Of a stretch of DNA of 64,000 bases, positions 1 to 64,000 are shown one piece after another. Below the pieces are notes generated by a model. That model was given only the letters and a program-made list of their open reading frames with translations, did not search any database and was not told the origin of the DNA. The DNA is from Flavobacteriales bacterium (GTDB lineage Bacteria; Bacteroidota; Bacteroidia; Flavobacteriales_F; PHOS-HE28). The DNA lies in NCBI GenBank assembly GCA_031411095.1, contig JANOAK010000023.1:13896-77895 (forward strand), given 5' to 3'. Positions within the stretch are counted from its first letter, which is position 1. Each line of letters opens with the position of its first letter. A program made the position numbers and the translations under genes.

Positions 1-1770
1 TATGCGTTCAATTCCGGTAGCAACACATCCATTGACCTGACGCTGACGCTGGGCACCATCGTTGACATTGGGGTCGAGATCTTCGAAGGAAGTTGCGCAG
101 GCACCTCGATCTTCTGTGATTACACGAGCACAGCGTACATCGTGCCTGTGACATCGAACACCAATTACCGCATCCGCGTTTCATCGAACACCCAGTTCGG
201 TGCGCCCGGTACGTTCCAGATCTGCCTGAGCGCCGCTTCAACGGTCGCTCCCCTCAACGACCTCTGCGACGGAGCATTGGTGCAGGCCTTGACCACTCCC
301 GGTTCGGTCACCGTTACCGGTGACAATACGGGTGCGACGGATACCGAAGGGTTCGGCGCCGATCAAGTGTGGGAGGCGTTCACCATCACGGAATGCTCGG
401 ACGTGGAGGTCTCCTTATGCGGGAACAGCCCGGCCTTCCCCTCCTACTTCATCAACCTGCTTGTGGGTTGCCCCACGTTCACGGCCTTGGTGGATACAAC
501 GAGCACCACGGTATGTGTGGACAATGTTTCGATGGTTTTCGCGGGTCTGGATCCAGGCACCTATTACTACCCCGTCTATCAAGAGGATGGCGTGCTCGAA
601 GGTCCGTACACCGTCACCTTCACCGCCACGGCCTGCGGTGGTGCCAACCCGCCTGTGAACGACCTGTGCAGCAGCGTTACACCCGTTGCCCTGGCCATGG
701 GCGGCACGGTGACCTTCACCGGCGACAACACGGATGCCACGATCACCGGGGACTATGCACCGGGATCGGACCTCGACGGTTCGGGCCTGGCCAGTGTATG
801 GCATGCCTTCACCACCACGGAATGCGCGAACATTGAAGTGAGTTATTGCGGCACGCTGCCCGCATTCCAGAACGTATGGGTCGTTCTGGCCAACAGCTGC
901 CCGGCTGACGTGCTCACATACTACTCTTCGTACAACACCACGGATTGCGGCTCGGGTAACTACACCGTGTACTTCGTGGGACTGCCTGCCGGTACGTGGT
1001 ACCTGCCTGTGATGTTCGACCCCACGGTCGGCAGCCTCGCCGTCGGGCCTTACAGCGTTGACGTCACCGCCTCCACCTGCTCGCAACCGCCGGCCAACGA
1101 TGATTGCGATGGGTCCATCCTGTTGGATGTGAACATCCTGTGCGAGACCACGTTGGGGACGGTGTTCGCCGCCACACAATCGCAACCTGCGCTCCTGTGC
1201 AATGGTTTCACCGGCGTGGCCAATGATGATGTGTGGTACTCCTTTGTTGCCACCGGTCCCAACCAGACCATCACCGTGACCGGCTCCGATACACTGGATG
1301 CGGTTGTGGAACTGTTCACCGGTGGATGCAACAGCCCGGCCACCCTGGCCTGTGCCGATGCCACATTGGTAGGTGAAACGGAGGAGATCGTGACGAACAA
1401 CCTGGTGGAGGGGAACCTTTACTACGTGCGGGTGTACGATTATTACTCCGGGTATCCGGTACAGCCCACCTTCACCATCTGCATCACCGGGGATATCGGT
1501 ACGTCGATCACGGAGAATGGCGACCTTCCGTTCGGCATGAGCCCCAATCCGGGTAACGGCGATGTGCGCATCAATTATGGTGGTCATGCGGGCTTGGTCC
1601 AAGTTGAACTGTTCGACCTCACGGGCCGAGTGGTGTATAGCACCTCCAGGTCGCTGGTCACGGGTCAGGTGTTCGATCTGCAGCTGTCCAACGCATTGTC
1701 CATTGGCGCCTATAACCTGCGCCTAAGCTCTGCCGAAGGGCAAAGCCAGCAGCGCCTGATCGTGCGCTAG
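1..1770 (+). CDS. Secreted repeat-domain protein with T9SS type-A C-terminal sorting domain (5' end lies outside the window)
   Basis: Frame 1 is open from nt 1. It holds three or more ~150-aa repeats ending in F(T/Q)IC(I/L). The C-terminus (SPNPGNGDVRINYGG...LFDLTGRVVYS...YNLRL) matches the Por secretion tail. Confidence 0.7.
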   Translation, partial: YAFNSGSNTSIDLTLTLGTIVDIGVEIFEGSCAGTSIFCDYTSTAYIVPVTSNTNYRIRVSSNTQFGAPGTFQICLSAASTVAPLNDLCDGALVQALTTPGSVTVTGDNTGATDTEGFGADQVWEAFTITECSDVEVSLCGNSPAFPSYFINLLVGCPTFTALVDTTSTTVCVDNVSMVFAGLDPGTYYYPVYQEDGVLEGPYTVTFTATACGGANPPVNDLCSSVTPVALAMGGTVTFTGDNTDATITGDYAPGSDLDGSGLASVWHAFTTTECANIEVSYCGTLPAFQNVWVVLANSCPADVLTYYSSYNTTDCGSGNYTVYFVGLPAGTWYLPVMFDPTVGSLAVGPYSVDVTASTCSQPPANDDCDGSILLDVNILCETTLGTVFAATQSQPALLCNGFTGVANDDVWYSFVATGPNQTITVTGSDTLDAVVELFTGGCNSPATLACADATLVGETEEIVTNNLVEGNLYYVRVYDYYSGYPVQPTFTICITGDIGTSITENGDLPFGMSPNPGNGDVRINYGGHAGLVQVELFDLTGRVVYSTSRSLVTGQVFDLQLSNALSIGAYNLRLSSAEGQSQQRLIVR

Positions 1771-1875
1771 GAATTCCTGTTCCGGACGAAGGGGCGTGCC
1801 GATCGGTGCGCCCCTTCGCCGTTTTGAAACCTATTCAGGTCCGTGGTGGTACAAAGGGGCGGAAAACACTGCTCC

Positions 1876-2415
1876 ATGCATCGCCCACTCACTTGTGCAC
1901 TTCTCCTGATCGCCGGCACCTTATCGGTCCAACTCCTTCAGGCCCAGGACTATGCTGAAGGCATGGCGCCGATCATCATCGACGGGAAGGTGACGGATGG
2001 CACCAACAAGCTGCCCGACAGCGAAGTGGTGGTGTTCAAGGGGAACGAGGTGATCTCCACCCTGCCAACGGGCAAGTCGGGCCGGTTCCGGGCCGAGTTG
2101 AAAGTAGGGGAGGTGTACAGCCTGGAATTCCGGCATGCGGGCTTCGTGCCCAAACGCATTGTGTTCGACACGCACATGCCCAAGCCCAAGAAGGAACATG
2201 ACTTCGAGATCGAACCGATCCCCATGGACATCAGCTTGTTGGAGCACACACGCTTCGACGGCGCCAACACGGACGATCTGGACTTCCCCTTTGCCATGGT
2301 GAAGTTCAACAAGAAGACCCTGGCCTTCGAACAGGATGTGGAATACACGATGGGGATGCAACGGACCAACGGCGCACTGCTACTCATGGCTGCGCGATCA
2401 GGAAAGAACAAGTGA
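1876..2415 (+). CDS. Secreted CarboxypepD-reg-like domain protein (tandem paralog A)
   Basis: Signal peptide MHRPLTCALLLIAG. Paralogous to the next ORF, sharing the motif DFPFAMVKF...A(F). Start chosen at the internal ATG. Confidence 0.5.
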   Translation: MHRPLTCALLLIAGTLSVQLLQAQDYAEGMAPIIIDGKVTDGTNKLPDSEVVVFKGNEVISTLPTGKSGRFRAELKVGEVYSLEFRHAGFVPKRIVFDTHMPKPKKEHDFEIEPIPMDISLLEHTRFDGANTDDLDFPFAMVKFNKKTLAFEQDVEYTMGMQRTNGALLLMAARSGKNK

Positions 2416-2990
2416 TGGAACACAGGATGATGAACCCCCAGATGAGAACCTCCCTCTTCATCGGCGTTGTTGCGGTGTTGATGTTCGCTGCAGCACCATC
2501 GGGCCCCACCGTGGCCAATTTCTCCAAGACGCGATACCGGTTGCAGCTCGAGGGCCGCATCACCGACAAGGAGGAGCACTCCCTCGAAGGAGTGAAGATC
2601 CGCGTGGACACCAACGGTGTACTGCTGGGCCGGGTACAGGCCGACGAGAAGGGCCGCTTCGTGGTGATGTTGGACATCGGCCACTTCTACGGATTCTCCG
2701 TGGAACGCGAGGGTTTCGTGAAGAAGCGGTTCATCGTCGACGCACGCACTGAGGATCCCTCCACCGTGGTGGCCGGTCCCTTCCATGCCGACATTTCGCT
2801 GAACTCCATGGATAAGCTTTCAAGCGTGGACCCCACGATCTTGGACTTCCCTTACGCCATGGTGACCTATTCAGCAAAGGACCGGGCGTTCATTGCCGAT
2901 CCCGCCTACATCGAGGAGATGAAGCGGGTGGAGGCCGCCCTGATGCTGGGCGCGGCCTACGGCGGCGGTAAGCGTACCTCGTCCCAGTAA
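2415..2990 (+). CDS. Secreted CarboxypepD-reg-like domain protein (tandem paralog B)
   Basis: TGATG overlap with the upstream stop. N-terminal hydrophobic signal. Shares the DFPYAMVTY motif with paralog A. Confidence 0.5.
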   Translation: MEHRMMNPQMRTSLFIGVVAVLMFAAAPSGPTVANFSKTRYRLQLEGRITDKEEHSLEGVKIRVDTNGVLLGRVQADEKGRFVVMLDIGHFYGFSVEREGFVKKRFIVDARTEDPSTVVAGPFHADISLNSMDKLSSVDPTILDFPYAMVTYSAKDRAFIADPAYIEEMKRVEAALMLGAAYGGGKRTSSQ

Positions 2991-3044
2991 GCCGCAGCGA
3001 TCACGGGGCCGTTGGTTAACTTGGGCCGGCATCAGCCGCTCAAC

Positions 3045-3575
3045 ATGTCCATCAAGCGCCCCTTCAACCTCAAGGGCTGGATCGCGGACCATCGCGACCT
3101 GCTCAAGCCTCCTGTTGGCAACAAGAACCTGTATGCCGATGCGGGCGACTACATCGTGATGGTGGTGGGCGGGCCGAACGCGCGCAAGGATTATCACTGG
3201 AACGAGACCGAAGAGCTCTTCTATCAGGTGGAGGGCGACATTGAGGTGGGCATCCAGGAGGATGGCCAAGCCGTAACCATCCCCATCAGGGAGGGCGAGA
3301 TGTTCCTGCTGCCAGGTAGAACGCCGCATCAGCCACGCAGGGGGGCCGGCACGGTGGGCCTGGTGATCGAGGTCAAGCGCGATGATCGCGATCTGGAGGA
3401 CGGTCTGCAGTGGTACTGCGAAAAGTGCAACAACCTGTTGCATGAATACCGTTTTGTGCTGCACAACATTGAACAGGACTTCCTGCCCCGCTTCAAGGAG
3501 TTCTATACGGATGTCGACCTGCGCACGTGCAAGAAGTGCGGGCATGTAATGGAGGCGGACAAGCGCTTCATGTGA
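3045..3575 (+). CDS. 3-hydroxyanthranilate 3,4-dioxygenase (cupin)
   Basis: Characteristic HAAO sequence (NLKGWIADHRDLLKPPVGN, cupin His/Glu residues, C-terminal CxxC...CxxC rubredoxin-like site). Start taken at MSIKRPF. Confidence 0.8.
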   Translation: MSIKRPFNLKGWIADHRDLLKPPVGNKNLYADAGDYIVMVVGGPNARKDYHWNETEELFYQVEGDIEVGIQEDGQAVTIPIREGEMFLLPGRTPHQPRRGAGTVGLVIEVKRDDRDLEDGLQWYCEKCNNLLHEYRFVLHNIEQDFLPRFKEFYTDVDLRTCKKCGHVMEADKRFM

Positions 3576-3582
3576 CCGCCGC

Positions 3583-4596
3583 GTGCCGCTGCTGAGCATC
3601 GACATACACACGCACATCCTGCCGGAGAACATCCCCGACTTCGGGCGTCGTTTCGGTTACGGAGGGTTCATCCACCTCGACCATCACAAACCCGGTTGCG
3701 CCCGGATGATGATGGAGGACAAGTTCTTCCGCGAGGTGCAGGCGAATTGCTGGGACCCACGCGTACGCATGCAGGAATGTGATGCGTTCAACGTGCATGT
3801 GCAGGTGATCAGCACCGTGCCGGTGATGTTCAGTTATTGGGCCAAGCCCCACGATACGCTGGCGCTCTCCGAATTCCTCAATGACCATATCGCCGGTGTG
3901 GTGGCAGCGCATCCGCGCCGCTTCGTGGGGCTCGGTACTCTGCCCATGCAGGATGTTGACCTGGCCGTGAAGGAACTTGAGCGCTGCAAGCGCATCGGCC
4001 TTGCAGGTGTGCAGATCGGAACGCACGTTGAGGGGTTGAACCTCGGCGAGCCGCGCCTGCTCCCCATCTTCCAGGCGTGCGAAGAGCTGGACATGGCGGT
4101 GTTCGTGCACCCGTGGGACATGCTGGGGAAGGAGCGTATGGACAAGTACTGGCTTCCGTGGCTGGTGGGCATGCCGGTTGAAACGACCCTGGCGATCACC
4201 AGCATGATCTTCAGCGGGCTCTTCGAGAAGGTGCCGCGTTTGCGCGTGGCCTTCGCCCATGGAGGTGGTTCGTTCCCCGCCACCATCGGCCGGATCCAGC
4301 ATGGCTTCGATGTGCGGCCCGATCTGTGCGCGGTGGACAATGATGTGGCACCCACCAATTACCTCGGTCGGTTCTGGCTCGATTCGCTGGTGCACGACCC
4401 GGTGATGCTTCAGCATCTGGTGAACGTGTGCGGTGCCGACAGGATCTCCCTCGGCTCCGACTATCCCTTCCCGCTGGGCGAACTGCAGCCAGGCAAACTG
4501 ATCCGCAGCATGCCCTGGGATGATGCGCAGAAGGAGATGCTCTTGAGCGGATCGGCCCTGCAATGGTTGGGCCTCGAGCGTGACCGGTTCGTGTAA
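3583..4596 (+). CDS. 2-amino-3-carboxymuconate-6-semialdehyde decarboxylase (ACMSD, amidohydrolase-2)
   Basis: N-terminal IDIHTHILP metal-binding motif and amidohydrolase-2 architecture. 7-nt gap from the HAAO gene suggests an operon. Confidence 0.8.
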   Translation: MPLLSIDIHTHILPENIPDFGRRFGYGGFIHLDHHKPGCARMMMEDKFFREVQANCWDPRVRMQECDAFNVHVQVISTVPVMFSYWAKPHDTLALSEFLNDHIAGVVAAHPRRFVGLGTLPMQDVDLAVKELERCKRIGLAGVQIGTHVEGLNLGEPRLLPIFQACEELDMAVFVHPWDMLGKERMDKYWLPWLVGMPVETTLAITSMIFSGLFEKVPRLRVAFAHGGGSFPATIGRIQHGFDVRPDLCAVDNDVAPTNYLGRFWLDSLVHDPVMLQHLVNVCGADRISLGSDYPFPLGELQPGKLIRSMPWDDAQKEMLLSGSALQWLGLERDRFV

Positions 4597-4601
4597 CGCG
4601 G

Positions 4602-7600
4602 TCAGCGCACCAGGTTCACGTGTCCGAAGACCGTGCGCTTCTTTCCATTGAGCTCGGTAAGATCCACGCGCCACACATAGGTATCGATCGGCGAGCTTAC
4701 ACCATGGTAAGAGCCGTCCCACGACTGGCTGAGCTGTGTTGCTGCGAAGATCTCCTCGCCCCAGCGGTTGAACACGAGCAGCCGGAACTCCTTCACCTCC
4801 GTGGCCCTGGCGGAGAAGCTGTCGTTCACGCCATCGCCGTTCGGGGTGAAGGTGTTGGGAACGAAGAGCGAACCGTTCACGAACACCGTGACCTGATCGG
4901 TCGCCCTGCAGCCGTTGGCGTCGATCAACACCACCGTATAGGTGGTGGAACTGAGCGGTTCAGCCACGGGGGCAACACACGAATCGCATGAGAGGGTGAG
5001 CGCCGGCGACCAGATCATGGTGCCATTGCCGAGCCCCACGAGCTGGGCCTGGTCGCCGAAGTCGATGCCCGAGTCCTGCCCGGCATTGACCGTGGGCGCC
5101 GGGAACACGTTCACCGTGGTGGTGGCCGCGGCCGTGCAGCCCAGTGCATCGCTCACCATTACCGTGTACGTGGTGGAAGCCTGCACCGTGGCCTCCGTCA
5201 CGGCGGCATCGGGATCGCTTAGACCGGTCGTAGGGGACCACGCATAAAATGCACCGCCGCTCGCGGACAGCGTCACTTGCTCGTTCGGGCACACGGTGGT
5301 GTCGGGCCAGGCCAGCGCCACCACTTGGCGCACATCAACAAAGGCGCTGTCCGCGACGCTGCCGCAGGTATTGCTCAAGGTCACCACGTAGTATTGATCT
5401 GCTTGAGGCGACACCACGGGATCGGCGATGTTGAGGTCGGAAATGCCCGGTGCTGCCTGCCATGCATAGGTGGTTCCGCCCTGTGCAAGGAGTTGCACGG
5501 ATCCGCCCAGGCACACCGCGGTGTCGCCAACGATGGGCACGGGGACATCCACCTCCACGTTCACCACCAAGGTGTCCTGCACCACGCATCCTTCCGGGGT
5601 GGTGATGGTGACAACATAGTGCGTGGTGTCCAAAGGACTGGCCAGGGGACTTTGTGCCGTGGGGTCATCGAGTGAGTTCGCCGGGCTCCAGGCATAGGTG
5701 CCGCCACCGATGGCGGTGATGGGGACGGGTTGCCCGGCGCAGGTGAGCGTATCGGGTCCCGCTTCACCGAAGGGTATGCCCACGATGATGTCGATGGTCG
5801 CCGTATCGGTCCCGCAACTGTCCGTTATGATCACGGAGTAGGTGATCGAGCTGTCGGCCGTAACAAAGGGATCTGCGCTGGTCGGATCGCTGAGCCCGGT
5901 GGTGGGGGACCAGAGGAATATATGGCCACCATGCGCGTGCAGCTGGATGGTGGCACCATCGCAGATGGGTTGTACCGGATCGATCGAGGGTTCCTGTGGC
6001 GCGATGACGTGGATGGTGATGGTCCCTGTGTCGGTAGGGGTGCAACTGCTGCTATCGTCGAGCAGCATCACCACGGTATAGGTACCGGGGTCGGTGTACG
6101 TGTGCTGCGGCTCGAACGCAGTGGAGGTGGTGCTGTCGCCGAAGTGCCACAGTTGCTGTGAGCCCCCCACGCTGTTATTGATGAACTGCACCGTGCCCGA
6201 TACGCAGATCACATCGGGACCGTCGATGGAGATGAAGGCCTCGGGCTGGCCCAGGTTGAACTTGAACACGCCGAGGTTGCAATTGAAGCTGTTGTTGGTG
6301 TTGCTCCAGGCACCTGCGGTGGTGGGGAAGTCACTGTTGCCACCGCAACCGGCGCAAACGGCCTGGTACACGTTGCCGTTCTTATCGAAGCGGCTTGTGC
6401 CGCCATCCACGTGTTCCGCACTGGTGCCCCCGCCGAAGAACGTGGCATAGTTCAGCGACACGGCCTCGGGGTTGAGCACCATGAGGTAGAAGTCGCTTCC
6501 GTCCGTGTTCGGTTGGTACGCGTCGGCCGTTACCGGAAGGCCGGTGGTTGTACTGAAGTCGGCGTTCACGAACGTGTTCACGGAACCGCCCCAGCCGCTG
6601 AAGTAGATCTGGTCGCAGTTGCTCACCAGGAATGCGCTGGGCGAGATGTCCTCATTGCCATTGCCGTTGCCGATCACGGTGCTCCATAGTGAAGTGGAGA
6701 GGTCGGTGGAGAGCTTGTGGATGAACTGTGAACTGCCGGGGTTGGTGTATTTGCCGGGTGTTACGGGATACGCCCCGTGCGTCTGGCCGACCACATATAC
6801 CTCATCCTGCGTGTCCAACTGCACGAAGAAGCATTGGTCATAGCTCGCTGTGCCCAGGTAAGTAGAGCCGAGCAACTGTCCTGCTGCGGAATAGCGCATG
6901 GCATAGCCGTCCACTGTGCCGGCGTTCGAGTTGTCAAAGGTGGTGCCGGCCATGGGCAGGTCGCTGCTGGCGGTACCACCTGTAAGGTAAATGTCGCCGG
7001 TGCTGCTGACCTGTACACCATTCCCACTATCGCCCTGTGATCCGCCACAATAGGTGGCGAACTGGAGGCTGGTGAGATCGGCGCTCAGACGGAACAGGAT
7101 AGCGTCCAGGTCGCCGCCACCGAAAGCCTGTTGCGCCGTGCCAGCGGTGGTGGGCATATCGAAGCTCTGGGTGCTGGAGGCCACCACCGGTCGTTCCAGC
7201 GCATCGAGGGTGATCTCTCCGCGGAAGTGATCGCCGTAGTTATGCACCAGGGCCGCGCTCTGGTCCAGGCCGTCGTTGTTCGTCCCGCCCACGTAGGTGC
7301 CGCCGATCAACACCGTTGCGTCCGCGGAAAGATGCGCCACGGCGATGTCGGTGCCGAAGTCGAACCCATAGCCTTCGCCGGAGAAGAGGTTCACGAAACC
7401 GCCTGTGAGCGGGATCTGCGTGCCGCCATTGAACGTGGGATCGAAGCAACCTGGTGAGGTGGGGAAGTCGAACGAGCCGGTGACGGACAACACGAAGAGC
7501 TCGTTCGCGCTGTTGACCACCAGGCTGTTCGGCGTTTCATTGTTCGAGCCGCCGAGGTAGGTGCTCCATTCCAGCAGGGTGCCATCGGGCGACCACTTGC

Positions 7601-8534
7601 TCACACCGATGTCGATGTCCAGCCCGGCGAACGTGGGTTGCAAAACCCCGAGGGTGGTCGGGTAACCGAAGTCGAACACGATGCCACCGCCGTACAACGC
7701 GCCATCATTGTCATAGGTCGCCGTGAAGCCGAAGTTGTCCCCTGTGCTGCCGCTGTAGCTGCCGAAGGTGAGCTCCGGATCGATCGTCAATGGCAATCCC
7801 TTGATCATCTTCACGTCGTACGTCACCGTGTTGCCGCGGAGGCGATAAGCGGAAGGCCTTGGGATGCGTTTGTTGTCGATGCCGTCGAAGAACGGTGCCC
7901 AGGAGACCGGTGCCTCTTCCTCCACAGTGCCCGCCGTGGTGGTCACCAGCAGGCTCCCCTCCTTCAAGTACAATCCATCCTGACCGTCGAAGCGCATCCG
8001 GATCACCGACGGATCCGCATCGGGCTGAACGAGGAATTCGTACTTCAGGCCCTCTGTCCCATCCAAGCGCAGGTCGATGCCCGGGTAGAGGTCGTGCAAC
8101 ACCACCACCCCGAACACAAGGCAATGGGTGCCCCATTTGGCGGGGTCCTTTCCGAGGAAGAAATTCTCGTACTGTGGCTGAGCGTGGCTGCCCACACCCC
8201 TGGCGGGCCGTGCCCCTTCGAACGTGACGCGGTAGGCGTGGGCGCGGCACGGCTCCTCGGCCTCTGCAGGATCATGGCCGTGGTGGGCCAGGGGTCCGCC
8301 CTGTATGAGTTCGAAGGTGAACGCGTCCTTCTCCACGAACAATGCACCACCCGGGAACAGACAGCGGTACAACACCTGCTCCGGCCATTGGCCCCGGTTC
8401 TCCGTGAAGGTGGCCACAGGCCGCTCCCCCGCAGTGGCGGAAAGGGCGAAAAGGCCGAGGAGAAGGGAGACGAGGGGGCGCACGCAGGGGGCTCGTGGAA
8501 AGGTACCGAAAGTTAAGACCCCATTGGCAGGCAT
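4602..8534 (-). CDS. Giant cell-surface protein with beta-propeller, PKD/Ig-like domains and a T9SS type-B (CHU_C / gliding-motility) C-terminal domain
   Basis: N-terminal signal peptide, SBBP-like repeats, repeated Ig/PKD-like modules. C-terminal ...FVPNTFTPNGDGVNDSF...FNRWGEEIF...WDG motif. Confidence 0.75.
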   Translation of the reverse strand: MPANGVLTFGTFPRAPCVRPLVSLLLGLFALSATAGERPVATFTENRGQWPEQVLYRCLFPGGALFVEKDAFTFELIQGGPLAHHGHDPAEAEEPCRAHAYRVTFEGARPARGVGSHAQPQYENFFLGKDPAKWGTHCLVFGVVVLHDLYPGIDLRLDGTEGLKYEFLVQPDADPSVIRMRFDGQDGLYLKEGSLLVTTTAGTVEEEAPVSWAPFFDGIDNKRIPRPSAYRLRGNTVTYDVKMIKGLPLTIDPELTFGSYSGSTGDNFGFTATYDNDGALYGGGIVFDFGYPTTLGVLQPTFAGLDIDIGVSKWSPDGTLLEWSTYLGGSNNETPNSLVVNSANELFVLSVTGSFDFPTSPGCFDPTFNGGTQIPLTGGFVNLFSGEGYGFDFGTDIAVAHLSADATVLIGGTYVGGTNNDGLDQSAALVHNYGDHFRGEITLDALERPVVASSTQSFDMPTTAGTAQQAFGGGDLDAILFRLSADLTSLQFATYCGGSQGDSGNGVQVSSTGDIYLTGGTASSDLPMAGTTFDNSNAGTVDGYAMRYSAAGQLLGSTYLGTASYDQCFFVQLDTQDEVYVVGQTHGAYPVTPGKYTNPGSSQFIHKLSTDLSTSLWSTVIGNGNGNEDISPSAFLVSNCDQIYFSGWGGSVNTFVNADFSTTTGLPVTADAYQPNTDGSDFYLMVLNPEAVSLNYATFFGGGTSAEHVDGGTSRFDKNGNVYQAVCAGCGGNSDFPTTAGAWSNTNNSFNCNLGVFKFNLGQPEAFISIDGPDVICVSGTVQFINNSVGGSQQLWHFGDSTTSTAFEPQHTYTDPGTYTVVMLLDDSSSCTPTDTGTITIHVIAPQEPSIDPVQPICDGATIQLHAHGGHIFLWSPTTGLSDPTSADPFVTADSSITYSVIITDSCGTDTATIDIIVGIPFGEAGPDTLTCAGQPVPITAIGGGTYAWSPANSLDDPTAQSPLASPLDTTHYVVTITTPEGCVVQDTLVVNVEVDVPVPIVGDTAVCLGGSVQLLAQGGTTYAWQAAPGISDLNIADPVVSPQADQYYVVTLSNTCGSVADSAFVDVRQVVALAWPDTTVCPNEQVTLSASGGAFYAWSPTTGLSDPDAAVTEATVQASTTYTVMVSDALGCTAAATTTVNVFPAPTVNAGQDSGIDFGDQAQLVGLGNGTMIWSPALTLSCDSCVAPVAEPLSSTTYTVVLIDANGCRATDQVTVFVNGSLFVPNTFTPNGDGVNDSFSARATEVKEFRLLVFNRWGEEIFAATQLSQSWDGSYHGVSSPIDTYVWRVDLTELNGKKRTVFGHVNLVR

Positions 8535-8698
8535 TTGGTTGCTTTCGTGCGCTGGATGGGGGATCCCGGCCTACCCGGCGGCAGGGTGTACTTTCGCAGT
8601 GCGAACGCGCAGAACAGGTGGACCTTTCCCCCGTCCGCTACCTGCGATGCTTCAGCGCACCACGTTCACCCACTCCCAGTGAGCTACGGCAGCAACCC

Positions 8699-10639
8699 AT
8701 GAGCGACGCGATCAAACACGAATGTGGCCTGGCCTTCATCCGCTTGCGCAAGCCACTTCACCACTATCAGCAGAAATACGGCAGCGCCTTCCACGGCATC
8801 AACAAGCTGTTCCTGCTGATGGAAAAACAGCACAATCGCGGCCAGGACGGTGCGGGAGTGGCGGTGATCAAGCTGGACCCGGAGCCGGGCGACAACTACA
8901 TCGATCGCACGCGCAGCACGGACAAGCAGGCCATCCAGAAGATCTTCGGGGGGATCCAAAAAGGTTATCAGAACGCGATCGACAAGGACCCTTCCCTGGC
9001 CGGTGATGTGGAGCGCTTGAAGGCCGAGGTCCCTTTCCTGGGCGAGGTGCTGTTGGGCCACTTGCGCTACGCAACGTATGGAGCGGACGGATTGGAGAAC
9101 TGCCACCCGCGCCGCCGCCTCAGCAATTGGATCACCCGCAACCTTGTGCTGGCAGGCAACTTCAACATGACCAATGTGGACGAGCTGTTCGCATTGCTCG
9201 TGAGCATCGGTCAGCACCCCAAGGAGCATAGCGACACGATGACGGTGCTCGAGAAGATCGGGCACTACCTGGATGTGGAGAACGACCGCCTGCGCCAGAT
9301 ACACACACACCTGGGTTACACCGACCCGCAGATCACGCAGGTGATCGGAGAGAAGATGGATGTGCGCGAGATCCTGCGGATGAGCGCACTCGATTTCGAT
9401 GGTGGCTATGCATTCGCCGGGTTGATCGGCCATGGCGATGCTTTCGTGCTGCGTGATCCCGCCGGCATCCGGCCGTGCTTCTGGTACGCCGATGACGAGT
9501 TCGTGGTGGCTGCGAGCGAGCGCCCCGCGATACAGACCGCCTTTGGCGTGAAGACCGATCAGGTGCAGGAACTACGCCCCGGCCATGCGTTGATCGTGAG
9601 GAAGAACGGGAGCTTCAGTGAAGAACAGGTGCGCGAGCCGGTGGAGAAACGCGCATGCAGCTTCGAACGGATCTACTTCAGCCGCGGAAGTGATCGCGAT
9701 GTATACCGCGAGCGGATCGCCTTGGGCCGCAACGTGGTGCCCGCCATCCTGGAAGCGGTGGACCACGACCTGCAGAACACCGTGTTCAGTTTCATTCCGA
9801 ACACGGCGGAAGTGGCCTGCATCGGCATGCTGAAGGGCCTTGAGGACGAACTGGTGAAGACCAAGGAACGCCTCATCGGCGAAATGGGGCCCACCCCGGC
9901 CCCCGGTCGCTTGCGCGAGATCCTGAACATGCGTCCGCGCCTGGAGAAGGTGGCGATCAAGGACGCGAAGCTGCGCACCTTCATCACAGCGGACATTGCG
10001 CGCGATGAACTGGTGGCGCACGTATATGACATCACCTATGGCACGGTGCGTCCGGGCCTGGACAACCTGGTGGTGATCGACGACAGCATTGTGCGCGGCA
10101 CCACCTTGAAACAGAGCATCCTGAAGATGCTCGACAGACTGGAGCCGAAGCGCATCGTGGTGGTGAGCAGCGCGCCGCAGATCCGCTATCCGGATTGCTA
10201 CGGCATCGATATGGCCAAGATGGGCGACCTCGTGGCTTTCCAGGCGGCCATTGCCTTGCTGCGCGAAACGAAGCAGGACAACATCATCGAGGATGTGTAC
10301 GACCGGTGCCTCGCCAACGTGGGCAAACCACTGGTGCCGCTGCCGGGTGCGCCCGGAGGCGGTGGTCCCTCCCCGTGGGTGGACAATGCGGTGAAGGACA
10401 TCTATGCACCGTTCACCGCGGAGCAGATCAGCGCGAAGATCACCGAGCTGCTCACGCCTGAGGGCATGCGGGCGGAGGTGCGCATCGTGTACCAGAGCAT
10501 CGAAGGCTTGCGCTCGGCGTGTCCGCAACACACCGGTGATTGGTATTTCACAGGCAACTATCCCACCCCGGGCGGCAACCGCGTGGTGAACCGTGCTTTC
10601 ATCAATTGGATGGAGGGAAGGAACGTGCGGGCGTATTGA
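8699..10639 (+). CDS. purF: Amidophosphoribosyltransferase (long Bacteroidota-type class-II glutamine amidotransferase)
   Basis: MSDAIKHECGLAFIRL Ntn-Cys start. PRTase motif LVVIDDSIVRGTT. Start moved to the internal ATG at 8699. Confidence 0.7.
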   Translation: MSDAIKHECGLAFIRLRKPLHHYQQKYGSAFHGINKLFLLMEKQHNRGQDGAGVAVIKLDPEPGDNYIDRTRSTDKQAIQKIFGGIQKGYQNAIDKDPSLAGDVERLKAEVPFLGEVLLGHLRYATYGADGLENCHPRRRLSNWITRNLVLAGNFNMTNVDELFALLVSIGQHPKEHSDTMTVLEKIGHYLDVENDRLRQIHTHLGYTDPQITQVIGEKMDVREILRMSALDFDGGYAFAGLIGHGDAFVLRDPAGIRPCFWYADDEFVVAASERPAIQTAFGVKTDQVQELRPGHALIVRKNGSFSEEQVREPVEKRACSFERIYFSRGSDRDVYRERIALGRNVVPAILEAVDHDLQNTVFSFIPNTAEVACIGMLKGLEDELVKTKERLIGEMGPTPAPGRLREILNMRPRLEKVAIKDAKLRTFITADIARDELVAHVYDITYGTVRPGLDNLVVIDDSIVRGTTLKQSILKMLDRLEPKRIVVVSSAPQIRYPDCYGIDMAKMGDLVAFQAAIALLRETKQDNIIEDVYDRCLANVGKPLVPLPGAPGGGGPSPWVDNAVKDIYAPFTAEQISAKITELLTPEGMRAEVRIVYQSIEGLRSACPQHTGDWYFTGNYPTPGGNRVVNRAFINWMEGRNVRAY

Positions 10640-10644
10640 TCGCT

Positions 10645-12417
10645 TCAGCGGGGAGCTGAAAGTCGCACACGAAGACCCTTGAGCTGAACGGTGCCTTTGC
10701 CGTTGAGCCAGATGTAGCAGCGCAGCTCCTCACCCGGTGCGGGCGGCGGTACGGTGATCGCGTATCGCCATGCACGCCATGCGCGATCATCGGCCAAGGG
10801 GATGTCATTCAGCGGCCAGGCCTGGTAACCACGCTCCGTCTCGCCCTTCCGCAGTGTGCAGATGAAATAGGCGTGGTCGCTCGCGCCCAACTCCAAGGCC
10901 CGGCGTTGCAGGCTGGCCTCGAGATGAAGCTGGCGACCGGTCGGAAGATCACCCGGGGGCAGGATGAACGCTGGGGAGAACGGATGCGCTGTGTCCAGTT
11001 GGATGATCATGTCCGATCCCACCACCATGACCGAGCCACCTGACCACCGCGTACGATCACGCACGTCATCGGATGCGGTGAGCAGTTGAAGTCCGCGGGG
11101 CGCATAAGGCTCCACACGGTTCGCTCCGCTGAAGGCACCTCGCCAGCGGTCGTGTTTGCGCAGGAGGACAGCGCGGTACTTCTCCCGATCCATGTTGTAC
11201 GGGTGGATGATGCCCACGTGATATTGCCACACCTGGAAGCATTGAAGCCATAACAATGGCACCACCAACAGCATGGTCCCTTTGCGGACCCGGACGGGAA
11301 GTGCATGGAAAAGGAACGCGATCGGGATCGCAAAGAGGGGCAGGAGATCGACGAACGGTCGCGCGCCATACGAATAGCCATAATACCAGATCCACCAACA
11401 GCCGATCACATAGGCTGCGGCGAACAACGCGAGCAGCAGTGAGCCGGCAGCGACCCGCGACCCGCGCGCCAGCACCCACAGACCGGGCAAAGCGAACAAC
11501 AGCAATGGCCAATAGAAGAAGAGTCCTTTGCGCGCGCCGAACAGCAGCGACCACAGCATGGGCCTGTTCCAAAGGAAGCCCTCGCCCGTGTACGGCTGTA
11601 CGAAGAAATGTCCGCATTGGGCATGCCAGAGGATCGGCTGCAGCATGATCACGCCGAGGAACACGGCGATAGCGGGGATCACCATGACAGGGGTGAGCGC
11701 TTGCCACAACTGGCGGAACGAGCGTTGTGTGCCCACTGACACAACAGGCAGGGCAAGCAGCGCGATAAGGTCGGTGGGACGGACGAGCGCAAGGAGCGCA
11801 ATGGACAGCGCAAGCAATGACACGTGCATCCCGGAAGGGGATCGCCATGCGCGTTGGGCCGCATCCAGCACCCAGGCCAGCATCGCGAAGGCATACACAT
11901 GCGACATGGCCGGTGTCATCACGGCGTAGTAACCAAGGCCGGTGCCGAAACAGATGATGGTCAACGCAAGGGCGACGGCGTGTTCGTCCAGAGAGAGCCC
12001 TTCGAGGAAAGAGCGCAAGCGGAAAAGCCCGAAACCGAGGAAGAGCAACGCGCTGGTCCCGATCGCGATGGCGTATGGGAGGGAACGTCCATCGGCGGGT
12101 TGTCCGGTCACCTGGCTGAGCAGATGTGCTCCGATCACGAGGGGTGCTTCGAGCACGGCCGTGCCGCAGAAGTACTTGATCACCTGTCCGTCACCGGCGG
12201 GCGCGAAATGATGCTGCGCTGTTCGCACCTGGGCCAGGTCGCCCTGCACCACGGCGCCCTCGAGGTAGGCGTAGTACCCTTCGCCATCGCTGGAGATCAC
12301 GGACCTCCATCCATCACCTGCGGGTCCGACGAAACGCCAGGCCACGGAGAACACCGTACATACGGCCATGAAAACGATGATCACCGCGTTCGACAAGCGG
12401 CGCTCACGCGTCATCAT
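10645..12417 (-). CDS. Polytopic membrane protein (GT39/ArnT-like fold possible) with soluble C-terminal domain
   Basis: At least 10 hydrophobic helices. High-GC codon bias. ATGA overlap with the upstream metalloprotease gene. Confidence 0.5.
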   Translation of the reverse strand: MMTRERRLSNAVIIVFMAVCTVFSVAWRFVGPAGDGWRSVISSDGEGYYAYLEGAVVQGDLAQVRTAQHHFAPAGDGQVIKYFCGTAVLEAPLVIGAHLLSQVTGQPADGRSLPYAIAIGTSALLFLGFGLFRLRSFLEGLSLDEHAVALALTIICFGTGLGYYAVMTPAMSHVYAFAMLAWVLDAAQRAWRSPSGMHVSLLALSIALLALVRPTDLIALLALPVVSVGTQRSFRQLWQALTPVMVIPAIAVFLGVIMLQPILWHAQCGHFFVQPYTGEGFLWNRPMLWSLLFGARKGLFFYWPLLLFALPGLWVLARGSRVAAGSLLLALFAAAYVIGCWWIWYYGYSYGARPFVDLLPLFAIPIAFLFHALPVRVRKGTMLLVVPLLWLQCFQVWQYHVGIIHPYNMDREKYRAVLLRKHDRWRGAFSGANRVEPYAPRGLQLLTASDDVRDRTRWSGGSVMVVGSDMIIQLDTAHPFSPAFILPPGDLPTGRQLHLEASLQRRALELGASDHAYFICTLRKGETERGYQAWPLNDIPLADDRAWRAWRYAITVPPPAPGEELRCYIWLNGKGTVQLKGLRVRLSAPR

Positions 12418-14534
12418 GGTCGGTGTTCGATCCGTCCACGACGGGTGAGTTTCCGCAATTGTTTGCGCGTGGCCTTCACCTCTGCACTGCCGTGCGTAAT
12501 GATGCGCGAGGTACTGTCGGCGAGGAGCCGAGCCTTGGGTTCCATGGTCAGCACGGTCCCAGGCATCAAGTGGAGGGTGGATCCGTTCCTCAATTCCAAT
12601 GTCGCACTGGGTTCCAGATGCACAAGCCCTCCGGCATCCACCGTGAGACCTGTCGCATTGCTGAAATAGGAGAAGCCTCCCACCTCCTGTGGTTTGTCGA
12701 TCCGCGTGGGTGTGCGCGACCGGTCGATAAGGACCGTGCGTCCTTTGCCGATGTGCAAGGCATGCCCGGCGTATCCCTTCACCGCATGCAGCACAATGCT
12801 GTCAGCGCACCAACGCACATCGCGGTCCACGAAGGTGTCGTTGTTACGCACCCGCACGCGCATGCTGCCATCGGTGCGCTGTTCCAGGAACTTCACGCTA
12901 AGGCCGGCGAGGTGCACGGTGCGGTTGTTGGGCCGTCCACGTTTGAAGGCATCCTTGCCCGGTGTGCTCACGAGCGTGAGCATGTTCGCCAGCGCCGGAT
13001 CGCTGCACATGCTCATTCCGCTGTTGCCTTGGGGTCTGAACGCCTGGCGTGTGTGGCCGAAGAACATGGCCTCATCGAGGTATGCCCCATCGCGCTCCTC
13101 CACGCGTGGCATGAGCCCTTCCTTCGACCGTGACACCACACCATCCTGGTTGGTGTCGAACACCGGGATCTCCAGTTCGCTGGCACCCGTGAGCGGATTG
13201 CTCCAGCGTTCCCTCGCCACCAGCGGAAGTGTCCAACTGGACCACAGGCACTGATAGGTCACCGTGTCGCCACGCAGGTAGTAGTCGTTGAATCCACTGG
13301 CGGGCATGGCGCGCAGGTAGTCCGCATCGCCACCGAAGATGTCCTTGCCACGCTTCCGCTCGCGGTCCACTTGCATCATGGCGAAGATGCCGGGTGCGGC
13401 CTTGCGGACGCAGGACATCTCATTCTCGTAGTGGAAACGGTCCGTGGGCGAACCATTGCGCGACCAGGTCTGGTGGTTCTCCAGCCAGAGCCATTGCGGG
13501 AACTCGTCGTCGCCGAGGTAGGGCATACGGATCCGGATGGCATCGCCAGAGGTCACAAAGTCGCGGAGCGTGAAGGTGCCTGTGTCCCCGTTCAAGGGGT
13601 CCAGATCCCCGTTCACGGCACCGCCGTTCCCGTCTCGCGCGGTGATGGGGAAGGGAGCGTCCTTGGCCTTCCACCCCAACCGGTAGCGGTCCCAGCCACT
13701 GCAGGTCAACAGGCTGCTGCTGGCCGCGCCCATCATGCTCCAACCGCCCTGCAGTGGAATGAAGTAACCCTGGAACTGCGAGGCATTGCCGCCGCCGCTA
13801 TGGAAGTTGTTGCCGCCGAGGAGCAGGTGGTTGAACTCGTGCTTGAGGATCTCGAAGGGCAGGGCGTTCATGCCGCCGAAGCGGCTTTGTGTGTCGCTCT
13901 CGAAGCCGATGAGTTTGCCAGGACTTCCGGGGTCGGTGCTGCCCTGGCCGTGTGTCAGGCCGCTGTTGCGCGCGATCACCATCACGTGGTCGTAGCGATG
14001 CGGATCGTCGGGCTGGTTCACCTTGGGCAGTCCGGGTTTGCCACCGTCCTTCCACAGATCGAAGTCCTCGATCCGCAGGCCATGACGAGTGCGAAGGGTG
14101 CCCATCTTGTTCGCCTCCTTCACCGCCGCTGTCCCGATGCTGTGGGCACTACCCACTTCAGGGTACTCGCTCTCCTTGAGCACCATCTGCTGATCGATGT
14201 AGTCGCCGAGCACGATGAAGTCGCCAAGCGAGATGTCGTGGTAGTACCGGGTGATCGTCGCGGTGGGCAGGGGTTTGGGCTGCGGGTCGAACAGGTCGTC
14301 CTTCCAGGTGGGCAGTTGTCCCTTGACCCAGTGTTCGGCCCCACCCGCCTGGGGGTCCTTGCCGGGGTTCTTGTCGTACACGATCTCGCAGAAGAGTACC
14401 AGCACGCGAATGGTGCCGTGCGGGCTCAGGCTGCTGCCGTTCTCGCTGAAGGGGATGGTGGTGCTGTCGGTCTGGGCGAGAGCGGCTCGGTGACCAACGA
14501 TGCACACCAGGAGCGTTGCAAGCAAAAGGCGCAT
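12414..14534 (-). CDS. Secreted zinc metallopeptidase-like protein (HExxH) with beta-rich C-terminal region
   Basis: Signal peptide MRLLLATLLVCIVG...ALAQ. HEFNH zinc-binding motif. Confidence 0.55.
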   Translation of the reverse strand: MRLLLATLLVCIVGHRAALAQTDSTTIPFSENGSSLSPHGTIRVLVLFCEIVYDKNPGKDPQAGGAEHWVKGQLPTWKDDLFDPQPKPLPTATITRYYHDISLGDFIVLGDYIDQQMVLKESEYPEVGSAHSIGTAAVKEANKMGTLRTRHGLRIEDFDLWKDGGKPGLPKVNQPDDPHRYDHVMVIARNSGLTHGQGSTDPGSPGKLIGFESDTQSRFGGMNALPFEILKHEFNHLLLGGNNFHSGGGNASQFQGYFIPLQGGWSMMGAASSSLLTCSGWDRYRLGWKAKDAPFPITARDGNGGAVNGDLDPLNGDTGTFTLRDFVTSGDAIRIRMPYLGDDEFPQWLWLENHQTWSRNGSPTDRFHYENEMSCVRKAAPGIFAMMQVDRERKRGKDIFGGDADYLRAMPASGFNDYYLRGDTVTYQCLWSSWTLPLVARERWSNPLTGASELEIPVFDTNQDGVVSRSKEGLMPRVEERDGAYLDEAMFFGHTRQAFRPQGNSGMSMCSDPALANMLTLVSTPGKDAFKRGRPNNRTVHLAGLSVKFLEQRTDGSMRVRVRNNDTFVDRDVRWCADSIVLHAVKGYAGHALHIGKGRTVLIDRSRTPTRIDKPQEVGGFSYFSNATGLTVDAGGLVHLEPSATLELRNGSTLHLMPGTVLTMEPKARLLADSTSRIITHGSAEVKATRKQLRKLTRRGRIEHRP

Positions 14535-14548
14535 AGCGCCAAAGTACG

Positions 14549-15064
14549 CTACGCCTTCGGAGCCTTGAACAACGGCACCGTGCTGCAGGGCTCACCGAAC
14601 ATCAGGCTCTTCACCACGGGCATCAGTTTTGCGCTCAGTTCAACGTACGCATTGAGCGGCACGGGCAACTTGCTGCAGCCCTTCACCACAACGCGCGCCC
14701 CGCGGTAAGGTTCCACCTGGAACGACTCGGCGAACGTGGTGAACACGGCGCGCTCCAGCTGTTCGGCATCGCCTTGGGTGATGAACGCGGCATGAGGTTG
14801 CAGGTGCGTGGCCACCAGCATGTAGGCCCACGTAGGGATGATCGCGTCGGCCGAACAATGCACGGAAACGAGCTTCCCCGCGTACTGCGACCAGTCGTGC
14901 GTTCGGCAGAACGCGCGCAGCTCATCCTCCTTCAACGCGATCTCCTGCCACAGCAAGGGCTTCAGGTCGAAGACCACGCGTTCGCCGTGCGGATAGAGCT
15001 CCTCAAGGTCGAGGGTGATGAGGCCGCTGCTGGCGACCTTGTTGATGATGGGCTGATCGGACAT
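14549..15064 (-). CDS. DUF2480 family protein
   Basis: MSDQPIINKVASSGLITLDLEELYP matches conserved Bacteroidota DUF2480 N-termini. Start set at the internal ATG. Confidence 0.6.
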   Translation of the reverse strand: MSDQPIINKVASSGLITLDLEELYPHGERVVFDLKPLLWQEIALKEDELRAFCRTHDWSQYAGKLVSVHCSADAIIPTWAYMLVATHLQPHAAFITQGDAEQLERAVFTTFAESFQVEPYRGARVVVKGCSKLPVPLNAYVELSAKLMPVVKSLMFGEPCSTVPLFKAPKA

Positions 15065-15232
15065 CGGGGTACGAAGATCGGCGATCCCAACGGGTTCCGT
15101 GCAGCGCTCCATGAGTCCACTAGATCATCATGCAGGAGCACAGGGCAACCTCCTCGCGGTGAACGCCAAGCGATCGGTCGGGACCGTATGACCAACACCA
15201 CCCGGCCCTCAGAGCTGCATGCTCCGCAAGGT

Positions 15233-15688
15233 TCATTCCGTGAAGGCGCTGAGCATCCAGTGATGCTTCTCCAATTGCTTGATGAAGCCCTTCACCATCT
15301 CCTCGGTGCCCATGTCGTGGAGTTCCACGGCCGTATCCACGGCCTCCACGGCGAGATCGAGGAGCATGACGTAGTCTGCCAGGAGGTTGCGCACCAAGCG
15401 ATCGGAGGCAGGCACCGATGTGTCCTCCTCGACCGTGCTCTGGGCGAGGAACTCCTTGAAGGTGCTCAACGGGCGCTGGTGGAATACGCGGATCCGCTCG
15501 GCGATCAGATCAATGTTCAGTTGGGCCTCCTGGTATTGCACCTCCAACTCGACATGCAGGTCGAAGAAGTCGCTGCCCTTCACGTTCCAGTGGTAGTTGC
15601 GCAACTTCTGGTAGTGTACCTGGTAGTTGGCCAGCAGGGCGTTCAGTTCTCCAGCGGTCCGCTCGCGCTCGGCCAGCGACCAATGCAA
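15233..15688 (-). CDS. dps: Dps / ferritin-like DNA-protection protein
   Basis: LANYQVHYQKLRNYHWNVKGSDFFDLH...ferroxidase-site motifs. Apparent TTG start. Confidence 0.8.
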   Translation of the reverse strand: MHWSLAERERTAGELNALLANYQVHYQKLRNYHWNVKGSDFFDLHVELEVQYQEAQLNIDLIAERIRVFHQRPLSTFKEFLAQSTVEEDTSVPASDRLVRNLLADYVMLLDLAVEAVDTAVELHDMGTEEMVKGFIKQLEKHHWMLSAFTE

Positions 15689-16026
15689 CGTGTGGCGCTG
15701 CTTCGAAGTGGCCGTGCTTTTGGACTTGCCGTGGGTGGTGCGGTCTTGGTGCTCATGGCGAGAGAGGTTGATCTGCCGTAGAGGGAACCATCACCCGTGC
15801 CGGGCAGGGAATGGAGGCTAGGCAACGGCCGCCCGGTCCGACCAAGGGGAGGGCTTTCCCCATACGGGATGGCGGCCATTCCCCGATCCGTCCGTGCCGC
15901 TTTCGGAAAAGTGGCACGTTCATAAGTCACGAGGCGCTTGGGATCGAGGGGTATGCGATGCACGTTGGGTGGGGTGCCCCGGAGGAGGGCATGGAATGTG
16001 AACGTGTCGTACCAAAGCGCACAACC

Positions 16027-16221
16027 ATGGGAAACCTCGTACCCAAGTTGCACTTCTGGATGCACGAAGCCGGTCATTGGCTGCACACGTGGGATGGTGA
16101 TCTGGACCGTTTGGAACGGTTCGCCTCCAGCTTCGGTGAGAGCTACATGCGAAAGCTGGATATGGGCTTCATCGCGCTGGGTTCTGCGCTCTGTGCGTTG
16201 ATGGGGCTCATGTTCGGTTAG
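16027..16221 (+). CDS. Possible small hypothetical protein (64 aa) in a long intergenic region
   Basis: ATG-initiated ORF with strong GC3 bias and a hydrophobic C-terminus. No homology recognised. Confidence 0.25.
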   Translation: MGNLVPKLHFWMHEAGHWLHTWDGDLDRLERFASSFGESYMRKLDMGFIALGSALCALMGLMFG

Positions 16222-16325
16222 GCGGCGATCCCTGTGCATCGGAAGAGGTCCTGGGCCAGGACATTACGCCCTCTGAAGGTCACAGGTCCATAGCGCGCCG
16301 CGTTCATTTCAGGCCGAGGGCAAGG

Positions 16326-17408
16326 TCATGGGTCCCTCCATGGACCACCGCGCGTGACATTCATGAAGGAGGAGCCATTGAACCGGAACAACCCGCCGGA
16401 AAAGCCGAACCACAGCCTGCCGTGCCGGTCCTCCACGAATGCTTGGATGGCGAAGTACACAGTAAGGTCCTGCCGGTCGGTCTTGTCGAACAGCGTGAAT
16501 GTGTTACCGTCAAAGCGGTAGGCCCCCACACGTATAGCACCGATCCAGAGGTTCCCGGATCGATCCGTGTAGAGGTTGTAGATGTCGTTCGCCGTAAGCC
16601 CTTTCAGTTCGGGGAACTGCGTGAACGTCTTCCCATCGTACCGGCTCACACCACCTTCATTGATCGGCGGGAAGTCGGAGGTGATGGACCCGAACCAGAT
16701 GTTGCCCTGTGCATCCTCTACGATGCTCGCGACGTTGCTGCTGCAGAGGCCGTCCTTTTTTGTGAAGTGGGTGAATGCTGCGCCATCATACCTGCATGCT
16801 CCATAACCATCCCGGGCGAACCAAATGTTCCCTTTGCTGTCCTCGAAAAGGTCCCACACCTGGCCCGGTGCCATCTTATAGCTGAGGGTATTGATCACGG
16901 GAACAGGAAGCGGAAAGGCGATGAAGCGGTTGTCCTCGAAGCGGAAAACGCCTATGCTCGTGCCGGCCCAAACAGCCCCGTTGCGATCAACCATCACTTT
17001 GCAGCCCGAGCCCAACAACCCTTCCGCTGGGCCGAAGCCGGTGAATGTTGCGCCATCATATCGGGAAGCGCCCGTGTGTGTTCCGAACCAGAGGTTCCCC
17101 CCGCGATCTTCCGCGATACCCGTGACCACGTCACCGATCAGGCCTTCCCCCATGGAGAAATATTGGAGCGACCTTCCATCGTAGCGGGCCACGCCTTGTC
17201 CGTTGGTCCCGAACCACAAATTGCCCTGCCTGTCCTCGAAGGCCGCCACGATGTACTCAGCGACCTGGGCGGTGTCGCTGCCCGTGAGCGCGGGATCGTT
17301 CGCCGCACTCACTTGCGATACGTGTGCGCTAGGCCGCCCTTTGCAGGATAGGAACAGCATGCCGAACGCAAGGGGCCCGATCGCCATGCTCATGTTGGAT
17401 CCGCGCAT
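16326..17408 (-). CDS. Two-component-regulator propeller (Reg_prop) repeat protein, secreted/lipoprotein
   Basis: Repeated GNLWFGT..G..RYDG units (PF07494-like) and an N-terminal signal ending in LSC. Confidence 0.7.
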   Translation of the reverse strand: MRGSNMSMAIGPLAFGMLFLSCKGRPSAHVSQVSAANDPALTGSDTAQVAEYIVAAFEDRQGNLWFGTNGQGVARYDGRSLQYFSMGEGLIGDVVTGIAEDRGGNLWFGTHTGASRYDGATFTGFGPAEGLLGSGCKVMVDRNGAVWAGTSIGVFRFEDNRFIAFPLPVPVINTLSYKMAPGQVWDLFEDSKGNIWFARDGYGACRYDGAAFTHFTKKDGLCSSNVASIVEDAQGNIWFGSITSDFPPINEGGVSRYDGKTFTQFPELKGLTANDIYNLYTDRSGNLWIGAIRVGAYRFDGNTFTLFDKTDRQDLTVYFAIQAFVEDRHGRLWFGFSGGLFRFNGSSFMNVTRGGPWRDP

Positions 17409-17420
17409 CGTTCCGAGTTC

Positions 17421-17876
17421 TTAATGGCCGCTCCATCCCGGCAAGGCAGCCGCCTGCTTCAGCCAATCCATGAACTGCACCTCATCGAGAAGGCCATCCT
17501 CGTGCAGGTGCACGTAGCGCGCATTGGGGTCCTTCGACTCCACCGGCGGCATGGGCTTCAGCTGGCGGCCGAAGAAGAAGTTGATCTTGACGTACTTGGC
17601 AAAAATGTGATAGCTCACGAACCAGCCCTGCCCCTCCATGCCGTAAAAGGGCGAATTCCACTTCACGGCCTTCTTCACCTGGGGTACCGCACGTACGATC
17701 AATGCATCGATGCGCTTGCATGCCTCCCGCTTCCACCCGGGTGCGGCATCGATATAGGCTTGCACGGGCGCATCGCCTTCGGCCTTGGCGATCTGCGGAT
17801 TACCACCGGAGAGGAGCTTCACCGGCTTCGCTTTCGGCGGCGGGCTCTTCGGTCGGGGTTTGGCCTGCTTGCCCAT
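17421..17876 (-). CDS. DUF1801 (YdhG-like) domain protein
   Basis: YdhG-like core with a Lys/Pro-rich N-terminal tail. Confidence 0.6.
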   Translation of the reverse strand: MGKQAKPRPKSPPPKAKPVKLLSGGNPQIAKAEGDAPVQAYIDAAPGWKREACKRIDALIVRAVPQVKKAVKWNSPFYGMEGQGWFVSYHIFAKYVKINFFFGRQLKPMPPVESKDPNARYVHLHEDGLLDEVQFMDWLKQAAALPGWSGH

Positions 17877-17880
17877 CGGT

Positions 17881-18279
17881 TCACTTCCTGGTGGCCGTTG
17901 CCTTGTTCTGTGTCACCGCCGCCTTCACCAATGCCTTGAATGCACGCGCGTTCACCTGTTCGCCTTCCTTGATATCGATCGCACGACGGGTCGCGCCGGT
18001 GCCAGGAGCATTGAACAGACCTGTGGGATCCGGCAAGCTGGCCCCATAGGCGAAGGTCAGCTTCACCTTGTCCTTGTACTTCTCACCGGTGCAGATCATG
18101 CCGCTGTGCGACCACAAGGAAACCCCATCAGGGTTCGATGGCTTCTTCCATTTCTGCTCTTCGCTGACGTCCGGAGCGGCTTCCAGGATGAGCGAGCGCA
18201 CATGGGCAAGGATGTCTTCGCGCCAATCGCCCGCAGAAGGCTTCGAGGCTGTTCGGGTCTTCGTCGTTTTCGCGGGCAT
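17881..18279 (-). CDS. DUF1801 (YdhG/YdeI-like) domain protein, tandem paralog
   Basis: MPAKTTKTRTASKPSAGDWREDILAHVRSLILEAAP... Start placed at the internal ATG because the upstream part of the ORF overlaps the FAD-oxidoreductase gene. Confidence 0.5.
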   Translation of the reverse strand: MPAKTTKTRTASKPSAGDWREDILAHVRSLILEAAPDVSEEQKWKKPSNPDGVSLWSHSGMICTGEKYKDKVKLTFAYGASLPDPTGLFNAPGTGATRRAIDIKEGEQVNARAFKALVKAAVTQNKATATRK

Positions 18280-18491
18280 GTTCGTTCTCGTTGGAGCGAG
18301 CCAAAGTTGCGATGGAATACATGCATATGACCATCTGCGGTCCCAGACACGTGACACGGAAGGGCGGAAAGGAAAGTAGGCGCCGCAAGCAGCCCGCGCG
18401 GTCAGGTCAATAGGATCGTCCTGTTCTTCGTGTAGACCGCGATGATACCGACCCGCCAACGTCCCATGAAGCCGACCATGGTCGGTGATGG

Positions 18492-19697
18492 CTAGCGGAT
18501 GGAAGAGCGCTGGAACCCGAACAACTCGGCCGCCGTGGATGGTTGACCCATGACCGCATCGCGCACGATGTTGGCCCCTACCTGACTGAAGGTAATGCCA
18601 TTGCCGCCCATGCCCAGTACGAACCACGCACCGGTGTGCTCGTCGCGATCGATATAAGGCAGGCCGTCCTGTGTGCTCCCGAACGTGCCACACCAAGCGT
18701 ATTCCACGCGGAAGGGAAGGTCGGGGAACAGTTTCCCGAAGTGCACCGCCAACTGTTCCGCCTTGCGCTCCAGTAGTCTGTCCCTGCGGGCCGGATCGCG
18801 GAATGGTTCGTCCAGTCCTCCGATGATGATGCGTCCGTCGGGAGTGGTCCGCAGGTAGAGGTAGGGGCGGTCCGTTTCCCAGATGAAGCAGTCCTGGTGC
18901 CAGAAGGTGTCACGTTCCATGCGTTCACTCGCTACGGCATAGGTGGAGTTCAAGGTCATCACCGGTTCGGGCAGAAGGGCTTGGCTCTCGTAGCCGGTGG
19001 CCATCACCAGATGCTCAGCCCGTATGATGAACCCGTCGGGGGTTTGGATCACAAAAGCGTTGCCTTCGCGCGTGAAGCCCTTCATGGCTGTTCGCTCGAA
19101 CACGTGTCCTTTGCGGGCGATGATATCCTGGAACAAGGCGTGGGTGAACGCGTAGGGATCGATCTCCGCAGCTGGCCGGCACAGGAGCGCCGCAGGTTTG
19201 GAGAAGCCGAACAGGGTCTTCACGGTCGCCGCCTCCAGGAAGTCGACCGCGAAGCCATGCCGGGTCCGCAGTTCGTACTCAGCGCGCAGGCGTTCCACAT
19301 GGCTGCGGCGGCTCGCATACTGAAGACTCTCCCGCGCCCGCACCTGCACGCCCAGTGACGTTGCGAGCCGGATCAGTTGCTGGACCGCCTCGGCACATAG
19401 GCGATAGCTGTCGACCGCGGCCTCCATGCCCACGATCCCGCTTAGCTCATGCAGGGGCGTATCGATCTCGTACTGCAACAGCGCCGTGCTGGCAGCCGTG
19501 CTACCTGTGGCGATGGCCCGCTGGTCGATGACGGCGACGCGCGCGCCGGCCGATGTGCACGCATGCGCACACAGCGCACCGGTGATGCCGCCGCCGATGA
19601 CAAGCACATCGCAGCGGTGATCCGCAGAAAGCGCAGGGTACAAATATGGCAGGCCGTTCCGGATCAGGAAGTAGGGCAGTCCGGAGTGAAGGTCCAT
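18492..19697 (-). CDS. FAD-dependent oxidoreductase (DAO family)
   Basis: GxGxxG dinucleotide motif VLVIGGGITGA. DAO-like length and architecture. Confidence 0.75.
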   Translation of the reverse strand: MDLHSGLPYFLIRNGLPYLYPALSADHRCDVLVIGGGITGALCAHACTSAGARVAVIDQRAIATGSTAASTALLQYEIDTPLHELSGIVGMEAAVDSYRLCAEAVQQLIRLATSLGVQVRARESLQYASRRSHVERLRAEYELRTRHGFAVDFLEAATVKTLFGFSKPAALLCRPAAEIDPYAFTHALFQDIIARKGHVFERTAMKGFTREGNAFVIQTPDGFIIRAEHLVMATGYESQALLPEPVMTLNSTYAVASERMERDTFWHQDCFIWETDRPYLYLRTTPDGRIIIGGLDEPFRDPARRDRLLERKAEQLAVHFGKLFPDLPFRVEYAWCGTFGSTQDGLPYIDRDEHTGAWFVLGMGGNGITFSQVGANIVRDAVMGQPSTAAELFGFQRSSIR

Positions 19698-19834
19698 GCG
19701 GGCGCCGTGAAGAGATCGAGTACGGCTTGATGGACAGGACCCAACAAGTGTACCATCCTTGGAAGTGAGTATTGGCTATACCGGTCCCTTGGTCGATCGT
19801 CCGATGCCATGGCCTTCGGGCGCACCCTTGCACC

Positions 19835-21490
19835 TCACTTTCCCGCGGCGCGCTCGGCGGCCACACTTTGGATCACGCGCTGCAGCGTATGCCGTTCGAT
19901 GGGCTTCACGATATGCTCATCAAAACCCGACATGCGTGACCGCTCACGGTCGCCTTCCTGGCCCCAGCCGGAGACCGCCACGATCCTCGCGCGCTGTCCC
20001 CAAGGCGATCTGCGCATGTGTTGGCAGGCCTCATACCCGTCCATGATGGGCATGCCAAGATCCATGAACACCACATCGGGCCGGAACATGGCGCCTACCT
20101 CCAGGGCTTGCGCGCCGTTGTGGGCCACTTCCACCTCATTGCCCGTTTTCCGAAGCACCATGCTCAGCGACAGGGCCCCATCGAGATTGTCGTCCACCAC
20201 AAGGATGCGCAGGGACGGAACAGGGGGCGCGGAGGCCTCCTGAACGTTGGCCCTGCTGGTCGTTGGCACCTCGGCAAGCGGCAGGCGCAGGACAAACTCA
20301 CTGCCGTGGCCTGCACCTTCACTGTGTGCCTCCAACGTTCCGTTGTGCATGGCGGTGAGCCGTTTGGAGATGTTCAGCCCGATGCCCAGTCCACCGGCAC
20401 CCTGTATGCTTCCATCCACCTGGGTGAACATGTCGAAGATGCCCTCGATGGAAGCCGGGTCGATCCCGATGCCGTTGTCCTTCACACGCAGCACGGCGTG
20501 ATCGCCATCGCGTTCCATACGCAGTTCGATGCGTCCACCCGGGGGGGTGTATTTGGCGGCGTTGTTCAACAAATTGGACAGCACCTGCGCCAAGCGTGTG
20601 CTGTCCCCGTTCACGAGATAGGTGCCTGGGGATACGCGCAGATCGAAGCGGTGGTGTTGCCCCTTCATGAGCGGCATACTGGTCTCTACAGCGGTGTTCA
20701 CGATGTTCGTGAGGTCCACCACCGCTTTGCGCAACACCAATTTGCCCCGGCTGATGCGGCTGAGGTCCATCAGGTCGTCCACCAGGCGCACCATGTGGTT
20801 CAGTTGGCGCAGCATCATCTGGCGGGTGCTTTCCACCAGTGCGGGGTCGGACCCCGCCTCCAGGAGTTGCAGACCGTTCATGAGCGGCGAGAGTGGATTG
20901 CGCAATTCGTGGGCGAGCGTGGCCAGGAAATGATCCTTCTGGCGGGCACTTTCCTCGAGCGCGTTCCGATCCTTCACGCGCTGCGTGATGTCGCGGGTGA
21001 CGGAGAGCAGCCCGATCGCGCTTCCTTCCGCATCGCGCAACACCTTCGTCATGGACTCCACGTGAAGGACCTCACCATTTCGGGTCACCTGGATGTTCTC
21101 GCCGCGCCAGTGTCCGTGATCGTTGAGGCTGGCCATGGCGGCCTGCTCAACCTCGGGGTGCGCCCACCGCGTTTCGTACAGTTCGTTCACCTGCAATCCC
21201 AGGACATCGGCCGATCGGCGTCCGTACTGCTTTTCCGCAGCTTCGTTGATATAGGTGATGTGATGATCGTTGTCGAGGGCGATTACGGCCTCGCTCACTT
21301 GCTGCAACACTTGACCCCGGAACCGGTTGCTGGCGCTTTCCGCGCTTTCAAGGATGAACAGGTCGGTACCGTTCACCAGTGCATCCACATGTCCGTTGCG
21401 GATGGCCTCGAGGGTATCCTCCAGTTCTGCCAGTCGTTCGCGTAGCCGCTCATTCTCCAGGTGCAGTGAAGGATCGCGTTGCGTGTTCAT
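19835..21490 (-). CDS. Hybrid sensor histidine kinase / response regulator (PAS-HisKA-HATPase-REC)
   Basis: PAS region. H-box HELRNPLSPL. N/G boxes (DNGIGI, GGLGIGL). C-terminal receiver ILVVDDN...FMDLGMP...K. Confidence 0.85.
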   Translation of the reverse strand: MNTQRDPSLHLENERLRERLAELEDTLEAIRNGHVDALVNGTDLFILESAESASNRFRGQVLQQVSEAVIALDNDHHITYINEAAEKQYGRRSADVLGLQVNELYETRWAHPEVEQAAMASLNDHGHWRGENIQVTRNGEVLHVESMTKVLRDAEGSAIGLLSVTRDITQRVKDRNALEESARQKDHFLATLAHELRNPLSPLMNGLQLLEAGSDPALVESTRQMMLRQLNHMVRLVDDLMDLSRISRGKLVLRKAVVDLTNIVNTAVETSMPLMKGQHHRFDLRVSPGTYLVNGDSTRLAQVLSNLLNNAAKYTPPGGRIELRMERDGDHAVLRVKDNGIGIDPASIEGIFDMFTQVDGSIQGAGGLGIGLNISKRLTAMHNGTLEAHSEGAGHGSEFVLRLPLAEVPTTSRANVQEASAPPVPSLRILVVDDNLDGALSLSMVLRKTGNEVEVAHNGAQALEVGAMFRPDVVFMDLGMPIMDGYEACQHMRRSPWGQRARIVAVSGWGQEGDRERSRMSGFDEHIVKPIERHTLQRVIQSVAAERAAGK

Positions 21491-21508
21491 GGTCGTCCGG
21501 GTCGTGGA

Positions 21509-21823
21509 TCAAGCGGTCAACCTGGCCAGGAGGCCTGCGGTGTTGGAGAGGTCGCCGATGAACCGGCGGGTGGGCGCGGGGAACTTCTTCACCAACGTGG
21601 GCAAGGCGATGAGCTGCTCCTCCATCGCCAGTTCGGGATGGTTCGCCACGTCAAGCACCTTCAGTTCGTAACGGCCCTTGAGATGCTCCTCGCACACTTT
21701 ACGCACATTGGTGATGGCCCTGGCGGAGAGGGCCGTTGTTCCTGACACATAGAGATGGAGCACGATACGCCCTGCGCGCGCCGATACATCCGGGAATTCG
21801 GCGGGAGTGCCGGAAGACTTCAT
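21509..21823 (-). CDS. kaiB: KaiB (circadian-clock / thioredoxin-like) protein, copy 2
   Basis: [12 protein letters not shown]...[10 protein letters not shown]...RFIGDLSN matches the KaiB fold motifs. ATGA overlap with copy 1. Confidence 0.8.
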
Positions 21824-22152
21824 CTCGTGGTCGAATTCAAGGGCAGCACGTCCAAGCCCACGAGCACCCGCTCCTTCTGGGACAGGTCGCCGATGATCTT
21901 GCGTATGGGTTCGGGCAATTTCCGGACCAGCGTGGGCACGGCGAGGATCTGGTCCCCTGCCGCCAGCTGCGGATGGAGGAGCAGATCGATCACTTCAAGG
22001 CTGTACCTGCCCGCAAGGTGATCCTCGCAGATGGCCTTCAGGTTCTTGATCGCCGCGATCGATTTGGGGGTTCCTCCGGCCACGTACAGGCGAAGCTGAT
22101 ATTCCGGCACAAGGTGGTGGATCGTGGTCTGTGGGGTTTTCCGTGAGGGCAT
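21820..22152 (-). CDS. kaiB: KaiB protein, copy 1
   Basis: [12 protein letters not shown]...[31 protein letters not shown] is a near-canonical KaiB sequence. Confidence 0.85.
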
Positions 22153-22157
22153 GGCGG

Positions 22158-23714
22158 TCAGTGTTTCTTCCCTTTCGTTCGGGAGGTTCCTTTTACCGGT
22201 CGTTCCACGGGCAAGCCCCTCCGCGTTTCCTGCCGCATCCCGAGAGCGCGTGCGCGGCCGGTGAGGACCTGGCCGTTCTGGACATACACATCCACCAGGT
22301 TGATGCCGTCATCGGACAGCACGAATTCCCGCACTTCGTTGGAGTGGGCCATGCCACGCGACTTCAGGAGTGTGAGCAGCCGGCTGCGTTCAGCGTTCTG
22401 TTCCACGTTGCGCAACATCAGCCACGTGTCCATCAGGGAGGAGACCCCGACCTCCGAATCCTCAAGCACGGTGGACTGCGCATCGGTGAGGCTGGTGAAC
22501 ATGGCGGTGATGTTCTTCACTTTCACATGATCGATCAGGCGCATGAGCATGGGCTTCACATCCTGGTCCCTGCGCTCCATGGTGAGGTTGCTGATGGGGT
22601 CCACCACCACCACGGCGGGATCTTTCTCGCGGATGAGGGAATGCATCATCACCAGATGGTCCTCCAGCCCGCTCAAGGTGGGTCGTGAGGCATGGATGGA
22701 CAACAGTCCTTTCTTCACCCAGCGCTCCAGGTCGATGCCGATGGATCGCATGTTGCGCATCAACTGGGAAGGCGATTCCTCGTAGGCGAAGAGCAACGCT
22801 CGTTCCCCGCGTTGGCAGGCGGCCTCCAGGAAGGCGGAGGAGATGCTGCTCTTGCCCGTGCCGGCCGAGCCGCTCACCAGGATGCTGCTTCCGCGGAAGA
22901 ATCCCTTGCCCCGCATCATGTCGTCGAGGGTGGGAATGCCGCTGGATACACGTTGGTTGCTGGCCTTGTGCTCGAGCATCAACGACGTGATGGGCAACAC
23001 GGAGATCCCCGAGGAGGTGATGAGGAAGGGATATTCGTTGCTACCATGTGCCGATCCGCGGTACTTCACGATGCGCAAACGGCGGGTGGAGATCTGGTCG
23101 CGGACCCGGTTGTCCAGCACGATCACACAATCGGCCACGAATTCCTCGAGGCCATGACGCGAGAGGGCATCCTTGCCACGTTCACCGGTGATCACCGCCG
23201 TAAGGCCGTGTTCCTTCAGCCAGCGGAAGAGCCGCCGCAGTTCAGCGCGCAGCACCGCCTCGTTGGGAAGGCTGGCGAAGAGCGCTTCCAAGGTGTCCAG
23301 CACCACACGCTTGGCGCCGATGCTCTTCACCGCATGGCCCAGGCGGATGAAGAGGCCGTCCAGATCGTACTCGCCGGTCTCCTCGATCTCGCTGCGTTCG
23401 ATGCGAACATGATCGATCACGATCTTCTTTTGCGCGACCAGTTTGTCCAGATCGAATCCAAGGGAGCGCACGTTGGCGGCCAATTCTTCGGCGCTCTCCT
23501 CGAACATGAGGAACACGCCGGGCTCCTTGAACTCGGTGGCCCCGCGAACAAGGAATTCGATGGCCATCATGGTCTTGCCACAACCGGCGCCCCCGCAGAT
23601 CAGCGTAGGCCTCCCCGCAGGGAAGCCCCCTGCGGTGATCTCGTCCAACCCCTGAATGCCGGTGGCGGCTTTGGGCAACAACACAGGTTTATTCTCAATT
23701 GGCATGACTACCAA
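22158..23714 (-). CDS. kaiC: KaiC (double RecA-like ATPase)
   Basis: Two Walker A motifs ([16 protein letters not shown]). [18 protein letters not shown]-terminus. ~518 aa two-domain architecture. Confidence 0.9.
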
Positions 23715-24332
23715 ACTAATCGGTTTTTGTTAGATAAAAAAGGGCCGCGTTAAGGGACGGCGGGAAGCCCACGATGGCGCGTTGGTCCATCTCATCTCAC
23801 CGCGGGCTTGCCCATCCTTCGACCTGTGGGTTGTTGCGGTGTTGGGTCGGCTGGATGTTCCTTCGACGGCTGGAGCGGCTGGCCAGGATGGTTCGGGACC
23901 TCCCTTGGGGTGATGGTGGGAGTGCCTGGCAGCGGCCCAGGGGATGGCTTGGGGCCCGGCCCCGGATCCGGTGCGGGCTCCGGCGTTCCGGGTAGCGTAG
24001 GACCGGGGGTCATGGGTTGCGGATCCGGGGGGTCCACCGTGAGGGTTCCAGTGATCGATCCACTGGACCGGAAGTTCTGCTCGATCATCATCGGTTTTTT
24101 TCGGAACCGCTGCGATCGCAATGCCGTAAAGGTCCCCCCACGCGAAGCCGATTTCCCGTTGGAACAGGGGAGGTTTCTCCCCGATCAGGGCACCGGTTAC
24201 CACGGAACGGGTAGGCCCATTGGTTTCGAATGGTCGTCTCTACGGCCACAAAACGTGAAGGCCCCATCCCTGGGGCCTGCACGTTCGATGAACAGTAGTG
24301 TCAAGGGGTCGCCTTTCGGTCAGTCCTTGGCC

Positions 24333-24716
24333 CTAGTCCTTCATCTTCTCTTTCTGGTCATCACGCAGTTCGCCTGTGCCTTGTTGGCGCTTCTTGTCCC
24401 ACTTGGCATATTGCTCATCGTTGAAGATCAGGCGCAGTTCGCGATCGCGCTCCTTCATCAACACCTCCACCTTGTCGGCCATCTGGCTCTCCGTCAACTT
24501 GGGGACGGCGTTCTCCAAGGCCTCGTGCTTGGTGACGTAACGATCATTGATCTCCTTCAGCTTCGCTTGCTGCGTGTCGTTCAGTCCGAGCTCCACGTTC
24601 AGCACCTGGGTATTGATGGCCACCCAGGCCTTGTCGGTGGGGGAAGGTTTATCGGTCTGGGCATGCGCACCCAGTCCCAAGAGGGCGATGGCGCTGATCA
24701 CAAGTGCTGTTTTCAT
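24333..24716 (-). CDS. Periplasmic LTXXQ-motif (Spy/CpxP-like) protein
   Basis: Signal peptide MKTALVISAIALLGLGAHAQ. Repeated charged helical segments with LNDTQQAKLKEI / LTESQMADKV motifs. Confidence 0.5.
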   Translation of the reverse strand: MKTALVISAIALLGLGAHAQTDKPSPTDKAWVAINTQVLNVELGLNDTQQAKLKEINDRYVTKHEALENAVPKLTESQMADKVEVLMKERDRELRLIFNDEQYAKWDKKRQQGTGELRDDQKEKMKD

Positions 24717-25003
24717 GAGTTTGCAGGATTGGTTTGTCCCCGATACCTGTCCAAAATTGTTCCAAGGGGTGCACCCCTGCTTGGCGCGCACGGATAGCCG
24801 GGGTGGTACGAACATAGAACACCGGCACGGCGGGGCTTAGGCCCGATCAAGGAGTTGAATTTCGCCTGATCCGACTCGTCCCATTTGCCCACCGCAGCGG
24901 GGTGCATTTTCATCGACCGTGTGGATTCTTGTCCACAAAATATCAACCCCGGTTTGCCGAGGCTCACGGAAGTGCGTGATCGGGGAAGACGGTCAGGTTG
25001 GCC

Positions 25004-25930
25004 TCAGTGCACCACGATCCGGACTGAGGCGGCACCCTGCACATGCACGAGATGAACTCCTGTGCGATCAAGGGTGACGAAGGCGCGACCATTCACCAAC
25101 TGGCCGTTGCCCACCACCCGGCCATCCGCATCGATCACGGCGTAGGGAAGCGTGGTGCCCACGGGACCGATGATCTGAACAGGGCCACCTGCGCGCACGA
25201 CCGATGGAAAGACCTGGACCGATGCATCGGGTAAGAGTTCGGCCATGGCCACAGTGGAGCATTGCTCATACAGCTGAGCCACCTCTGCTTCCGTGAGCGC
25301 GCGGGACCAAAGTCCCACTTCATCAATGCCTCCTACAAAGGCGGCCAGGTCCGAATCCATTCCGACGCGCACGTTCATGCCATTCGCATTCGGAGCCGGA
25401 ACGCCGCCCATGCTGGCCACCGCGATGGTATCCACATACAGCACCATGCTGTCGCCGTTGAACGTGCCGGTGAGCAGATGCCATGCGCTGTCGCCGTACT
25501 GCAACGCCGAACCCACCTGCCAGGGACCGCCATTGTTGATGGCGAAGAGCACCTGGTCGTTCTGGATGCCCAGGCCGAAACCGTTCTGGCTGAAGTTGAC
25601 ATGCTTGGAGATGACTGCGAGCGGAGAGGAGATCCCGCTGAAGCGTGCCCACGCCGAGACGCTGAAGGCGGTGGTGCCGAGGGTGTCGGTGTCGGCCAGT
25701 TCGATATGGTCATCCCCATCGAAGTAATACGAGCCATCGGCCGCGCCGCAGCGATCGCTGGCGAGCGTTGGGCTGTTGGGTGTGCCGTTGTGGCCCTGGC
25801 CGCTCTCGTCCACCGCATTGCCGTTGAAGCCGTACCAGGCCACGAGTCCGTTCAATGGAACGAAGGGGGGCTGCGCATGCACGGTGATGGTCATGGCCGC
25901 CGCGACAAGTAGAGTGCTAAGTCCTTTCAT
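25004..25930 (-). CDS. Secreted LamG/concanavalin-A-like lectin domain protein with T9SS C-terminal domain
   Basis: Signal peptide. LamG-like core. C-terminal sorting domain (...VFPSVV...GTTLPYAVIDADGRVV...VHLVHVQ). Confidence 0.65.
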   Translation of the reverse strand: MKGLSTLLVAAAMTITVHAQPPFVPLNGLVAWYGFNGNAVDESGQGHNGTPNSPTLASDRCGAADGSYYFDGDDHIELADTDTLGTTAFSVSAWARFSGISSPLAVISKHVNFSQNGFGLGIQNDQVLFAINNGGPWQVGSALQYGDSAWHLLTGTFNGDSMVLYVDTIAVASMGGVPAPNANGMNVRVGMDSDLAAFVGGIDEVGLWSRALTEAEVAQLYEQCSTVAMAELLPDASVQVFPSVVRAGGPVQIIGPVGTTLPYAVIDADGRVVGNGQLVNGRAFVTLDRTGVHLVHVQGAASVRIVVH

Positions 25931-26248
25931 GGTGATCGTGTTGCCTCTCAACCAAAATTAATAGATCAAGCTCACCCGCAAAGCGGGAGGTTGAGCATCC
26001 TTTTACGGGTAGGGGAAGCTCCGCCCACCTACCGCTTTACCGTGGTGGCCAGCATGGCGCAGGGGTGCGCGCGATCCAGCTTCTCGAGCGGTCGGACGCG
26101 CGATGCGTTTTGGGCAGCTCCTGCGATCGTGAACGGGTGATGGCCGTTATATCTTTCGAGAACGTGACCTATTTCTGCGCTTGATATATCGTGAGCAGAG
26201 CCGTCAACATCAACGGGACCGGTCGAACATCACCAGAACAGGACGCAC

Positions 26249-26614
26249 ATGGCACACTACGTAGATGGCTTCGTGATCCCGATGCCGGAGAAGAACCTGG
26301 CGGCCTACCGCCGCATCGCCACCAAGGCTGGCAAGGTCTGGATGGAACATGGGGCGCTCGCCTACTTCGAGTGCGTGGGCGACGACCTCGCACCGGAAGG
26401 CGTGGTGGCCACCTTCCCGCGCACCGTGAAGATCAAGCCCGGCGAGACCGTGGTCTTCTCCTGGATCATCTACCGCTCCCGTGCGCATCGCGATAGCGTG
26501 ATCAAGAAGGTGATGGCCGATCCGCGGCTGGCGACGATGATGGACCCCAAGAATTCTCCCTTCGATGTGAAGCGCATGGTGATGGGCGGCTTCAAGGTGC
26601 TCGTTGAAGCGTGA
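26249..26614 (+). CDS. DUF1428 family protein
   Basis: MAHYVDGFVIPMPEKNLAAYRRIA...FKVLVEA has the typical DUF1428 length and sequence. Confidence 0.7.
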   Translation: MAHYVDGFVIPMPEKNLAAYRRIATKAGKVWMEHGALAYFECVGDDLAPEGVVATFPRTVKIKPGETVVFSWIIYRSRAHRDSVIKKVMADPRLATMMDPKNSPFDVKRMVMGGFKVLVEA

Positions 26615-26785
26615 TAGGGGGCGATTCCTTCAGCGGGGCGGGTCGCGCTGAATGATGACGACGTGCAGCTGGCCGCAACCGCGTTCCCACTGCGGCTGTT
26701 ACGGATCCGTATTCCACTACGCACGCGCAGCGGTACAGAGATCAAGGAAGGCACGCTGTTGTAAATTCACCTTCCTGTTGGAAAA

Positions 26786-27280
26786 ATGAACAAGCACATG
26801 ACCCACGCAAAGAACACGATCTGCCTGTGGTACAATGGCGACGCCGAGGAGGCGGCCCGCTTTTACGCCAACACCTTCCCCGATTCCACCGTGAATGCCG
26901 TGTACAAGGCACCGGGCGATTTCCCAAGCGGAAAGCAGGGGGACGTGCTCACCGTGTTCTTCACCGTGCTGGGCATTCCCTGCATGGGGCTCAATGGGGG
27001 GCCAGCCTTCTCCCAGACCGAGGCCTTCTCGTTCCAGGTGGCCACGGTGGACCAGGCCGAGACCGATCGCTACTGGAACGCCATCGTGGGCAACGGAGGC
27101 CAGGCGAGCGCCTGCGGCTGGTGCAAGGATAAGTGGGGGGTCTCCTGGCAGATCACGCCCATCGCGCTCACGGAGGCGATCACCGATGCCGATCCTGCTG
27201 CGGCCAAGCGCGCCTTCGATGCCATGATGGGGATGCAGAACATCGACATCGCTGCCATCGAAAAGGCCAGACGGGGCTGA
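26786..27280 (+). CDS. VOC-family (PhnB / 3-demethylubiquinone methyltransferase-like) protein
   Basis: ICLWYNGDAEEAARFYANTFPDS...CGWCKDKWGVSWQI is the PhnB-like signature. Confidence 0.7.
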   Translation: MNKHMTHAKNTICLWYNGDAEEAARFYANTFPDSTVNAVYKAPGDFPSGKQGDVLTVFFTVLGIPCMGLNGGPAFSQTEAFSFQVATVDQAETDRYWNAIVGNGGQASACGWCKDKWGVSWQITPIALTEAITDADPAAAKRAFDAMMGMQNIDIAAIEKARRG

Positions 27281-27494
27281 TGGGGCGCAGAGCACCCGTG
27301 CAGAAAATGACCGATGCAATAGGCTTATTCCACCACTAAGCCGCAGGGTCATCCGCTCATCCAGGCTAAAGGCATGGATAGCGGAGAGATCAGGGCGTAT
27401 GCGGGAGGGCCCTGCACGGGCTGTGGATCCCCAGGCAAAGACTCGCATGGAGTGCAGCCACGGCACCGACAGGGGCATGGTTCAATTGTTGAGC

Positions 27495-27890
27495 AACGTA
27501 GGGCCCATGTTCGGCCGCAGTGCGCTAATGTTGGCCAACAATCCCCCGATGTTGGGCAATATTCGGCTGATGTTGGAGAACAATGCCCCCATGTTGGTCA
27601 ACATTCCCCCGATGTTGGACAACAATGTCCTGATGTGGGCTAACATTCCGCTGATGTTCGGCAACAATGCCCTGGTGTTGGTCAACATTCCGCCGATGTT
27701 GGGCAACACTGCCCTGATGTGGGGCAACATTCCGCTGATGTCGGACAACGAGCCACCTATGTAGATCAACATTCCGCTGTTGTTGGACAACGATCCACCG
27801 ATGTGGGTCAACATTCCCCTGATGTTGGGCAACACTGCCCTGATGTGGGTCAACATCCCGCTGAAGTTGGACAACAAACCCCCAATGCCA
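27495..27890. repeat. 21-bp tandem repeat (~19 copies; consensus CAACA(A/T)TCCNCTGATGTTGGG) = heptad period
   Basis: Direct reading of the sequence. The minus-strand frame stays open through the whole array (ORF 27482..28153, LPNIGGM/LTNTRAL heptads). The plus-strand frame contains a stop at ~27762. Confidence 0.85.
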
Positions 27891-27984
27891 GCACGCTGCA
27901 GCATTCGACGGCGCCGGTCGTGAGGTTCAAGCGCCAGTAGTATCGCAGCTGCCTGCGTGCCAGGGCAGCGGGGATCACCGACAA

Positions 27985-28021
27985 CTCGGGGCAGGCCGGC
28001 AAGAAGAAGGGGCGGAAGGAG
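27985..28021 (+). repeat. ~35-bp direct repeat copy A (..GGGGCAGGCCGGCAAGAAGAAGGGGCGGAAGGAG)
   Basis: One of three same-orientation copies (also ~31316-31348 and ~31923-31958), all intergenic, bounding gene modules of the island. Confidence 0.7.
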
Positions 28022-28146
28022 AACGGTCAAGCGCACGAGCGTTGACGCTTGCGCGAGTTGTGGGTTTTCCACAGCCAGGCGGACTATGAATGCGACGACG
28101 TTACTTTGAGCATCGGAGATTGACGATTTCCCCGCCATCAACAGCA

Positions 28147-29841
28147 ATGACAACCGCTCAGTTGACCCTCCTCGACCAGAGCGAGCTCTTGGAGCTTGTT
28201 CCTGCGCTTCCGCCGATTGAGGAAGGGGACAACCTCGGCGCCGTCTTCACCAAGGAATGGGTGGTGGATCTGATGCTCGATCTCTGCGACTATCGCGCGG
28301 AACATGACCTGTCGAAGATCCGGCTCTTGGAACCGTCCTGTGGTGATGGCGCGTTCCTCCAGTGCATCGTGAAGCGCCTGTCAACTTCGTTACGCACACA
28401 TGGCCACACCCTGAGCGATGCCCGCAACGCTATCCGCGCGTACGATCTGCAAAGCCGCAATGTGCAGGCTGCGCGCGAGCGAGTCGCGGAATTGCTCTTA
28501 GCTGACGGCTGGAACAACGTGAACGATCTCGTTGTGCACTGGATCCGCCACGCCGACTACCTGCTTGCACCCGACCCACCCCACTTCGATCTGGTGATCG
28601 GCAACCCGCCTTACATCCGTGCGCAGGAGATACCCGATGAGCGGCGCAACACCTACATCCGACTGTGGGACACCATGACCATGGGCACCGACATCTTCGT
28701 CGGCTTCATCGAGAAGGGCCTTCGCTCCTTGAAGCCCGAGGGCCGTCTGTGCTTCATCGTTGCGGATCGCTGGCAGCACAACGCCTACGGACGCAAACTC
28801 CGCAAGCTCATCAGCGAGCGCTACGCCGTGGATGCCATGTTCGAGATGCACGGCGTCGATGCCTTCGCAGCGCCCGTATCCGCGTATCCGGCGATCACCC
28901 TCATCCGGAGTGGCAAGCAGGGGTCTGTTCGGTACGCCAGCGCGCAGAGCGATCTCAACGCAGAAGGCGGGGAACGGCTCAAGGAATGGTTCGGACAGAA
29001 TGAGCCCGGTGCGACGCACGACCCGATGTTCTCGGCCTGCGTGCTGCCCGATTGGTTCCGCACCGAGGAGATCTGGCCCAGCGGCTCGCCTGAAGTGCTG
29101 GCCTTCCTGGAGGACATGTCCGAGCGCTTCCAAACGTTGGAAGATGCAACCACCGGTACCAAAGTGGGCATCGGCATTGCCACCGGTGCTGATGAGGTCT
29201 TCATCACCGATGATGCGGACTGCGTCGAAGCTGAGCGGTTGATTCCGCTGCTCACCTCAGCGGACATCACCACGGGCCGCGTGCGATGGAAAGGCAACTA
29301 CCTCGTGAACCCTTGGGACGAAAGTGGTCAGTTGGTTGACTTGTCGCATCGTCCCAAGTTGAGCGCCTATTTCGAGAAGCATTCGCCCATCCTGCGGAAG
29401 CGCCATGTGGCACAGAAGCGCATGGAACGCTGGTACGGTACCATCGACAAAGTGCATGCAGGCTTGCGCGAACGGCCCAAGCTGGTGCTGCAGGACATGA
29501 GCAGCACCATATCACCCGTGCTTGATACGCAGAACTATCCGCACCACAATCTGTACTGGATAACGAGCAGGGTGTGGGACCTCGAGGTGCTTGGTGGTCT
29601 CTTGCTTTCGGAAGTCGCCGAGTTATTCGTGCGCGCCTATGGCGTGAAAATGCGCAACGGCACCATGCGCTTCCAATCACAATACTTGCGCATGATCAGG
29701 GTGCCCGCTCCTTCAAGCCTCTCAACGGATCTTCAGGAGCGCTTGCGCACCGCTTTCCGAGAACGCGACCGCGCGATGGCCACACAAGCCGCATTGCTCG
29801 CCTACAATCTGGAGACGCTACCGAATTTCAAGGGGCGATGA
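28147..29841 (+). CDS. N6-adenine-specific DNA methyltransferase (gamma-class, Eco57I/TaqI-like)
   Basis: Motif I LEPSCGDGAFL and motif IV GNPPYIR. Start probably at MTTAQL (ORF opens at 28090). Confidence 0.8.
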   Translation: MTTAQLTLLDQSELLELVPALPPIEEGDNLGAVFTKEWVVDLMLDLCDYRAEHDLSKIRLLEPSCGDGAFLQCIVKRLSTSLRTHGHTLSDARNAIRAYDLQSRNVQAARERVAELLLADGWNNVNDLVVHWIRHADYLLAPDPPHFDLVIGNPPYIRAQEIPDERRNTYIRLWDTMTMGTDIFVGFIEKGLRSLKPEGRLCFIVADRWQHNAYGRKLRKLISERYAVDAMFEMHGVDAFAAPVSAYPAITLIRSGKQGSVRYASAQSDLNAEGGERLKEWFGQNEPGATHDPMFSACVLPDWFRTEEIWPSGSPEVLAFLEDMSERFQTLEDATTGTKVGIGIATGADEVFITDDADCVEAERLIPLLTSADITTGRVRWKGNYLVNPWDESGQLVDLSHRPKLSAYFEKHSPILRKRHVAQKRMERWYGTIDKVHAGLRERPKLVLQDMSSTISPVLDTQNYPHHNLYWITSRVWDLEVLGGLLLSEVAELFVRAYGVKMRNGTMRFQSQYLRMIRVPAPSSLSTDLQERLRTAFRERDRAMATQAALLAYNLETLPNFKGR

Positions 29842-30542
29842 AGAAGGACCATCGAAAGGAAGTCCTAGCCCTGTGGAAGCTGAGGTCCAAGGCGGAGAAG
29901 AAGGCGCGCAAGGGAGGCAACACCGACCCCGGTCTTCGCGCAGGCGTGACTTCTGGCCGACACTTGGACCCCTTGTCCCAGCTGATGCGAAGCATCTTCA
30001 TCGATGCGGGCATACCGGCGGCGGATGTGCATTGCGGGAGCACGAACTTGGAGATACCCGGATTCTATCGACCGCAGAAGAAGTGGGATGTGGTAGTAGT
30101 ACACAAGGGTGTACTGGTGGCGGCCGTGGAGTTCAAGAGCATTTTGGGTAGCTACGGCAACAACATGAACAACCGTACCGAGGAATCCCTGGGGAACGCT
30201 ACTGATCTGCTAGAAGCCGCCGAACAAGGCCTCATCGGCACAAGACCGCCGTGGCTGGGCTTCGTCTTCTTCATGCAGGATGATGAGCGCTCCCGCAAAG
30301 GAGGCAAGAGCGCCAAGCAACCGCATTTCAGTATCGATCCCGAATTCGTTGGCGCGAACTATCAGAGCCGCGCTTCGATCTGGTTGCGGCGCTTGCTGAT
30401 GAAGCGGCTCTACAACGCTGCTTGGTATGCATTGGTCGATCCTGCACAGGGTGTGGAGGGTGTGCGCGAGCCGGATGCCGAACTAAGTTGGGCCAAGTTC
30501 GAGGCAGCGATACGTGGAAGGGTTGGGGAGGTGTTGGCGTAG
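29838..30542 (+). CDS. Putative type II restriction endonuclease (PaeR7I/XhoI-like size and context)
   Basis: ATGA overlap with the MTase stop. 234 aa, acidic/Lys-rich core. Assignment rests on synteny and size, not on a recognised catalytic motif. Confidence 0.45.
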   Translation: MKKDHRKEVLALWKLRSKAEKKARKGGNTDPGLRAGVTSGRHLDPLSQLMRSIFIDAGIPAADVHCGSTNLEIPGFYRPQKKWDVVVVHKGVLVAAVEFKSILGSYGNNMNNRTEESLGNATDLLEAAEQGLIGTRPPWLGFVFFMQDDERSRKGGKSAKQPHFSIDPEFVGANYQSRASIWLRRLLMKRLYNAAWYALVDPAQGVEGVREPDAELSWAKFEAAIRGRVGEVLA

Positions 30543-30625
30543 GGTTTTCACGCCCTACGCATGACAGGTCGTTGGTGACTCCAAAATGGCACGGGCTTTT
30601 CTATCGCAGGCCTATCCATATCGCC

Positions 30626-31243
30626 ATGACAGCAATCCGGCACGCACTTCAAGGAGCAAGGGAGCAGTTCGACTTCTGTACGCATGCACTGTCGTACTTT
30701 GAGAAGAAGGATGAATCATCCCGGAAGGTTGGAGCGAACGTCATTCTTCAGTCCGGCCGTGCTATCACGTATGGCATGGAGACCTTGGCCAAAGCCAGCC
30801 ATGAATTCGCGACGTGGTACAGGCCATATGGAGCTGAGCTGCATGCTGATCCCATTCTGAAGTATTTCCGGGAAGTCCGGAATGTGATTGTTCACCGGTC
30901 TGGCAGGATTGAGTTGAACCACATCTCAACCGTACCCATTAATGACCCCAAGCCAGGAGCCATCGAGGAACTCATCGCCGACGGTTCGACCATTGACCAT
31001 ATGAACATCGACTTTCTCAAGAACAGGAGATACTTGGTTGTCCGAACCCCCTATGGAAGGCGGGAAGAGAGGGACGTTCCTCAAAGGCGGGAAGGACCGT
31101 GGTGGCTGTTGGTCGATGTACAATCCTACTTCAAAGACGCCCCAGTGGAGTTCGCGGGCGTAACAGTGGTTGAAAGTTGCCAGCGGTATGTGCGTTTCCT
31201 TGGTCGTCTAATCCAGGATGCTGAAGTCAGGTTTGGCATGTAG
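30626..31243 (+). CDS. Hypothetical protein (possible HEPN-like Rx4H motif), island cargo
   Basis: Lower-GC ORF after the R-M pair. RNVIVH motif. No confident homology. Confidence 0.35.
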   Translation: MTAIRHALQGAREQFDFCTHALSYFEKKDESSRKVGANVILQSGRAITYGMETLAKASHEFATWYRPYGAELHADPILKYFREVRNVIVHRSGRIELNHISTVPINDPKPGAIEELIADGSTIDHMNIDFLKNRRYLVVRTPYGRREERDVPQRREGPWWLLVDVQSYFKDAPVEFAGVTVVESCQRYVRFLGRLIQDAEVRFGM

Positions 31244-31315
31244 TACGAAATGCGAGGCTACGAGTCACAGACTCACGGCAGTGGAGGGAGCAAAACTGCC
31301 GTATGCATGACCGAG

Positions 31316-31348
31316 CTGGGGACTGGCAAGAAGAAGGGGAGGAGGTAG
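31316..31348 (+). repeat. ~35-bp direct repeat copy B
   Basis: CTGGGGACTGGCAAGAAGAAGGGGAGGAGGTAG. Intergenic, between the hypothetical gene and the RusA-like gene. Confidence 0.7.
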
Positions 31349-31408
31349 ACTGGGGAGTAAGTTCGAAGACGCCGGGGCTCCACCTCGGGACACCATGGCG
31401 GATTAGAC

Positions 31409-31873
31409 TCACGTAGAGTCCTGCCGTCGAACACAGAAGAAAATGCCCGGTGGCTCTTGGACGTGTTTAGAAGCTTCGATGTGAAAGACCTGCTTGTCAT
31501 CGACAAACAGTATACCCTTCACACAATCAAGAAGCGTCTTGACCATATTGTCCAGGTCAACACGTTGCACGTATTCCCTGGGGCCATTGATTGAGATCAA
31601 GACATTCAGTCTCTCTTGGTACGGCATATCAGCATCGCGCCCCAGTAATTCGACCTGCTTCCTAAGAGCTTCAACGAAGGGCCGATACCGTTCCTTTCGG
31701 TTCTTCATTTGGCCCGTTGGCAACGGAGTGTCAAGAATGGCCATAAACACCTTCTCCCACCCCACCGTGTAAAAGGTAGCCGGCGATTCTAGTCTATCCT
31801 CCTCGGGAATCTCCTCCGGTGGAATGGAGGAGACCTGTCCCTCGCGGAGAAAGTCGAGCATTCGGGGTTTCAT
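31409..31873 (-). CDS. RusA-like Holliday-junction resolvase (endodeoxyribonuclease)
   Basis: ...VDLDNMVKTLLDCVKGILFVDDKQVFHIEASK matches the RusA catalytic Asp cluster. Typical phage/island gene. Confidence 0.5.
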   Translation of the reverse strand: MKPRMLDFLREGQVSSIPPEEIPEEDRLESPATFYTVGWEKVFMAILDTPLPTGQMKNRKERYRPFVEALRKQVELLGRDADMPYQERLNVLISINGPREYVQRVDLDNMVKTLLDCVKGILFVDDKQVFHIEASKHVQEPPGIFFCVRRQDST

Positions 31874-31922
31874 GGCCGATAAAGATAACTGGACACAATT
31901 GCTCCATTGCGCAGGCGAGCGA

Positions 31923-31958
31923 CCGCTTCACAACGGGGACTACGCAAGAAGAAGGGGC
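31923..31958 (+). repeat. ~35-bp direct repeat copy C
   Basis: ACGGGGACTACGCAAGAAGAAGGGGCGGAAGTAGAG. Intergenic, between the RusA-like and HNH-domain genes. Confidence 0.7.
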
Positions 31959-31983
31959 GGAAGTAGAGCGGGATGGTGGCTGG

Positions 31984-33156
31984 TCAGCCGCGCTTGCCGG
32001 TTGCAGGGTTGAGGCGATGCAGAACCCAAGGAGTTATCACTTCCATTATCGACTTAACCACTTCATCAATCATCGCAGTGGTAATAGTTGTGCCGTCCGG
32101 GTATTTTCCGAGGGATTGCTGAATGGCTCGCCCGATGAGACCTTCCCGATGACTGTCTTCTTGCCTCTCCATAGCAATTGAGAGGACACGATGAAATCTC
32201 CGGCGCACCTCGTCAAACGGTTTGGCATCCTTGCGGATGAAGAGGTCAGTAAGCTGGTCCCGGGTATAACGAAGCGATATTGTTCGGTCTCTCTCAAGGT
32301 TCGCCACGACGTCGTACACGTACGTCTTGTCCAGTTCTCTACCGTCATAGTTGTCGTTCAATCGCACAATGAAATTGCGAGTGTTGAACAGTTCCACGTA
32401 TGCATAAAGTACCCTTTGCGCCGGATCGCCAACTAGCCGCAAGACATGGCTTACTTCTGTCCGGCCGGATTCATAGATGGGTTTCACGGGATAGTGCATC
32501 CACACAACATCTTGATCGTTGCTCCCTTCCACATAAGGCAACAGATGAGCGATGTGTTTCCTCAGACCACCTCGGTAAGTGAAGTAGCCGATCGCGATCT
32601 TGGTAATTGCACGGAAGACCTCCTTACTTCCCACATTAGCTTCAAAGTGGATCCTATCATCCAGATAGTCCTGCGACCGAGTAGCGGACTTGATTGCCGC
32701 CTCAACATCCAACTGAGCATATTTGCGCTTAAACCCGTTTAGGATCCTGCGAAACTCGCTCTCATCTCTTGCTGAGATAGAAATCGTAATCTGGTCGCCA
32801 TCGATTACTTCTTCAACAGTCGGTTTGGCCATTCTAGGGCTTCCATCTCGCTCAAGCGAAACGGCTTCACCGGTTGAGGTCAGCGTCCCTCGTATTGGTT
32901 GTGGCTCTCCTCTATCACGTTTGATGATCAGGAGGTTGGCCAAGTCATTGTTCTGATCGCTCAGCGCATTATCAACCTCAGAGCCAAACCTCGAATTGCA
33001 TGTCCGGCAGAGAATCTTCGCCTTGAGCCATCCTCCACAAGCATTGGGGATGATGTGCTCCTTGCTTGCGTTGGTGCTCGAGAGGATTGTATCGCAACGA
33101 TAGCATCGTTCATTTGGCATTGTTCTATGGTTTGGCCGGTGAAGCAACGAAGGCAT
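31984..33156 (-). CDS. HNH-endonuclease-domain protein with a large uncharacterised C-terminal domain
   Basis: N-terminal CYRCDTILSSTNASKEHIIPNACGG...CRTCNSRFG (C-x2-C...H...C-x2-C HNH signature). Start at 33120 or 33156. Low GC. Confidence 0.6.
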   Translation of the reverse strand: MPSLLHRPNHRTMPNERCYRCDTILSSTNASKEHIIPNACGGWLKAKILCRTCNSRFGSEVDNALSDQNNDLANLLIIKRDRGEPQPIRGTLTSTGEAVSLERDGSPRMAKPTVEEVIDGDQITISISARDESEFRRILNGFKRKYAQLDVEAAIKSATRSQDYLDDRIHFEANVGSKEVFRAITKIAIGYFTYRGGLRKHIAHLLPYVEGSNDQDVVWMHYPVKPIYESGRTEVSHVLRLVGDPAQRVLYAYVELFNTRNFIVRLNDNYDGRELDKTYVYDVVANLERDRTISLRYTRDQLTDLFIRKDAKPFDEVRRRFHRVLSIAMERQEDSHREGLIGRAIQQSLGKYPDGTTITTAMIDEVVKSIMEVITPWVLHRLNPATGKRG

Positions 33157-33306
33157 TGGGATTGAAGTCAGATAGCCGACGTTCTCAGATGTGGCGGAGC
33201 GAAAATGCACGCGCGATAATCAGGACGGTGTAGCGACTGAGCAGGGGCCGGTTGCCTAGGTGGGAGTTCCATTGATGTAAGGGTATCATGCTCTATCTCC
33301 TTCGGC

Positions 33307-36081
33307 CTATCGGTAGAGATCAACAAAGGCCCTTTCCAGTTGAGGATCTCGATGTTCTTGGAGGTGTGCCGAAAGCTGTACGCGGATGGCGTCGTGTTTG
33401 CGCATCTCGGCGAAGTAGTATTTGGTTGGATACGCAGCAATCCACTTTACATCGAACAGCGTATAGTCAAAGCCGGCCATGTCAAGGAGCCAGTCATAGT
33501 AGCTGTCGAAGCCGCGCAAGCCAGAGAATCTCTCGTGCCTAAGGTCGATGCCTTCCTTGAAGCACAGATTGATGAACATATCCAAGATGAGACGGCGTTT
33601 ATCTTCCTCTCCAGACATGGCCGTTCTGAAAGTAGGGTGGTCGTGAACAGGATGGGCGGCTAGGAGCAGCTTGTCGAGGAACTCGTCCTCGACCTGCAGT
33701 ACATCGTGGATAACAGCATCATAGTAGAGGTCTGGTTCAAATCTGTTTCTCAGCCGTGCCTCGATGCTCTGTTCGATCATCCCCCTGGACTCAGCATTGG
33801 ATGAAAGCCGGTGTATCGGAATCAACCAATCGCCTGGATGCTCGTGCTTGCAGAGGGGGCATTTTCCGGTGGTCAGGTCAATGAAGCGTTTAACCTCGGC
33901 TTTGGAAAGGGCCATTTGGCCATGATGTCTCAATGCTTCGGACAGAGCACCAAGCATATTCTCGTCGTGCAACTTCTGGGTCTTGGGAACGCTGCGTAGC
34001 AAGGCCTCCAACGTTGCCTTATCAATCAGTTTGGCCTTCCTGTGTACGAATCGTTGAATGTGTTCAGTGATACCGCGATTGAGCAAGGTGTTGGCACGGA
34101 GAGCCTCTGGTAGCTTGCGGGCAATTACATTCACATCGGCTGCATTCAAGTTCGATAGCGACGCTAGTACGAAGAGGTTGTCGACCAATGTGTTGTACTT
34201 CTGAATGAAGGACGTGTTGGTCTTGCCAAACGACTTCCTGAAAGCCTTGGCCACTTCAATGGCATCATCGAGAATTCGAGTAATCACGGCCACTAACGAT
34301 TCGCCGGACGAGGCCGATGGTTTGTACTGAATCTCCTTGAGATGGTGGCGATGGAAGTGTTTCAGAATGCGCTTCGGTTCGCTGTGCCATACCAATTTGT
34401 TAATTATCCAGTCGTCAAAATGGGGCAAACGACTCTTCTGCTCAGGTGCAATAGCATGCGAGGCGAAGAGACCCTCGCTGAAAATGTCCGTAATCTGGCG
34501 GTACTCATCGAAGCAATCGAAGTACACGAAGTCCTTGCTCAGGAATTCATCCAGGTCAGCGTAGTCCTTGATCAACTCACTGATGTGACTGTTCGAGCTC
34601 CAGCCACCCCGTAGCTGGCTATGATAGTGGTCCCGTATCTCAGTGACCGTCTTGTACAAGACATACATCGTTTCCGAATGGAAACGCCCCTTGTCGATCC
34701 ATTCGTGAAAGCGACTGTTTTTGTCCGCCTTCGGCAGGGTCATTCGAATCGCCGCAAGATCTATCGTGGCGAGTCGTTCGATTAACGCGGTAGGCTCCTG
34801 CTCCCCCCAGTAGTTGTTTCGAAGGTGCGGCCTCAGTTTGGACAAGCTATACGAACTGAGGACGTATTGCGACCACTCCTCTTTGCGCTTATGTTCTGCA
34901 CTTGCTTGCTCAAGCAACTCCGCAGCCTCAACGAAGTTGCCAAGCTTGTAGTGGGAGTAGGCCAAGAGCTGGAGATTGTTCGTCTTGTCGACCCCTATTG
35001 AGATAGCCGCGAAGGCTCCCCGAAAATCCAGTCGATCTATTCGGCACCTCACGCAATCACACTTTACGCTATCACTGTAGCGGACGCTTGCCCACTCGCG
35101 TGACTTGTGAGCAGCGATGTAGAAGACAAGGCTGGACGAAAGGCGCTTGAGGATGTAACGAATCTTTTTCTGCGGATTGGTGACCCCCTTTGTCCAGGAG
35201 CTGTCATTGAACTGCACCTTGCCCGGGCCAGTAATTTTCACGGCCTTGAACAGATCGATCAGCTCCTCATTGTCAACCGTCAGGGTGAATTGATCATGGC
35301 GTGGATGGAATGAACTGCTCACACGGAAAGGATAGCTCCGTGTGAAGTACTCACTTGGCATATGGTGCAGTTCACCGAACCGCTCGAACATGTACCGATA
35401 GAGTTGTTCCAGGATCGGTCGAGTGCGGTCGACGGAAATCTGAACGGTATCCTCTCCAAGAAGATGGCGGCTGCGATCTTGTAGCTGGCGTTCGAACAGA
35501 AATTGCTTGCTTGCTTCGATATCTTTCTTGAGGCTGATCAATCGCTTTGGTAGCAGCCTGCCGTTCTTTCGAAGGCAACGCTGAGGATCAATGCGTATTT
35601 GAATGCTCTCGCCATCCCGACGTGACTGACCGCTGGCAATAGATTCGACTTTGCTTGCATACCCGTGGTCGAAGTCTAGTTGAATGGGGCACCAGTAAAT
35701 GGACTTGGTCTTCAAGTCGCAAACTGTCACAATGCAAACATTTTCGTGGTCTTTGGCGAGATATCGGAGTGTCTCAGCACGATCAATCTTGTGGGTGAGA
35801 AATCCCTTGTTGGCGCCTCTGACCTTCTCTGCTAGCGCCTTGTCAGTTCCCTTGTTCTGGATAAATACCGTTTGTATAAGGTCAAGGGAGGGAAGATCAT
35901 CGGGAGTCTTCGCCGTTGTGTTTTGAAATTCTACGGCAAAGTCGATTCCCCTCTCTTTGTGATATTGGTTAAACTTCAATTCGCTCTTTGTAGACTGAGA
36001 AAGTTCCCGTAACGTACCCTGCATGAGTTCGTTCGCTTCGTCTTCGATCTCATCTGTTGTTTTGGGGCGCTTGTTCATCAA
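33307..36081 (-). CDS. 924-aa protein with N-terminal DUF4365-like (restriction-endonuclease-fold) domain, long alpha-helical middle region and C-terminal Cys-rich motifs
   Basis: N-terminus ...ERGIDFAVEF...VFIQNKGTDK... fits the D-E-(Q)K nuclease-like pattern. No P-loop. CPLCKHEH and CDCVRCR motifs. GC ~50% versus a ~65% background. Same strand as, and adjacent to, the HNH-domain gene. Confidence 0.55.
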   Translation of the reverse strand: MMNKRPKTTDEIEDEANELMQGTLRELSQSTKSELKFNQYHKERGIDFAVEFQNTTAKTPDDLPSLDLIQTVFIQNKGTDKALAEKVRGANKGFLTHKIDRAETLRYLAKDHENVCIVTVCDLKTKSIYWCPIQLDFDHGYASKVESIASGQSRRDGESIQIRIDPQRCLRKNGRLLPKRLISLKKDIEASKQFLFERQLQDRSRHLLGEDTVQISVDRTRPILEQLYRYMFERFGELHHMPSEYFTRSYPFRVSSSFHPRHDQFTLTVDNEELIDLFKAVKITGPGKVQFNDSSWTKGVTNPQKKIRYILKRLSSSLVFYIAAHKSREWASVRYSDSVKCDCVRCRIDRLDFRGAFAAISIGVDKTNNLQLLAYSHYKLGNFVEAAELLEQASAEHKRKEEWSQYVLSSYSLSKLRPHLRNNYWGEQEPTALIERLATIDLAAIRMTLPKADKNSRFHEWIDKGRFHSETMYVLYKTVTEIRDHYHSQLRGGWSSNSHISELIKDYADLDEFLSKDFVYFDCFDEYRQITDIFSEGLFASHAIAPEQKSRLPHFDDWIINKLVWHSEPKRILKHFHRHHLKEIQYKPSASSGESLVAVITRILDDAIEVAKAFRKSFGKTNTSFIQKYNTLVDNLFVLASLSNLNAADVNVIARKLPEALRANTLLNRGITEHIQRFVHRKAKLIDKATLEALLRSVPKTQKLHDENMLGALSEALRHHGQMALSKAEVKRFIDLTTGKCPLCKHEHPGDWLIPIHRLSSNAESRGMIEQSIEARLRNRFEPDLYYDAVIHDVLQVEDEFLDKLLLAAHPVHDHPTFRTAMSGEEDKRRLILDMFINLCFKEGIDLRHERFSGLRGFDSYYDWLLDMAGFDYTLFDVKWIAAYPTKYYFAEMRKHDAIRVQLSAHLQEHRDPQLERAFVDLYR

Positions 36082-36217
36082 TCTCTAATTTGTCGACAAC
36101 TCTTGTTTAAGCGTAACCCGCGTTAGGGACAGCAGTGGAAAGCCCGGAGCCGTCTTCGGCGAGGACTTGGAACGAATGGCCCGACGGCGAGTCTTCGAGC
36201 CGGAACGCCCAAATACT

Positions 36218-39193
36218 TCAAGCCTTCACCACCACCTCCCCAGCCTTCCTCAAATGCCCCTTCCTCGCCTTCCTGATCCTACAACTCACCACCTTGTACT
36301 CGGGGCACATGGCCAGTGAGTCGCTCACGCTGCTGGTGATGAGGTTGAGCATCATTTCCGGGAAGTGGAACGTGCTGCTTAGGATGCCGGGCTTCACCTC
36401 GTCGGTGATCAGCGCCTTGATGTCCACTTTGCCGCGCGCGCTTTCCACGCAGACCATGTCGCCCTCGGCGATGCCGTGCTTGGCGGCGTCGGCGGGGTTG
36501 ATCATAAGCACGTCCTCGGTGAGGATGGCGCCATTGCCGGTGCGCCGCGTCATGGCGCCGCAGTTGTAGTGCTCCAGCTCGCGGTTGGTGGTGATGATGT
36601 AGGGGAATTCCGCCTGGTTGGCCTTCACCTCGGGGCTCATCTCCCACGCGTTGAAGTAGAAGTGGCCGAGGCCGCGCTTGAAGGTGTCGGTGTGCAGGAT
36701 CTTGGTGTCGGTGCCGTCGGCGTTCACGGGCCATTGCTTGCCTTGCTCGCCGAGCTCGTCCCACTTCACGCCTTTGAAGAACGGTGCGATGCGGCTGATC
36801 TCTTGCAGGATCCATTCGGGGTGGTACACTACAGGGGCGCCTGCCTGCCGGTCAGGCAGGTTGCCGCTCTTGCGACCGGTCTTCGCCGCGTAGCGCTCCA
36901 TGATGTCGCAGATGATCTGGCCATCGGGCTTGGTGCCTTCCACCGGAGCCACGGCGGCGTTCACGCGTTGGATGCGGCGCTCGCCGTTGGTGAAGGTGCC
37001 GCTCTTCTCCAGGAAGCTTGCGCCGGGTAATACGACGTGTGCGAGCTTGGCGGTCTCGGTCATGAAGAGCTCCTGCACCACGAAGAGGTCGAGCGCGCCG
37101 AGGGCCTTGCGCACGTGGTTGGTGTTGGGATCCGTCTGGCCCATGTCCTCACCGCATACCCACATCGCTTTCAGGGTGCCGGCGAGCGCGGCATCATACA
37201 TCTGCGGGATCTTCTTGCCGACGACGTTCGGCACGTGTACGCCATAGAAGTCGTCGTAGAGCTTGCTGTACTCCGGCGTGTCCACGGCGAAGTAGCCGGC
37301 GCCCTGGTGCGGCTGGCAGCCCATGTCGGCGGCGCCCTGCACGTTGTTCTGTCCGCGCAGTGGGTTCACGCCCACGCCGCGGCGGCCGATGTTGCCGGTC
37401 ATCATGGCGATGTCAGCGATCTGCATCACGGTGAATGTGCCCTGGTAATGTTCGGTGACGCCCAAGCCGTGGAAGCTCATGGCAGCGGGTGAGCTGGCGT
37501 AGGCGATCGCCGCTTGGCGCACCAACTCGCGGTCCACACCCGTGACCTTCTCCATCTCGGCGATGTCGGTGCTGAGCAGTTCCTTCTTGAAGTCTTCGTA
37601 GCCCTCCGTGCGCGTGTCGATGAACTCCTGCTTCACCAGGCCCTCGCTCACGATGTAGTACATGAACATGTTGAGCAGTGCCACGTTAGTACCCGGGCGC
37701 AACTGCAGGTGGTACTTCGCGTAGCGGGCCAGTTCGGTGCGGCGCGGGTCGATCACGATGAGGGTCTTCCCCTTCATGATCTGCTGCTTGATCTTGGCGC
37801 CGGTGACCGGGTGCGCGTCCGTTGGGTTCGCACCGATGATCATGATCAGCTGCGTGTCCTTCAGGTCGTCGATGCTGTTCGTCGCAGCACCGGTGCCGAA
37901 GGTCTTCTGCATGCCGAGGGCCGTTGGGCTGTGGCACACGCGCGCGCAACTGTCGATGTTGTTGGTGCCCACCTGCACGCGGAAGAATTTCTGCATGAGG
38001 TAGTTCTCCTCGTTCGGGCAGCGCGCGCTGCTCACGCCGGCCAGCGCATCGGGTCCGTGCTTCTCTACGATGTCGGCGAAGCGGTCCACGATGAAGTCAT
38101 AGGCTTCGTCCCAGGTGGCCGGTACCAATTCTCCCCCCGGGCTCCCGACCCGGGGCTTCCGGATGAGCGGAGTGCGGAGGCGCTCCGGATGATCATAGAA
38201 GTGGAAAGCATAGCGGCCTTTCAAGCAGGTATGCCCCTGGTTCGATTCCGCATCGTAGGGCGCGGTGATGGCGACGACCTTGTTGTCCTTCACCTTCACT
38301 TCCAGGTTGCAGCCCACGCCGCAATAGGTGCACACGCTGCGCACCACCTCATCGGCCTTGGTCTCCTTGCTCTTGAACACATCGGTGATGGCGCTTGTGG
38401 GGCAGGCCTGCGCACAGGCGCCGCAGCTCACGCAATCGCTCTTGAAGAAGCTCTCGTCGGTGCCCTTGGCGATGTGGTTGTCGAAGCCGCGGCCGGCCAT
38501 CGTGAGCACGAACTCGCCCTGCACTTCGTCGCAGGCGCGCACGCAGCGGTAGCAGCTGATGCACGCGCTGAGGTCGCTCACCATGTACGGATGGCTCGTG
38601 TCCATCGGCGTGCTCAGGTGGTTCTTCCCTTTCGGGTAGCGCACCTGGAGAGCCTGCCCCGGGCCTGACCCGGGGAAGCCGATCTGCTGGACGACGTTGT
38701 AGAGCTCGTTCGCGCCGTGGTCCTCCTTCTTCAGCCGCTCGGTGTCGTAGTCGGTGAGCACCAGCTCGATGATGTTCTTCCGCAGCCGCTCCATGCGCGG
38801 GCTGTTGATGGTGATGTACATGCCTTTGCCAACGGGCGTGTGGCAACTGGCCATCACTTTCGCAGGCGTGAACATCATCTCCGGCGGGCCGTCGCCTGAG
38901 CCGATATCCGCGTTCGCCGGCGTTGGCACTTGCAGCTGCACTTCCACGGAACACACGCGACAGCTACCGAAGGGTTCCAAGTTCGGTGCATCACACAACG
39001 TGGGAACAGGGTTCGGGCCGATATGCCGGCGCATGAAGGCCAGCATCGTTTCGTTCTTGTTGATCGGGTACGCCTTGCCGTCGATGTAGGCGACGTCGAC
39101 CTCGGTGGCCACGGCGTTGGACGAGGCGGGAGCAGACTGCTGGCGCGCGGAAGGAGGGGCGCTGGTGCCGGTCTTGGCTTGGGGCGTGTTCAT
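36218..39193 (-). CDS. Formate dehydrogenase alpha subunit (molybdopterin oxidoreductase with N-terminal 2Fe-2S/4Fe-4S domains; FdsA/FdhF-like)
   Basis: 2Fe-2S region, CxxCxxCxxxCP 4Fe-4S motifs, MopB catalytic region (TYCGVGCNLEV...). ORF extends to 39295 but the start is likely at 39193 (MNTPQAK), which avoids overlap with the cyclase gene. Confidence 0.85.
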   Translation of the reverse strand: MNTPQAKTGTSAPPSARQQSAPASSNAVATEVDVAYIDGKAYPINKNETMLAFMRRHIGPNPVPTLCDAPNLEPFGSCRVCSVEVQLQVPTPANADIGSGDGPPEMMFTPAKVMASCHTPVGKGMYITINSPRMERLRKNIIELVLTDYDTERLKKEDHGANELYNVVQQIGFPGSGPGQALQVRYPKGKNHLSTPMDTSHPYMVSDLSACISCYRCVRACDEVQGEFVLTMAGRGFDNHIAKGTDESFFKSDCVSCGACAQACPTSAITDVFKSKETKADEVVRSVCTYCGVGCNLEVKVKDNKVVAITAPYDAESNQGHTCLKGRYAFHFYDHPERLRTPLIRKPRVGSPGGELVPATWDEAYDFIVDRFADIVEKHGPDALAGVSSARCPNEENYLMQKFFRVQVGTNNIDSCARVCHSPTALGMQKTFGTGAATNSIDDLKDTQLIMIIGANPTDAHPVTGAKIKQQIMKGKTLIVIDPRRTELARYAKYHLQLRPGTNVALLNMFMYYIVSEGLVKQEFIDTRTEGYEDFKKELLSTDIAEMEKVTGVDRELVRQAAIAYASSPAAMSFHGLGVTEHYQGTFTVMQIADIAMMTGNIGRRGVGVNPLRGQNNVQGAADMGCQPHQGAGYFAVDTPEYSKLYDDFYGVHVPNVVGKKIPQMYDAALAGTLKAMWVCGEDMGQTDPNTNHVRKALGALDLFVVQELFMTETAKLAHVVLPGASFLEKSGTFTNGERRIQRVNAAVAPVEGTKPDGQIICDIMERYAAKTGRKSGNLPDRQAGAPVVYHPEWILQEISRIAPFFKGVKWDELGEQGKQWPVNADGTDTKILHTDTFKRGLGHFYFNAWEMSPEVKANQAEFPYIITTNRELEHYNCGAMTRRTGNGAILTEDVLMINPADAAKHGIAEGDMVCVESARGKVDIKALITDEVKPGILSSTFHFPEMMLNLITSSVSDSLAMCPEYKVVSCRIRKARKGHLRKAGEVVVKA

Positions 39194-39287
39194 GGCGAAG
39201 GCGAATGGAACGTGCTCCACGAAGATAGCGGTGCGGCCTGCCCCGACGATGTTCAATGACCGGTCACGCCCTTGCGACGAAGCCCGC

Positions 39288-41231
39288 CTATGCACCTTCG
39301 GAGCTTCGATGGACGAAGTACATCTCCATCTCCCCCTTGCCTTTTGCCTGCACCTTTCCGCGCGCCGTGAACGCCAGGCCCGGCTCTTCCTTTACCAGCG
39401 CATAGGTCGCCTCGCTGATGTTCACCTGTCCCACTTCACCGGAGGATTCCATACGCGCTGCGATGTTCACCGTATCGCCCCAGATGTCGTAGGCGAACTT
39501 CTTCACGCCCACGATGCCCGCCACCACAGGGCCGGTGTGGAGGCCCACGCGCATCTCGAAGGCCGGTTCGCCTTGTGCATCGCGTTCCGCCTTCCGTGCG
39601 ATCATGTAGGCTTGCATTTCCAGTGCTGCTTGAACGACACCTATTGGTGTTGATGACGATGGAACAGGCAATCCGCCTGCACACATGTAGGCATCGCCGA
39701 TGGTCTTGATCTTCTCTATGCCACGCGCGGTGATGATGTGATCGAAGGCTTTGAAGCAGGTGTTCAATTCCTCCACGAGCTCCGTGGGAGAGAGTCGCTC
39801 GGCCACGGAGGTGAAGCCTTTGAAGTCCGTGAAGAGGATGGTGACGCTGGCGAATTGCTTCGCATCAGCGTGCCCCTTCGCTTTCAGTTCATCCGCCACC
39901 TCCTCCGGAAGGATGTTGAGCAACAGTTCATCACTGCGCTTCAATGCCTTCTGGGTGCGACGGCGCTGGCGGTAGCTGATGGAACCGAAGATCACGGACA
40001 CCAGTCCGGCACCTAAAAGGACGTTGCGGCGGGTGCGCTCCTTTTGCAGGAGGTTCGCAGCGGCTTCGTCCTCCAAGCGGCGCAGCGCGTTCGCTGCCTC
40101 CTCCTTGTAGTTGTTCTCGATGCGCTGCAGGTTCGTGGCCGCCGAGGTCAGGTTCATGCTGTCGCGGATCGCGATGTATTCAGCCCGGTGATCATACGCG
40201 CTGCGATAGTCTCCCAGTGCGATGGCGATCGAGTCCATCACCTGGTGATAGCACTGCTGTGAGAATTTGGAGCGGTGGAAGGCGGGATCGGAGGTCATGG
40301 TCCCGGCCACTGCCCTGGCCCGCTCCGGCTTACCGCTGTGCAATTCGTACCAGGCCTGTTCCATCACGCAAAGGGGACAGAGATACCGAGGCTGATCCAT
40401 ACGATCGAGAACGGCGTTCATGCTGTCCAGCAAGGGCCCCGCTCGATCGTGGCGGTCGCGCTGCCGCTCGATACCCGCGAGAAGCGCGTAACCGACCGGA
40501 ACGCTCGGGTCGGATCGCAGGCTCGTGATCAAGCGCATTGCTTCGTGCAAGTGCGGTCCGATGGAGTCGAACCTGCCCAATTGCTGGAGCTCCGCGGCTA
40601 TGTAGATATGGCCCCAGCACATCAGCGCCGTGTCGCCCACCCGCATCCCGTGACTGATCATCCGGGCCGAATAGGTCAACGAACGGTCCCACTGTTTCAC
40701 ATTGTCATACGCCTGCGCCAGTTGTATGTACAGGTCGGGTACCTGGTCGATCAGGACCTGTCGCGCGTCCAACCGGAGCGCCTCTTCGCGGTAGCTGAGC
40801 GCCTTGGCCAGGTCACGCTCGCGCGCCATGGTCATGTTGCTCATGCGGTTCAGCAGGGCGAACATCATCACCGTGTCCTCGCGGGCCTTCGCATCGTCCA
40901 GCATGGAATCAAGTTCCGCTTGATAGCTCTGCGTGAACGGTGGCAGGGACATCGCATAGGCCCGCGCCTCCGTCGCTTCCATCAGCACGGGTAGCCTGTG
41001 GCGTGCGAAAGGGGAGCGCAGCATGTCCGCGGTGATCCGCTCCAGGGCGATCGTGTCCTTCCGTTCTAACGCCGGCTCAAGGCTGTCCTCGAGCACCGCA
41101 AAGGCGGCGGAATCAGCCAGCGTGTAGCCATGGTCCCGTGTGGCAGGGGTCTTCCGATCGGAAGGTGTGCAACCATTGAACGCCGCACATGCGAAGAAGA
41201 GGTGGAGGAGGATCGCGGTGGAGCGGTTCAC
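39288..41231 (-). CDS. Class III adenylate/guanylate cyclase with N-terminal TPR-like sensor region and a TM segment
   Basis: C-terminal CHD domain: FTDFKGFT...IKTIGDAYM...GLHTGPVVAGIVG...YDIWGDTVNIAARMES. Confidence 0.8.
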   Translation of the reverse strand: MNRSTAILLHLFFACAAFNGCTPSDRKTPATRDHGYTLADSAAFAVLEDSLEPALERKDTIALERITADMLRSPFARHRLPVLMEATEARAYAMSLPPFTQSYQAELDSMLDDAKAREDTVMMFALLNRMSNMTMARERDLAKALSYREEALRLDARQVLIDQVPDLYIQLAQAYDNVKQWDRSLTYSARMISHGMRVGDTALMCWGHIYIAAELQQLGRFDSIGPHLHEAMRLITSLRSDPSVPVGYALLAGIERQRDRHDRAGPLLDSMNAVLDRMDQPRYLCPLCVMEQAWYELHSGKPERARAVAGTMTSDPAFHRSKFSQQCYHQVMDSIAIALGDYRSAYDHRAEYIAIRDSMNLTSAATNLQRIENNYKEEAANALRRLEDEAAANLLQKERTRRNVLLGAGLVSVIFGSISYRQRRRTQKALKRSDELLLNILPEEVADELKAKGHADAKQFASVTILFTDFKGFTSVAERLSPTELVEELNTCFKAFDHIITARGIEKIKTIGDAYMCAGGLPVPSSSTPIGVVQAALEMQAYMIARKAERDAQGEPAFEMRVGLHTGPVVAGIVGVKKFAYDIWGDTVNIAARMESSGEVGQVNISEATYALVKEEPGLAFTARGKVQAKGKGEMEMYFVHRSSEGA

Positions 41232-41362
41232 AGGACTCCAAAGTACGTTTCACTGCATCACCGGGGGAGCGCTTCGATCCCCGTGAGCGAAATACATCAT
41301 CATCTCTGGGCCGGGCATCAAAAGTGAGGGGAGCATATATTGCCGGTGGACATCTTTGCACC

Positions 41363-42505
41363 ATGCGGACCCTTCTCTACACCTTTCTCTTGTGCCTCGT
41401 GAGCACTGTGCACGCCCAACCCTTCTCCATCGGGACCACCAACATCACCTTCTTCGATGCGGGACGGAACCGGAACATCCCCTGCGAACTGCATTATCCG
41501 GCGGACGCCACGGGCACGGATGTCGCTGTGACAAGCGGTGCCTTCCCGGTCCTGGTGATCGGGCATGGATTTGTGATGACGGTGGATGCCTACACCTATC
41601 TATGGCAACACTACTCTCCCCTGGGCTACATCGTCGCCTTGCCGACCACCGAGGGCGGCTTCGCTCCCAACCATGGCGCCTTTGGTGCGGATCTGGCCTA
41701 TGTGGCCGATGCGCTGCAAGCGGCGAACACGGATGGTGCATCCCTCTTTTTCGGACACGTTGCACCGGCCACGGCCTTGATGGGCCACTCGATGGGTGGG
41801 GGTGCCGCCTTCCTGGGTGCCGCAGGGAATGACGCCATCCAAACACTGGTGACCTTCGCGCCTGCGGAGACCAACCCCAGCGCGATCGCCGCCGCCGCGC
41901 AAGTATCGGTGCCGACCCTGGTCTTTGCCGCAAGCGAGGATTGTGTGACGCCCATCGCCGCCCATGCGCAGCCCATGTATGACGCGCTCGGTGTGGTATG
42001 CAAGGCCTTTGTGAACATCACCGGTGGCGGGCACTGCTACTTCGGGGACAACAACGCGCTGTGCTCGTTCGGCGAGTTCACGTGCGGGCCGGACCTCACC
42101 ATTACGCGCGATGAACAGCATGATGTGGTGAGCGACATCAGCGACCTGTGGTTGGACCATCACCTGCGGGGATCCAGCTCGGCATTGACCGGCCTGTTGG
42201 ATTCGCTCGCGAGCAGCACGCGCTTCCAGTCCGTGAACACCTGTCTTTCCACGTCGACGGCTGAACGCATGACGGTCCAGTTCACCGCCTTTTGGAACGC
42301 CGATGAAGGAAGCCTGTTCCTTCAAGGACTTTCCCCGGGAGCGGAGCTGGTGATCACGAACGCGCTGGGGAGCGTGGTGGCCCGCGAGCGGGTCGGCGGA
42401 AAGACATGGTCCGTATCGTTGCGCGACCGGTCGACCGGCGTGTACCACGTGCGGCAATGTTCCAACGGACAGTGCTCTTCGCGAGCAGTGGTGATACAGC
42501 GCTAG
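41363..42505 (+). CDS. Secreted alpha/beta hydrolase (cutinase/PETase-like lipase fold) with T9SS C-terminal domain
   Basis: Signal peptide. Nucleophile elbow GHSMGG. Probable Asp (ASEDCVTP) and His (GGGHCYF) triad members in PETase-like spacing. Type-A sorting domain at the C-terminus. Confidence 0.7.
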   Translation: MRTLLYTFLLCLVSTVHAQPFSIGTTNITFFDAGRNRNIPCELHYPADATGTDVAVTSGAFPVLVIGHGFVMTVDAYTYLWQHYSPLGYIVALPTTEGGFAPNHGAFGADLAYVADALQAANTDGASLFFGHVAPATALMGHSMGGGAAFLGAAGNDAIQTLVTFAPAETNPSAIAAAAQVSVPTLVFAASEDCVTPIAAHAQPMYDALGVVCKAFVNITGGGHCYFGDNNALCSFGEFTCGPDLTITRDEQHDVVSDISDLWLDHHLRGSSSALTGLLDSLASSTRFQSVNTCLSTSTAERMTVQFTAFWNADEGSLFLQGLSPGAELVITNALGSVVARERVGGKTWSVSLRDRSTGVYHVRQCSNGQCSSRAVVIQR

Positions 42506-42774
42506 GGGTGTGACGCGCGGGAGAGCGCATCTGCGACCTGCACATGCCTTCGAGCATGACGAGCACAAAGGCCCTTAAGAGCGTTCCCTCTCATACGGTT
42601 GCGTTCGGGATCATCAGGATGACCAGCATCCTCGTAGGTCGCGCAGACCCTCGGACGGATATCTTTCCGGACCAGCGCGTGACGGTCACCGGGAGGTCGG
42701 TCATGCAAGCGTTGGGGAACGGAATAAGGATCGTGGGCGCATGAAGGGTGCCTCGAACGGATCAAGCGGAACAC

Positions 42775-43800
42775 ATGGACTCCATCACCCATCTGGTCGT
42801 AGGCGCGTGCATCGGGGAGGTGTTCCTTGGGCGCCAGCTGGGTAAGCGCGCGCTGTTATGGGGCGCTGCAGCGCAGAGCGCCCCCGATATGGATTGGATG
42901 GCCTCCTTGTGGATGGGCACGGCGGAGAACCTCCTCGCGCATCGCGGCTTCACACATTCCTTCCTGTTCGCGGCCGTCATTACACCACTGTTCGCCATGG
43001 CCGCCGATCGATGGCACCGGCCGCATGACATCTCCTTCCGGCGCTTCCTCTGGTTCTTCGGGGTGGCCATCTTCGGCCATACGCTTCTCGATGGTCTCAA
43101 TTCCTACGGCACGGGTTGGTTCGAGCCGTTCGACCATGCCCGTGTGGCCCTCAATGTGTTGTTCGTGGCCGACCCGTTCTTCACGCTGGGTCCGGCTGTC
43201 GCGGTGCTCGGCCTGTTACTGTTGCGCAAGCATGCACGCTACCACCGTGGATGGGCCATGGGGGGGCTCGTCTGGTGTCTGGTGTACATCGGCTTCGCTA
43301 CGAGCAACAAGCTGCGGATGGAACGAGCGGTGGAGGAGCTCCTGGTGCAGCAGGGTGTCCGGCATGATCGCACCTTCATCACGCCCACGGTCATGAACAA
43401 CTGGCTATGGTACGTGGTGGCAAGTGATGCGAACGGTCACCACGTCGGCTTCAGGTCCGTGTTCGACGGTAATGCTCCCTTGGAGCTGCGATACTTCCCC
43501 CGGAACGAAGACTTGCTCACGGACCTGCGGGATCACAGTGAGGTACAGGTGTTGCAACGCTTCGCGCAAGGCCTTTATACCGTGGAACGTAGCGATGGTG
43601 CATTGGTGTTCAGCGACCTGCGCTTCGGACAGGTGATGGGCTGGCGCGATCCGGATGCGCCGTTCGTGTTCCGTTTCGATCTGGACCACACGGATGCGAA
43701 TGCGCTGGTGGTGCAACGCGGGCGGTTCGCCGGATGGGACCGCGATGCCGTCGCCTCACTGGTGCGGCGCATCGCCGGCCGTCAGCGCTCGCGGCGGTAG
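42775..43800 (+). CDS. Membrane-bound metal-dependent hydrolase (YdjM/DUF457-like)
   Basis: MDSITHLVVGACIG N-terminus with His/Asp-rich TM helices, as in DUF457. Confidence 0.55.
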   Translation: MDSITHLVVGACIGEVFLGRQLGKRALLWGAAAQSAPDMDWMASLWMGTAENLLAHRGFTHSFLFAAVITPLFAMAADRWHRPHDISFRRFLWFFGVAIFGHTLLDGLNSYGTGWFEPFDHARVALNVLFVADPFFTLGPAVAVLGLLLLRKHARYHRGWAMGGLVWCLVYIGFATSNKLRMERAVEELLVQQGVRHDRTFITPTVMNNWLWYVVASDANGHHVGFRSVFDGNAPLELRYFPRNEDLLTDLRDHSEVQVLQRFAQGLYTVERSDGALVFSDLRFGQVMGWRDPDAPFVFRFDLDHTDANALVVQRGRFAGWDRDAVASLVRRIAGRQRSRR

Positions 43801-44969
43801 TAGAAGGTCACCACGCTGTTCGACAGGCGCAGCAGTTGGAAGGCGCACCATTGCCCGAAGCGGGGCAACAGGCCGGTACGCCGGACCTCGGCCGCGGTGA
43901 TCGCACGGCACTCCTCGCGCATCACGCGTTCCTGCTCCGTTCGCACTGCACGCGCTATGCCGGCATCCTCCACATCCAGGTTCGCTTCCAAGGTGGTGTA
44001 CATGCTCAGGTCGTTCATGTTGAAGGAGCCGAGTGTGCACCAGGCGTCATCGCGTGTGGCCACTTTGGCGTGCAGCACATTGCGTTGGTACTCGAACAGC
44101 GCGATGCCATGGCGAAGCAACCAGGCATAGAAGTAGCGCTCGGCCGGTTTGGAGAGCAACACGTCCGAAGGTCCGGTGGTGATGAGGGTGATGCGCACGC
44201 CGCGCCGGGCTGCGTTCGCGATCGCGCGCTTGAGCACACGGCCGGGGACGAAGTAGCTGGCGGCGAGCAGCACTTCCTTTTCCGCGGACCGGAACAGTTC
44301 CAGATAGCTCGCGGTCACTTCCGCCCTGCCGTAGAGCCAGTCGTTCAACCGTACGCGGATGTTGCAGTGCTGCTCCTTCGGCCAGTTGGCCAGCACCGCG
44401 GCTCGTTCCGCGGAGGTGGGGGGCAGCGCGCGTGTTCGATGGGAGCTGGGGAGGGTGCCGTTCCACACATCGCAACACAGGTCGGACAGGTCGAGGGCCG
44501 CCTCTCCTTCCACTTCCAGGGCCATGTCGTACCAGGCCGGGCGACCCTCCAGGTCATTGTAACGGTCGGCGATGTTGCGTCCGCTCACGAGGGCATGCCT
44601 GTGGTCCACCACCAGCACTTTGTGGTGCATGCGCCGACCGATGTAGAACCGTTTGCTCCTGTAAAGCGGCTCGAACCAGCGGAAGTGGCCACCGGCCTCA
44701 CGGAAGGCGTTGATGAATGTTGTGGGAAGTTGGCGCGATGCATAACCATCCGCGATCAGGAACACCACAACGCCCCGCTGCGCTGCCCGCAACAAGGCCG
44801 AGGAGATCCGCGTGCCGGTGGTGTCGTCGGCGATGATGTAGACCTGTAAGTGGATCAACGTGCGCGCGCCGTCGATCATCGCCTCCATGCGGTCGAAATA
44901 GTCGCGCCCGGAAATGATCAACGCGGCGCGGTTCCGTGTACCGTATTCCTGTTGGCGGCTTTTCTTCAT
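43782..44969 (-). CDS. Phospholipase D-family protein / cardiolipin synthase-like
   Basis: Two HKD motifs (HHKVLVVD...GRNI; HAKVATRDDAWCTLGSFNMNDLS). Start taken at MKKSRQQ. Confidence 0.8.
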   Translation of the reverse strand: MKKSRQQEYGTRNRAALIISGRDYFDRMEAMIDGARTLIHLQVYIIADDTTGTRISSALLRAAQRGVVVFLIADGYASRQLPTTFINAFREAGGHFRWFEPLYRSKRFYIGRRMHHKVLVVDHRHALVSGRNIADRYNDLEGRPAWYDMALEVEGEAALDLSDLCCDVWNGTLPSSHRTRALPPTSAERAAVLANWPKEQHCNIRVRLNDWLYGRAEVTASYLELFRSAEKEVLLAASYFVPGRVLKRAIANAARRGVRITLITTGPSDVLLSKPAERYFYAWLLRHGIALFEYQRNVLHAKVATRDDAWCTLGSFNMNDLSMYTTLEANLDVEDAGIARAVRTEQERVMREECRAITAAEVRRTGLLPRFGQWCAFQLLRLSNSVVTFYYRRER

Positions 44970-45242
44970 CTGATGGACGATCGCTTGGAATGGGTATGCA
45001 TCCCTGCACCCAAGGTATCCAGATCGCCGATGTGATCGATCCGGGCCGTGCAAGTTCCCGTGCAGTGGAAATGCAACCGCGGTCCGACCTGCGCCGGGTC
45101 CTGCACCGACCATGGTGGTATGTGGGACATGCACAGGGCAGTGAGCACGCCATCCGGAAATGGTCCCCTGCTGAAGGATGACTGCGCTTTCGTTCGTATC
45201 TATGTGACCGGCCAGCGCAGGATGCGCGGTCCTTCACCTGGC

Positions 45243-45539
45243 ATGGTCACCATCAAGCTCAAGCTCATCGGCATGGACCGCGCGGTGAATCCCGACCTTT
45301 TGGAAGCGATCACGCACACCAACGATCAGGCGCGCGAAGTGGCGGAGCGGTACGAACAGGCGGGGCCGTTCAGTTGTGATGAACATCCCGATGGCATGCC
45401 GGTGATCGAGGTGTCGGCCATCTACCAGGCATCGGTGAAGGTGCGCAAGGTGAAGTTCTGCTGCCAGGCCCTGGCCGATGCCGTTGACATCCGCATGGGG
45501 CAGCCCACGTCCCCCCTCATACAGAAGTTGCGCCGCTAG
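45243..45539 (+). CDS. Hypothetical protein
   Basis: GC3-biased ORF starting at MVTIKLKL. No homology recognised. Confidence 0.3.
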   Translation: MVTIKLKLIGMDRAVNPDLLEAITHTNDQAREVAERYEQAGPFSCDEHPDGMPVIEVSAIYQASVKVRKVKFCCQALADAVDIRMGQPTSPLIQKLRR

Positions 45540-45927
45540 CCTTCGGTTGGATCAGGTCCCATAGGTTACCATGGAGGTCGCGGAAAACCGCGACCAGTCC
45601 CCACGGTTGTTGTTCGGGTCCCCAGATGAATTCCACACCGGCCTTCGTCATGTGCGCGTGATCGCGTGCGAGGTCATCGGTATGCAGGAACAGGAACACG
45701 CGGCCCCCGCATTGATCACCGATGGCCGCGACCTGTTCCGGTGTCGTGGCCTTGGCGAGCAGAATGCGTGTGCCGTTCGATCCCTTCGGTGCGATCACCA
45801 CCCATCGTTTCGTGTTGCTCAAGTGAAGGTCCTCGATCAATTCGAAGTTCAGCGCGGTGGTATACCAGGCGATCGCACGATCATGGTCATCCACCAGAAG
45901 TGAGAGCTGTGCGATGTGCTGGGGCAT
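45517..45927 (-). CDS. VOC family / glyoxalase-like protein
   Basis: MPQHIAQLSLLVDDHDRAIAWYT... glyoxalase-fold pattern. Confidence 0.6.
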   Translation of the reverse strand: MPQHIAQLSLLVDDHDRAIAWYTTALNFELIEDLHLSNTKRWVVIAPKGSNGTRILLAKATTPEQVAAIGDQCGGRVFLFLHTDDLARDHAHMTKAGVEFIWGPEQQPWGLVAVFRDLHGNLWDLIQPKASGATSV

Positions 45928-46208
45928 GTTGTGTGGCGTTCGAAGAACACGTGTTAAGTTGACCGTGGACAAGGCATCACCGTTATCGCGTACCACGCTG
46001 TATCACGCACGGGACAAGGCTTTGCGAGCGACGATGGATGATGTGATGAATGTGATGCAGCGTGATGGATCATGCATGTGCGACATGTGCATGGCACATC
46101 GCTGCGCCGTTGGGATCATGGTGGGAGGTGGAAGTGATCTTCACGATATCAACAAACAATGGTTGGTAGATCTTTTACGCGAAGTAGTGCGTATGTGGAT
46201 CATCCGGA

Positions 46209-46216
46209 TAGGTTTG
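46209..46216 (+). promoter_or_regulatory. Bacteroidota-type -7 promoter element TAGGTTTG (TAnnTTTG)
   Basis: Exact match to the Bacteroidota sigma-A -7 consensus, ~18 nt upstream of the small lysine-rich ORF. Confidence 0.35.
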
Positions 46217-46233
46217 TGTCAAACTTTCACACC

Positions 46234-46329
46234 ATGGCTAAGAAAGCTGCAAAGAAGAAGGCCGCCCCTAAGAAGGCGACCAAGAAGGCTGCCCCCAAGA
46301 AAAAGGCGGCTGCTAAGAAGAAGAAGTAA
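46234..46329 (+). CDS. Small lysine/alanine-rich basic protein (31 aa; histone-H1-like tail)
   Basis: ATG...TAA ORF encoding MAKKAAKKKAAPKKATKKAAPKKKAAAKKKK. Not in the supplied track (<60 aa). Preceded by a consensus promoter box and followed by a perfect palindromic terminator. Confidence 0.5.
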   Translation: MAKKAAKKKAAPKKATKKAAPKKKAAAKKKK

Positions 46330-46351
46330 GGCGCTTGCGCTTTACGGCGAA

Positions 46352-46376
46352 GGGGCCCGACATGTCGGGCCCCTTT
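46352..46376. terminator. Perfect 22-nt palindrome GGGGCCCGACATGTCGGGCCCC followed by TTT (possible bidirectional terminator)
   Basis: Read directly from the sequence. Lies between convergent genes (the small ORF on + and trxA on -). Confidence 0.5.
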
Positions 46377-46667
46377 CGCGTTCCTAATGGTGCCGTCAAA
46401 TGCACATGTGCCCGATGGGTCCAAGGCGGAGTGTGATACACATCACCGGGAACACCGATCTCTTCACATCACCTTGCATCATGGCGTATAAGGATACCCA
46501 ACTGTACAGCATCGTCACCTTCACCTGTCGGTATTGCCATGAAGGGAGGTTCCAAAGGCCATCCGTACGACCTGCCCTTGTTCCATGCCTTGAGCAAGAT
46601 CATCTGGGCGAACATGTTCCTGCCCTTCAACGGCAGAGCGTCGCATAAGGAGAAAGCGTGAGACCGG

Positions 46668-46976
46668 TCAGAGGTAGGGTTGGATGGCGCTCCGCAGTTC
46701 CGCCGCGCTCATCACTCCCGACCTCCGCCAGACGAGCTCGCCCTTCTTGAAGATGGCCAGGGTGGGTACACCCTGTATCCGGTAGGCCAGCGCGGCGGAC
46801 TGATTGCGGTCCACATCCACCTTGATCACCTTGGCCTGGTCGCCCATCTGGTGCTTGAAGTCCTCGAGGATCGGCTTCATCATCTTGCACGGACCACACC
46901 ACTCCGCGAAGAAGTCCACGAGCACGGGTTTGTCGCCGTTGATGAGCTGCTGGAACGAAGTGGGTTGATCGGCCAT
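46668..46976 (-). CDS. trxA: Thioredoxin
   Basis: WCGPCK active site. ~102 aa. Start at MADQPTSF. Confidence 0.85.
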   Translation of the reverse strand: MADQPTSFQQLINGDKPVLVDFFAEWCGPCKMMKPILEDFKHQMGDQAKVIKVDVDRNQSAALAYRIQGVPTLAIFKKGELVWRRSGVMSAAELRSAIQPYL

Positions 46977-46978
46977 GG

Positions 46979-47221
46979 TCAATGGATCTCTTCGTACTGG
47001 ATGTCCTTTTGCCCTTTCCCTGTGGGCATGGTTCCGCTGCGTGGTGCGCAGGCCGACTGCCCGCAGCACCCCACGTTGAAGATCGCCTGAACACCGAAGA
47101 ACGCACTGGCGAAGTGGGCCACGCCATCGTACCGCGAGAGACCGGCGAACAGGAACATCAGCGAAGCGCCGAGCTGGAGCCAGCGTGTGGGATGCCAGTT
47201 ATGCAGGATGCGGTCCTTCAT
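46979..47221 (-). CDS. Small membrane protein (rhodanese-associated, DUF2892-like)
   Basis: MKDRILHNWHPTRW... followed by one or two hydrophobic helices. Lies immediately downstream of the rhodanese gene. Confidence 0.4.
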   Translation of the reverse strand: MKDRILHNWHPTRWLQLGASLMFLFAGLSRYDGVAHFASAFFGVQAIFNVGCCGQSACAPRSGTMPTGKGQKDIQYEEIH

Positions 47222-47526
47222 CAGCGTGCCACCAGGGCGTTCACCGATGTCCACGGTCCTCCGTTGTGCACATCCAAGCCATGGGCCTTAAGCATCTGCA
47301 TGGCCTGTCCGCTGCGCATACCACTTCGGCAAACGGTGATCACCGGTTTGCCCGTCGGGATCTTCTTCATTTCCTGCTCCAGCAGGTCCAGCGGAATATT
47401 GACCGACCCGTTCACATGGCCTTGGGCGAATTCGCCGGGCGTGCGCACGTCTACGATGGTGGCACCATCCATCAGGAGCTGGCCGAGGTCCACTTTAGGT
47501 TGAAGGCCGAAGAGGGAACGTAGCAT
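47221..47526 (-). CDS. Rhodanese-domain sulfurtransferase
   Basis: Single rhodanese domain with active-site Cys (ITVCRSGMRS). Confidence 0.8.
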   Translation of the reverse strand: MLRSLFGLQPKVDLGQLLMDGATIVDVRTPGEFAQGHVNGSVNIPLDLLEQEMKKIPTGKPVITVCRSGMRSGQAMQMLKAHGLDVHNGGPWTSVNALVAR

Positions 47527-47538
47527 GTTCTGTTCGCG

Positions 47539-47763
47539 TTAGGGTTGGTTCGTGTGGTGATCGGATGATCGTTTTGACCTGTCGCCAGGACGGAAGGAGT
47601 TCGCCAGGAGGCCGCCCATGAACGCACCATACAAGGTGCTGTTGATCGGTGACGAGGTGATGGCACAGGTGCCCGAGGCACAGCCCACCTGCGACCAGTA
47701 GAGCCAGCCAGCTAAGGCGCCAAGTAGCACGCCGAAAAGGATCAGGAGCGTGGTTCGATTCAT
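47539..47763 (-). CDS. Small membrane protein with CxxxC motif (DUF6132-like)
   Basis: MNRTTLLILFGVLLGALAGWLYWSQVGCASGTC... Confidence 0.4.
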   Translation of the reverse strand: MNRTTLLILFGVLLGALAGWLYWSQVGCASGTCAITSSPINSTLYGAFMGGLLANSFRPGDRSKRSSDHHTNQP

Positions 47764-47960
47764 TTGGACGAAGTGCGAATGCCGAAAGGAAGGTACAGTG
47801 GACACACCCGGGTGATGGCCGTGATGACCAGCACAATTCCCAGGCCAAAGGCCGCCCATCCGCGAGCGCCACCGATCACACCGCCAACAGAAAGGCCGAT
47901 CAGCAGGGCGGCAAGGAGGAAGCGGACAAGCCGATCAGAGGTTCCAACATTCGTTCTCAT
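47760..47960 (-). CDS. DUF2892 (YgaP-like) inner-membrane protein
   Basis: ...LVRFLLAALLIGL...GIVLVITAITRVCPLY has the characteristic CPLY motif. Confidence 0.5.
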   Translation of the reverse strand: MRTNVGTSDRLVRFLLAALLIGLSVGGVIGGARGWAAFGLGIVLVITAITRVCPLYLPFGIRTSSK

Positions 47961-48020
47961 GGTGCGGAGCATTTGCACCACAAAGGTCGGATGATCGAGC
48001 GGCGAGGTCCGTGACCTTTA

Positions 48021-48626
48021 TCACGCAACGGTGGGCCGCACCTCGATCACGTTGCGCCCCAAGGTCAATCGTCCGCGCTGTTGCAATTGGTGGAGCAGCC
48101 GGGTGATCACCTCGCGGGGCGAGCTCAGTTCGTTCGCGATGTCCTGGTGCGTGAGCCGCAGCGATTTGTTGCCGGTGGCCTGCACGCGTTTCACCAGGTA
48201 ATCCCACAACTGCTCATCCAGCTTGCTGAATGCGGTGAGCTCCAACGCCTCCAACAACTCGCCGAAGCGCTGGGCCTGCATGTCGCTGATGTATTTCCGC
48301 CATTCGGGGTATTCCATCCAACGGTCCACGTACGCCACGGGCACCAGGAGCAGCTCGGCGTCGTCCTCCACCACGGCATGCACCTCGCTCACCCGTTGCG
48401 CACGGCAGCACGTGAGGGACATGGCGCACGATTCGCCGGGGAAGATGTGGTAGAGATATCGCTCGGCACCGTTCGGGTTCTGGAGCAGGATGCGGATGGT
48501 GCCCTTCAGAACGATGGGGATGTGCGTGATGATGTCACCCGGGCGCATCAGCTCCGTGCCCGCGGCCATCGCGCGGTGAACACCCACCTTGTCCAGTTCC
48601 CCCTGAAGCTTCGGGTCGACGAACAT
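48021..48626 (-). CDS. Crp/Fnr-family transcriptional regulator
   Basis: cNMP-binding-like N-domain plus C-terminal HTH (LTHQDIANELSSPREVITRLL). Confidence 0.8.
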   Translation of the reverse strand: MFVDPKLQGELDKVGVHRAMAAGTELMRPGDIITHIPIVLKGTIRILLQNPNGAERYLYHIFPGESCAMSLTCCRAQRVSEVHAVVEDDAELLLVPVAYVDRWMEYPEWRKYISDMQAQRFGELLEALELTAFSKLDEQLWDYLVKRVQATGNKSLRLTHQDIANELSSPREVITRLLHQLQQRGRLTLGRNVIEVRPTVA

Positions 48627-48627
48627 G

Positions 48628-50307
48628 CTACGCGAAATGGACCTTCAGCTCGTCGCCGAAATACTGCAACGCGTTCCGCACGCCCAGTGGAAGTCCGCCC
48701 CCCAAGGCGCAGAGCGAACCGATCTCCATGGTCTCGATCAGGTCGTCGAACAGGGCACGATCGATCTTTCGTCCGTGTACGCGCGCACCTTCGATCAATT
48801 CCTTGCCGCGAGTGGAACCGATGCGGCACGGGAAGCACTTGCCACAGCTCTCCAACGCCGTGAACTCGAAGAGATGCTCGAGGTATTTCACCATGGGGAA
48901 GTCGGCCGGGATCGATAGCACACTGGCATGGCCCAGCAGGAAGCCGTTCTTCTGGAAGCTCTCGAAGTCGATCCCCAGGTCATTGATCTTCGTAAGCGGC
49001 ACGATGCCGCCCAAGGGGCCGCCGATGTGTAAGGCTTTCGTCGGTCGGGCGAAGCCCTGTCCCATGTCATCGATGACGGTGCTCAACGGTGTTCCGCATT
49101 CCACTTCATACAGACCCGGACGCTTGAAGCCGCTGTCCAGGCACACGAGCTTGCTACCGTTGCTCTTCTCCGTTCCGAGCTTGGCGAAGGCCGCGCCGCC
49201 GTTTTTGAGCACCCAAGGGACACAGGCCAGCGTCTCCACGTTGTTCACCACCGTGGGGCGGTTGAAGAGGCCTTGTTGGGCGGGGTAGGGCGGACGTGTG
49301 CGCACCTCACCGCGTTTGCCTTCAATGCTGTTGAGCAGTGCGGTCTCCTCACCGCACACATAAGCGCCTGCGGCCTTGATCACCTTGAACCGGAAGTTCA
49401 CACCGCTTCCCTTGATGTTCGTGCCGATCCATCCTTTTGCCTCTATCTCGGACACGGCCTTCTTCACGATCTCCACCGCTTCGGGATATTCCGCACGGAT
49501 GTACAGCACGCCGGTGTCCGCACCCACGCAGAAGCCGGCGATCATCATGCCCAGCAATACCTGGTGCGGACGTTGTTCCAAGAGGTACCGGTCGCTGTAT
49601 GCACCGGGGTCACCTTCGTCCGCATTGCACACGATGTACTTGCGCGGCGTGCCGTTGCCGGTGAGATCCTGCGCATCCCGACAGGCCTGCAGCTTGAAGC
49701 CCATGGGGAATCCAGCACCACCCCGCCCGCGGATGGTCGCGGTCTTGATCTCGTTGAGCGCATCCGAGGGATCGCCTTTCAGCACCTGCTCCCACAGCGC
49801 ATAGAACGCATCGAGCGCGGGCATCGGTGCCGTGAGGATGGGTTGCGCCATGGACGTGCCCACATGATGACCATCCATTCCGTTGCGCTCTTCGCCGCTG
49901 ACGATCCGGTCCAAGCGATCGATCGCCTTGCCCGAATAGTTCACGTCGCCCACGTTGAACGCGCTGTTCTCGTGGCAACGGCCCAGGCAGCACATGTGGC
50001 CGATCTCCCCGGCGTTGAAATGCTTTGCCAGTTCATGATGCACCTTGTCCTGCGTTCCGGCCACCAGGCACGCACTGCCATTGCACACATACGCCTTGAT
50101 GCCCTGGTTCTCCTTCTTCAGGAAGTCGTAGAACGAACTGGTACCGAACGTCACCGCTTCACCGACAAGGAAGTCGTCGGCGATGGTGGTCAGTTCACGA
50201 TCGTCGGGTGTGCCGCTCTTCATCGCGGCCTGCTGCAGGCGTTCCCAAAGCGGGTCGTCGAGCTCCTTGCCATCACGGCCGGAGAGGGAGGAGATGTTCT
50301 TGCTCAT
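48628..50307 (-). CDS. NuoE-NuoF-like fused flavoprotein (NAD(H)-binding FMN subunit; formate-dehydrogenase beta / NADH dehydrogenase 51-kDa-like)
   Basis: N-terminal thioredoxin-like 2Fe-2S region, NADH/FMN motifs (GRGGAGFP, NADEGDPGAYSDR), SLBB and 4Fe-4S Cys cluster. Start at MSKNISS. Confidence 0.8.
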   Translation of the reverse strand: MSKNISSLSGRDGKELDDPLWERLQQAAMKSGTPDDRELTTIADDFLVGEAVTFGTSSFYDFLKKENQGIKAYVCNGSACLVAGTQDKVHHELAKHFNAGEIGHMCCLGRCHENSAFNVGDVNYSGKAIDRLDRIVSGEERNGMDGHHVGTSMAQPILTAPMPALDAFYALWEQVLKGDPSDALNEIKTATIRGRGGAGFPMGFKLQACRDAQDLTGNGTPRKYIVCNADEGDPGAYSDRYLLEQRPHQVLLGMMIAGFCVGADTGVLYIRAEYPEAVEIVKKAVSEIEAKGWIGTNIKGSGVNFRFKVIKAAGAYVCGEETALLNSIEGKRGEVRTRPPYPAQQGLFNRPTVVNNVETLACVPWVLKNGGAAFAKLGTEKSNGSKLVCLDSGFKRPGLYEVECGTPLSTVIDDMGQGFARPTKALHIGGPLGGIVPLTKINDLGIDFESFQKNGFLLGHASVLSIPADFPMVKYLEHLFEFTALESCGKCFPCRIGSTRGKELIEGARVHGRKIDRALFDDLIETMEIGSLCALGGGLPLGVRNALQYFGDELKVHFA

Positions 50308-50426
50308 GGTGGAGCCGAAGCCTCGGCGAAGGCGTGTGCATTCCGCGCCGCGAGAAAGGTGGCGGACGGGGCGGATCCCAAGGTAAGTCGCGCGGTTGAG
50401 GTACATCGTCCCGGATCAATTCCACA

Positions 50427-52121
50427 TTGCATTTCTTTGGCCTCATGCCTGCCTACCGGACCGTACGAACAGCCGACATAGCCGCGTTAAGGAAGCTGTT
50501 CACGAAGGGTGCGGCCGGTGCCGATCGTTCGGACCTGTGGAAGGCCGTGCAGGCAGGACGCATCCGCACCGCCCGCGCGCTCATGGACTACCACGACCTG
50601 CTGTTGTTCATCCAGGCCTTCCCTCCTGACGAAGTGGACCACAAGCGCGCAGGCGAGGAGTTGGAACGGTTGGCAGGGTTCGTCGGCCATCAACGGAAGA
50701 TCCGCGGTGGCCTGCACGAGGCATTGACCGATTCCGGCATCGCCGGTGCGCGCTCCTGCGCAAGCTTCGGCATCGACCTGGCGCGTTGGATGGTGGCCGA
50801 CGGAGGTGGCTCCGTGCGACTCGATTCGCTCATGGGCGAAGAGGATGCGATGCGTGCCGTATTGGTGGCAGCGGCACTCCCGGCGGAGGCGGATGCCATG
50901 GACCATGGCGGGTACAGCGTGCAGGAACGGATCCGCGAAGCATGCGCAGGTGATGATGCAGCGGCCCTGCGCTGGTTGGTGCGTGCGATCGACGACATGG
51001 GCTCAACACCTGCGCTGCGCAATGCCCTGTGGCAGGTGATGAACCCCATGCTGCTGATCAGTGCTCCACCGTCCTTCCTCACGCGTACGTTCTGCCGCGG
51101 CCTTTCAACCCCTGTGCATCCGTTCAGGCCCGGGGATCCGGTCGATCCGCAGCGCATCATCCGCACACCCTTGCCGCCACCGCGCGTGCTGAAGGGCGAC
51201 GAGCGGCTCACACTGGTGAACGCGGTGCGTGGCGCGTTGCTCGGCCATCTGCGCGAGACCGATACCACCACATTGTGCGTACCCGCCGCTGTGGAATGGC
51301 AGGAGCTGGGCGATGGCCTCGGTATGGCGCTGCTTCCCTTGCCCGCGGGAAGAAGAACGGCCTTCGATGATTACGTGGGGTATGTCCTTTTTTCGAATGC
51401 CGTGCCCGTGGCATACGGCGGCGCGTGGATCTTCCCCGGCAAAAGCAAGGTGGGCATCAATGTGTTCCCGGCGTTCCGGGGCGGTCCGTCCATGGGGCTC
51501 TTCGCCCGCATCCTGCAGTGCTACGCGCAGCGCTATGGTGTGGAGTGCTTCGAGGCGGAGAGCTACCAACTGGGCCATGGAAATGCCGATGGGATCCGCT
51601 CGGGCGCGTACTGGTTCTACTATCGTGCGGGCTTCAGGTCAGAGGATCCCCAGCTTGCCGCATTGGCGGAATCGGAGCGCGCGATCCTCGCGCGTGACCG
51701 CGGTCACCGTACGCCGGCCGCCACCTTGCGCGAACTGGTCGCGGGCTCCATGCGCTTGCACCTTTCGCAGGGCACGGCACCCGATCTCGAGCCCGGTGCG
51801 CTGAGCGAAGCCGTGTTGCAACATCTTGGCGGCATTCAACAAGGTGATCGTGGAGCGGCTGCCCGGCGTTGTGCGGAACGGGTGAGGAAGGCACTGGGGG
51901 TATCCGATCATCGCCAGTGGCCCATGGAGGAACAGCGCGCGTTCATCGACCTCGCACCCGCGATGGATCTGATCCCCGACCTGGCGAAGTGGACGGCGCA
52001 ACAGAAGCGCGCGCTGATCGCGTTGATGCGGGCCAAAGGGCAGCTCACGGAGGACCGTTACATCTCGGCTCTTCGCACACACAAACGCTTGATGTTGGCA
52101 TGGGCGAAGGCTGCGGAGTGA
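50427..52121 (+). CDS. Conserved hypothetical protein (564 aa)
   Basis: Long GC3-biased ORF. No family recognised. Confidence 0.5.
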   Translation: MHFFGLMPAYRTVRTADIAALRKLFTKGAAGADRSDLWKAVQAGRIRTARALMDYHDLLLFIQAFPPDEVDHKRAGEELERLAGFVGHQRKIRGGLHEALTDSGIAGARSCASFGIDLARWMVADGGGSVRLDSLMGEEDAMRAVLVAAALPAEADAMDHGGYSVQERIREACAGDDAAALRWLVRAIDDMGSTPALRNALWQVMNPMLLISAPPSFLTRTFCRGLSTPVHPFRPGDPVDPQRIIRTPLPPPRVLKGDERLTLVNAVRGALLGHLRETDTTTLCVPAAVEWQELGDGLGMALLPLPAGRRTAFDDYVGYVLFSNAVPVAYGGAWIFPGKSKVGINVFPAFRGGPSMGLFARILQCYAQRYGVECFEAESYQLGHGNADGIRSGAYWFYYRAGFRSEDPQLAALAESERAILARDRGHRTPAATLRELVAGSMRLHLSQGTAPDLEPGALSEAVLQHLGGIQQGDRGAAARRCAERVRKALGVSDHRQWPMEEQRAFIDLAPAMDLIPDLAKWTAQQKRALIALMRAKGQLTEDRYISALRTHKRLMLAWAKAAE

Positions 52122-52128
52122 GTGGTCG

Positions 52129-52299
52129 TCACTCAGCCGCTTCGTCGTCCTTGCGCTTTCGCGAGTAGCATTTCTTGCTCTCCACCTTCTTCACGCGAAA
52201 GCGGCCATCGAGCGCGCCCTGTGCTTTCTGTGCGGCCCGTTTCGCGGCGCGTTCAATGGCGGCGAGGTCGGCCTTGGTGTTGGGTTTCTTCTTCGCCAT
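52129..52299 (-). CDS. Possible small basic protein (56 aa, MAKKKPNTKADLAAIERAAKRAAQKAQGALDGRFRVKKVESKKCYSRKRKDDEAAE)
   Basis: ATG-to-TGA ORF not in the supplied track (<60 aa). Coordinates +/-1. Confidence 0.3.
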   Translation of the reverse strand: MAKKKPNTKADLAAIERAAKRAAQKAQGALDGRFRVKKVESKKCYSRKRKDDEAAE

Positions 52300-52436
52300 C
52301 ACGGTAGTGAAGATCGGTCGGTGCGAGTAAAAAAACAGGCTCTTTAGGTTTGATGTTCAAGAACTTAACTGTTACCTTTCTCAAGCATTTTTCAGTTAAC
52401 TCTCCAACGCCTGCGCCGGGCTACGGCGCTGACATC

Positions 52437-53426
52437 ATGAAAAAGTTGCTCAAGGTCCTGGCCGTGCTGCTCGGCACTGTGGCATTGGTCGTCGGCGGAG
52501 GTATCCTCTACATCACAAAGATGCTTCCCAACGTAAAGGTCCAGGAGGACCTCAAGGTGGAGTCAACCCCCGCGCGGCTGGAACGCGGGAGGTACCTGGC
52601 GAACAGCGTGTGCGTTTGCATGGATTGCCACAGTCACCGCGATTGGAATGCGTTCAGCGGACCGCTTATGCCCGGGACGTACGGCGTTGGCGGGGAGAAG
52701 TTCGATCGCTCGATGCAGTTCCCCGGTGAGTTCTACGCCAAGAACATCACACCCTTTGCCTTGAAGGACTGGAGCGACGGGGAGATCTACCGCGCCATCA
52801 CCAGCGGCATCAGCAAGGATGGTCATCCGTTCTTTCCGGTGATGCCCTATCCGAACTTCAACAGATTGGCAACGGAGGATGTGTACTCCATCATTGCCTA
52901 CCTGCGCTCCTTGGAACCGGTTGAGACCGCTACATACCCGGCTTCGGTCATGGACTTTCCAGTGAACATCATCATGCATACAGTGCCGGAACCCGCACAT
53001 CCGGTGGAGATGCCCAGACCAACGGACCCGGCCTACGGCGACTACCTGCTGAACGCAGCTTCCTGCGGTGAATGCCACACCAGACAGGAGAAAGGGAAGA
53101 AGGTGGGCGCCCCCTTCGCAGGTGGGTTCGAGTTCAACTTCCCCAACGGCGCCGTGGTGCGCTCCGCGAACATCACACCACACCCCACCGATGGCATCGG
53201 CGCCTGGGATAAGTCCGTCTTCATCATGCGCTTCAAGCAACATGCCGACAGTGGTTACGTAGCCCCCAAGATCGATTGGGCGAACGGTGACATGCAGACC
53301 GTGATGCCATGGACGATGTATTCCACGATGACCGAACAGGACCTCGGGGCCATCTACGATGCGCTGCGACGTCTACCACCGGTGGCAGGAAAGGTGGAGA
53401 AGTTCACACCAGCAGTACCGTACTAG
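52437..53426 (+). CDS. Diheme c-type cytochrome
   Basis: Signal peptide MKKLLKVLAVLLG. Two CxxCH motifs (CVCMDCH, CGECH). Confidence 0.75.
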   Translation: MKKLLKVLAVLLGTVALVVGGGILYITKMLPNVKVQEDLKVESTPARLERGRYLANSVCVCMDCHSHRDWNAFSGPLMPGTYGVGGEKFDRSMQFPGEFYAKNITPFALKDWSDGEIYRAITSGISKDGHPFFPVMPYPNFNRLATEDVYSIIAYLRSLEPVETATYPASVMDFPVNIIMHTVPEPAHPVEMPRPTDPAYGDYLLNAASCGECHTRQEKGKKVGAPFAGGFEFNFPNGAVVRSANITPHPTDGIGAWDKSVFIMRFKQHADSGYVAPKIDWANGDMQTVMPWTMYSTMTEQDLGAIYDALRRLPPVAGKVEKFTPAVPY

Positions 53427-53467
53427 TGGGCCGATGAGGGCATCTGTGGGGGAAGAAGTGTGAGCGG

Positions 53468-54256
53468 TCACTGCTCGTCGCTCATGCGCAATGCCGCTTC
53501 GCGCATGGCATGGGCGCGTTCCTTGCCCAGGTAGCGTTCCACCAAGGCATGCACCAGGTACACCACGGGCGTGGCCAGCACGGCGACGATGAGCTTATAG
53601 GTGTAGGCGGTGAGCACAAGGGCCGTGGCCAGCGGGAAGGACATGTCCTTGAAGATCCAGAAGGCCACGTAGGTCACCACCACGCTGTCGATCAACTGGC
53701 TCACAAGGGTGCTGCCCGTGGCGCGCAACCAGATGCGCTTGTCACCGGTGATGCGCTTGATGCCTCGGAAAATGAACGCGTCGAGCATCTGGCCGATGAC
53801 GAAGGCCGTGAGCGATCCCACGATGATGTTCATGCCCTGCCCGAAGATGCTGCTGAAGGCCGCCTGCATGTCGGGCACACCCTGCGCAGCGCTGCTGGTG
53901 ATCCACCAACCCTGGTCCGGTGGCATGTGGATGGCGAAGTACATCACCACGAAGGCGAAGGTGATGATCCCCGTGGTAAGCAACGTAAGGAAACGCACAC
54001 CGCGCACTCCGTAGTAGTCGTTGATCACATCGGTCATGATGAAGACGATGGGCCACGGCAGCACGCCTACGCTCAACACGAACGACAGATGCTGCTGCCC
54101 CAGCAGCGTGAAGTCGGCTTTTTGAATGCCGAGCAGAGCCTCCAGCTGGAAGAGCTTTACGCCGATCATTTCCGCGATCAACGCATTGGCCACGAAAAAG
54201 GCACCCAGGATGATGTACAACCGGGTGGACTTGTCGCGGAGGATGGAGTGGATCAT
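53468..54256 (-). CDS. Queuosine-precursor transporter (YhhQ / DUF165 family)
   Basis: Polytopic membrane protein with the conserved YhhQ N-terminus (STRLYIILGAFFVANALIAEMIGVKLF). Confidence 0.7.
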   Translation of the reverse strand: MIHSILRDKSTRLYIILGAFFVANALIAEMIGVKLFQLEALLGIQKADFTLLGQQHLSFVLSVGVLPWPIVFIMTDVINDYYGVRGVRFLTLLTTGIITFAFVVMYFAIHMPPDQGWWITSSAAQGVPDMQAAFSSIFGQGMNIIVGSLTAFVIGQMLDAFIFRGIKRITGDKRIWLRATGSTLVSQLIDSVVVTYVAFWIFKDMSFPLATALVLTAYTYKLIVAVLATPVVYLVHALVERYLGKERAHAMREAALRMSDEQ

Positions 54257-54337
54257 CGGCCTCCAAGGTAGAAGAAGCCTCAGCGTTCTCTTTCTTCAGT
54301 GGACCTCCTTCGAATGCGCCTGACCTGTTGATCGGCC

Positions 54338-55177
54338 TCAAATGCTTTGACGTACGTGGTCTCGCAGGCATATGACTCCGCCCGTCGGCCCCATCGCGTT
54401 CATCCCGAAGTCCACCTTCAGCGCCCCGTCGTTGGTCACACGTTTCCGGTAGGTCGCCAATGTGCGCAAGGGTTCCTTTCCGCGTTGGCCGGTGAACTGG
54501 TCGGTGGTGGTGATCACGCAACGCGAACAGGGCTTCACCAAGGAGAAGCGCGTGTCCCCAATGGTGATCTCTTTCCAACCATCCTCTTGGAACGCATGCC
54601 CACCCGCGATCACGATGTTCGGACGGAAACGATCCATGGGGACATGTGCCCATGTGCCCATGTGCGCATGTGCCCATGTGGTGCCGCGCGCGTTCAGGTC
54701 ATCCAACGATGCCTGCGAGATGATCAAGTAGGGAAAGCCATCGCTCAGCGACGTGATGCCCGACGCATATTTCATGTCCACCGGGCGACGCGAGGCCTCG
54801 GGCATGTATACCAACCTGCAAGGAACGCGAAGTCGTTCCGCGAACCAGGCGGAGACCTCCTCCGCCGCGGGTAACACATACACCAGGTCACCCCAGACGT
54901 GTGCCCGGCGTTCTTCACCATCGGCGATGGACCAAGGCAGATCGAAGGTCGATCCATCGCGGATGTCCGTCACGCGGAAACCGTTCGATAGTGGCGAGCA
55001 GTGCAGGCAGGCCATGGTCGGTACTTCGCGTTGCGTGAGGAATTGATCGGGACCGGTCACCAGCATCCAGCGCCGGTCATGTTCGAAACCACGGTCGGTG
55101 AGGCGCGCTGCATCCACGGAAAAGCCGCCGAGCGACTTGATCGGATATACATGCAGGGACGCGACCGAAAGCTCCAT
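54338..55177 (-). CDS. MOSC-domain protein (MOSC_N beta-barrel + MOSC)
   Basis: LHVYPIKSLGG N-terminus. Conserved Cys in KPCSRCVITT. ATGA overlap with the upstream cytochrome gene stop. Confidence 0.8.
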   Translation of the reverse strand: MELSVASLHVYPIKSLGGFSVDAARLTDRGFEHDRRWMLVTGPDQFLTQREVPTMACLHCSPLSNGFRVTDIRDGSTFDLPWSIADGEERRAHVWGDLVYVLPAAEEVSAWFAERLRVPCRLVYMPEASRRPVDMKYASGITSLSDGFPYLIISQASLDDLNARGTTWAHAHMGTWAHVPMDRFRPNIVIAGGHAFQEDGWKEITIGDTRFSLVKPCSRCVITTTDQFTGQRGKEPLRTLATYRKRVTNDGALKVDFGMNAMGPTGGVICLRDHVRQSI

Positions 55178-57147
55178 CAATGCGCACTGTTCACCACGCG
55201 AAGCAAGCGCTCGCCGGCGGCTGAATGCACCACAACGTTGTAGGTGCCGGCCACGTAGGGCAGCTGACACCACCATCCACCCGCGCGACGTCCGTAAGGC
55301 AGTTGGAGTGCACGACCAGCAGCGTCGAATACCTGTATGCCGGTAATGCCGGGGCCGTCGATGTACACGCGTCCATCGGTCGTGGGGTTCGGGAAGAGGC
55401 GAACCACTTGCGCGAGGTGATCGCCGATGCCCACACTGTTGTCCAGAAGGGTGTCCATGGCCACCAGCTCAGGGGTGCCGTCGGAACCATTGAGCATGGT
55501 GCGGAAGGTGTCGATGGCCGCGGTGTGGTGGCTGAACATCTCGGCGTTCCATGCGGGAGGCATGGGTTGGTAATACACGCGGGTGTTCAGCAACAAGGGC
55601 CCCGTGTAGCCATTGGTCGCTACGTGATAGCGCACGATGTCCGTGCCCGAGCCTTCGGTCCCCAGGGCATCGTGGTTGAAATCGATGTCGGCCGGGGACA
55701 CACCGGCGATCTGTGTGGTGTCGTAGCTCGGATGGGTGGTGCTGAAGCCAACAGGCACCAGGCGGTTGTCCTTCAGCGGTATGGCGGCGCGTTCGAGCAC
55801 GGTGGTCACATCGCCGTTCACATCGGCCATGACGAGTTCGTAGATCTGCACTTGGTCCGGCTGTGTGATCAAGTCATGATGCGGCTCGTATCCGGCATCG
55901 TGGCCGACCAGTTCATACGTGCTGTCCCATCGGCCACTTTGGAAGAGCGTATCGCCCAGTTCGGTGGTGGCCACGAGTTGCACGAAGGCGCGTCGGCTCG
56001 GGTAACCGCTGGGGAACTTGTGGCCCGCAAGGTTGGTGAGATGCACATGCACATAGGCGGTGTCGTCGGAACGGTCGGTCACGGACAACGCGACCTCCAC
56101 CGCACCTTGTAACGTGCGGAGCGTCCGGGAGATGGTGCTGTCGAAATGGACATCCGTGGCGGGGATGCCCAGCGCCTCGCGGTTGTCCTTCATCAACCGC
56201 AGCATGTGGGCGTTGGCCCCCACCAGGTGGTGCTGGCCGAAGGGGCTGTGGCCCGGAAGGAAGGCGTACTCGGAAGCAAGTACAACAGCGTCGTCGATGC
56301 GCGGGATGTGACATCCACGGCAGGACGTTTGTTCGTTCGCCGGGTAAACGCTGTTCTTCCATTCATGCCAGGTGGCCTGCTCCACGAATTGGCCGCCGGT
56401 GGAAGTGCCGGAAAGATCGAGGGTCTCCGTGATCAACGTGTGGCAGCCGGCACACACGCGTCCATCGAGGATGTGCGTACCCAGCCCGGGACGGAAGCCC
56501 ACGAAGAACTCCATGATGGCCGCGTTGATCTCGTCGTCCGGGTAAGGCCCATAGACACGTGCCGAATCGAAGTGGAGTTCACCGCTGAAGAAGTTTCCCG
56601 CACTATCGGGATCCTGCATGTGGCAGGCAAGGCAGCTCACCCCTTCTTTTCCCATCACGCTGGTATCCAACATGGCCAAGTTGAACGGAGCATGGCCGAG
56701 CATACGCTCCTCATGCATCCCCATGGGCGCATGGCAGCTCAGGCATTTGTTCTCGATGGCGATCTGGTGGCCGGGGTTCACCAGCACCTCGTGTTCGGCC
56801 TTGGCGCGGAAGAAGGGATCCCGGGCGCTGTTGGCCATCAGGGTGCTTCGCCAGTCGTCGGCCACGTTCACATCCACGCCATCGCTCGTTACCATGGCCA
56901 GGCCAAGGGTGTCGTGGCCGTGGCAACCGGAACATCGTCCGGCCGTGGCGAAGTACGCGCTGTACATCACGAACAGCCCGTCCTCGCTGCTGCGCATCGA
57001 GAGCATGTCCAGGGTGGAGTGGGGCCCGAATCGCGGTGCAGTCACCGCCGTCCAGCCGGTGAATAACACCACCAGCAGGGCCAACAGCAGTCCCACGCGT
57101 ATCCGTCGCCAGTGTGTGATCGGCCTTTGATCCATTTGTCCGCGCAA
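55177..57147 (-). CDS. Secreted multiheme (5x CxxCH) cytochrome c with T9SS C-terminal sorting domain
   Basis: CSGCH, CLSCH, CLACH, CAGCH, CRGCH. N-terminal signal/anchor. C-terminal ...LFPNPTTDGRVYIDG...IQVFDAAGR...YNVVVHSAAGERLLRV tail. Confidence 0.75.
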   Translation of the reverse strand: MRGQMDQRPITHWRRIRVGLLLALLVVLFTGWTAVTAPRFGPHSTLDMLSMRSSEDGLFVMYSAYFATAGRCSGCHGHDTLGLAMVTSDGVDVNVADDWRSTLMANSARDPFFRAKAEHEVLVNPGHQIAIENKCLSCHAPMGMHEERMLGHAPFNLAMLDTSVMGKEGVSCLACHMQDPDSAGNFFSGELHFDSARVYGPYPDDEINAAIMEFFVGFRPGLGTHILDGRVCAGCHTLITETLDLSGTSTGGQFVEQATWHEWKNSVYPANEQTSCRGCHIPRIDDAVVLASEYAFLPGHSPFGQHHLVGANAHMLRLMKDNREALGIPATDVHFDSTISRTLRTLQGAVEVALSVTDRSDDTAYVHVHLTNLAGHKFPSGYPSRRAFVQLVATTELGDTLFQSGRWDSTYELVGHDAGYEPHHDLITQPDQVQIYELVMADVNGDVTTVLERAAIPLKDNRLVPVGFSTTHPSYDTTQIAGVSPADIDFNHDALGTEGSGTDIVRYHVATNGYTGPLLLNTRVYYQPMPPAWNAEMFSHHTAAIDTFRTMLNGSDGTPELVAMDTLLDNSVGIGDHLAQVVRLFPNPTTDGRVYIDGPGITGIQVFDAAGRALQLPYGRRAGGWWCQLPYVAGTYNVVVHSAAGERLLRVVNSAH

Positions 57148-57894
57148 GTTAACCTGTTGCCTCAGGGCCTACGTGTAACGCCGGAATGGGTGGATCGGAT
57201 CGCCCCAAGCAGGAGCGGCCGCCCCGGTCATAGGGGAGGCCGTCCTTGCGGAAGGGAGATATCAATGGATCCTGAACGTGGTCGCGCACCTGTTCCCATG
57301 GACGTCCGCACAGGGGACGCCGTTGCCCCAGGAGAACTCAGCACCCGAAGGAGCATTGGAACATGTCGTAAGCTGCACCGTCACGTCCATCGGTCTGTAC
57401 CAGGATGCGCGCCAACCAGTGTGAGCCCAGCCAGCTGCCTGATGGCGAACAAGGTGCGTTGATAAGCCCGAACGGCGGTCACTTCCTTTCGCCCACGATC
57501 GCGTTGCTATCACATCGTGGAGCTCCGGTCCGGAAGTGCCATGCAGCGCTCGGTGACCACAACGGCGCGTTGGCGGTCGCACCCCTTGGTGCTGCGCTCA
57601 GGCCAATAGACAGAGCAATAGCATACACACCGTGGCCAAGGCCACCAGTCCCTCCGTGAACCCCACCCCCCGTTCCATGATCGTGCGCATTGCTTCGGTA
57701 TTCCGGCATTCAGACGGGCCAATGCCTATCGTGTCACTCATGATCCCGCGAAGGCCGTGCGCCCGCGGACCGTGATGATGCCGAGCATCTGCCGCCATGC
57801 ATCGAAAGGAGCCAGCCATCCTTCACGCACGGATCGTTGATGACCCACCGTTCTTACTCACGCCCCCGCTTTCCCCCCGTCTACCTTCGCCCGC

Positions 57895-59499
57895 ATGTTC
57901 CGCCCGCTACTGCACCTGCTCCTGCTCCTGTCCCTGCTCCTGACCTTGCCCCTGTCCCTCAAGGCCCAATCGGTGCTCCCGTATGTCGACTACTACGACA
58001 GCCTGCGCACGCAGAAGCGCAGTGAAGGCCTCATGATCAACGGACGGGAATGGAATGAATGGAAGTTCTGGGACCGCAGCGGTCATTTGATGGAGAAGGC
58101 CGATTTCAAGAGCGGGGAACGCAACGGGCATGTGGTGATCTATTACGACAACGACACCGTACAGCACGATGGCTGGATCCGATATGGGAAGCAGGACAGC
58201 ATCATGCGCAGCTTCTATCGCAACGGGAAGCTCATGGAGAGCGGACTGTATGAAAAAGGCGTGAAGCAGGGGGAGTGGAACTATTGGTACATCGATGGTC
58301 GGCCCATGTTGAAGGAAGTATGGGAGGATAGCATCGCACTGGCGATCGATGCCTGGGACCCGGACAGCACGCACACCCTGATCAAGGGCGATGGGCGGGT
58401 GCGGACCTATTACGCCAGCGGCGCGCTCAACAGCGAAGCGGACTACAAGGGCGGCGTGGTCAGCGGTGCGTATGTGGAACACTGGCCCGCTGGCAACGTG
58501 AAGGTGCAGGGCAACAACATCGCCGGTGTCCGCACGGGTGAATGGACCTGGTGGTTCAGCAATGGCAAGCCGGAAAAGAAGGCGACCTACGACCGCGGTA
58601 AACTGCACGGTTCCTTTGCCGTGTACTTTGATGATGGCACATTGAACACCGAAGGCTTCTACCTGGCCGGGAAAAAGGACAGCGTGTGGACATGGTACAC
58701 CGCCAAGGGTGAACGCGAAATGCTCGGCCACTTCAAGGCCGATGCGCAGAACGGATTGTGGAAATACTGGTACCCCACCGGGCAGCTCAGCAGCACAGGC
58801 CTGTTCGTGAACGGCCAGCAGGAAGGCGAGTGGGTGTACTACTACGAAGGCGGCGAACTATGGAAGAAAGGGAACTGGACCGCTGGGCGCAAGGAAGGTA
58901 TCTGGACAACGTGGTTCGAGAGCGGGCAGAAGCTGCAGGAAGGCAACTACGTCGCCGGAAAGGAGGACGGCGAATGGAAGAGCTGGTTCGCGAACGGGCA
59001 ACAGAAGGACATCGGCCACTTCAAGCAGGGGCGCATCGACGGGGCCTGGCACGGCTGGTATCCCGATGGCAAGGAAGAGTACATGGGCCTGTGGGCCAAC
59101 GACGCGAAGAACGGGCCGTGGAAGTTCTGGCAGGAGAACGGTCGCCCGCGCGAGGCCGGTACGTACAAGGACAATAGGAAGGAGGGGCATTGGGTCACCT
59201 ACAACACCCATGGCATCGTGATCAGCGAGGGCAGCTATGTGAACAACACCCCCAACGGCCCCTGGGTGTACTTCGATGATGCCGGCGTGAAGATGCGTGA
59301 ACAAGGATTCCTGAACGGCGATCCGCATGGCCACTGCGTGGTGTACGATCAGCGTGGCCGCATTGTGCAGGAGATGGATTACAAGCAGGGGCGGTTACAT
59401 GGCGTAATGACCATGTACGGCATCGATGGGAAGGTGCTGAAGACCATTACGTACGAGGATGGTGCGGTAAGGAAGACACCGCCGCCGGATAGGAAGTAG
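57895..59499 (+). CDS. MORN-repeat (YwqK-like) protein, secreted
   Basis: Signal peptide. More than 15 tandem G.W..W..NG MORN-variant repeats. Confidence 0.75.
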   Translation: MFRPLLHLLLLLSLLLTLPLSLKAQSVLPYVDYYDSLRTQKRSEGLMINGREWNEWKFWDRSGHLMEKADFKSGERNGHVVIYYDNDTVQHDGWIRYGKQDSIMRSFYRNGKLMESGLYEKGVKQGEWNYWYIDGRPMLKEVWEDSIALAIDAWDPDSTHTLIKGDGRVRTYYASGALNSEADYKGGVVSGAYVEHWPAGNVKVQGNNIAGVRTGEWTWWFSNGKPEKKATYDRGKLHGSFAVYFDDGTLNTEGFYLAGKKDSVWTWYTAKGEREMLGHFKADAQNGLWKYWYPTGQLSSTGLFVNGQQEGEWVYYYEGGELWKKGNWTAGRKEGIWTTWFESGQKLQEGNYVAGKEDGEWKSWFANGQQKDIGHFKQGRIDGAWHGWYPDGKEEYMGLWANDAKNGPWKFWQENGRPREAGTYKDNRKEGHWVTYNTHGIVISEGSYVNNTPNGPWVYFDDAGVKMREQGFLNGDPHGHCVVYDQRGRIVQEMDYKQGRLHGVMTMYGIDGKVLKTITYEDGAVRKTPPPDRK

Positions 59500-59619
59500 G
59501 TTGAGCGCGGTCCTCGCATCTGGAACGACCGGTCCGAACGTAACAAAGCCCCCCTTTCGGGAGGCCTTGTTACCTGTCGCTTCTCAGCCTTCTGGCAGCA
59601 GGCTCAGGTTCGCATGCTT

Positions 59620-60036
59620 CTAACGGTAGCCGTTGATATAAGCGTTGGCGATGATCTCGCTTTCCCTTACCAGCCCCTGCACGATCTCGCGGATCACATC
59701 GTTAAGCTGTTGATCGCTGAACCGATGCAGGTCGTTATACACATGCGTTTTTCGCTTGCTGCTCTTAATGAAGGCTATCTTGTCCTTCTTCGTCATGTCC
59801 CTTTCAACGGGAAAGTCGGGAAGGGGTTCCACACTGTCAGAAGATTGTTCCCCAGCCCGCGTCCCACGTGGAGGACGTCCATCAAATGCAACGGCGGATA
59901 TCAGCTTCCGGCCGTTCAGCCTGAAGTGATACCCGCCGTTGGCTTTCACCAAAAACGTCTGAAATGGACCGCCGTTCGTGCTTGCGGTCAAGGTCGATCG
60001 TGGATCGACAGCCCGAGCGCGACTTACGGGTCGCAA
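59620..60036 (-). CDS. Hypothetical protein with YegP/DUF1508-like segment
   Basis: GGYHFRLNGRKLISA resembles the DUF1508 core. Lower GC than surroundings. Start uncertain. Confidence 0.3.
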   Translation of the reverse strand: MRPVSRARAVDPRSTLTASTNGGPFQTFLVKANGGYHFRLNGRKLISAVAFDGRPPRGTRAGEQSSDSVEPLPDFPVERDMTKKDKIAFIKSSKRKTHVYNDLHRFSDQQLNDVIREIVQGLVRESEIIANAYINGYR

Positions 60037-60380
60037 ACTCGAACCTGTTAAGTGGTTGATATTCAGGAGGCGCGGCCTGCCAGGGGCTGGCTGCGAAGGC
60101 TGCTCATCAGGCGCAGGGCGTGCAGGTAACGTTCCACATCACCGGCCACCATGAGACGGGTGGCGGTCTGCTTCAATTTCTGGTAACGCTTCGAGTGGGT
60201 GAACATGGCGTTGATCATTAAGGGTCTGATTAAAGAACATTCAACCCCCGTGCCAAATTGCGTGGGGGCAACGGAGAAGCCCTGTTCACGGCACGTTCGG
60301 ACCTTCTGCCTACCGGGTGCCGCAGTGCCAGCCATGCCGTTCACCCGTTCCAAGGCTGCCTTCCCCTATCTTCGTGGCCG

Positions 60381-61031
60381 ATGCATCGCGGAGCATACCT
60401 TGTTGGTGTGGCCGGTGGCAGTGGATCGGGCAAGACGACCTTGATCCGCGCGCTACGCGAGAAATTGCCGTCGGGTACTGTCTGCCTCGTTTCGCAGGAC
60501 GATTATTACCATCCCATTGAGCAACAGGAACGCGACGCCAACGGGCGCGTGAACTTCGACCTGCCCACGGCCGTGAACCTCGATCTCCTCGCCGACGATC
60601 TGCGGGCACTGGCCAATGGCGAACCCATCTACCGCAAGGAGTACACCTTCAACCAGCCGGGCGTGGAACCCAAGTGGCTGGAGGTGAAGCCCGCCCCCGT
60701 GATCCTGGTCGAAGGACTGTTCGTCATGCACCATGCCCCCGTGCGCGACCAGTTCCAATTGAAGGTGTTCGTGGAGGCCAGTGAAGGCGTGCAGTTGGAC
60801 CGCCGACTGGCACGCGACGCCTCTGAACGCGGCTACGGACCGGAGGATGTGCGCTACCAGTGGGACAATCACGTAATGCCCGCTTATCGCAACTACCTGC
60901 TTCCATACCGTTCGCACTGCGATCTGCACGTCATCAACGAAGAGCGGTTCGACAAGGCCCTGCACGTGTTGCGCGACCACCTGCTCCAGCTCACGGGCGT
61001 CCGCGAGCTCGTGGAGGTCCACGGGATCTGA
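60381..61031 (+). CDS. udk: Uridine kinase
   Basis: P-loop GVAGGSGSGKTT and udk-specific motifs. Start at the internal ATG (ORF opens at 60258). Confidence 0.85.
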   Translation: MHRGAYLVGVAGGSGSGKTTLIRALREKLPSGTVCLVSQDDYYHPIEQQERDANGRVNFDLPTAVNLDLLADDLRALANGEPIYRKEYTFNQPGVEPKWLEVKPAPVILVEGLFVMHHAPVRDQFQLKVFVEASEGVQLDRRLARDASERGYGPEDVRYQWDNHVMPAYRNYLLPYRSHCDLHVINEERFDKALHVLRDHLLQLTGVRELVEVHGI

Positions 61032-61041
61032 CGCGTTTGCC

Positions 61042-61632
61042 TTAGGCCGTGTATAAGCCGTTCTGGCGGATGTACGCCAGCACTTCCGGCTTCACCAGCC
61101 CATCCAGGGGTTTCCAGTTCCTCAACCGCACGCGGATACCTGTGCTGCTCGTGTCCATCATCGGCGCATCCTGCACCAGCGTTACGGCGGGATGGTAGAG
61201 CATGTCGGCCCTGGCCAGGTGCTCCTCCAATCCGGGCCGCGGGTATACGAGCAGGGGATGATTGTCCACGATGGACTGCGGGTCCTTCCAGGTATGCAGG
61301 TCGGCCAGGTTGTCGCTGCCCACGATCAGGGAGAAGGTGTGCTGTGGCCAACGCTGGCGCATGAAGGCGAGCGTGTCGGTCGTGTAATTGGGTTTGGGCA
61401 GGTCGAGCTCGAATCCGCTGGCCACCAGGCCGGGCTCGCCGAGCACGGCGATGCGCGTCATGGCCAGCCGATGCTGTTCGGGACTCAGCTTGCGGTCCTG
61501 CTTGAAGGGATTCTGGGGGGTCACCACCAACCAGACCTGGTCGAGCTTGGCCGCCTTGAGCATATGCTTGGCAATGGCCACGTGCCCCATATGCGGGGGA
61601 TCGAAGGAACCGAAGAGACAGCCGATGTTCAT
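61042..61632 (-). CDS. nadD: Nicotinate-nucleotide adenylyltransferase
   Basis: GSFDPPHMGH (HxGH) motif and ...TSSTGIR... ISSTxxR motif. Confidence 0.85.
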   Translation of the reverse strand: MNIGCLFGSFDPPHMGHVAIAKHMLKAAKLDQVWLVVTPQNPFKQDRKLSPEQHRLAMTRIAVLGEPGLVASGFELDLPKPNYTTDTLAFMRQRWPQHTFSLIVGSDNLADLHTWKDPQSIVDNHPLLVYPRPGLEEHLARADMLYHPAVTLVQDAPMMDTSSTGIRVRLRNWKPLDGLVKPEVLAYIRQNGLYTA

Positions 61633-62300
61633 GACGTGCGGAGCGGGGTGTCGGGCGCAAGTGAACTTGCGAGGAACGTGCGCACCAGCTTTGACGCCTC
61701 GCGGCAGGCGCGGTCACGGTCGTCGTTCACTATCACCGCGTCGAAACGGTCCTGGAAGGTCATTTCATGGGCCGCTTTATCGATGCGCATCCGCAGGCTC
61801 TCCACGGTCTCGGTTTTGCGCCCGTACAGCCGGAGCTCCAGTGCATCGAGGGAGGGTGGCGCCACGAAGAGCGCCAGCGCATTGGTCTGGTACACCTCCT
61901 TCAGGTCCAGCCCGCCCACCACATCCACATCGAAAATGGCGTGGTGACCGTTGGACCAGATGCGATCCAGTTCGCTGCGCAGGGTGCCGTAGAACCGACC
62001 CGGATACACCTCCTCATACTCGACGAATTCGCCGGCGGCGATGCGGGACTTGAACTCCTCCACGGACAGGAAGTGGTAATCCTTTCCATCCACCTCGTTG
62101 GCGCGCATGGGCCTGCTGGTGGCGCTCACGCTGAACTCCAGGCCGATGTCCAACGACAGCAGGTGATGCACAATGGTCGTCTTGCCGGCACCACTGGGTG
62201 CTGAAACGATGATGCTTTTACCGGTGGCGATGGTCACGATGCGATGGTCCTGCGATGGAGGCCCCGGGGTCGGAGGCTTTGCGGGCGCAAAGGAATGCAC
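61629..62300 (-). CDS. gmk: Guanylate kinase
   Basis: P-loop SAPSGAGKTT and GMP-binding SATSR...YHF region. ATGA overlap with nadD. Start may be the GTG at 62237. Confidence 0.85.
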   Translation of the reverse strand: MHSFAPAKPPTPGPPSQDHRIVTIATGKSIIVSAPSGAGKTTIVHHLLSLDIGLEFSVSATSRPMRANEVDGKDYHFLSVEEFKSRIAAGEFVEYEEVYPGRFYGTLRSELDRIWSNGHHAIFDVDVVGGLDLKEVYQTNALALFVAPPSLDALELRLYGRKTETVESLRMRIDKAAHEMTFQDRFDAVIVNDDRDRACREASKLVRTFLASSLAPDTPLRTS

Positions 62301-62389
62301 TTCCGCGCTCGCTGCGAACGAAGAGATGCAACGAATGTGAACGCAGCGTTAACGGGGCGCAGATTACCATGCATCCGGTAACGCGATAC

Positions 62390-62900
62390 CCACCGCCTCC
62401 GGCGGCCTTCATGGCTTATTAACCACAGATGACACGGATGGATGCAGCTCCGCGGCGTCCGCGTCCCGCGTGATGTATAACCAACACCGCCTCCGGCGGT
62501 CTTCAATGCTTTTCAACCACAGATGGACACGGATGAACACAGATGAATGCAGAACCTGACCTCCTTCGTGGCCTCCGTGCCTCTGTGTGACGCCTGGCAC
62601 CTCCTTCGCGCTCTTTGCGGTAAAACCCCTTCTGCGCGCCCGCCTCCGGCGGCCTTCATGGCTTTTTTAACCGCAGATGACGCAGATGAATGGAGCAAGG
62701 CCCGCGTGAGGCTCCTTCAACGCTTTTTCAACCGCAGATGACACAGATGACGCAGATGGAAGCAAACGCTGACCTCCTCTGTGGCCTCCGTGCCACTATG
62801 TGATGCCTGGCACTCCCTTCGCGCCCTCTGCGTGCTCTGCGCCCCTCGCCTGCGCGGAAGCCGCTTCGGCGGGCGCAGGTCTGCGTGAGGCTCTGGTCAC
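62390..62900. repeat. Composite intergenic repeat region (two or three copies of a ~60-130-bp element plus nested sub-repeats CAGATGA(C)AC)
   Basis: Copies at ~62391-62447, ~62486-62620 and ~62639-62832, each starting with the hairpin CCGCCTCCGGCGG + TTCATGGCTTTT. The TGACCTCCT..GTGGCCTCCGTGCC..GCCTGGCAC..TTCGCGC block occurs twice. Confidence 0.75.
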
Positions 62901-62901
62901 C

Positions 62902-63792
62902 TCACAGCACGTTCAGCACCTGCTCCTTGATCTTCTCCAGTTCATCCTTCATCAACACCACATTGCGTTGCATGATCGCATCGTTGGCCTTGCTGCCCAG
63001 CGTGTTGATCTCGCGCCCCATCTCCTGCGTGATGAATCCGAGCTTACGGCCCTGTTGCTCTTCTTTTTCCAGCGTTTCGCGGAAGTAGGCGCAATGCGTG
63101 CGCAGCCGCACCTTCTCCTCGTTGATGTCCATCTTCTCCAGGTAGAACACCAGCTCCTGCTCAAAGCGGTCCTGGTCCACCTTGGCCTGCAGTTCCGCCA
63201 GGCGGCCTTGGATGCGCTCGCGCGTACGTTCGGCGCGACCGCTGTCCTGCGCGTCCACTTCATTCAGCAGGGACTCAATGCGATCGCAGCGCATGCGCAG
63301 GTCATCATGCAGTTTGCGGCCTTCCGCCTCGCGGAAGGACTGGTAGGCCTTCAGGGCTTCCTTCACCAGTGCATGCACGCCCTTCCATTCCAACTCGCCG
63401 AGGCTTTCGTTGGCGCTGCCGGTGACCTCGGGCATGCGCAGCACCAGTCCCATCAGGTCGGTCTGCGCATTGGGATCCACGGCCTGGGTCACGGCGAGGA
63501 GCTCGTCGTACATGGCCTTCACCAAGGCCGTATCGTAGCTGCCACGTCGCGTGCCGGGGGCCAGTTCGCTCTGCACGCTCACCTCGGCCTTGCCGCGCAT
63601 CACCGTTTCGCTCACCAGTTGTCGCAATTCGGTGTCCTTCTCCTTGTACAGGCTGGGCAGCTTGATGAAAAGGTCGAGCTGTTTGCTGTTCAGCGAGCGC
63701 ACTTCCACCGTGACCTTCTTGGCCGCAGTATTGGGGGTGCCCGGGTCGACCAGGCCTTCGGCGCGGCCGAAGCCGGTCATGGAGCGGAGCAT
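62902..63792 (-). CDS. yicC: YicC-family stress-induced protein (DUF1732)
   Basis: MLRSMTGFGRAEG...N-terminus and YicC C-terminal domain. Classic yicC-gmk neighbourhood. Confidence 0.8.
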   Translation of the reverse strand: MLRSMTGFGRAEGLVDPGTPNTAAKKVTVEVRSLNSKQLDLFIKLPSLYKEKDTELRQLVSETVMRGKAEVSVQSELAPGTRRGSYDTALVKAMYDELLAVTQAVDPNAQTDLMGLVLRMPEVTGSANESLGELEWKGVHALVKEALKAYQSFREAEGRKLHDDLRMRCDRIESLLNEVDAQDSGRAERTRERIQGRLAELQAKVDQDRFEQELVFYLEKMDINEEKVRLRTHCAYFRETLEKEEQQGRKLGFITQEMGREINTLGSKANDAIMQRNVVLMKDELEKIKEQVLNVL

Positions 63793-63852
63793 GCGATGTG
63801 TTCCTGTTGGAATGGGGATGGCGAAGGTAGAAGGGGCTTTGTCTTGGGAGAC

Positions 63853-64000
63853 CTATTCCAACAACACCCGCTGAGCTCCGTAGCCCTCTGCCCGCACGAT
63901 GTACAAACCATTGGCAAGGCCTGCGGTGCTGAAGGGAACCGTTGTGCCGAAGCCGGCGTTGACCACACGGCCCAGCTCATCAAGTAACTCAATGCGGCAG
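63853..64000 (-). CDS. C-terminal fragment of a T9SS-secreted protein (gene continues beyond the window end)
   Basis: Minus-strand frame reads ...IELLDELGRVVNAGFGTTVPFSTAGLANGLYIVRAEGYGAQRVLLE*, which is a type-A sorting domain. Confidence 0.6.
   Translation of the reverse strand, partial: CRIELLDELGRVVNAGFGTTVPFSTAGLANGLYIVRAEGYGAQRVLLE

What the first reader, a model, noticed from the sequence alone, without database searches (positions are those of the whole stretch)
19835..23714. kaiC-kaiB-kaiB-hybrid histidine-kinase operon without kaiA in a T9SS-bearing (Bacteroidota-like) genome
Four minus-strand genes sit with gaps of 5, -4 and 18 nt: a full-length two-domain KaiC, two tandem KaiB paralogs, and a PAS-HisKA-HATPase-REC hybrid kinase. 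No KaiA, SasA or CikA is present. This looks like a self-contained KaiBC-type hourglass or stress-timer module whose output goes through a fused kinase/receiver rather than the cyanobacterial SasA-RpaA pair. The duplicated kaiB and the fused receiver are unusual. The residues aligned to the cyanobacterial S431/T432 phosphosites appear to be Ser-Ser here ([10 protein letters not shown]), which would be worth confirming by alignment.
Basis: partly seen in the sequence, partly recalled or inferred. Interest (0 to 1): 0.75.

Follow-up and report, generated by a model that had tools for sequence, protein, structure and literature searches.

The report
Two-KaiB KaiC timer operon with kinase
This is a real four-gene kaiC–kaiB–kaiB–sensor-kinase operon of the KaiA-independent "KaiC2" type that is already known from purple bacteria; it is an ordinary member of that class, except that its KaiC lacks the usual coiled-coil tail and its second KaiB looks locked in the KaiC-binding fold.

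Summary
Four tightly packed minus-strand genes encode a two-domain KaiC, two KaiB paralogs and a PAS-HisKA-HATPase-REC hybrid kinase, all with very strong profile scores. The Ser-Ser phosphosite is real. It is also the published hallmark of the KaiC2 subgroup: the nearest solved structure is Rhodobacter sphaeroides KaiC (56% identity, same "SSLMD" site). A KaiA-less kaiC-kaiB-PAS/HK operon is a described class. The "unusual" tandem kaiB and the fused receiver are in fact the majority architecture among relatives (15 of 21 lineages across about 10 phyla, including cultured Brevifollis). Two things do differ here. (1) This KaiC and its ~10 closest relatives have only a ~30-residue disordered tail in place of the ~85-residue coiled coil, which in KaiC-RS drives autodephosphorylation. 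(2) The second KaiB of this Bacteroidota subclade carries natural equivalents of the engineered fold-switch-locking changes (Y8→I, I88→A, G89→R, D91→T, truncated end). AlphaFold models it in the thioredoxin-like fold and models KaiB1 in the ground-state fold, both at low confidence. The best reading is a KaiA-independent KaiC phospho-timer or energy sensor read out by the kinase, with sub-functionalised KaiBs. I rate it a new variant of a known kind, of moderate interest.

The parts
22158..23714 (-). kaiC, two-domain, KaiC2/KaiC-RS type. 518 aa from the TTG at 23714; the more likely start is the ATG at 23705, giving 515 aa.
   Evidence: PF06745 scores 366 bits in two stretches, and NCBIfam PRK09302 scores 732 bits against a cut-off of 408. 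The best solved relative is R. sphaeroides KaiC 8DBA, at 591 bits and 56% identity over 479 columns. P0001 is 100% identical and 515 aa.
22989..23666 (-). KaiC CI domain (residues 17-242), with Walker A GGAGCGKT (23571-23594) and catalytic EE in FEES (23493-23504).
   Evidence: It aligns to KaiC-RS without gaps across CI, including the region where KaiB binds.
22248..22967 (-). KaiC CII domain (residues 250-489), with Walker A GSAGTGKS (22848-22871) and EE in YEES (22773-22784).
22437..22442 (-). Ser425-Ser426, the predicted autophosphorylation pair. Ser420 (22455-22457) is at the position of S. elongatus T426.
   Evidence: The pair aligns to S413/S414 of KaiC-RS and to the EE of the 8FWI phosphomimic. 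It also aligns to S431/T432 of S. elongatus KaiC. 117 of 120 homologues have SS here.
22161..22247 (-). Short C-terminal tail of KaiC (29 aa, [29 protein letters not shown]). It is rich in Pro, Gly and basic residues and has no coiled coil.
   Evidence: Most relatives have tails of 82-98 aa with heptad-like A/E/R/L/Q sequence. P0001-P0009, P0011 and P0018 all have tails of 20-35 aa that are poorly conserved.
21820..22152 (-). kaiB1 (110 aa), the canonical position-1 KaiB. It retains Tyr18, Gly99 and Asp101, which correspond to T. elongatus Y8, G89 and D91.
   Evidence: PF07689 scores 88.5 bits and PRK09301 scores 111.5 against a cut-off of 110. It hits KaiB-RS 8FWJ_M at 2.8e-29. It clusters with other position-1 KaiBs and KaiB-RS in the NJ tree. 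VLVGL is invariant in its subfamily. The AF2 model is ground-state-like.
21509..21823 (-). kaiB2 (104 aa), the divergent position-2 KaiB paralog. Its start overlaps the kaiB1 stop (ATGA).
   Evidence: PF07689 scores 83.8 bits, but PRK09301 scores 75.9, below the cut-off of 110. It is 51% identical to KaiB1. It groups with other position-2 KaiBs.
21512..21541 (-). KaiB2 C-terminus, [10 protein letters not shown]-stop. Ala100, Arg101 and Thr103 replace T. elongatus I88, G89 and D91, and the chain ends at the equivalent of residue 92. Ile20 replaces Y8.
   Evidence: The positions come from alignment to the fold-switch-stabilised KaiB structures 5JWQ_B and 5JWO_B. The subfamily consensus is ...DLSxTDRLLARIxI-stop, with R101 at least 90% conserved. 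The engineered Y8A, G89A or D91R, Y94A and truncation changes favour fsKaiB. The AF2 model has a C-terminal helix and matches fsKaiB structures best.
19835..21490 (-). Hybrid sensor histidine kinase (551 aa). Its parts are a conserved N-terminal helix segment (21317-21457), PAS (20975-21313), HisKA with His194 (20909-20911), HATPase_c (20273-20608), and a REC domain (19871-20206) with Asp477 (20060-20062).
   Evidence: Pfam domains are. The H-box AHELRNPL and the receiver residues DD...D...S...K are intact. Orthologues follow kaiB2 in L033, L040, L038 and L039. In L036 the kinase and a 116-aa receiver are separate genes.
23744..23761 (-). Terminator-like hairpin plus T-run immediately upstream of kaiC. 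It probably ends the upstream transcript and so marks the 5' limit of the kai transcription unit.
   Evidence: There are no minus-strand terminator-like sites between 19835 and 23714. The count of such sites in the region is not above the shuffled expectation, so this is only suggestive.

Best explanation
The locus is a single transcription unit encoding a KaiA-independent KaiC2-type KaiBC signalling device.

By homology with R. sphaeroides KaiC, the KaiC hexamer autophosphorylates Ser425/Ser426 constitutively when ATP is plentiful (inferred). KaiB binds the post-hydrolysis CI ring of phospho-KaiC and promotes dephosphorylation when the ATP:ADP ratio falls. The result is an hourglass-type or energy/night-sensing phospho-switch rather than a free-running clock (inferred).

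This KaiC lacks the coiled-coil tail. In KaiC-RS that tail is dispensable for autophosphorylation but needed for fast autodephosphorylation. This KaiC is therefore predicted to be a hexamer whose reset depends more heavily on its KaiB partners (inferred).

The two KaiBs appear to have split functions:
- KaiB1 is a canonical, probably metamorphic KaiB.
- KaiB2 carries natural equivalents of the fold-switch-locking mutations. It is probably permanently in the thioredoxin-like, KaiC-binding-competent fold. It may act as a fast-binding nucleator of, or competitor to, KaiB1. Alternatively it may be the adaptor that couples the KaiC state to the co-transcribed PAS hybrid kinase (speculative).

Output is phosphotransfer from His194 to the receiver Asp477. 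The receiver is fused here and is a separate single-domain protein in a close relative. It has no DNA-binding domain, so the downstream step is protein-protein interaction or a phosphorelay (inferred).
For: Identity and intact catalytic and phospho-acceptor residues:
-.
- 56% identity to KaiC-RS, with the SS site conserved.

Published biochemistry of KaiC-RS and of its Δcoil truncation:
- Autophosphorylation 5.5 versus 7.4 per hour.
- Little autodephosphorylation without the coil.
- KaiB binds the post-hydrolysis state.

The operon:
- Gaps of 5, -4 and 18 nt.
- No internal terminator-like sites on the coding strand.
- The same gene order in 15 of 21 related lineages from about 10 phyla.

The short tail is a clade feature, not an assembly error. 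The 10 closest KaiCs (75-81% identity) are 492-514 aa.

The KaiB paralogs:
- Position-1 and position-2 KaiBs separate in an NJ tree.
- KaiB1 keeps Y8, G89 and D91. KaiB2 has I, A(88), R(89) and T(91) and ends at residue 92.
- These are the positions engineered to stabilise fsKaiB.
- The AF2 model of KaiB1 matches ground-state KaiB tetramer structures (TM 0.55-0.63).
- The AF2 model of KaiB2 matches fold-switched KaiB, Legionella KaiB and KaiB-TV4 (TM 0.57-0.67), against 0.41-0.48 for ground state.

Kinase and receiver are a cognate pair: they are fused in the window, L033 and L040, and split in L036.
Against: - Nothing here is experimental for this organism. The timing or hourglass behaviour is extrapolated from a protein that is 56% identical and has the coiled coil this KaiC lacks.
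- Both AF2 models have low confidence (mean pLDDT 62 and 57). AF2 state preferences for KaiB are known to be method-dependent.
- Most position-2 KaiBs outside this subclade keep the 'GLD' motif. The 'locked' property is therefore not the general reason for having two KaiBs.
- No KaiB-like docking domain is detectable in the kinase. The physical link between KaiC/KaiB and the kinase rests on conserved synteny alone.
- The Legionella KaiBC homologue is implicated in stress response rather than timing (cited).
Confidence: 0.6

Rival explanations
1. The module is not a timer at all. It is a stress or energy-state signalling system, like the Legionella pneumophila KaiBC, in which KaiC ATPase and phosphorylation simply gate the PAS kinase in response to redox, light or ATP status.
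For: [quoted passage not shown] The KaiB2 model resembles it (4KUN, TM 0.64).
- Stress genes sit near kai clusters: Dps/ferritin at 15233-15688 in the window, HSP20 in L033, and HSP20, catalase and hemerythrin in L039.
- The organism is a non-phototrophic-looking Bacteroidota with T9SS cargo.
- Losing the coiled coil removes the element that gives KaiC-RS its fast intrinsic reset.
Against: - The KaiC is much closer to the hourglass KaiC-RS than to other types (591 bits).
- All phospho-timer residues are retained, including the dual Ser sites and the T426-equivalent Ser.
- Timer and stress sensor are not mutually exclusive. The R. sphaeroides system itself reads the ATP:ADP ratio.
Confidence: 0.25
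2. The two differentiated KaiBs make this a self-sustained KaiA-free oscillator. A locked KaiB2 and a slowly switching KaiB1 would compete on the CI ring and supply the delayed negative feedback and reset that KaiA and KaiB provide in cyanobacteria.
For: - The tandem, differentiated KaiB pair is conserved across phyla.
- The fold-switch residues are retained in one copy and lost in the other.
- There is precedent for a thioredoxin-fold KaiB-like domain sharing the KaiB site on KaiC: SasA-N bound to CI, PDB 6X61, listed.
Against: - There is no positive element comparable to KaiA.
- The single-KaiB relative KaiBC-RS is an hourglass.
- Nothing in the sequence speaks to oscillation.
- Most position-2 KaiBs keep the ground-state motif.
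Confidence: 0.07
3. KaiB2 is a redundant or decaying duplicate with no separate function, and the locus works exactly like the single-KaiB kaiC-kaiB-HK operons.
For: - KaiB2 falls below the NCBIfam KaiB equivalog cut-off (75.9 versus 110).
- It evolves faster than KaiB1: 32 invariant columns against 58 in comparably close sets.
- Some lineages have only one KaiB (L008, L020, L022, L023).
Against: - The ORF is intact and translationally coupled (ATGA overlap).
- Position-2 KaiBs are retained in 15 of 21 lineages and form their own group.
- The core motifs ([16 protein letters not shown]..RFIGDLS) and the altered C-terminus are themselves conserved within the subfamily.
Confidence: 0.08

Closest known systems
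Rhodobacter sphaeroides KaiBC hourglass (KaiC-RS/KaiB-RS; PDB 8DBA, 8DB3, 8FWI, 8FWJ; Pitsawong et al. 2023, PMC10076222)
   Same: - It is the closest solved KaiC (56% identity).
- It has the same Ser-Ser phosphosite.
- It has no KaiA.
- KaiB1 is most similar to KaiB-RS.
- It is described as a kaiC-B-PAS/HK operon.
   Different: - KaiC-RS has an ~85-residue C-terminal coiled coil that makes a dodecamer and accelerates autodephosphorylation. The window KaiC has a 29-residue non-coil tail.
- The R. sphaeroides operon is described with one kaiB. The window has two, the second lacking the fold-switch residues.
Rhodopseudomonas palustris KaiBC proto-circadian system (Ma et al. 2016, PMC4794148)
   Same: It has kaiC, kaiB and a PAS histidine kinase predicted to be driven by one promoter. 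It has no kaiA and belongs to the KaiC2 type.
   Different: It has a single kaiB and a KaiC about 50 aa longer at the C-terminus than S. elongatus KaiC. It is a phototroph with a nitrogen-fixation read-out.
Cyanobacterial KaiABC with SasA/CikA-RpaA output
   Same: It has a homologous two-domain KaiC with Walker A, EE and dual phosphosites. It has a homologous KaiB with G88/D90-type fold-switch residues (KaiB1). Output goes through a histidine kinase.
   Different: - KaiC scores below the cyanobacterial-type model TIGR02655 (384 versus 546).
- The phosphosite is Ser-Ser, not Ser-Thr.
- No KaiA was found among the ORFs scanned.
- The kinase has no SasA-like KaiB/thioredoxin N-domain, and its receiver is a real one (Asp477), not a CikA-type pseudo-receiver.
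Constitutively fold-switched KaiB-family proteins: Legionella pneumophila KaiB (4KUN), T. elongatus vestitus KaiB-TV4 (8UBH), SasA N-terminal domain
   Same: The KaiB2 model has the thioredoxin-like β-α-β-α-β-β-α order with a C-terminal helix. It superposes best on these structures and on engineered fsKaiB. It lacks the G89/D91 pair.
   Different: KaiB2 is only 29-31% identical to 4KUN and 8UBH in those superpositions. It is encoded in tandem with a canonical KaiB in the same operon. Its fold state is predicted, not measured.
kaiC-kaiB gene context with a downstream HK or GGDEF/EAL protein (De Luca et al. 2011, PMC3164672)
   Same: This is exactly that context class: kaiC (ST or SS sites) clustered with kaiB and followed by a histidine kinase.
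   Different: The text of that paper, as far as I could read it, does not discuss tandem kaiB paralogs or tail loss.

Membership tests
KaiC (two-domain circadian clock protein KaiC) | Two tandem RecA-like KaiC domains that score above curated thresholds | tested here: met
   PF06745 scores 366.5 bits in 2 stretches (cut-off 26.6). NCBIfam NF006799/PRK09302 scores 732 bits (cut-off 408).
KaiC (two-domain circadian clock protein KaiC) | Match to the cyanobacterial-type equivalog TIGR02655 | tested here: not met
   383.8 bits against a cut-off of 546.25. It is not a cyanobacterial KaiC1-type protein.
KaiC (two-domain circadian clock protein KaiC) | Walker A and catalytic Glu-Glu in both domains, and two adjacent hydroxyl phosphosites in CII | tested here: met
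   [12 protein letters not shown] and [12 protein letters not shown] are present. S425/S426 align to S413/S414 (KaiC-RS) and to S431/T432 (S. elongatus).
KaiC2 subgroup (KaiC-RS clade) | Ser-Ser phosphosite pair | tested here: met
   (117 of 120 homologues are SS).
KaiC2 subgroup (KaiC-RS clade) | C-terminal extension of ~50 aa that forms a coiled coil and a dodecamer | tested here: not met
   The tail is 29 aa, rich in Pro and Gly, against 82-98 aa in most relatives. The closest 10 homologues are also short. Oligomeric state itself is not testable here.
KaiB | KaiB domain above the Pfam gathering score | tested here: met
   KaiB1 scores 88.5 and KaiB2 scores 83.8 bits against 27.
KaiB | NCBIfam KaiB equivalog (PRK09301) cut-off | tested here: inconclusive
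   KaiB1 scores 111.5 against 110, so it just passes. KaiB2 scores 75.9, so it fails.
Metamorphic (fold-switching) KaiB | Residues that control the switch (S. elongatus G88/D90 = T. elongatus G89/D91; also Y8 and a C-terminal β4 strand) | tested here: inconclusive
   KaiB1 meets this (Y18, G99, D101). KaiB2 does not (I20, A100, R101, T103, and it ends at the equivalent of residue 92). Actual fold populations are not testable with these tools. The AF2 models (pLDDT 62 and 57) point to ground state for KaiB1 and fold-switched state for KaiB2.
KaiA-independent kaiC-kaiB-PAS/HK operon (R. sphaeroides / R. palustris type) | kaiC, kaiB and a PAS histidine kinase adjacent on one strand as a presumptive operon | tested here: met
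   The gaps are 5, -4 and 18 nt. There are no internal terminator-like sites on the coding strand. The order is conserved in relatives. Co-transcription itself was not tested.
KaiA-independent kaiC-kaiB-PAS/HK operon (R. sphaeroides / R. palustris type) | Absence of kaiA from the genome | not testable with these tools
   No KaiA family hit was found in the 24 ORFs scanned with Pfam. Only 64 kb of the genome is available.
Cyanobacterial SasA-type output kinase | N-terminal KaiB-like/thioredoxin-like KaiC-binding domain fused to the kinase | tested here: not met
   The kinase N-terminus is a conserved helical segment followed by PAS, with no KaiB hit. PRK09303 scores only 115 bits against a cut-off of 342, and that match covers only the kinase core.
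Hybrid histidine kinase | H-box His, HATPase_c, and a receiver with the acidic pocket, phospho-Asp, Ser/Thr and Lys | tested here: met
   H194 lies in AHELRNPL. The receiver has VVDDN...FMD477LGMP...VSGWG...IVKP.
Anti-phage defence systems (PADLOC) | Significant full-length match of the components to a defence-system model | tested here: not met
   Only short partial matches to generic P-loop, REC and HATPase segments were found.

The most novel reading that the evidence does not exclude
The conserved tandem pair is a division of labour that has not been described. One KaiB is metamorphic (KaiB1). The other is naturally locked in the thioredoxin-like fold (KaiB2). In this Bacteroidota clade KaiB2 has taken over a role otherwise played by the KaiC coiled-coil tail or by KaiA, SasA or CikA. 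For example, it could drive KaiC reset, or physically bridge KaiC to the receiver domain of the hybrid kinase. That would give a new wiring of a Kai timer, possibly with free-running behaviour.
Probability: 0.12. Interest if true: 0.75.

Novelty: new variant of a known kind. Interest (0 to 1): 0.4.

Why it matters
The experimentally studied KaiA-less Kai systems (R. sphaeroides, R. palustris, Legionella) are described with a single KaiB. The first two also have a coiled-coil-tailed KaiC. My survey shows that the commonest architecture in this KaiC clade is instead kaiC-kaiB-kaiB-HK, spread over about 10 phyla. It also shows a Bacteroidota subclade that has lost the coiled coil and evolved a second KaiB carrying the same substitutions that biochemists engineered to lock the fold switch.

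If the prediction holds, this is a natural experiment on how a metamorphic protein duplicates and sub-functionalises. It would also be a handle on the open question of how KaiBC hourglass modules are reset and coupled to two-component output outside cyanobacteria.

As a genome-annotation matter the locus itself is ordinary: a KaiC2-type KaiBC operon of a kind already catalogued in Bacteroidetes.

Tried and rejected
- **Source contig.** An exact-sequence look-up of P0001 found nothing on record. The cluster listing gave no name or accession. The organism is therefore only inferred, from named relatives (Flavobacteriales, Flavisolibacter and Bacteroidota MAGs) and from T9SS cargo.
- **Rfam.** No RNA family was found in 15-29 kb.
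- **Promoter scan.** The sigma-70 scan was uninformative (one site inside another gene, at shuffle expectation), and Bacteroidota promoters are not covered. By eye, a TAgTTTG-like element sits about 10 nt before the ATG of kaiC, but it is not a clean TAnnTTTG match.
- **Defence-system reading.** Rejected.
- **Literature on tandem kaiB-kaiB.** Six searches and the papers I then read found no explicit description of a tandem kaiB-kaiB after kaiC. The R. rubrum 'kaiB1/kaiB2' are two separate kaiBC pairs, not a tandem. Figures and supplements were not readable, so earlier depiction of the tandem cannot be excluded.
- **Tail loss versus KaiB2 change.** I considered that loss of the coiled coil and loss of the KaiB2 'GLD' motif are strictly coupled. 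This is rejected. Tail-less L024 and L011 keep 'GLD' in KaiB2, and Chloroflexus (long tail) has a divergent KaiB2 end.
- **Short tail as an assembly or frameshift artefact.** Rejected, because kaiB1 starts 5 nt after the kaiC stop and all the closest homologues are equally short.
- **Downstream DAO oxidoreductase (18492-19697).** It lies 137 nt after the kinase on the same strand but is not conserved next to kai clusters elsewhere, so I did not count it as part of the system.

Full report
**Observation**

The window carries four consecutive minus-strand ORFs at exactly the reported positions:
- 22158-23714, 518 aa
- 21820-22152, 110 aa
- 21509-21823, 104 aa
- 19835-21490, 551 aa

They are separated by 5 nt, a 4-nt ATGA overlap, and 18 nt.

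Pfam and NCBIfam identify them unambiguously:
- The first is a two-domain KaiC. PF06745 scores 366 bits in two stretches, and PRK09302 scores 732 bits against a cut-off of 408.
- The next two are KaiB domains. PF07689 scores 88.5 and 83.8 bits against 27.
- The last is a PAS-HisKA-HATPase_c-Response_reg hybrid kinase.

The public database holds an identical KaiC that starts at the ATG three codons further in (P0001, 515 aa, from a 152-kb NCBI contig). The true start is therefore probably 23705.

Walker A and catalytic Glu-Glu motifs are intact in both KaiC halves. The kinase keeps its H-box His194 and a complete receiver pocket with Asp477.

**Phosphosites**

The best solved relative is Rhodobacter sphaeroides KaiC (8DBA/8DB3; 591 bits, 56% identity over 479 columns). 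'[10 protein letters not shown]' aligns to 'AGLSSLMDGW'. The S413E/S414E phosphomimic 8FWI shows 'EE' in exactly those two columns.

A global alignment to S. elongatus KaiC gives these equivalences:
- S425/S426 on S431/T432
- S420 on T426

So the Ser-Ser reading is correct. It is also not a peculiarity:
- Two serines are the published signature of the KaiC2 subgroup (Schmelling 2017; Pitsawong 2023).
- 117 of the 120 best database homologues have SS.

**What class this is**

KaiA-less kaiC-kaiB clusters followed by a histidine kinase were catalogued as a gene context in 2011. 'kaiC-B-PAS/HK' operons are described for R. palustris and R. sphaeroides. Bacteroidetes were singled out as encoding only KaiB2/KaiC2-type proteins. 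The KaiC here fails the cyanobacterial-type model TIGR02655 (384 against 546 bits).

None of the 20 further ORFs I scanned hits KaiA, SasA or CikA families. These were ten ORFs between 14.5 and 27.3 kb and ten large ORFs elsewhere in the window. Absence from the whole genome cannot be judged from 64 kb.

Bacteroidota affiliation is supported by two lines of evidence:
- A CHU_C type-IX-secretion cargo protein lies at 4602-8534.
- The closest KaiB relatives are named Flavobacteriales, Flavisolibacter and Bacteroidota MAGs.

**Is the tandem kaiB, or the fused receiver, unusual?**

No. I fetched 32 genomic loci with related KaiCs and eight more around close database homologues, then mapped the four window proteins onto them.

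Of 21 distinct lineages with enough sequence downstream of a KaiC2-type kaiC:
- 15 have two tandem kaiB genes. These are Roseiarcus, Terriglobia, Latescibacterota, two Syntrophorhabdales loci, two Bacteroidota MAGs, a gammaproteobacterium, Omnitrophota, Chloroflexus, Brevifollis gellanilyticus, Aquabacterium, and three metagenomic relatives of the window.
- 4 have one kaiB.
- 2 have none downstream.

A kinase almost always follows. A PAS...HisKA-HATPase-REC hybrid follows in at least six other lineages.

In the close relative L036 (KaiC 77% identical), the kinase (416 aa) and a 116-aa single-domain receiver are separate adjacent genes. That receiver aligns residue for residue with the fused REC of the window. 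Kinase and receiver are therefore a cognate pair, and the output has no DNA-binding domain.

An NJ tree of the KaiBs puts all position-1 copies, together with R. sphaeroides KaiB, in one clade. The position-2 copies fall in a separate grouping. The duplication is therefore old and both copies are maintained. The two window copies are 51% identical.

Six literature searches and the papers I then read gave no explicit description of this tandem arrangement. Figures and supplements could not be read.

**What is different here (1): the KaiC tail**

The KaiC2 clade is characterised by a C-terminal extension of about 50 residues that forms a 12-helix coiled coil joining two hexamers. Most relatives have 82-98 residues after the core, with obvious coiled-coil composition. 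The window KaiC has 29 residues, rich in Pro, Gly and basic residues.

This is not an artefact:
- kaiB1 begins 5 nt after the stop codon.
- The ten closest database KaiCs (75-81% identity) all have short, poorly conserved tails of 20-35 residues.
- Only 17 of the top 120 hits are short-tailed.

The published truncation KaiC-RS-Δcoil still exchanges nucleotide and autophosphorylates at near wild-type rates (5.5 against 7.4 per hour), but shows little autodephosphorylation. By analogy, this KaiC should be a KaiA-independent autokinase hexamer whose reset depends on partners. This is an inference.

**What is different here (2): KaiB2**

KaiB1 keeps Tyr18, Val98, Gly99 and Asp101, equivalent to T. 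elongatus Y8, I88, G89 and D91. 'VLVGL' is invariant among its closest homologues.

KaiB2 differs at each of these positions:
- Ile20 in place of Y8
- Ala100 in place of I88
- Arg101 in place of G89
- Thr103 in place of D91
- a chain end at the equivalent of residue 92

Its subfamily (about 18 cluster representatives) has the consensus end '...DLSxTDRLLARIxI-stop', with Arg101 at least 90% conserved. The wider position-2 family keeps 'ILLGLDL'.

G88/D90 (S. elongatus numbering) are the residues reported to regulate the KaiB fold switch. Truncation after residue 94 together with Y8A, G89A or D91R, and Y94A is the engineered route to fold-switched KaiB. The fold-switch-stabilised chain of 5JWQ has Ala at position 88 in the alignment.

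I ran AlphaFold2 with shallow subfamily alignments:
- KaiB1 gave a β-α-β...α-β model ending in a strand. It matches ground-state KaiB tetramer structures best (TM 0.55-0.63).
- KaiB2 gave a β-α-β-α-β-β-α model ending in a helix. It matches engineered fsKaiB, KaiC-bound KaiB-RS, Legionella KaiB and KaiB-TV4 best (TM 0.57-0.67, against 0.41-0.48 for ground-state structures).

Both models are of low confidence (pLDDT 62 and 57). I treat this as supporting rather than decisive evidence.

**Transcription unit**

The spacing suggests translational coupling. The only minus-strand terminator-like sites in 18.3-24.9 kb lie upstream of kaiC. One of them (23761-23744, followed by a T-run) sits immediately before the kaiC start region. 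The count of such sites does not exceed the shuffled expectation, so this is weak evidence.

Conserved gene order across phyla is the stronger argument for an operon. The FAD oxidoreductase 137 nt downstream is not conserved next to kai clusters elsewhere, so I exclude it.

**Mechanism proposed**

1. KaiC autophosphorylates S425/S426 when ATP is high.
2. KaiB binding to the post-hydrolysis CI ring promotes the return. The coiled coil that speeds intrinsic dephosphorylation in KaiC-RS is absent here.
3. KaiB1 supplies the slow, metamorphic binder.
4. KaiB2 is a permanently binding-competent paralog. It either nucleates or competes with KaiB1, or it recruits the hybrid kinase.
5. The kinase phosphorylates its own receiver (or, in relatives, a separate one).

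The steps shown here are gene content, motif integrity, synteny and paralog differentiation. Everything kinetic is inferred from R. sphaeroides.

The main rival is a non-timing stress or energy sensor of the Legionella type. Stress genes lie near several kai clusters: Dps here, and HSP20, catalase and hemerythrin elsewhere. A defence-system reading is rejected.

**Verdict**

The finding is real and correctly annotated, but it belongs to a known class. Its advertised oddities (Ser-Ser sites, two kaiB genes, a fused receiver, no KaiA) are the norm for that class.

The noteworthy points are the natural loss of the coiled coil and a second KaiB that appears naturally locked in the fold-switched state. 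Both sit in a conserved two-KaiB architecture that the experimental models are not described as having. I rate this a new variant of a known kind, with moderate interest (0.4).

Noticed in passing
window 27523-27882: A tandem repeat of 21-nt period and about 17 copies (69-80% matches). It is open in reading frames on both strands (ORFs 27399-27764 on + and 27482-28153 on -) and would encode a 7-residue repeat. It has no family hit.
   Followed up: partly
window ~30000-36100: A low-GC stretch (0.50-0.55 against ~0.61 elsewhere). It lies next to an Eco57I/TaqI-type N6-adenine methylase at 28090-29841 and contains a 924-aa ORF (33307-36081) with no Pfam hit. It looks like an acquired restriction-modification or defence island.
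   Followed up: no
window 23792-24121 (-): A proline-rich 109-aa ORF lies in the ~620-nt gap upstream of kaiC and is followed by the terminator-like hairpin at 23761-23744. It has no family hit. It is unclear whether it is a gene.
   Followed up: partly
window 36218-41231 (-): A class III adenylate/guanylate cyclase (39288-41231) overlaps the start of a NuoG/formate-dehydrogenase-like molybdopterin oxidoreductase (36218-39295). This is an unusual-looking pairing.
   Followed up: no
window 4602-8534 (-): A 1310-aa DUF7948/SBBP/PKD protein ends in a CHU_C type IX secretion signal. This supports the Bacteroidota/T9SS context. ORFs 10645-12417, 12414-14534 and 55177-57147 have no Pfam hit.
   Followed up: partly
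L033 12028-13692; L040 8360-8941: In close relatives the kai operon is extended. L033 has a second paralogous PAS hybrid kinase directly after the first. L040 has a MEDS-domain protein after the kinase. Neither is present in the window.
   Followed up: no
window 15233-15688; L033 5333-5845; L039 1-3444: Stress-protection genes recur near kai clusters: Dps/ferritin in the window, HSP20 in L033, and catalase plus HSP20 plus hemerythrin in L039. This may hint at a stress-related regulon.
   Followed up: no
L013-L025 (Chloroflexus loci), position-2 kaiB: Chloroflexus position-2 KaiBs have independently lost the GLD motif ('...WPRVAAALNILTDDD') although their KaiC keeps the long coiled-coil tail. 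Divergence of the second KaiB's C-terminus has therefore happened more than once.
   Followed up: partly

Follow-up and report, generated by a model that had tools for sequence, protein, structure and literature searches.

The locus analysed here lies within a stretch of DNA of 64 kb (the window) and consists of a tandem array of short repeats placed between a gene of the VOC family and a mobile restriction–modification (R-M) cassette, in which an N6-adenine methylase is paired with an endonuclease of the XhoI family (Table 1). The neighbouring genes, which encode VOC, DUF1428 and Laminin_G_3 proteins, the R-M pair, RusA, an HNH protein, a TPR protein, and a formate dehydrogenase, correspond to a chromosomal, housekeeping context. 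A distance of 260 bp separates the end of the array from the methylase start, and a hairpin and the 28-nt motif that marks the junction of the R-M cassette stand in between. Further copies of this motif are found at 31325 and 31943, and one copy is present in a related metagenome contig (L007).

Table 1. Features of the array and its surroundings, in window coordinates.
Feature	Position	Strand	Remarks
VOC/PhnB-like gene (Pfam 3-dmu-9_3-mt)	26786..27280	+	Upstream neighbour; conserved in relatives without the array
Left flank, VOC stop codon to array	27284..27485	.	Non-coding-like in all six frames
Plus-strand ORF, MLxN(I/N)xx heptads	27447..27764	+	Gene-caller choice on contig L040; ends at TAG 27762-27764; judged spurious
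Minus-strand ORF (frame of the initial annotation)	27482..28153	-	223 aa, TTG start; judged not a gene
Tandem array	27486..27884	.	19 x 21 bp; fixed-register unit alignment and Tandem Repeats Finder
Best-kept array portion	27528..27882	.	Tandem Repeats Finder, 16.9 copies at period 21
Plus-frame continuation past the TAG	27801..27923	+	40-aa gene call on contig L040; judged spurious
Right flank, array to first 28-nt junction motif	27885..27997	.	Non-coding-like in all frames
Direct repeat GGCAAGAAGAAGGGGCGGAAG..., first copy	27998..28026	+	Marks the R-M cassette junction
Eco57I/TaqI_C-type N6-adenine methylase	28147-29841	+	Downstream neighbour, R-M pair
XhoI-family endonuclease	29838-30542	+	Downstream neighbour, R-M pair

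The initial annotation had described about 19 tandem units of 21 bp, a number that is borne out by an alignment in fixed register, while Tandem Repeats Finder scores 16.9 copies. The coordinates given for the feature, 27480-28153, match the open reading frame discussed below, but the repeat alone is confined to the shorter interval of Table 1. Aligned as ATGTTGGNCAACA..., the units keep a single register from 27486 to 27884 with no net insertions or deletions, despite 64–81 differences from the consensus over 399 bp. The consensus unit, ATGTTGGNCAACATTCCCCTG, is built around the 14-bp palindrome ATGTTG-N2-CAACAT, and this core is conserved at positions 2-4, 6-7, and 9-13. Tandem Repeats Finder recognizes one array only (27523/27528-27877/27882, scores 272–442), with 69% matches at period 21, 78% matches over 8.5 copies at period 42, and 80% matches with 0% indels over 2.8 copies at period 126. 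Hence, units at the 42- and 126-bp superperiods are more alike than adjacent ones. Two types of units alternate, A (..CAACAATGCCCCG) and B (..CAACATTCCGCTG), forming a 42-bp superunit, and the longest exact repeat within the array, of about 28 bp, recurs at a distance of 126 bp. The outermost two units are degenerate at both ends. The paired core TGTKGGNCAACA-N9-TGTKGGNCAACA appears five times in the array, as opposed to 0.00 times expected from shuffles of the window, and TGTKGGNCAACA does not occur elsewhere within the 64 kb. No terminal inverted repeats were found flanking the array, which rules out a MITE-like element.

One minus-strand frame had been reported to remain open across the whole array, while the plus frame was said to be broken by a stop. 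The former holds, as the minus-strand ORF is free of stops and reads as heptads NI(G/S/R)(G/A)(M/L)L(P/T/S) with a 14-residue superperiod, Val being also present at the fifth position of the column profile (M/L/V). These heptads occupy its C-terminal 128–140 residues, and the N-terminal 89 codons (27885-28153) are not repetitive, cross the 28-nt motif, and reach into the start of the methylase gene. The latter is true but incomplete, since two plus-strand frames carry one stop each: the frame reading MLxN..., interrupted at 27762-27764 by a TTG-to-TAG change in one unit, and the frame reading DVGQ..., interrupted by a TAA at 27641-27643. A second minus-strand frame of the array also has one stop, and four of the six frames are consequently open or nearly open.

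A period of 21 bp is divisible by three, and five of the six frames of the consensus unit are free of stops, so that several long ORFs of this kind arise automatically. When the columns of the array were shuffled, the minus-strand frame remained stop-free in 94% (period 21) or 90% (period 42) of the trials, and when the consensus was mutated at random with as many changes as observed (81 or 64), it did so in 9.5–14% of them. The single stop in each of three other frames also matches what random decay is expected to produce. The open frame on the minus strand is, thus, an expected outcome of the composition of the unit. On public contig L040, which is identical to the window at this locus, the gene caller picked the plus-strand ORFs and not the minus-strand one.

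Despite this expectation, the minus-strand frame could be a real small protein, probably initiated internally (e.g., at the ATG at 27905, giving about 140 aa) and forming a coiled-coil-like fibre of Asn-containing heptads N-I-x-G-M-L-x, although this reading is considered improbable. It is the only frame without stops, its a, d, and e positions are hydrophobic (I, M/L, L), and the absence of indels fits the maintenance of a frame. Moreover, its codon score (0.26) and GC3 (0.82) lie within about one standard deviation of those of host genes (0.40 ± 0.14 and 0.78, respectively). However, because the unit is palindromic, the mirror-image plus-strand frame has equal codon statistics (codon scores of 0.17 and 0.26 in the two frames). 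This coding-like signal is restricted to the repeat, as every frame of both flanks scores negatively and the 89 codons of the ORF outside the array, which look non-coding, have a codon score of -0.15 and a GC3 of 0.60.

Comparisons between units (offsets of 42–252 bp) likewise provide no sign of purifying selection in the minus-strand frame, where pN/pS is 0.97–1.69, that is, about 1 or above. The leucine codons of its repeat appear frozen: 21 of 24 are TTG, compared with 18% TTG in 15 long host ORFs, and the synonymous first base of this codon does not drift across units. Glycine is encoded by GGA in 8 of 19 cases, in contrast with 13% in the host. In addition, the translated repeat contains 13.3% Gly and 5.5% Pro, with Gly-Gly or Pro in most heptads. 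Such a content of both residues is incompatible with a stable continuous coiled-coil helix, which argues against a real coiled coil.

The same comparisons bear on the possibility that the array is what is left of a plus-strand gene that lost its function through one stop, the candidates being the MLxN(I/N)PP frame, with its TAG at 27762, and the DVGQ(H/Q)(S/C)P frame, with its TAA at 27641. One point change from the unit consensus is enough to interrupt each of them, the MLxN frame was the choice of the gene caller and has a GC3 of 0.82, and the DVGQ frame exhibits the lowest pN/pS among all frames (0.37–0.54). The most variable positions of the unit (5, 8, 14, and 20) are also the third codon positions of GTN, GGN, CAN, and NCY in the latter frame. 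Nevertheless, this third-position signal is weak, because any class of sites with a period of three is the third position of some frame, and the variation at positions 8, 14, and 20 is largely a fixed difference between A and B units. Together with a GC3 of 0.33 (that of the genome being 0.78) and a negative codon score (-0.35), this fixed difference led to the rejection of the DVGQ frame as coding. The MLxN frame, on the other hand, has a pN/pS of 0.6–0.86, no homologues, and a poorly modelled translation (see below), and a single stop per frame is what random decay predicts, so that a lost plus-strand gene is regarded as very improbable.

Searches at the protein level point in the same direction. 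A word-indexed search of 5.8 billion proteins returned no homologue of the minus-strand ORF or of the 105-aa plus-strand ORF, and Pfam yielded only sub-threshold matches of the repeat type when four frames were scanned, with no signal peptide, anchor, or other domain in the minus-strand ORF. An exhaustive HMMER search with the minus-strand translation produced 149 matches, nearly all of them confined to the repeat part, of which the best similarity to heptad stalks reached E = 3e-16. Those examined are either coiled-coil stalks of adhesins or phage fibres, or evident translations of other 21-bp satellites, with heptads such as SNIDSLL, SNIRSVL, NIGCMLS, and TNFKALL. The stalk proteins include some with a YadA-type anchor (P0004) or phage-fibre domains (P0011 and P0012), whose heptads contain Gly, and another match (P0003) has heptads NNYSGIL. 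Since these matches represent heptad stalks of a generic kind and translated satellites, they were rejected as evidence of homology. AlphaFold2 predicts one long helix for the minus-strand translation, with a pLDDT of 82–94 over residues 90–220, compared with a pLDDT of 38 for the translation of the MLxN frame; a Foldseek search of the former model against the PDB gave no fold match.

The minus-strand translation does resemble the stalks of trimeric autotransporter adhesins and phage tail fibres in its seven-residue period, its hydrophobic a, d, and e positions, and its Asn residues. Unlike them, however, it holds no anchor, head, signal peptide, or domain, contains 19% Gly plus Pro in its repeat, and exhibits neither purifying selection nor orthologues. 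The likeness comes from periodicity and composition, which are common to translations of unrelated satellites. Therefore, of the proposal of a heptad-repeat or fibrous protein on the minus strand, the hydrophobic heptad pattern and the predicted helix stand, but purifying selection, orthologues, and a coding-like non-repeat third do not accompany them. The coding reading of this frame is not supported.

Regarding the genomic context, the metagenome contigs L007 and L008 encode an identical VOC protein (96.8% nucleotide identity) and diverge from the window right after its stop codon, confirming that the array stands at the left edge of the island, as had been annotated. In these contigs, an unrelated spacer of 192 bp replaces the 704-bp segment that bears the array, and the left flank of the array has no counterpart either. 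This absence from contigs with the same flanking VOC gene also weighs against a heptad protein. Conversely, cassettes with methylase and endonuclease in other high-GC contigs of Flavobacteriales type, whose methylases are 83–92% identical at the amino acid level, have no array and hold their own short upstream region, so the array was rejected as a passenger of the R-M cassette. Among the public contigs, only L040 spans the array (100% identical to the window) and L041 breaks inside it; exact look-ups of flanking and array-derived ORFs for strain variants retrieved only L040, or else contigs ending before the array or inside it.

These data also concern the suggestion of a contingency locus, in which the copy number of the repeat would tune the expression of the downstream R-M operon. 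The array lies 260 bp upstream of the methylase start, the exact 28-bp repeat 126 bp apart could permit occasional slippage or recombination, and expression is known to be tuned by some intergenic repeat tracts, as in the case of the heptanucleotide (7-bp) tracts upstream of hmw1A and hmw2A in Haemophilus influenzae (PMC8262952, PMC12721329). In common with contingency loci, the array is a repeat tract that precedes a gene of potentially variable expression. However, contingency tracts consist of identical units of 1–7 bp that undergo slippage at a high rate, while the 21-bp units of the array are 20–30% diverged, far too much to slip efficiently (adjacent units share 69% identity, and those at 42 and 126 bp 78–80%). 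Furthermore, the array does not belong to the downstream cassette, which is found elsewhere without it, the junction motif and the hairpin separate both, and the two public samples covering the array are identical to the window. A repeat number differing between isolates by non-multiples of seven codons, which had been put forward as a refutation of the repeat-protein and contingency proposals, cannot discriminate, because adding or losing complete units always leaves the frame intact. The contingency claim is thus weak, and the reading is held to be highly unlikely.

Taken together, the array is best interpreted as a non-coding intergenic minisatellite generated by slippage or unequal exchange and now decaying, with an estimated probability of about 60%. 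Its head-to-tail units exceed chance expectation, it lies outside conserved coding sequence, its absence from close relatives marks it as dispensable, and it has a higher-order structure, with neighbouring units only 69% identical as a sign of decay. The fallback contained in the initial annotation, namely that the repeat is non-coding and its in-frame periodicity coincidental, is therefore the option favoured by the shuffles, the pN/pS values, the codon use, and the lack of homologues. According to this model, a 21-bp unit around the palindrome would have been amplified by replication slippage or unequal recombination, first as the 42-bp A/B doublet and next as the 126-bp block, and would have decayed since then through point substitutions. 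The minus-strand frame would have escaped all stops by happenstance, and it probably yields no protein, or no relevant one. The array would be private to the present lineage, in a spacer of fast turnover where mobile cassettes may insert beside the VOC gene. Slippage or unequal exchange as the origin of the array is inferred here, as is its lack of function, which cannot be proved from sequence.

Like the intergenic minisatellites and VNTR-type repeats of other bacteria, the array comprises head-to-tail units tens of bp long outside conserved genes, is lineage-specific, exhibits a higher-order periodicity presumably derived from unequal exchange, and has no known product. It differs from them in that its units are strongly diverged (69%), it is probably no longer variable in length, and its core is palindromic. 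The STRR repeats of heterocystous cyanobacteria are based on heptamers. A pattern scan recovered an array from Nostoc (L006) with a 21-bp unit containing TTGGTCA/CAACA, and STRR elements of this group of cyanobacteria are mentioned in PMC2670836 and PMC4046671.

Several features count against a non-coding minisatellite, including a palindromic core less changed than the spacer, a weak three-base periodicity, and a minus-strand translation that AlphaFold2 models as compatible with a helix. Within unit types, minor-allele counts per site are 1.7 in the core and 2.9 in the spacer, and the heterogeneity among columns gives P ~0.013 if events are taken as independent. On the same assumption of independence, the distribution of the variation among codon classes (23/14/9) gives P ~0.04. 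Moreover, independent neutral events would have left some indels, and there are none net, which may reflect a constraint, either on the frame or on the helical phase.

A constraint on helical phase is what would be expected if the array were a set of 19 dyad-symmetric operators (ATGTTG-N2-CAACAT), that is, putative binding sites spaced by 21 bp. This spacing equals two helical turns and would place all sites on one face of the DNA, where a dimeric DNA-binding protein could polymerise, as on iterons and plasmid centromeres, in a complex that could function as a boundary, anchor, or silencing element beside mobile cassettes. The palindromic core, its somewhat better conservation, and the strict, indel-free register over 19 units suit this possibility, as does the conservation of sites that are synonymous in every plausible frame, which fits a constraint at the DNA level. 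However, the dyad is broken in four to five units (TGTGG...CAACA) without any compensating change, and conservation of the spacer comes close to that of the core when the 42-bp unit is applied, the spacer being well kept within the A and B types. Besides, a dyad of 5–6 bp is estimated to arise by chance in about 3–10% of random 21-bp units.

Plasmids other than F hold iterons of 20–22 bp and parC repeats. In the sopC centromere of the F plasmid, a 43-bp direct repeat is present in 12 copies, and SopB binds the 16-bp inverted repeat that every copy contains (PMC3177203). The array shares with such iteron and centromere arrays the many direct repeats bearing a dyad-symmetric motif and the spacing by whole helical turns, and its 42-bp superunit is close to the 43 bp of sopC. 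In contrast to them, it has a chromosomal context, no partition or replication gene nearby, and no plasmid or phage similarity: no Rep, Par, integrase, or regulator gene was found within about 8 kb on either side, and BLAST against 72,556 plasmids and 50,697 phages gave no match to the array. In the literature, the core sequence was matched only by unrelated primers.

The same motif, TGTTG-N2-CAACA every 21 bp, can also be found in unrelated genomes and in clearly non-coding places. Pattern scans of genome, metagenome, and viral collections retrieved look-alike arrays in the spacer between rpsH and rplF (L023) and in L002, L003, L005, and L033, and another one (L056) came independently via the protein search. 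These arrays could represent a single functional class comprising that of the window, two from Tepidisphaerales MAGs, one from a Bacteroidia MAG, that of the rpsH-rplF spacer, L033, and L056. The members of this candidate class might act as phased docking sites, two helical turns apart, for a dimeric DNA-binding protein of wide distribution (or an RNA equivalent), with the phasing keeping them free of indels, and the Leu-rich “heptad ORFs” on both strands would then be a mirror-image by-product of the palindrome. Nonetheless, the common core of the look-alikes is imposed by the search pattern, and their number is about that expected by chance (tens of matches) according to our own estimate, given that 21-bp arrays are common. 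Hence, a conserved family was rejected as unproven. Overall, a phased binding array at this locus is judged unlikely, and its extension to a functional class more doubtful still.

The palindrome would also allow a structured or protein-sponging non-coding RNA with repeated small hairpins, since every core can pair into a stem of 5 bp capped by a GGNC loop. The fold of the plus strand has a z-score of -3.45 against shuffles, but that of the minus strand is -0.28, the predicted structure is heterogeneous, and the T-to-G change at position 5, which breaks the stem, is not compensated. No Rfam match was obtained at E ≤ 1 in the region 26000-33000, no tRNA or tmRNA was detected in the region, and scanning for promoters and terminators revealed no such sites, a result of limited value if the host belongs to Bacteroidota. 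An RNA of this type has the lowest likelihood among the readings considered.

Should the array be a phased set of palindromic binding sites, it would indicate a nucleoprotein element of an undescribed kind, bordering a hot spot for defence genes, although nothing found here requires such a reading. As a probable decaying non-coding minisatellite, it calls for caution in the annotation of similar loci, where a period that is a multiple of three, combined with a stop-free unit, results in long heptad-repeat ORFs on both strands. Such ORFs can mislead gene callers, as illustrated by the two plus-strand calls on the public contig, and they are given AlphaFold helices of seemingly high confidence and seemingly significant HMMER E-values against genuine coiled-coil proteins. 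Recognizing the open frame as expected by construction keeps a spurious “fibrous protein” out of the annotation.

Read from 27486 in steps of exactly 21 nt, nineteen consecutive units carry ATGTTGGNCAACA at constant positions up to 27884, with no net insertion or deletion and with the degenerate units outermost at both ends. This is the single strong array that Tandem Repeats Finder reports in the window (27523/27528-27877/27882), at periods of 21 (16.9 copies, 69% matches), 42 (8.5 copies, 78% matches), and 126 (2.8 copies, 80% matches, 0 indels). The two-unit core pattern occurs five times in the array and in none of 100 window shuffles, and the core was not found outside the array in the 64-kb window. 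The initial annotation had described a tandem 21-bp repeat with a minus-strand frame open across it, and both the repeat finder and translation agree with that reading; the repeat is present in its interval (27480-28153), although confined to 27486-27884. The unit consensus is ATGTTGGNCAACATTCCCCTG, whose positions 1-14 form the dyad ATGTTG-N2-CAACAT. A-type units (..GGACAACAATGCCCCG) alternate with B-type units (..GGTCAACATTCCGCTG), with fixed differences at positions 8, 14, 16, 18, and 20; therefore, the real unit is 42 bp, and the latest duplication is a 126-bp block. The array is probably (about 0.6) an ordinary non-coding minisatellite, made by slippage or unequal exchange of this 21/42-bp unit and now decaying.

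The minus ORF (27482-28153, 223 aa, TTG start) is uninterrupted through the array, but the contrast originally drawn with a stopped plus strand was too strong, since the second minus frame and two plus frames, named MLxN and DVGQ after their translated heptads, hold one stop each. Five of the six frames of the consensus lack a stop. Shuffling columns among units left the minus frame stop-free in 94% (period 21) and 90% (period 42) of trials, and it stayed open in 9.5% and 14% of those in which an idealised array received 81 or 64 random substitutions (the observed number); one stop in each of the three remaining frames is what the same simulation leads one to expect. One survivor among four candidate frames is unremarkable, and the open minus frame is not informative about coding. 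Owing to the dyad, both strands hold a frame ATG TTG xxC AAC AT, encoding M-L-x-N-(I/M) on each, so that the plus 'MLGNIPP' and minus 'MLPNIGG' heptads are mirror-like, with equal codon statistics. The proposed comparison of isolates for repeat-number differences other than multiples of seven codons cannot discriminate, because gain or loss of whole units always adds seven codons.

Substitutions between units at 42-252 bp offsets gave pN/pS values of 0.97-1.69 in the minus frame, 0.59-0.86 in the plus MLxN frame, and 0.37-0.54 in the plus DVGQ frame. In the minus frame, TTG encodes 21 of the 24 leucines, although its share of Leu codons is 18% across 15 long host ORFs, and a synonymous TTG-to-CTG change is seen once; GGA encodes 8 of the 19 glycines (host 13%). 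The conservation thus lies in the DNA, or stems from recent common descent, and does not lie in the protein. The codon scores of the array, 0.26 (minus) and 0.17 (plus MLxN) at a GC3 of 0.82, are close to those of host genes (0.40 +/- 0.14, GC3 0.78), but this closeness comes from the same seven codons recurring. Outside the repeat, the remaining 89 codons of the minus ORF have a score of -0.15 (GC3 0.60), and the score is negative in every frame of both array flanks. The N-terminal part of this ORF overlaps the start of the methylase gene and a 28-nt motif also present at two further intergenic junctions. On the identical public contig, the gene caller chose plus ORFs 27447-27764 and 27801-27923, and not the minus ORF.

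A decayed plus-strand gene is very unlikely. The DVGQ frame shows the best substitution pattern, its variable positions 5, 8, 14, and 20 being third bases of GTN, GGN, CAN, and NCY, and a residual 3-periodicity of variation (23/14/9) reaches P about 0.04, valid only if events are independent. As a gene, this frame was rejected on its GC3 of 0.33, codon score of -0.35, and internal TAA stop, and much of its substitution signal is the fixed A/B difference.

Neither the minus ORF nor a plus 105-aa ORF matched any of 5.8 billion clustered proteins, and Pfam returned repeat-type matches only, all sub-threshold. An exhaustive HMMER search retrieved 149 proteins (best E = 2.6e-21). Almost all matches cover the repetitive portion of the query, and periodicity on both sides inflates the E-values, since a single matching unit contributes to the score repeatedly. 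Among those examined, the long matches are coiled-coil stalks (from a YadA-anchored adhesin and phage tail/fibre proteins), and most of the short ones are plainly other 21-bp satellites in translation (SNIDSLL, SNIRSVL, NIGCMLS, TNFKALL). The matches were rejected as evidence of common descent and taken to reflect shared periodicity and composition. AlphaFold2 in single-sequence mode predicts a single helix of 140 residues for the minus repeat (pLDDT 82-94; N-terminus <50) and disorder for the plus frame (pLDDT 38). The structural check suggested earlier gave a divided answer: positions a, d, and e of the minus heptad are hydrophobic (I, M/L, L), as the predicted helix shows, but 13.3% of the residues in the repeat are Gly and 5.5% are Pro, and most heptads contain Gly-Gly or Pro, a content at odds with a stable coiled coil, and Foldseek of the model against the PDB gave no match. 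The heptad-repeat or fibrous gene first envisaged, a genuine small minus-strand protein, is unlikely: purifying selection is absent, TTG is frozen, the non-repeat codons look non-coding, and the searches gave no homologue beyond generic heptad repeats and translated satellites. The fallback of a non-coding array is favoured.

The strict 21-bp register, with 0 indels despite 64-81 differences from consensus, the spacing of two helical turns, and a dyad core with 1.7 changes per site against 2.9 in the spacer (P about 0.013 for heterogeneity among columns, provided that events are independent) hint at some constraint, and would suit a candidate phased binding array for a dimeric protein. Such arrays are exemplified by F sopC, with 12 repeats of 43 bp, in each of which SopB binds a 16-bp inverted repeat (PMC3177203). 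However, no partner gene accompanies the array, four to five units carry a broken and uncompensated dyad (TGTGG...CAACA), spacers nearly match the core in conservation within unit types, and a 5-6-bp dyad is not rare in a random 21-mer, making this reading unlikely. An expression-tuning repeat or contingency locus, as the initial annotation had also entertained, is less probable still, the units being too diverged for slippage and the array lying apart from the restriction-modification (R-M) cassette it would control. Least probable is a structured RNA element: folding gives z-scores of -3.45 for the plus and -0.28 for the minus strand, and there is no Rfam match and no covariation.

Features around the array and look-alike arrays elsewhere (L numbers are contigs from genomes and metagenomes)
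Feature	Position	Strand	Remarks
Laminin_G_3 protein, DUF1428			upstream of array
VOC/PhnB-like gene	26786-27280		upstream of array
Eco57I/TaqI_C-type methylase	28147-29841		downstream of array
XhoI-family endonuclease	29838-30542		downstream of array
Ea47-like ORF (weak)	30626-31243		downstream
RusA	31409-31873	minus	
HNH_5 protein	31984-33210	minus	lower-GC block
TPR-like protein, 923 aa	33307-36081	minus	lower-GC block; no family assignment
Formate dehydrogenase			beyond lower-GC block
Arrays in two Tepidisphaerales MAGs			ATGTTGGSCAACATG...; one beside IS200-like Y1 transposase ORF
Array in Bacteroidia MAG			most frames stopped
Array in Nostoc			pattern scan
Arrays in L033, L034			pattern scan
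L023 array	1439-1620		9 units, core ATGTTGRTCAACAAT; fills 312-bp spacer 1380-1691, rpsH-rplF (S8-L6)
L002 array	6913-7185		TGTTG-N2-CAACA-type dyad
L003 array	~3165-3460		TGTTG-N2-CAACA-type dyad
L056 array	~270-560		TGTTG-N2-CAACA-type dyad

The neighbourhood is chromosomal, without integrase, Rep, Par, or regulator genes, and the array matched none of 72,556 plasmids and 50,697 phages. Across 30000-36100, GC falls from about 0.61 to 0.50-0.55; this block, which includes the Ea47-like, RusA, HNH_5, and TPR-like genes, is probably foreign, defence-related or prophage-remnant DNA. Two relatives, metagenome contigs L007 and L008, encode an identical VOC protein (96.8% nucleotide identity) and diverge one base past its stop codon, carrying an unrelated 192-bp spacer in place of the 704-bp array-bearing segment, followed by the shared 28-nt motif GGCAAGAAGAAG... 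A single public contig spans the array, with 100% identity to the window, and a second breaks within the array. The closest methylase homologues are 92% identical, others 75-84%, several of these others from MAGs labelled Flavobacteriales; the three looked up (92%, 84%, and 83%) all adjoin the same XhoI-family gene in quite different surroundings, none with a 21-bp array upstream. In further high-GC contigs (L045-L055), with methylases of 83-92% amino-acid identity, the pair lies near a PKD/T9SS-tail protein, an RND efflux operon, or an fn3 protein, among others. These occurrences also hint at a high-GC member of Bacteroidota as the source of the window. Since the R-M pair occurs in differing neighbourhoods without the array, the pair is mobile, and the array does not belong to it but is private to the lineage.

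The 28-nt direct repeat, GGCAAGAAGAAGGGGCGGAAG(G/T)AGA on the plus strand, has three copies (27998-28026, 31325-31353, and 31943-31971), never occurs in window shuffles, and brackets two segments, R-M plus Ea47-like and RusA. The first copy sits within a 17-nt inverted repeat (27972-27988/28054-28070), and one copy lies at the equivalent place in L007 (861-883), a relative without the bracketed genes. The motif resembles a hot spot at which small cassettes recombine or insert. Elsewhere in the window, 54643-54680 holds 4.8 copies of an 8-bp repeat, CATGTGCC, and 62518-62758 three short CAGATGA-type arrays of 9-10-bp repeats upstream of ORF 62800-63987.

Core pairs at 21-bp spacing were sought in genome and metagenome collections, giving 6 and 27 loci, among which about nine distinct arrays have 6-22 units of 21 bp; tens of chance matches are expected on a rough estimate. 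A conserved family was rejected as unproven, the shared core having come from the search pattern itself, and untargeted 21-bp arrays are frequent even within 300 kb of fetched flanks. The L056 array, with TTGTTGATCAACAT cores and TTG/TTA Leu codons, was found independently through the protein search, on a GC-rich contig directly past a gene's stop. The look-alikes are short, isolated, and, where flanks were inspected (e.g., L023, L005, and L056), intergenic, which supports such arrays being non-coding. L023 is an unrelated 41%-GC metagenome contig, and the interior of a ribosomal-protein operon is an unusual insertion place. The arrays of L002, L003, and L056 have open 'N-x-x-x-M/L-L-x' frames on both strands and use the rare Leu codons TTG/TTA in GC-rich hosts; that of L002 adjoins an IS200-like Y1 transposase ORF and REP-like repeats. 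An 8.2-kb Escherichia sp. contig (L001, 594-740) holds two direct TTGTGGGACAACATGCC followed by four inverted ATGTTGTCCCA at 21-bp spacing, a cluster that resembles small-replicon iterons and is unrelated to the window array.

As a non-coding minisatellite, the array would have arisen from a palindrome-containing 21/42-bp unit amplified through slippage or unequal exchange, and would now be decaying in a fast-turnover spacer adjoining a hot spot where mobile defence cassettes insert; the ORFs would be by-products. It would thus offer a worked example of how repeats with a 3n period mimic the genes of fibrous proteins.

Follow-up and report, generated by a model that had tools for sequence, protein, structure and literature searches.

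The three short repeats described here look like recombination joints left by serial insertion; they do not resemble integron sites, dispersed repeats, terminators or small RNAs. All of them lie on the same strand of the stretch of DNA analysed (64 kb; hereafter, the window), and the reading that we favour, to which we give an even chance of being correct, is that they are copies of a junction repeat of att type, multiplied as cassettes were inserted one after another by a recombinase that is unlinked or has been lost. The element is best explained as lineage-specific and as part of the scaffold of an insertion hotspot which, in a Flavobacteriales clade of ~60% GC, is bounded by the 3' end of an fdhA-like gene on one side and the next conserved genes on the other.

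Three co-oriented repeats in the window

The repeat follows the consensus GGGG..GCAAGAAGAAGGGG[C/A]GGA[A/G]G[G/T]AGA, and its conserved box, with consensus CCGGCAAGAAGAAGGGGCGGAAGTAGA(A/C)CGG, is purine-rich, non-palindromic and 24-34 bp long. The copies and the longer element to which they relate are as follows, with related contigs and loci designated by L numbers throughout.

27988-28026, + strand: repeat copy 1 (core GCAAGAAGAAGGGGCGGAAGGAGA at 27999-28022; nhmmer E 3.9e-6)
31318-31353, + strand: repeat copy 2 (core at 31326-31349, with 2 mismatches; profile search)
31935-31971, + strand: repeat copy 3 (31935-31992 with its right arm; core at 31944-31967; profile search)
27913-28030, + strand: full-length junction element of ~118 nt, aligning with the full-length copies L060 X, L060 Y, L077 and L027 b-d

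A 20-mer search allowing up to 3 mismatches returned 3 matches in the window against 0.01 expected from shuffles, a count reached in 0 of 100 shuffled sequences, and a profile search of the whole 64 kb recovered copies 1-3 with no fourth copy. As an earlier note on this DNA had claimed, the three copies share one orientation (+) and are all intergenic relative to credible genes; a mechanically called open reading frame (27482-28153, - strand) crosses copy 1, but it probably starts at ATG 27904, left of the repeat. The copies were also found where that note had located them, except that its position for copy 3 (~31923) falls ~12 nt too far to the left and the end it assigned to the array (31958) cuts this copy.

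Copy 1 constitutes the 3' end of the ~118-nt element, which reads, from 5' to 3', GCCGGTCGTGAGGTTCAAGCGCC..., a small hairpin, GGGGCAGGCCG and the box, while copies 2 and 3 retain just its 3' ~40 nt. The 5' portion of the element is recognizable in L060, where positions 6505-6565 match window positions 27914-27974 at 79%. Upstream of copy 2, a piece at 31252-31285 (ACGAGTCACAGACTCACGGCAGTGG), read by eye, resembles a module present three times in L052, and the right arm of copy 3 (GCGGGATGGTGGCTGGTCAGCCGCG) is common to L027 copy a, with L027 2050-2098 matching window 31992-31944 at 88% over 49 nt.

Gene modules between the repeats

The annotation agrees with the gene content given in the earlier note (restriction-modification genes plus a hypothetical gene, then RusA, then HNH plus a giant protein), and comprises the following features.

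26786-27280, + strand: PhnB-like gene, the last left-side gene common to the sister strain (L049/L050 homology stops at 27283)
28063-30545, + strand: type II restriction-modification module, XhoI-type (Pfam, PADLOC)
28147-29841, + strand: XhoI-type methyltransferase, M (Pfam, PADLOC)
29838-30542, + strand: XhoI-type endonuclease, R (Pfam, PADLOC), overlapping M by ATGA
30626-31243, + strand: hypothetical gene (205 aa; singleton cluster) between the restriction-modification module and copy 2
31409-31873, - strand: RusA-like gene (Pfam RusA), a single-gene module between copies 2 and 3
31984-36078, - strand: low-GC module (0.51) with HNH_5 and 923-aa genes, between copy 3 and fdhA
31984-33120, - strand: HNH_5 protein gene (annotation)
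33307-36078, - strand: 923-aa protein gene (annotation)
36218-39295, - strand: fdhA-like molybdopterin oxidoreductase, the conserved hotspot anchor (Pfam; synteny with L033, L051-L053, L057, L060 and L077)

GC content is 0.59 in the restriction-modification module, 0.53 in the hypothetical gene and RusA, and 0.51 in the HNH and 923-aa genes, a contrast that supports placing the copies where modules of different origin meet. The restriction-modification module is 90% identical to its counterpart in L060, L061 and L062, where its neighbours differ and no box is adjacent. The part common to L060 starts 37 nt after copy 1 and reaches its right edge 770 nt before copy 2; the 205-aa gene, for which we found no family match, lies outside this shared module because the L060 homology stops at 30545. 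Homologues of the RusA-like gene on seven other contigs (51-57% GC) have only the open reading frame 31419-31873 in common with the window and do not carry the repeat, and hence the box is part of the array rather than of the cargo, and no donor attP is seen. The earlier proposal that the copies delimit modules thus holds insofar as they mark joints between differing modules, but not for the right edge of the restriction-modification module, 770 nt away from copy 2, nor for the RusA homologues that lack the repeat.

Distribution of the box and the fdhA hotspot

An exact 20-mer pattern gave 42 single matches among 185,579 species-representative genomes, and the flanks were common only to L027 and L033, both Flavobacteriales MAGs; a further match, in L015, was dismissed as a coding-sequence coincidence. 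Scans with the canonical pattern across species-representative genomes, metagenomes and viral contigs yielded chance matches plus a few Flavobacteriales of ~60% GC, with the metagenome and viral scans returning only chance-level matches. The genome-wide scatter that the earlier note had named as evidence against its own proposal is not seen: canonical copies number at most 2 per species-representative genome, and neither the remaining ~60 kb of the window nor the related loci that were fetched yielded a box outside the hotspot.

Relatives contributed 11 further copies (n = 14 known copies in total), which separate variable modules comprising toxin-antitoxin pairs, restriction-modification systems and secreted proteins. 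The box separates HicAB, DUF433-PIN and T9SS protein modules in L027, and is found at Fic and S41 peptidase modules in L060 and at a ubiquitin-like (Bub) cassette in L077, lying between unrelated modules regardless of gene orientation. In the sister strain (L049/L050; PhnB gene 96.8% identical), the box stands alone as an island of homology between outer flanks that both differ from those in the window; the left arm of copy 1 (GGGGCAGGCCG) is also present in these contigs. Several copies (L049, L060 X and L060 Y) are decayed, indicating that constraint on the box is uneven. Seven metagenome contigs of one species carry an identical array, and its turnover is therefore not fast. The sources of the contigs include wastewater and freshwater metagenomes.

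Comparison with related genomes located the box repeatedly at the same hotspot and in a fixed orientation. In the window, L033, L052/L059/L072-76, L060 and L077, it is found, always antiparallel to fdhA, in the variable region downstream of this gene; the position holds wherever the flank is visible, and 5 genomes show the same fixed orientation towards fdhA. Copies within one genome are likewise co-oriented (3/3 in the window, 4/4 in L027, 2/2 in L033 and 2/2 in L060).

The hotspot is recombinogenic in its own right, as evidenced by duplicated fdhA fragments. At module boundaries, L033, L052, L053 and L057 carry duplicate fragments of the fdhA 3' region, and the segment at 36322-36411 corresponds to the part duplicated downstream of fdhA in relatives (E 3.5e-24 to 3.4e-6). 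In L033 the box directly abuts a duplicated fdhA fragment (E 6.6e-7), and ~25 nt upstream of the L077 box there is a 15-nt match to the fdhA core. The box itself resembles the fdhA core (GGAAGTRGAACG) at p ~0.05, which is not significant on its own. No tRNA was found in the window.

Conservation of the box and re-assortment of its arms

Among the 14 aligned copies, identity is 0.82-0.90 in the box, 0.41-0.45 within 12 nt on either side and 0.27-0.32 farther out. The arms flanking the box occur in several combinations. Copy 1 and the L049 copy have a left arm in common and different right arms, as do copies 2 and 3; copy 3, L027 copy a and L060 X have a common right arm combined with three different left arms; and L060 X, L060 Y and L077 combine a common left arm with three different right arms. 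Such re-assortment of arm types fits the pattern that would be expected if crossovers fall inside the box. Together with recurrence at the hotspot, it is in keeping with the earlier suggestion of an att-like site or a duplicated target, but module edges coincide with the box in part only.

The alternative that survives best, which we nonetheless regard as somewhat unlikely, treats the box as the best-preserved part of a passive intergenic mosaic repeat of ~75-140 nt that was duplicated along with pieces of the array. The box would then offer at most a short stretch of homology to RecA-dependent exchange or to homology-facilitated illegitimate recombination, and no dedicated recombinase would recognize it. 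Longer versions of the repeat are indeed present at 27913-28030, in L060 (X and Y) and in L027 (b-d), where additional shared modules and, optionally, hairpins occur, and other repeat families flank hotspot modules in L060 (8134-8250 versus 8794-8886) and L052 (4959-5068 versus 5740-5852). The resemblance of the duplicated fdhA fragments to Campbell-type or homology-driven events, the lack of an integrase nearby and the partial match of module edges to the box also favour it. However, at 24-34 nt the box is barely long enough for RecA-driven exchange, and the single orientation is strict across 5 genomes. Moreover, the fall from ~0.9 identity to background within ~12 nt, in paralogous copies with unrelated flanks, is more easily obtained through box-focused crossovers or selection than through random decay of a longer repeat.

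Structure and site class

Direct reading of the 14 aligned copies and their flanks revealed no attC R''/R' boxes (RYYYAAC ... GTTRRRY) on either strand, and no dyad symmetry of the kind seen in core sites of tyrosine or serine recombinases was present in the box. Neither DNA nor RNA folding of the window copies produced hairpins any better than shuffles (z -0.7 to +1.2), with a similar outcome for single-strand DNA folding of the L027 copies (z -1.6 to +0.4). The consensus fold reaches -0.89 kcal/mol, with no covariation, and the repeat has no Rfam match even at E values up to 10. We found no terminator-like site or U-tract at any copy, and no promoter pattern. The proposal of an attC-like site thus finds no support, for want of both boxes and hairpin; nor does that of a terminator or sRNA, given the absence of fold, U-tract and Rfam match and an orientation that is independent of neighbouring genes, the box lying 5' of M and of the RusA start but 3' of the hypothetical gene and of HNH. 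A dif/Xer site was rejected as well: the box is devoid of dyad symmetry, and the cumulative GC skew shows a nearly steady rise through the window and does not switch at the island.

It is quite improbable that the repeat is a small non-autonomous mobile element with a preference for this region, either MITE-like or the target of an IS110-type or other site-specific transposase. Its copies are short, multiple and variable in length, and GACCGGTC or CCGG motifs are found at both ends of full-length copies, yet GACCGGTC is common in the window (10 sites) and the element is confined to the hotspot. The very low number of canonical boxes per genome, the single orientation of all copies and the absence from the element of terminal inverted repeats, a hairpin or a consistent target duplication also run counter to this account; with no palindrome either, the broader class of REP/MITE-type dispersed repeats is disfavoured as far as the canonical pattern shows.

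We give equally little credence to a cis-acting site with no role in recombination, be it a site bound by a silencer, a partition protein or a regulator, or an RNA signal without structure that insulates the modules. Conservation of the box but not of its flanks, its intergenic location, and the arrays with 21-bp periodicity and palindromic units found nearby in the window and in L060 would all suit such a role; it is difficult to reconcile with an orientation independent of neighbouring genes, with the lack of any promoter or terminator pattern, fold, covariation or Rfam match, and with the toleration of decayed copies.

An integron-type attC array (CALIN) is effectively refuted by the structure tests: small modules, including toxin-antitoxin systems, are each followed by a repeat, as in chromosomal integrons, and a CALIN needs no adjacent integrase, but RYYYAAC/GTTRRRY boxes and an end-to-end imperfect hairpin are missing, the repeat does not travel with cargo (RusA homologues have no box) and gene orientations are mixed.

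Recombinase search and proposed mechanism

Pfam searches identified no integrase, transposase or other recombinase among the window open reading frames tested, and the precomputed gene tables of the related loci listed none of these enzymes and no integrase fragment, extending the earlier observation that no integrase is visible in the window.

We infer that the box serves as the crossover site and that the recombination is site-specific. Under serial insertion at an att-type repeat, new DNA would enter by recombination between a box on a circular or otherwise incoming segment and a box already in the array, so that each insertion would be bounded by two boxes of the same orientation with hybrid arms, and older modules would be pushed away from the anchor. 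The enzyme would not be local, and might be a recombinase acting in trans from elsewhere in the genome or one carried by elements that have since decayed, while later deletions and secondary insertions may have blurred the module edges. Points against this account are the missing local recombinase, the lack of dyad symmetry in the box, module edges that do not always fall at it, RusA homologues without it, decayed copies, an array whose turnover is not fast, the marginal similarity of the box to the fdhA core and the small number of known copies.

A more ambitious interpretation, which we deem unlikely, is that a cassette-capture system not yet described in Flavobacteriales uses the box for recombination. 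Such a system would be a functional analogue of integrons using double-stranded, non-palindromic, purine-rich sites of ~30 bp, anchored at the fdhA 3' end and served by a recombinase encoded elsewhere, and it would build an array of defence and toxin-antitoxin modules.

Should the box prove to be a true crossover site, it would mark a hotspot of cassette accretion that operates, in an uncultured Flavobacteriales lineage, with no local integrase and no tRNA target, and would offer a handle for finding the recombinase and for predicting the entry points of defence and toxin-antitoxin genes. Should it be only a passive mosaic repeat, the locus would remain a clean example, but no more than that, of an additive flexible island anchored where a protein-coding gene has its 3' end.

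Comparison with known systems

Integron arrays and CALINs resemble the array in having small modules with a repeat at one end, in carrying toxin-antitoxin modules and, for CALINs, in dispensing with an adjacent integrase. The element described here differs from them in having neither attC boxes nor a folded bottom-strand hairpin; its repeat stays with the array and not with the gene, gene orientations are mixed, and there is no attI, Pc or intI.

Neisserial NIMEs, which occur in many dispersed copies bounded by inverted dRS3 repeats, are likewise mosaic intergenic repeats (50-150 nt) that are specific to a lineage and act as targets for recombination or integration, whereas the copies reported here are few, lack inverted termini and belong to one hotspot.

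Xer-dependent modules, such as IMEX at dif and the pdif modules of Acinetobacter, carry no recombinase of their own and accumulate in tandem at short sites through a host enzyme acting in trans. The dif/Xer site spans 28 bp, with two dyad-symmetric arms and a 6-bp spacer, and the chromosomal site lies at the GC-skew switch, while pdif sites alternate in orientation. The modules in the window are similarly arranged in tandem, bounded by short sites and devoid of their own recombinase, but the box has no 11-6-11 dyad, all its copies are direct repeats and the locus is not at a GC-skew switch.

Additive islands, such as the tycheposon islands of Prochlorococcus and tandem islands at tRNA genes, provide a further comparison. 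For tycheposons, repeated integration at a single site has been documented, which displaces older insertions inward and leaves att remnants scattered in the island (bioRxiv 10.1101/2020.12.28.424599). Unlike in those islands, the repeat in the window is not a partial tRNA, its similarity to the anchor gene (p ~0.05) falls short of marking it as a copy of that gene, the modules are very small (0.6-4 kb) and the loci examined contain no integrase or integrase fragment. The array nevertheless has in common with additive islands a fixed hotspot next to a conserved anchor gene, short direct repeats of the same orientation between independently acquired modules, newer and compositionally foreign DNA adjacent to the anchor, a mixture of intact and decayed repeat copies, and a cargo of defence and toxin-antitoxin genes.

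Three direct repeats and their gene context

The window holds three copies of a direct repeat, all on the forward strand as an earlier note on this DNA had described, and the genes found around them match those it listed (R-M, hypothetical, RusA, HNH and a giant protein).

Repeats and genes of the island and its borders
Left side of the island: DUF1428 and PhnB-like genes
27988-28026 (core 27999-28022), + strand: repeat copy 1, GCAAGAAGAAGGGGCGGAAGGAGA
Restriction-modification (R-M) module: XhoI-type methyltransferase and endonuclease genes, overlapping at ATGA
Hypothetical gene: 205 aa, no annotation obtainable
31318-31353 (core 31326-31349), + strand: repeat copy 2, two core mismatches
Between copies 2 and 3, - strand: RusA-like gene
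31935-31971 (core 31944-31967), + strand: repeat copy 3
Between copy 3 and fdhA, - strand: an HNH_5 gene and the gene of a 923-aa protein
36218-39295, - strand: conserved fdhA-like molybdopterin oxidoreductase gene

The positions proposed earlier correspond to real copies, with the start of copy 3 (~31923) set about 12 nt too far left. Allowing up to three mismatches, a search of the 64 kb returned the 20-mer three times, compared with an expectation of 0.01 in shuffled sequence, and a profile built from the repeat copies found no further match in the window. GC content drops in steps across the copies: it is 0.61 in the left core, 0.59 in the R-M module, 0.53 for the segments of the hypothetical gene and RusA, and 0.51 for the module with the HNH and 923-aa genes, and is back at 0.63 in fdhA.

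The RusA-like gene (31409-31873) is solitary, without phage neighbours. Its product carries a ~60-aa N-terminal extension ahead of the Pfam match (residues 82-146 of 154), and its closest homologues, 69-88% identical, lie on lower-GC contigs, one of them (L069) beside an IS3-type transposase. Elsewhere, this Flavobacteriales genome encodes a KaiBC-type cluster of two KaiB genes and one KaiC gene (21509-23714, - strand), adjoining a PAS histidine kinase/response-regulator hybrid (19835-21490, - strand).

A conserved box between re-assorting arms

The longest copies of the repeat (window 27913-28030, copies X and Y of the related contig L060, copies b-d of L027 and the copy of L077) define an element of about 75-140 nt, in which (G)ACCGGTCGTGGGGTTCAAGCGCC, an optional small hairpin and GACGGGGCAGCGGGGA precede a purine-rich box, CCGGCAAGAAGAAGGGGCGGAAGTAGA(A/C)CGG. 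L027 b-d represent a variant with a 6-nt deletion, and window copies 2 and 3 hold just the final ~40 nt of the element. In an anchored comparison of 14 copies, mean pairwise identity was 0.82-0.90 in the box, 0.41-0.45 in the 12 nt on each side and 0.27-0.32 further out, which is background.

The arms on either side of the box occur in different combinations. Window copy 1 and the copy of the sister strain of the window organism (contigs L049/L050) have the left arm GGGGCAGGCCG in common, and window copies 2 and 3 the left arm GGGGACT, with different right arms in each case; L060X, L060Y and L077 likewise combine a common left arm with three different right arms. Conversely, the right arm (C/G)CGGG(G/A)TGG..GGTCAG is common to window copy 3, L027a and L060X, which have three different left arms. 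Crossovers inside the box would be expected to produce such re-assortment.

Comparison with related loci further separated the box from the cargo. The R-M module (28063-30545) is shared at 90% with L060, L061 and L062, where its neighbours are different and no box adjoins it. Homologues of RusA on seven contigs from organisms of 51-57% GC share the ORF alone (31419-31873), again with no box. The presence of both homologues elsewhere without the box indicates that it belongs to the recipient array and not to the travelling gene. The earlier proposal that the copies delimit modules thus holds only in part: the R-M module begins 37 nt past copy 1 but stops 770 nt short of copy 2. In the sister strain, homology to the window ends 3 nt past PhnB, returns over the box only and ends again, which makes the box a fixed point between replaceable segments.

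Distribution of the box and the hotspot downstream of fdhA

All scans for dispersal used the canonical box pattern. The exact degenerate 20-mer gave 42 single matches in species-representative genomes, spread over all phyla, and inspection of their flanks identified the extended repeat only in the Flavobacteriales MAGs L027 and L033. A match in L015 (Saprospiraceae), from a low-GC genome, falls within the coding sequence of a VanW-like protein and was set aside as coincidence. Six matches in a metagenome collection were all unrelated or due to chance, three viral-contig scans yielded chance matches or none, and BLAST of the full element against plasmids and phages returned nothing meaningful. 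As far as canonical-pattern scans show, the box is rare and lineage-specific; the genome-wide scatter of a generic REP element, against which the earlier note had weighed its reading, was not observed in them.

Regions from relatives were retrieved through fdhA homologues (80-92% identity) and members of the R-M protein clusters. Downstream of fdhA, the DNA varies from genome to genome almost without exception and forms an additive hotspot. Its cargo comprises R-M systems, toxin modules (HicAB, PIN and Fic), a ubiquitin-like system of the Bub type, proteins secreted by T9SS and many unknown genes. L033 is syntenic with the window, sharing the fdhA-like gene at one end and the Reg_prop and DUF1801 genes at the other.

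Box copies in related contigs and genomes
L033: two copies, on either side of a T9SS-type gene
L052 (= L059 = L072-76): one copy and one truncated copy, in the variable region downstream of fdhA
L060: two copies, after Fic and S41 peptidase genes
L077: one copy, after the Bub cassette
L049/L050: one copy, on contigs of the sister strain, which is present in ERZ28573521 and ERZ27315170
L027: four copies in 4.5 kb, between a T9SS gene, HicAB, DUF433-PIN and a 193-aa gene; short contig, with the position relative to fdhA outside its view

The box runs antiparallel to fdhA in every genome in which fdhA is visible, and the copies within any one genome share a single direction regardless of the orientation of neighbouring genes. 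In L051, L053 and L057 the hotspot is present without a clear box. Strain-level gain or loss of cassettes was sought among seven metagenome contigs of one species, all carrying the P0008 protein, and none was found; the array is identical in all seven (L052 and L059 are 99.8% identical), and is therefore not in rapid flux. Other direct-repeat families, about 60-110 nt long and with 80-89% identity, also bracket single modules in the hotspot, such as HicAB (L060, 8134-8250 and 8794-8886) and SnoaL plus the box (L052, 4959-5068 and 5740-5852), so that the purine-rich box is not the sole junction repeat.

Several hotspot features were recorded in passing. The Bub cassette of L077 (9727-12403), a bacterial ubiquitin-like system directly beside the box, comprises DUF2188, LRAT, Multi_ubiquitin, ThiF-type E1 (DUF6791) and BubE domains. 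At the equivalent hotspot position, just past an fdhA remnant, L057 carries another R-M system (C5 DNA methylase and NgoMIV-type endonuclease, 13913-15732). A 21-bp tandem array occupies window positions 27445-27924 (16.9 copies, higher-order periods of 42 and 126), with a TGTTGNNCAACA palindrome in each unit and four of six frames open. A - strand ORF over it (27482-27904, or up to 28153) gives a heptad (L..I...) coiled-coil reading with weak, sub-threshold Pfam matches to Baculo_PEP_C and Collagen_mid; the array may encode a repeat protein or be a protein-binding array. L060 has a second array of 21-nt periodicity (8930-9200; GYGCGATC-N13; TRF period 63), of a sequence unlike that of the window. 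It too lies in the hotspot, bordered by HicAB and a DUF4326 gene, and is located upstream of the shared R-M module.

Duplication of the fdhA 3' end

Downstream of fdhA, four related contigs carry duplicates of its 3' region (window 36322-36411) at module boundaries, with profile E-values of 3.5e-24 to 3.4e-6.

Duplicated fdhA 3' fragments
L033: 3970-4008 and 4359-4497
L052: 3576-3689 and 4072-4135
L053: 13651-13740
L057: ~13601-13704

Their breakpoints are concentrated at TCCGG|GAAGTGGAA; neither the window nor L060 carries duplicates of this kind. The duplicates show that recombination has repeatedly taken place at the end of the gene and left the gene intact, and they look like repeated insertion into the gene end with restoration each time. 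In L033 the box directly abuts an fdhA fragment, L052 seems to retain a decayed version of this joint, and L077 has a 15-nt match to the fdhA core ~25 nt upstream of its box. The only stretch in which the box matches the fdhA core, GGAAGT(A/G)GAACG in its 3' half, has a score that 5% of random windows equal (p about 0.05), and the fdhA 3'-region profile detected no remnant beside the window copies. We therefore retain derivation of the box from the fdhA core as a lead, not a result.

Within the window, a 13-nt exact match, ATTTCCGGGAAGT, links the 205-aa gene (30864-30876) to the fdhA breakpoint region (36354-36366); the overlying profile match (30844-30890) has E 0.02, and the similarity may be due to chance. 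A Flavo-1 RNA-like match (RF01705) occupies the same place in the window (36111-36190, + strand) and in L060 (17351-17428), directly past the stop codon of fdhA and on the strand opposite to it. The two score 29.2 and 33.2 bits, both less than the gathering score (42), and no such match came up in L033, L052, L057 or L077.

Nature of the box

Serial insertion at an att-like site or duplicated target, the first interpretation of the earlier note, is the best supported, on the evidence of the re-assorting arms and of the box shared alone with the sister strain. We give an even chance to its specific form, in which the box is an att-type crossover site served by a recombinase that is unlinked to the locus or has been lost. 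Were recombination at the box site-specific, crossover would take place inside GCAAGAAGAAGGGGCGGAAGTAGA, and the enzyme would act in trans or have since been lost: integrase, transposase and resolvase domains were absent from the roughly 40 window ORFs tested, bearing out the earlier remark that no integrase is visible, and from the precomputed gene tables of related loci. The missing recombinase is what most weakens the att reading. A passive mosaic repeat, offering at most short homology for exchange, appears less likely, and the remaining, smaller share of probability is divided between a MITE-like element and a binding site with no role in recombination.

Other identities found no support. 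RNA folding, a check proposed earlier, found no structure in the repeats: RNA and DNA folds of single sequences were no better than shuffles, and the consensus fold of seven full-length copies reached -0.89 kcal/mol with essentially no covariation. With Rfam empty even at E = 10, these folds speak against the suggested sRNA, and the suggested terminator found no counterpart, as neither a terminator nor a sigma-70-type promoter pattern occurs at any copy. On direct reading, both strands of the box are free of a Bacteroidetes-type promoter (TTG ... TAnnTTTG). The attC-like reading was abandoned for want of attC boxes, inverted termini and a hairpin-type fold, and a dif site for want of dyad symmetry in the box and of a switch in cumulative GC skew at the island. 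Among the first seven matches examined, the frame C AAG AAG AAG GGG CGG AAG TAG (KKKGRK*) closes with a stop six times; it fails as a coding remnant because upstream indels break the frame between copies, and in L027 the box comes after a stop codon that belongs to a different frame. The 5' part, GTGGGGTTCAAGCG, is T-arm-like, with the complementary stem of a tRNA-derived att site missing and nothing returned by ARAGORN or Rfam. The palindrome GACCGGTC is no specific end or target, since the window has 10 occurrences, most of them inside genes, and an HNH homing site is dismissed because the other box-bearing loci have no HNH gene.

In contrast to an attC site, the box stays with the recipient array rather than with the moving gene. 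Tycheposon islands are additive islands formed by serial integration, with scattered att remnants (10.1101/2020.12.28.424599). Compared with them, the present locus lacks both a tRNA target and an integrase, and its box is purine-rich and non-palindromic; the tycheposon-type additive island (10.1101/2020.12.28.424599) is the closest known kind.
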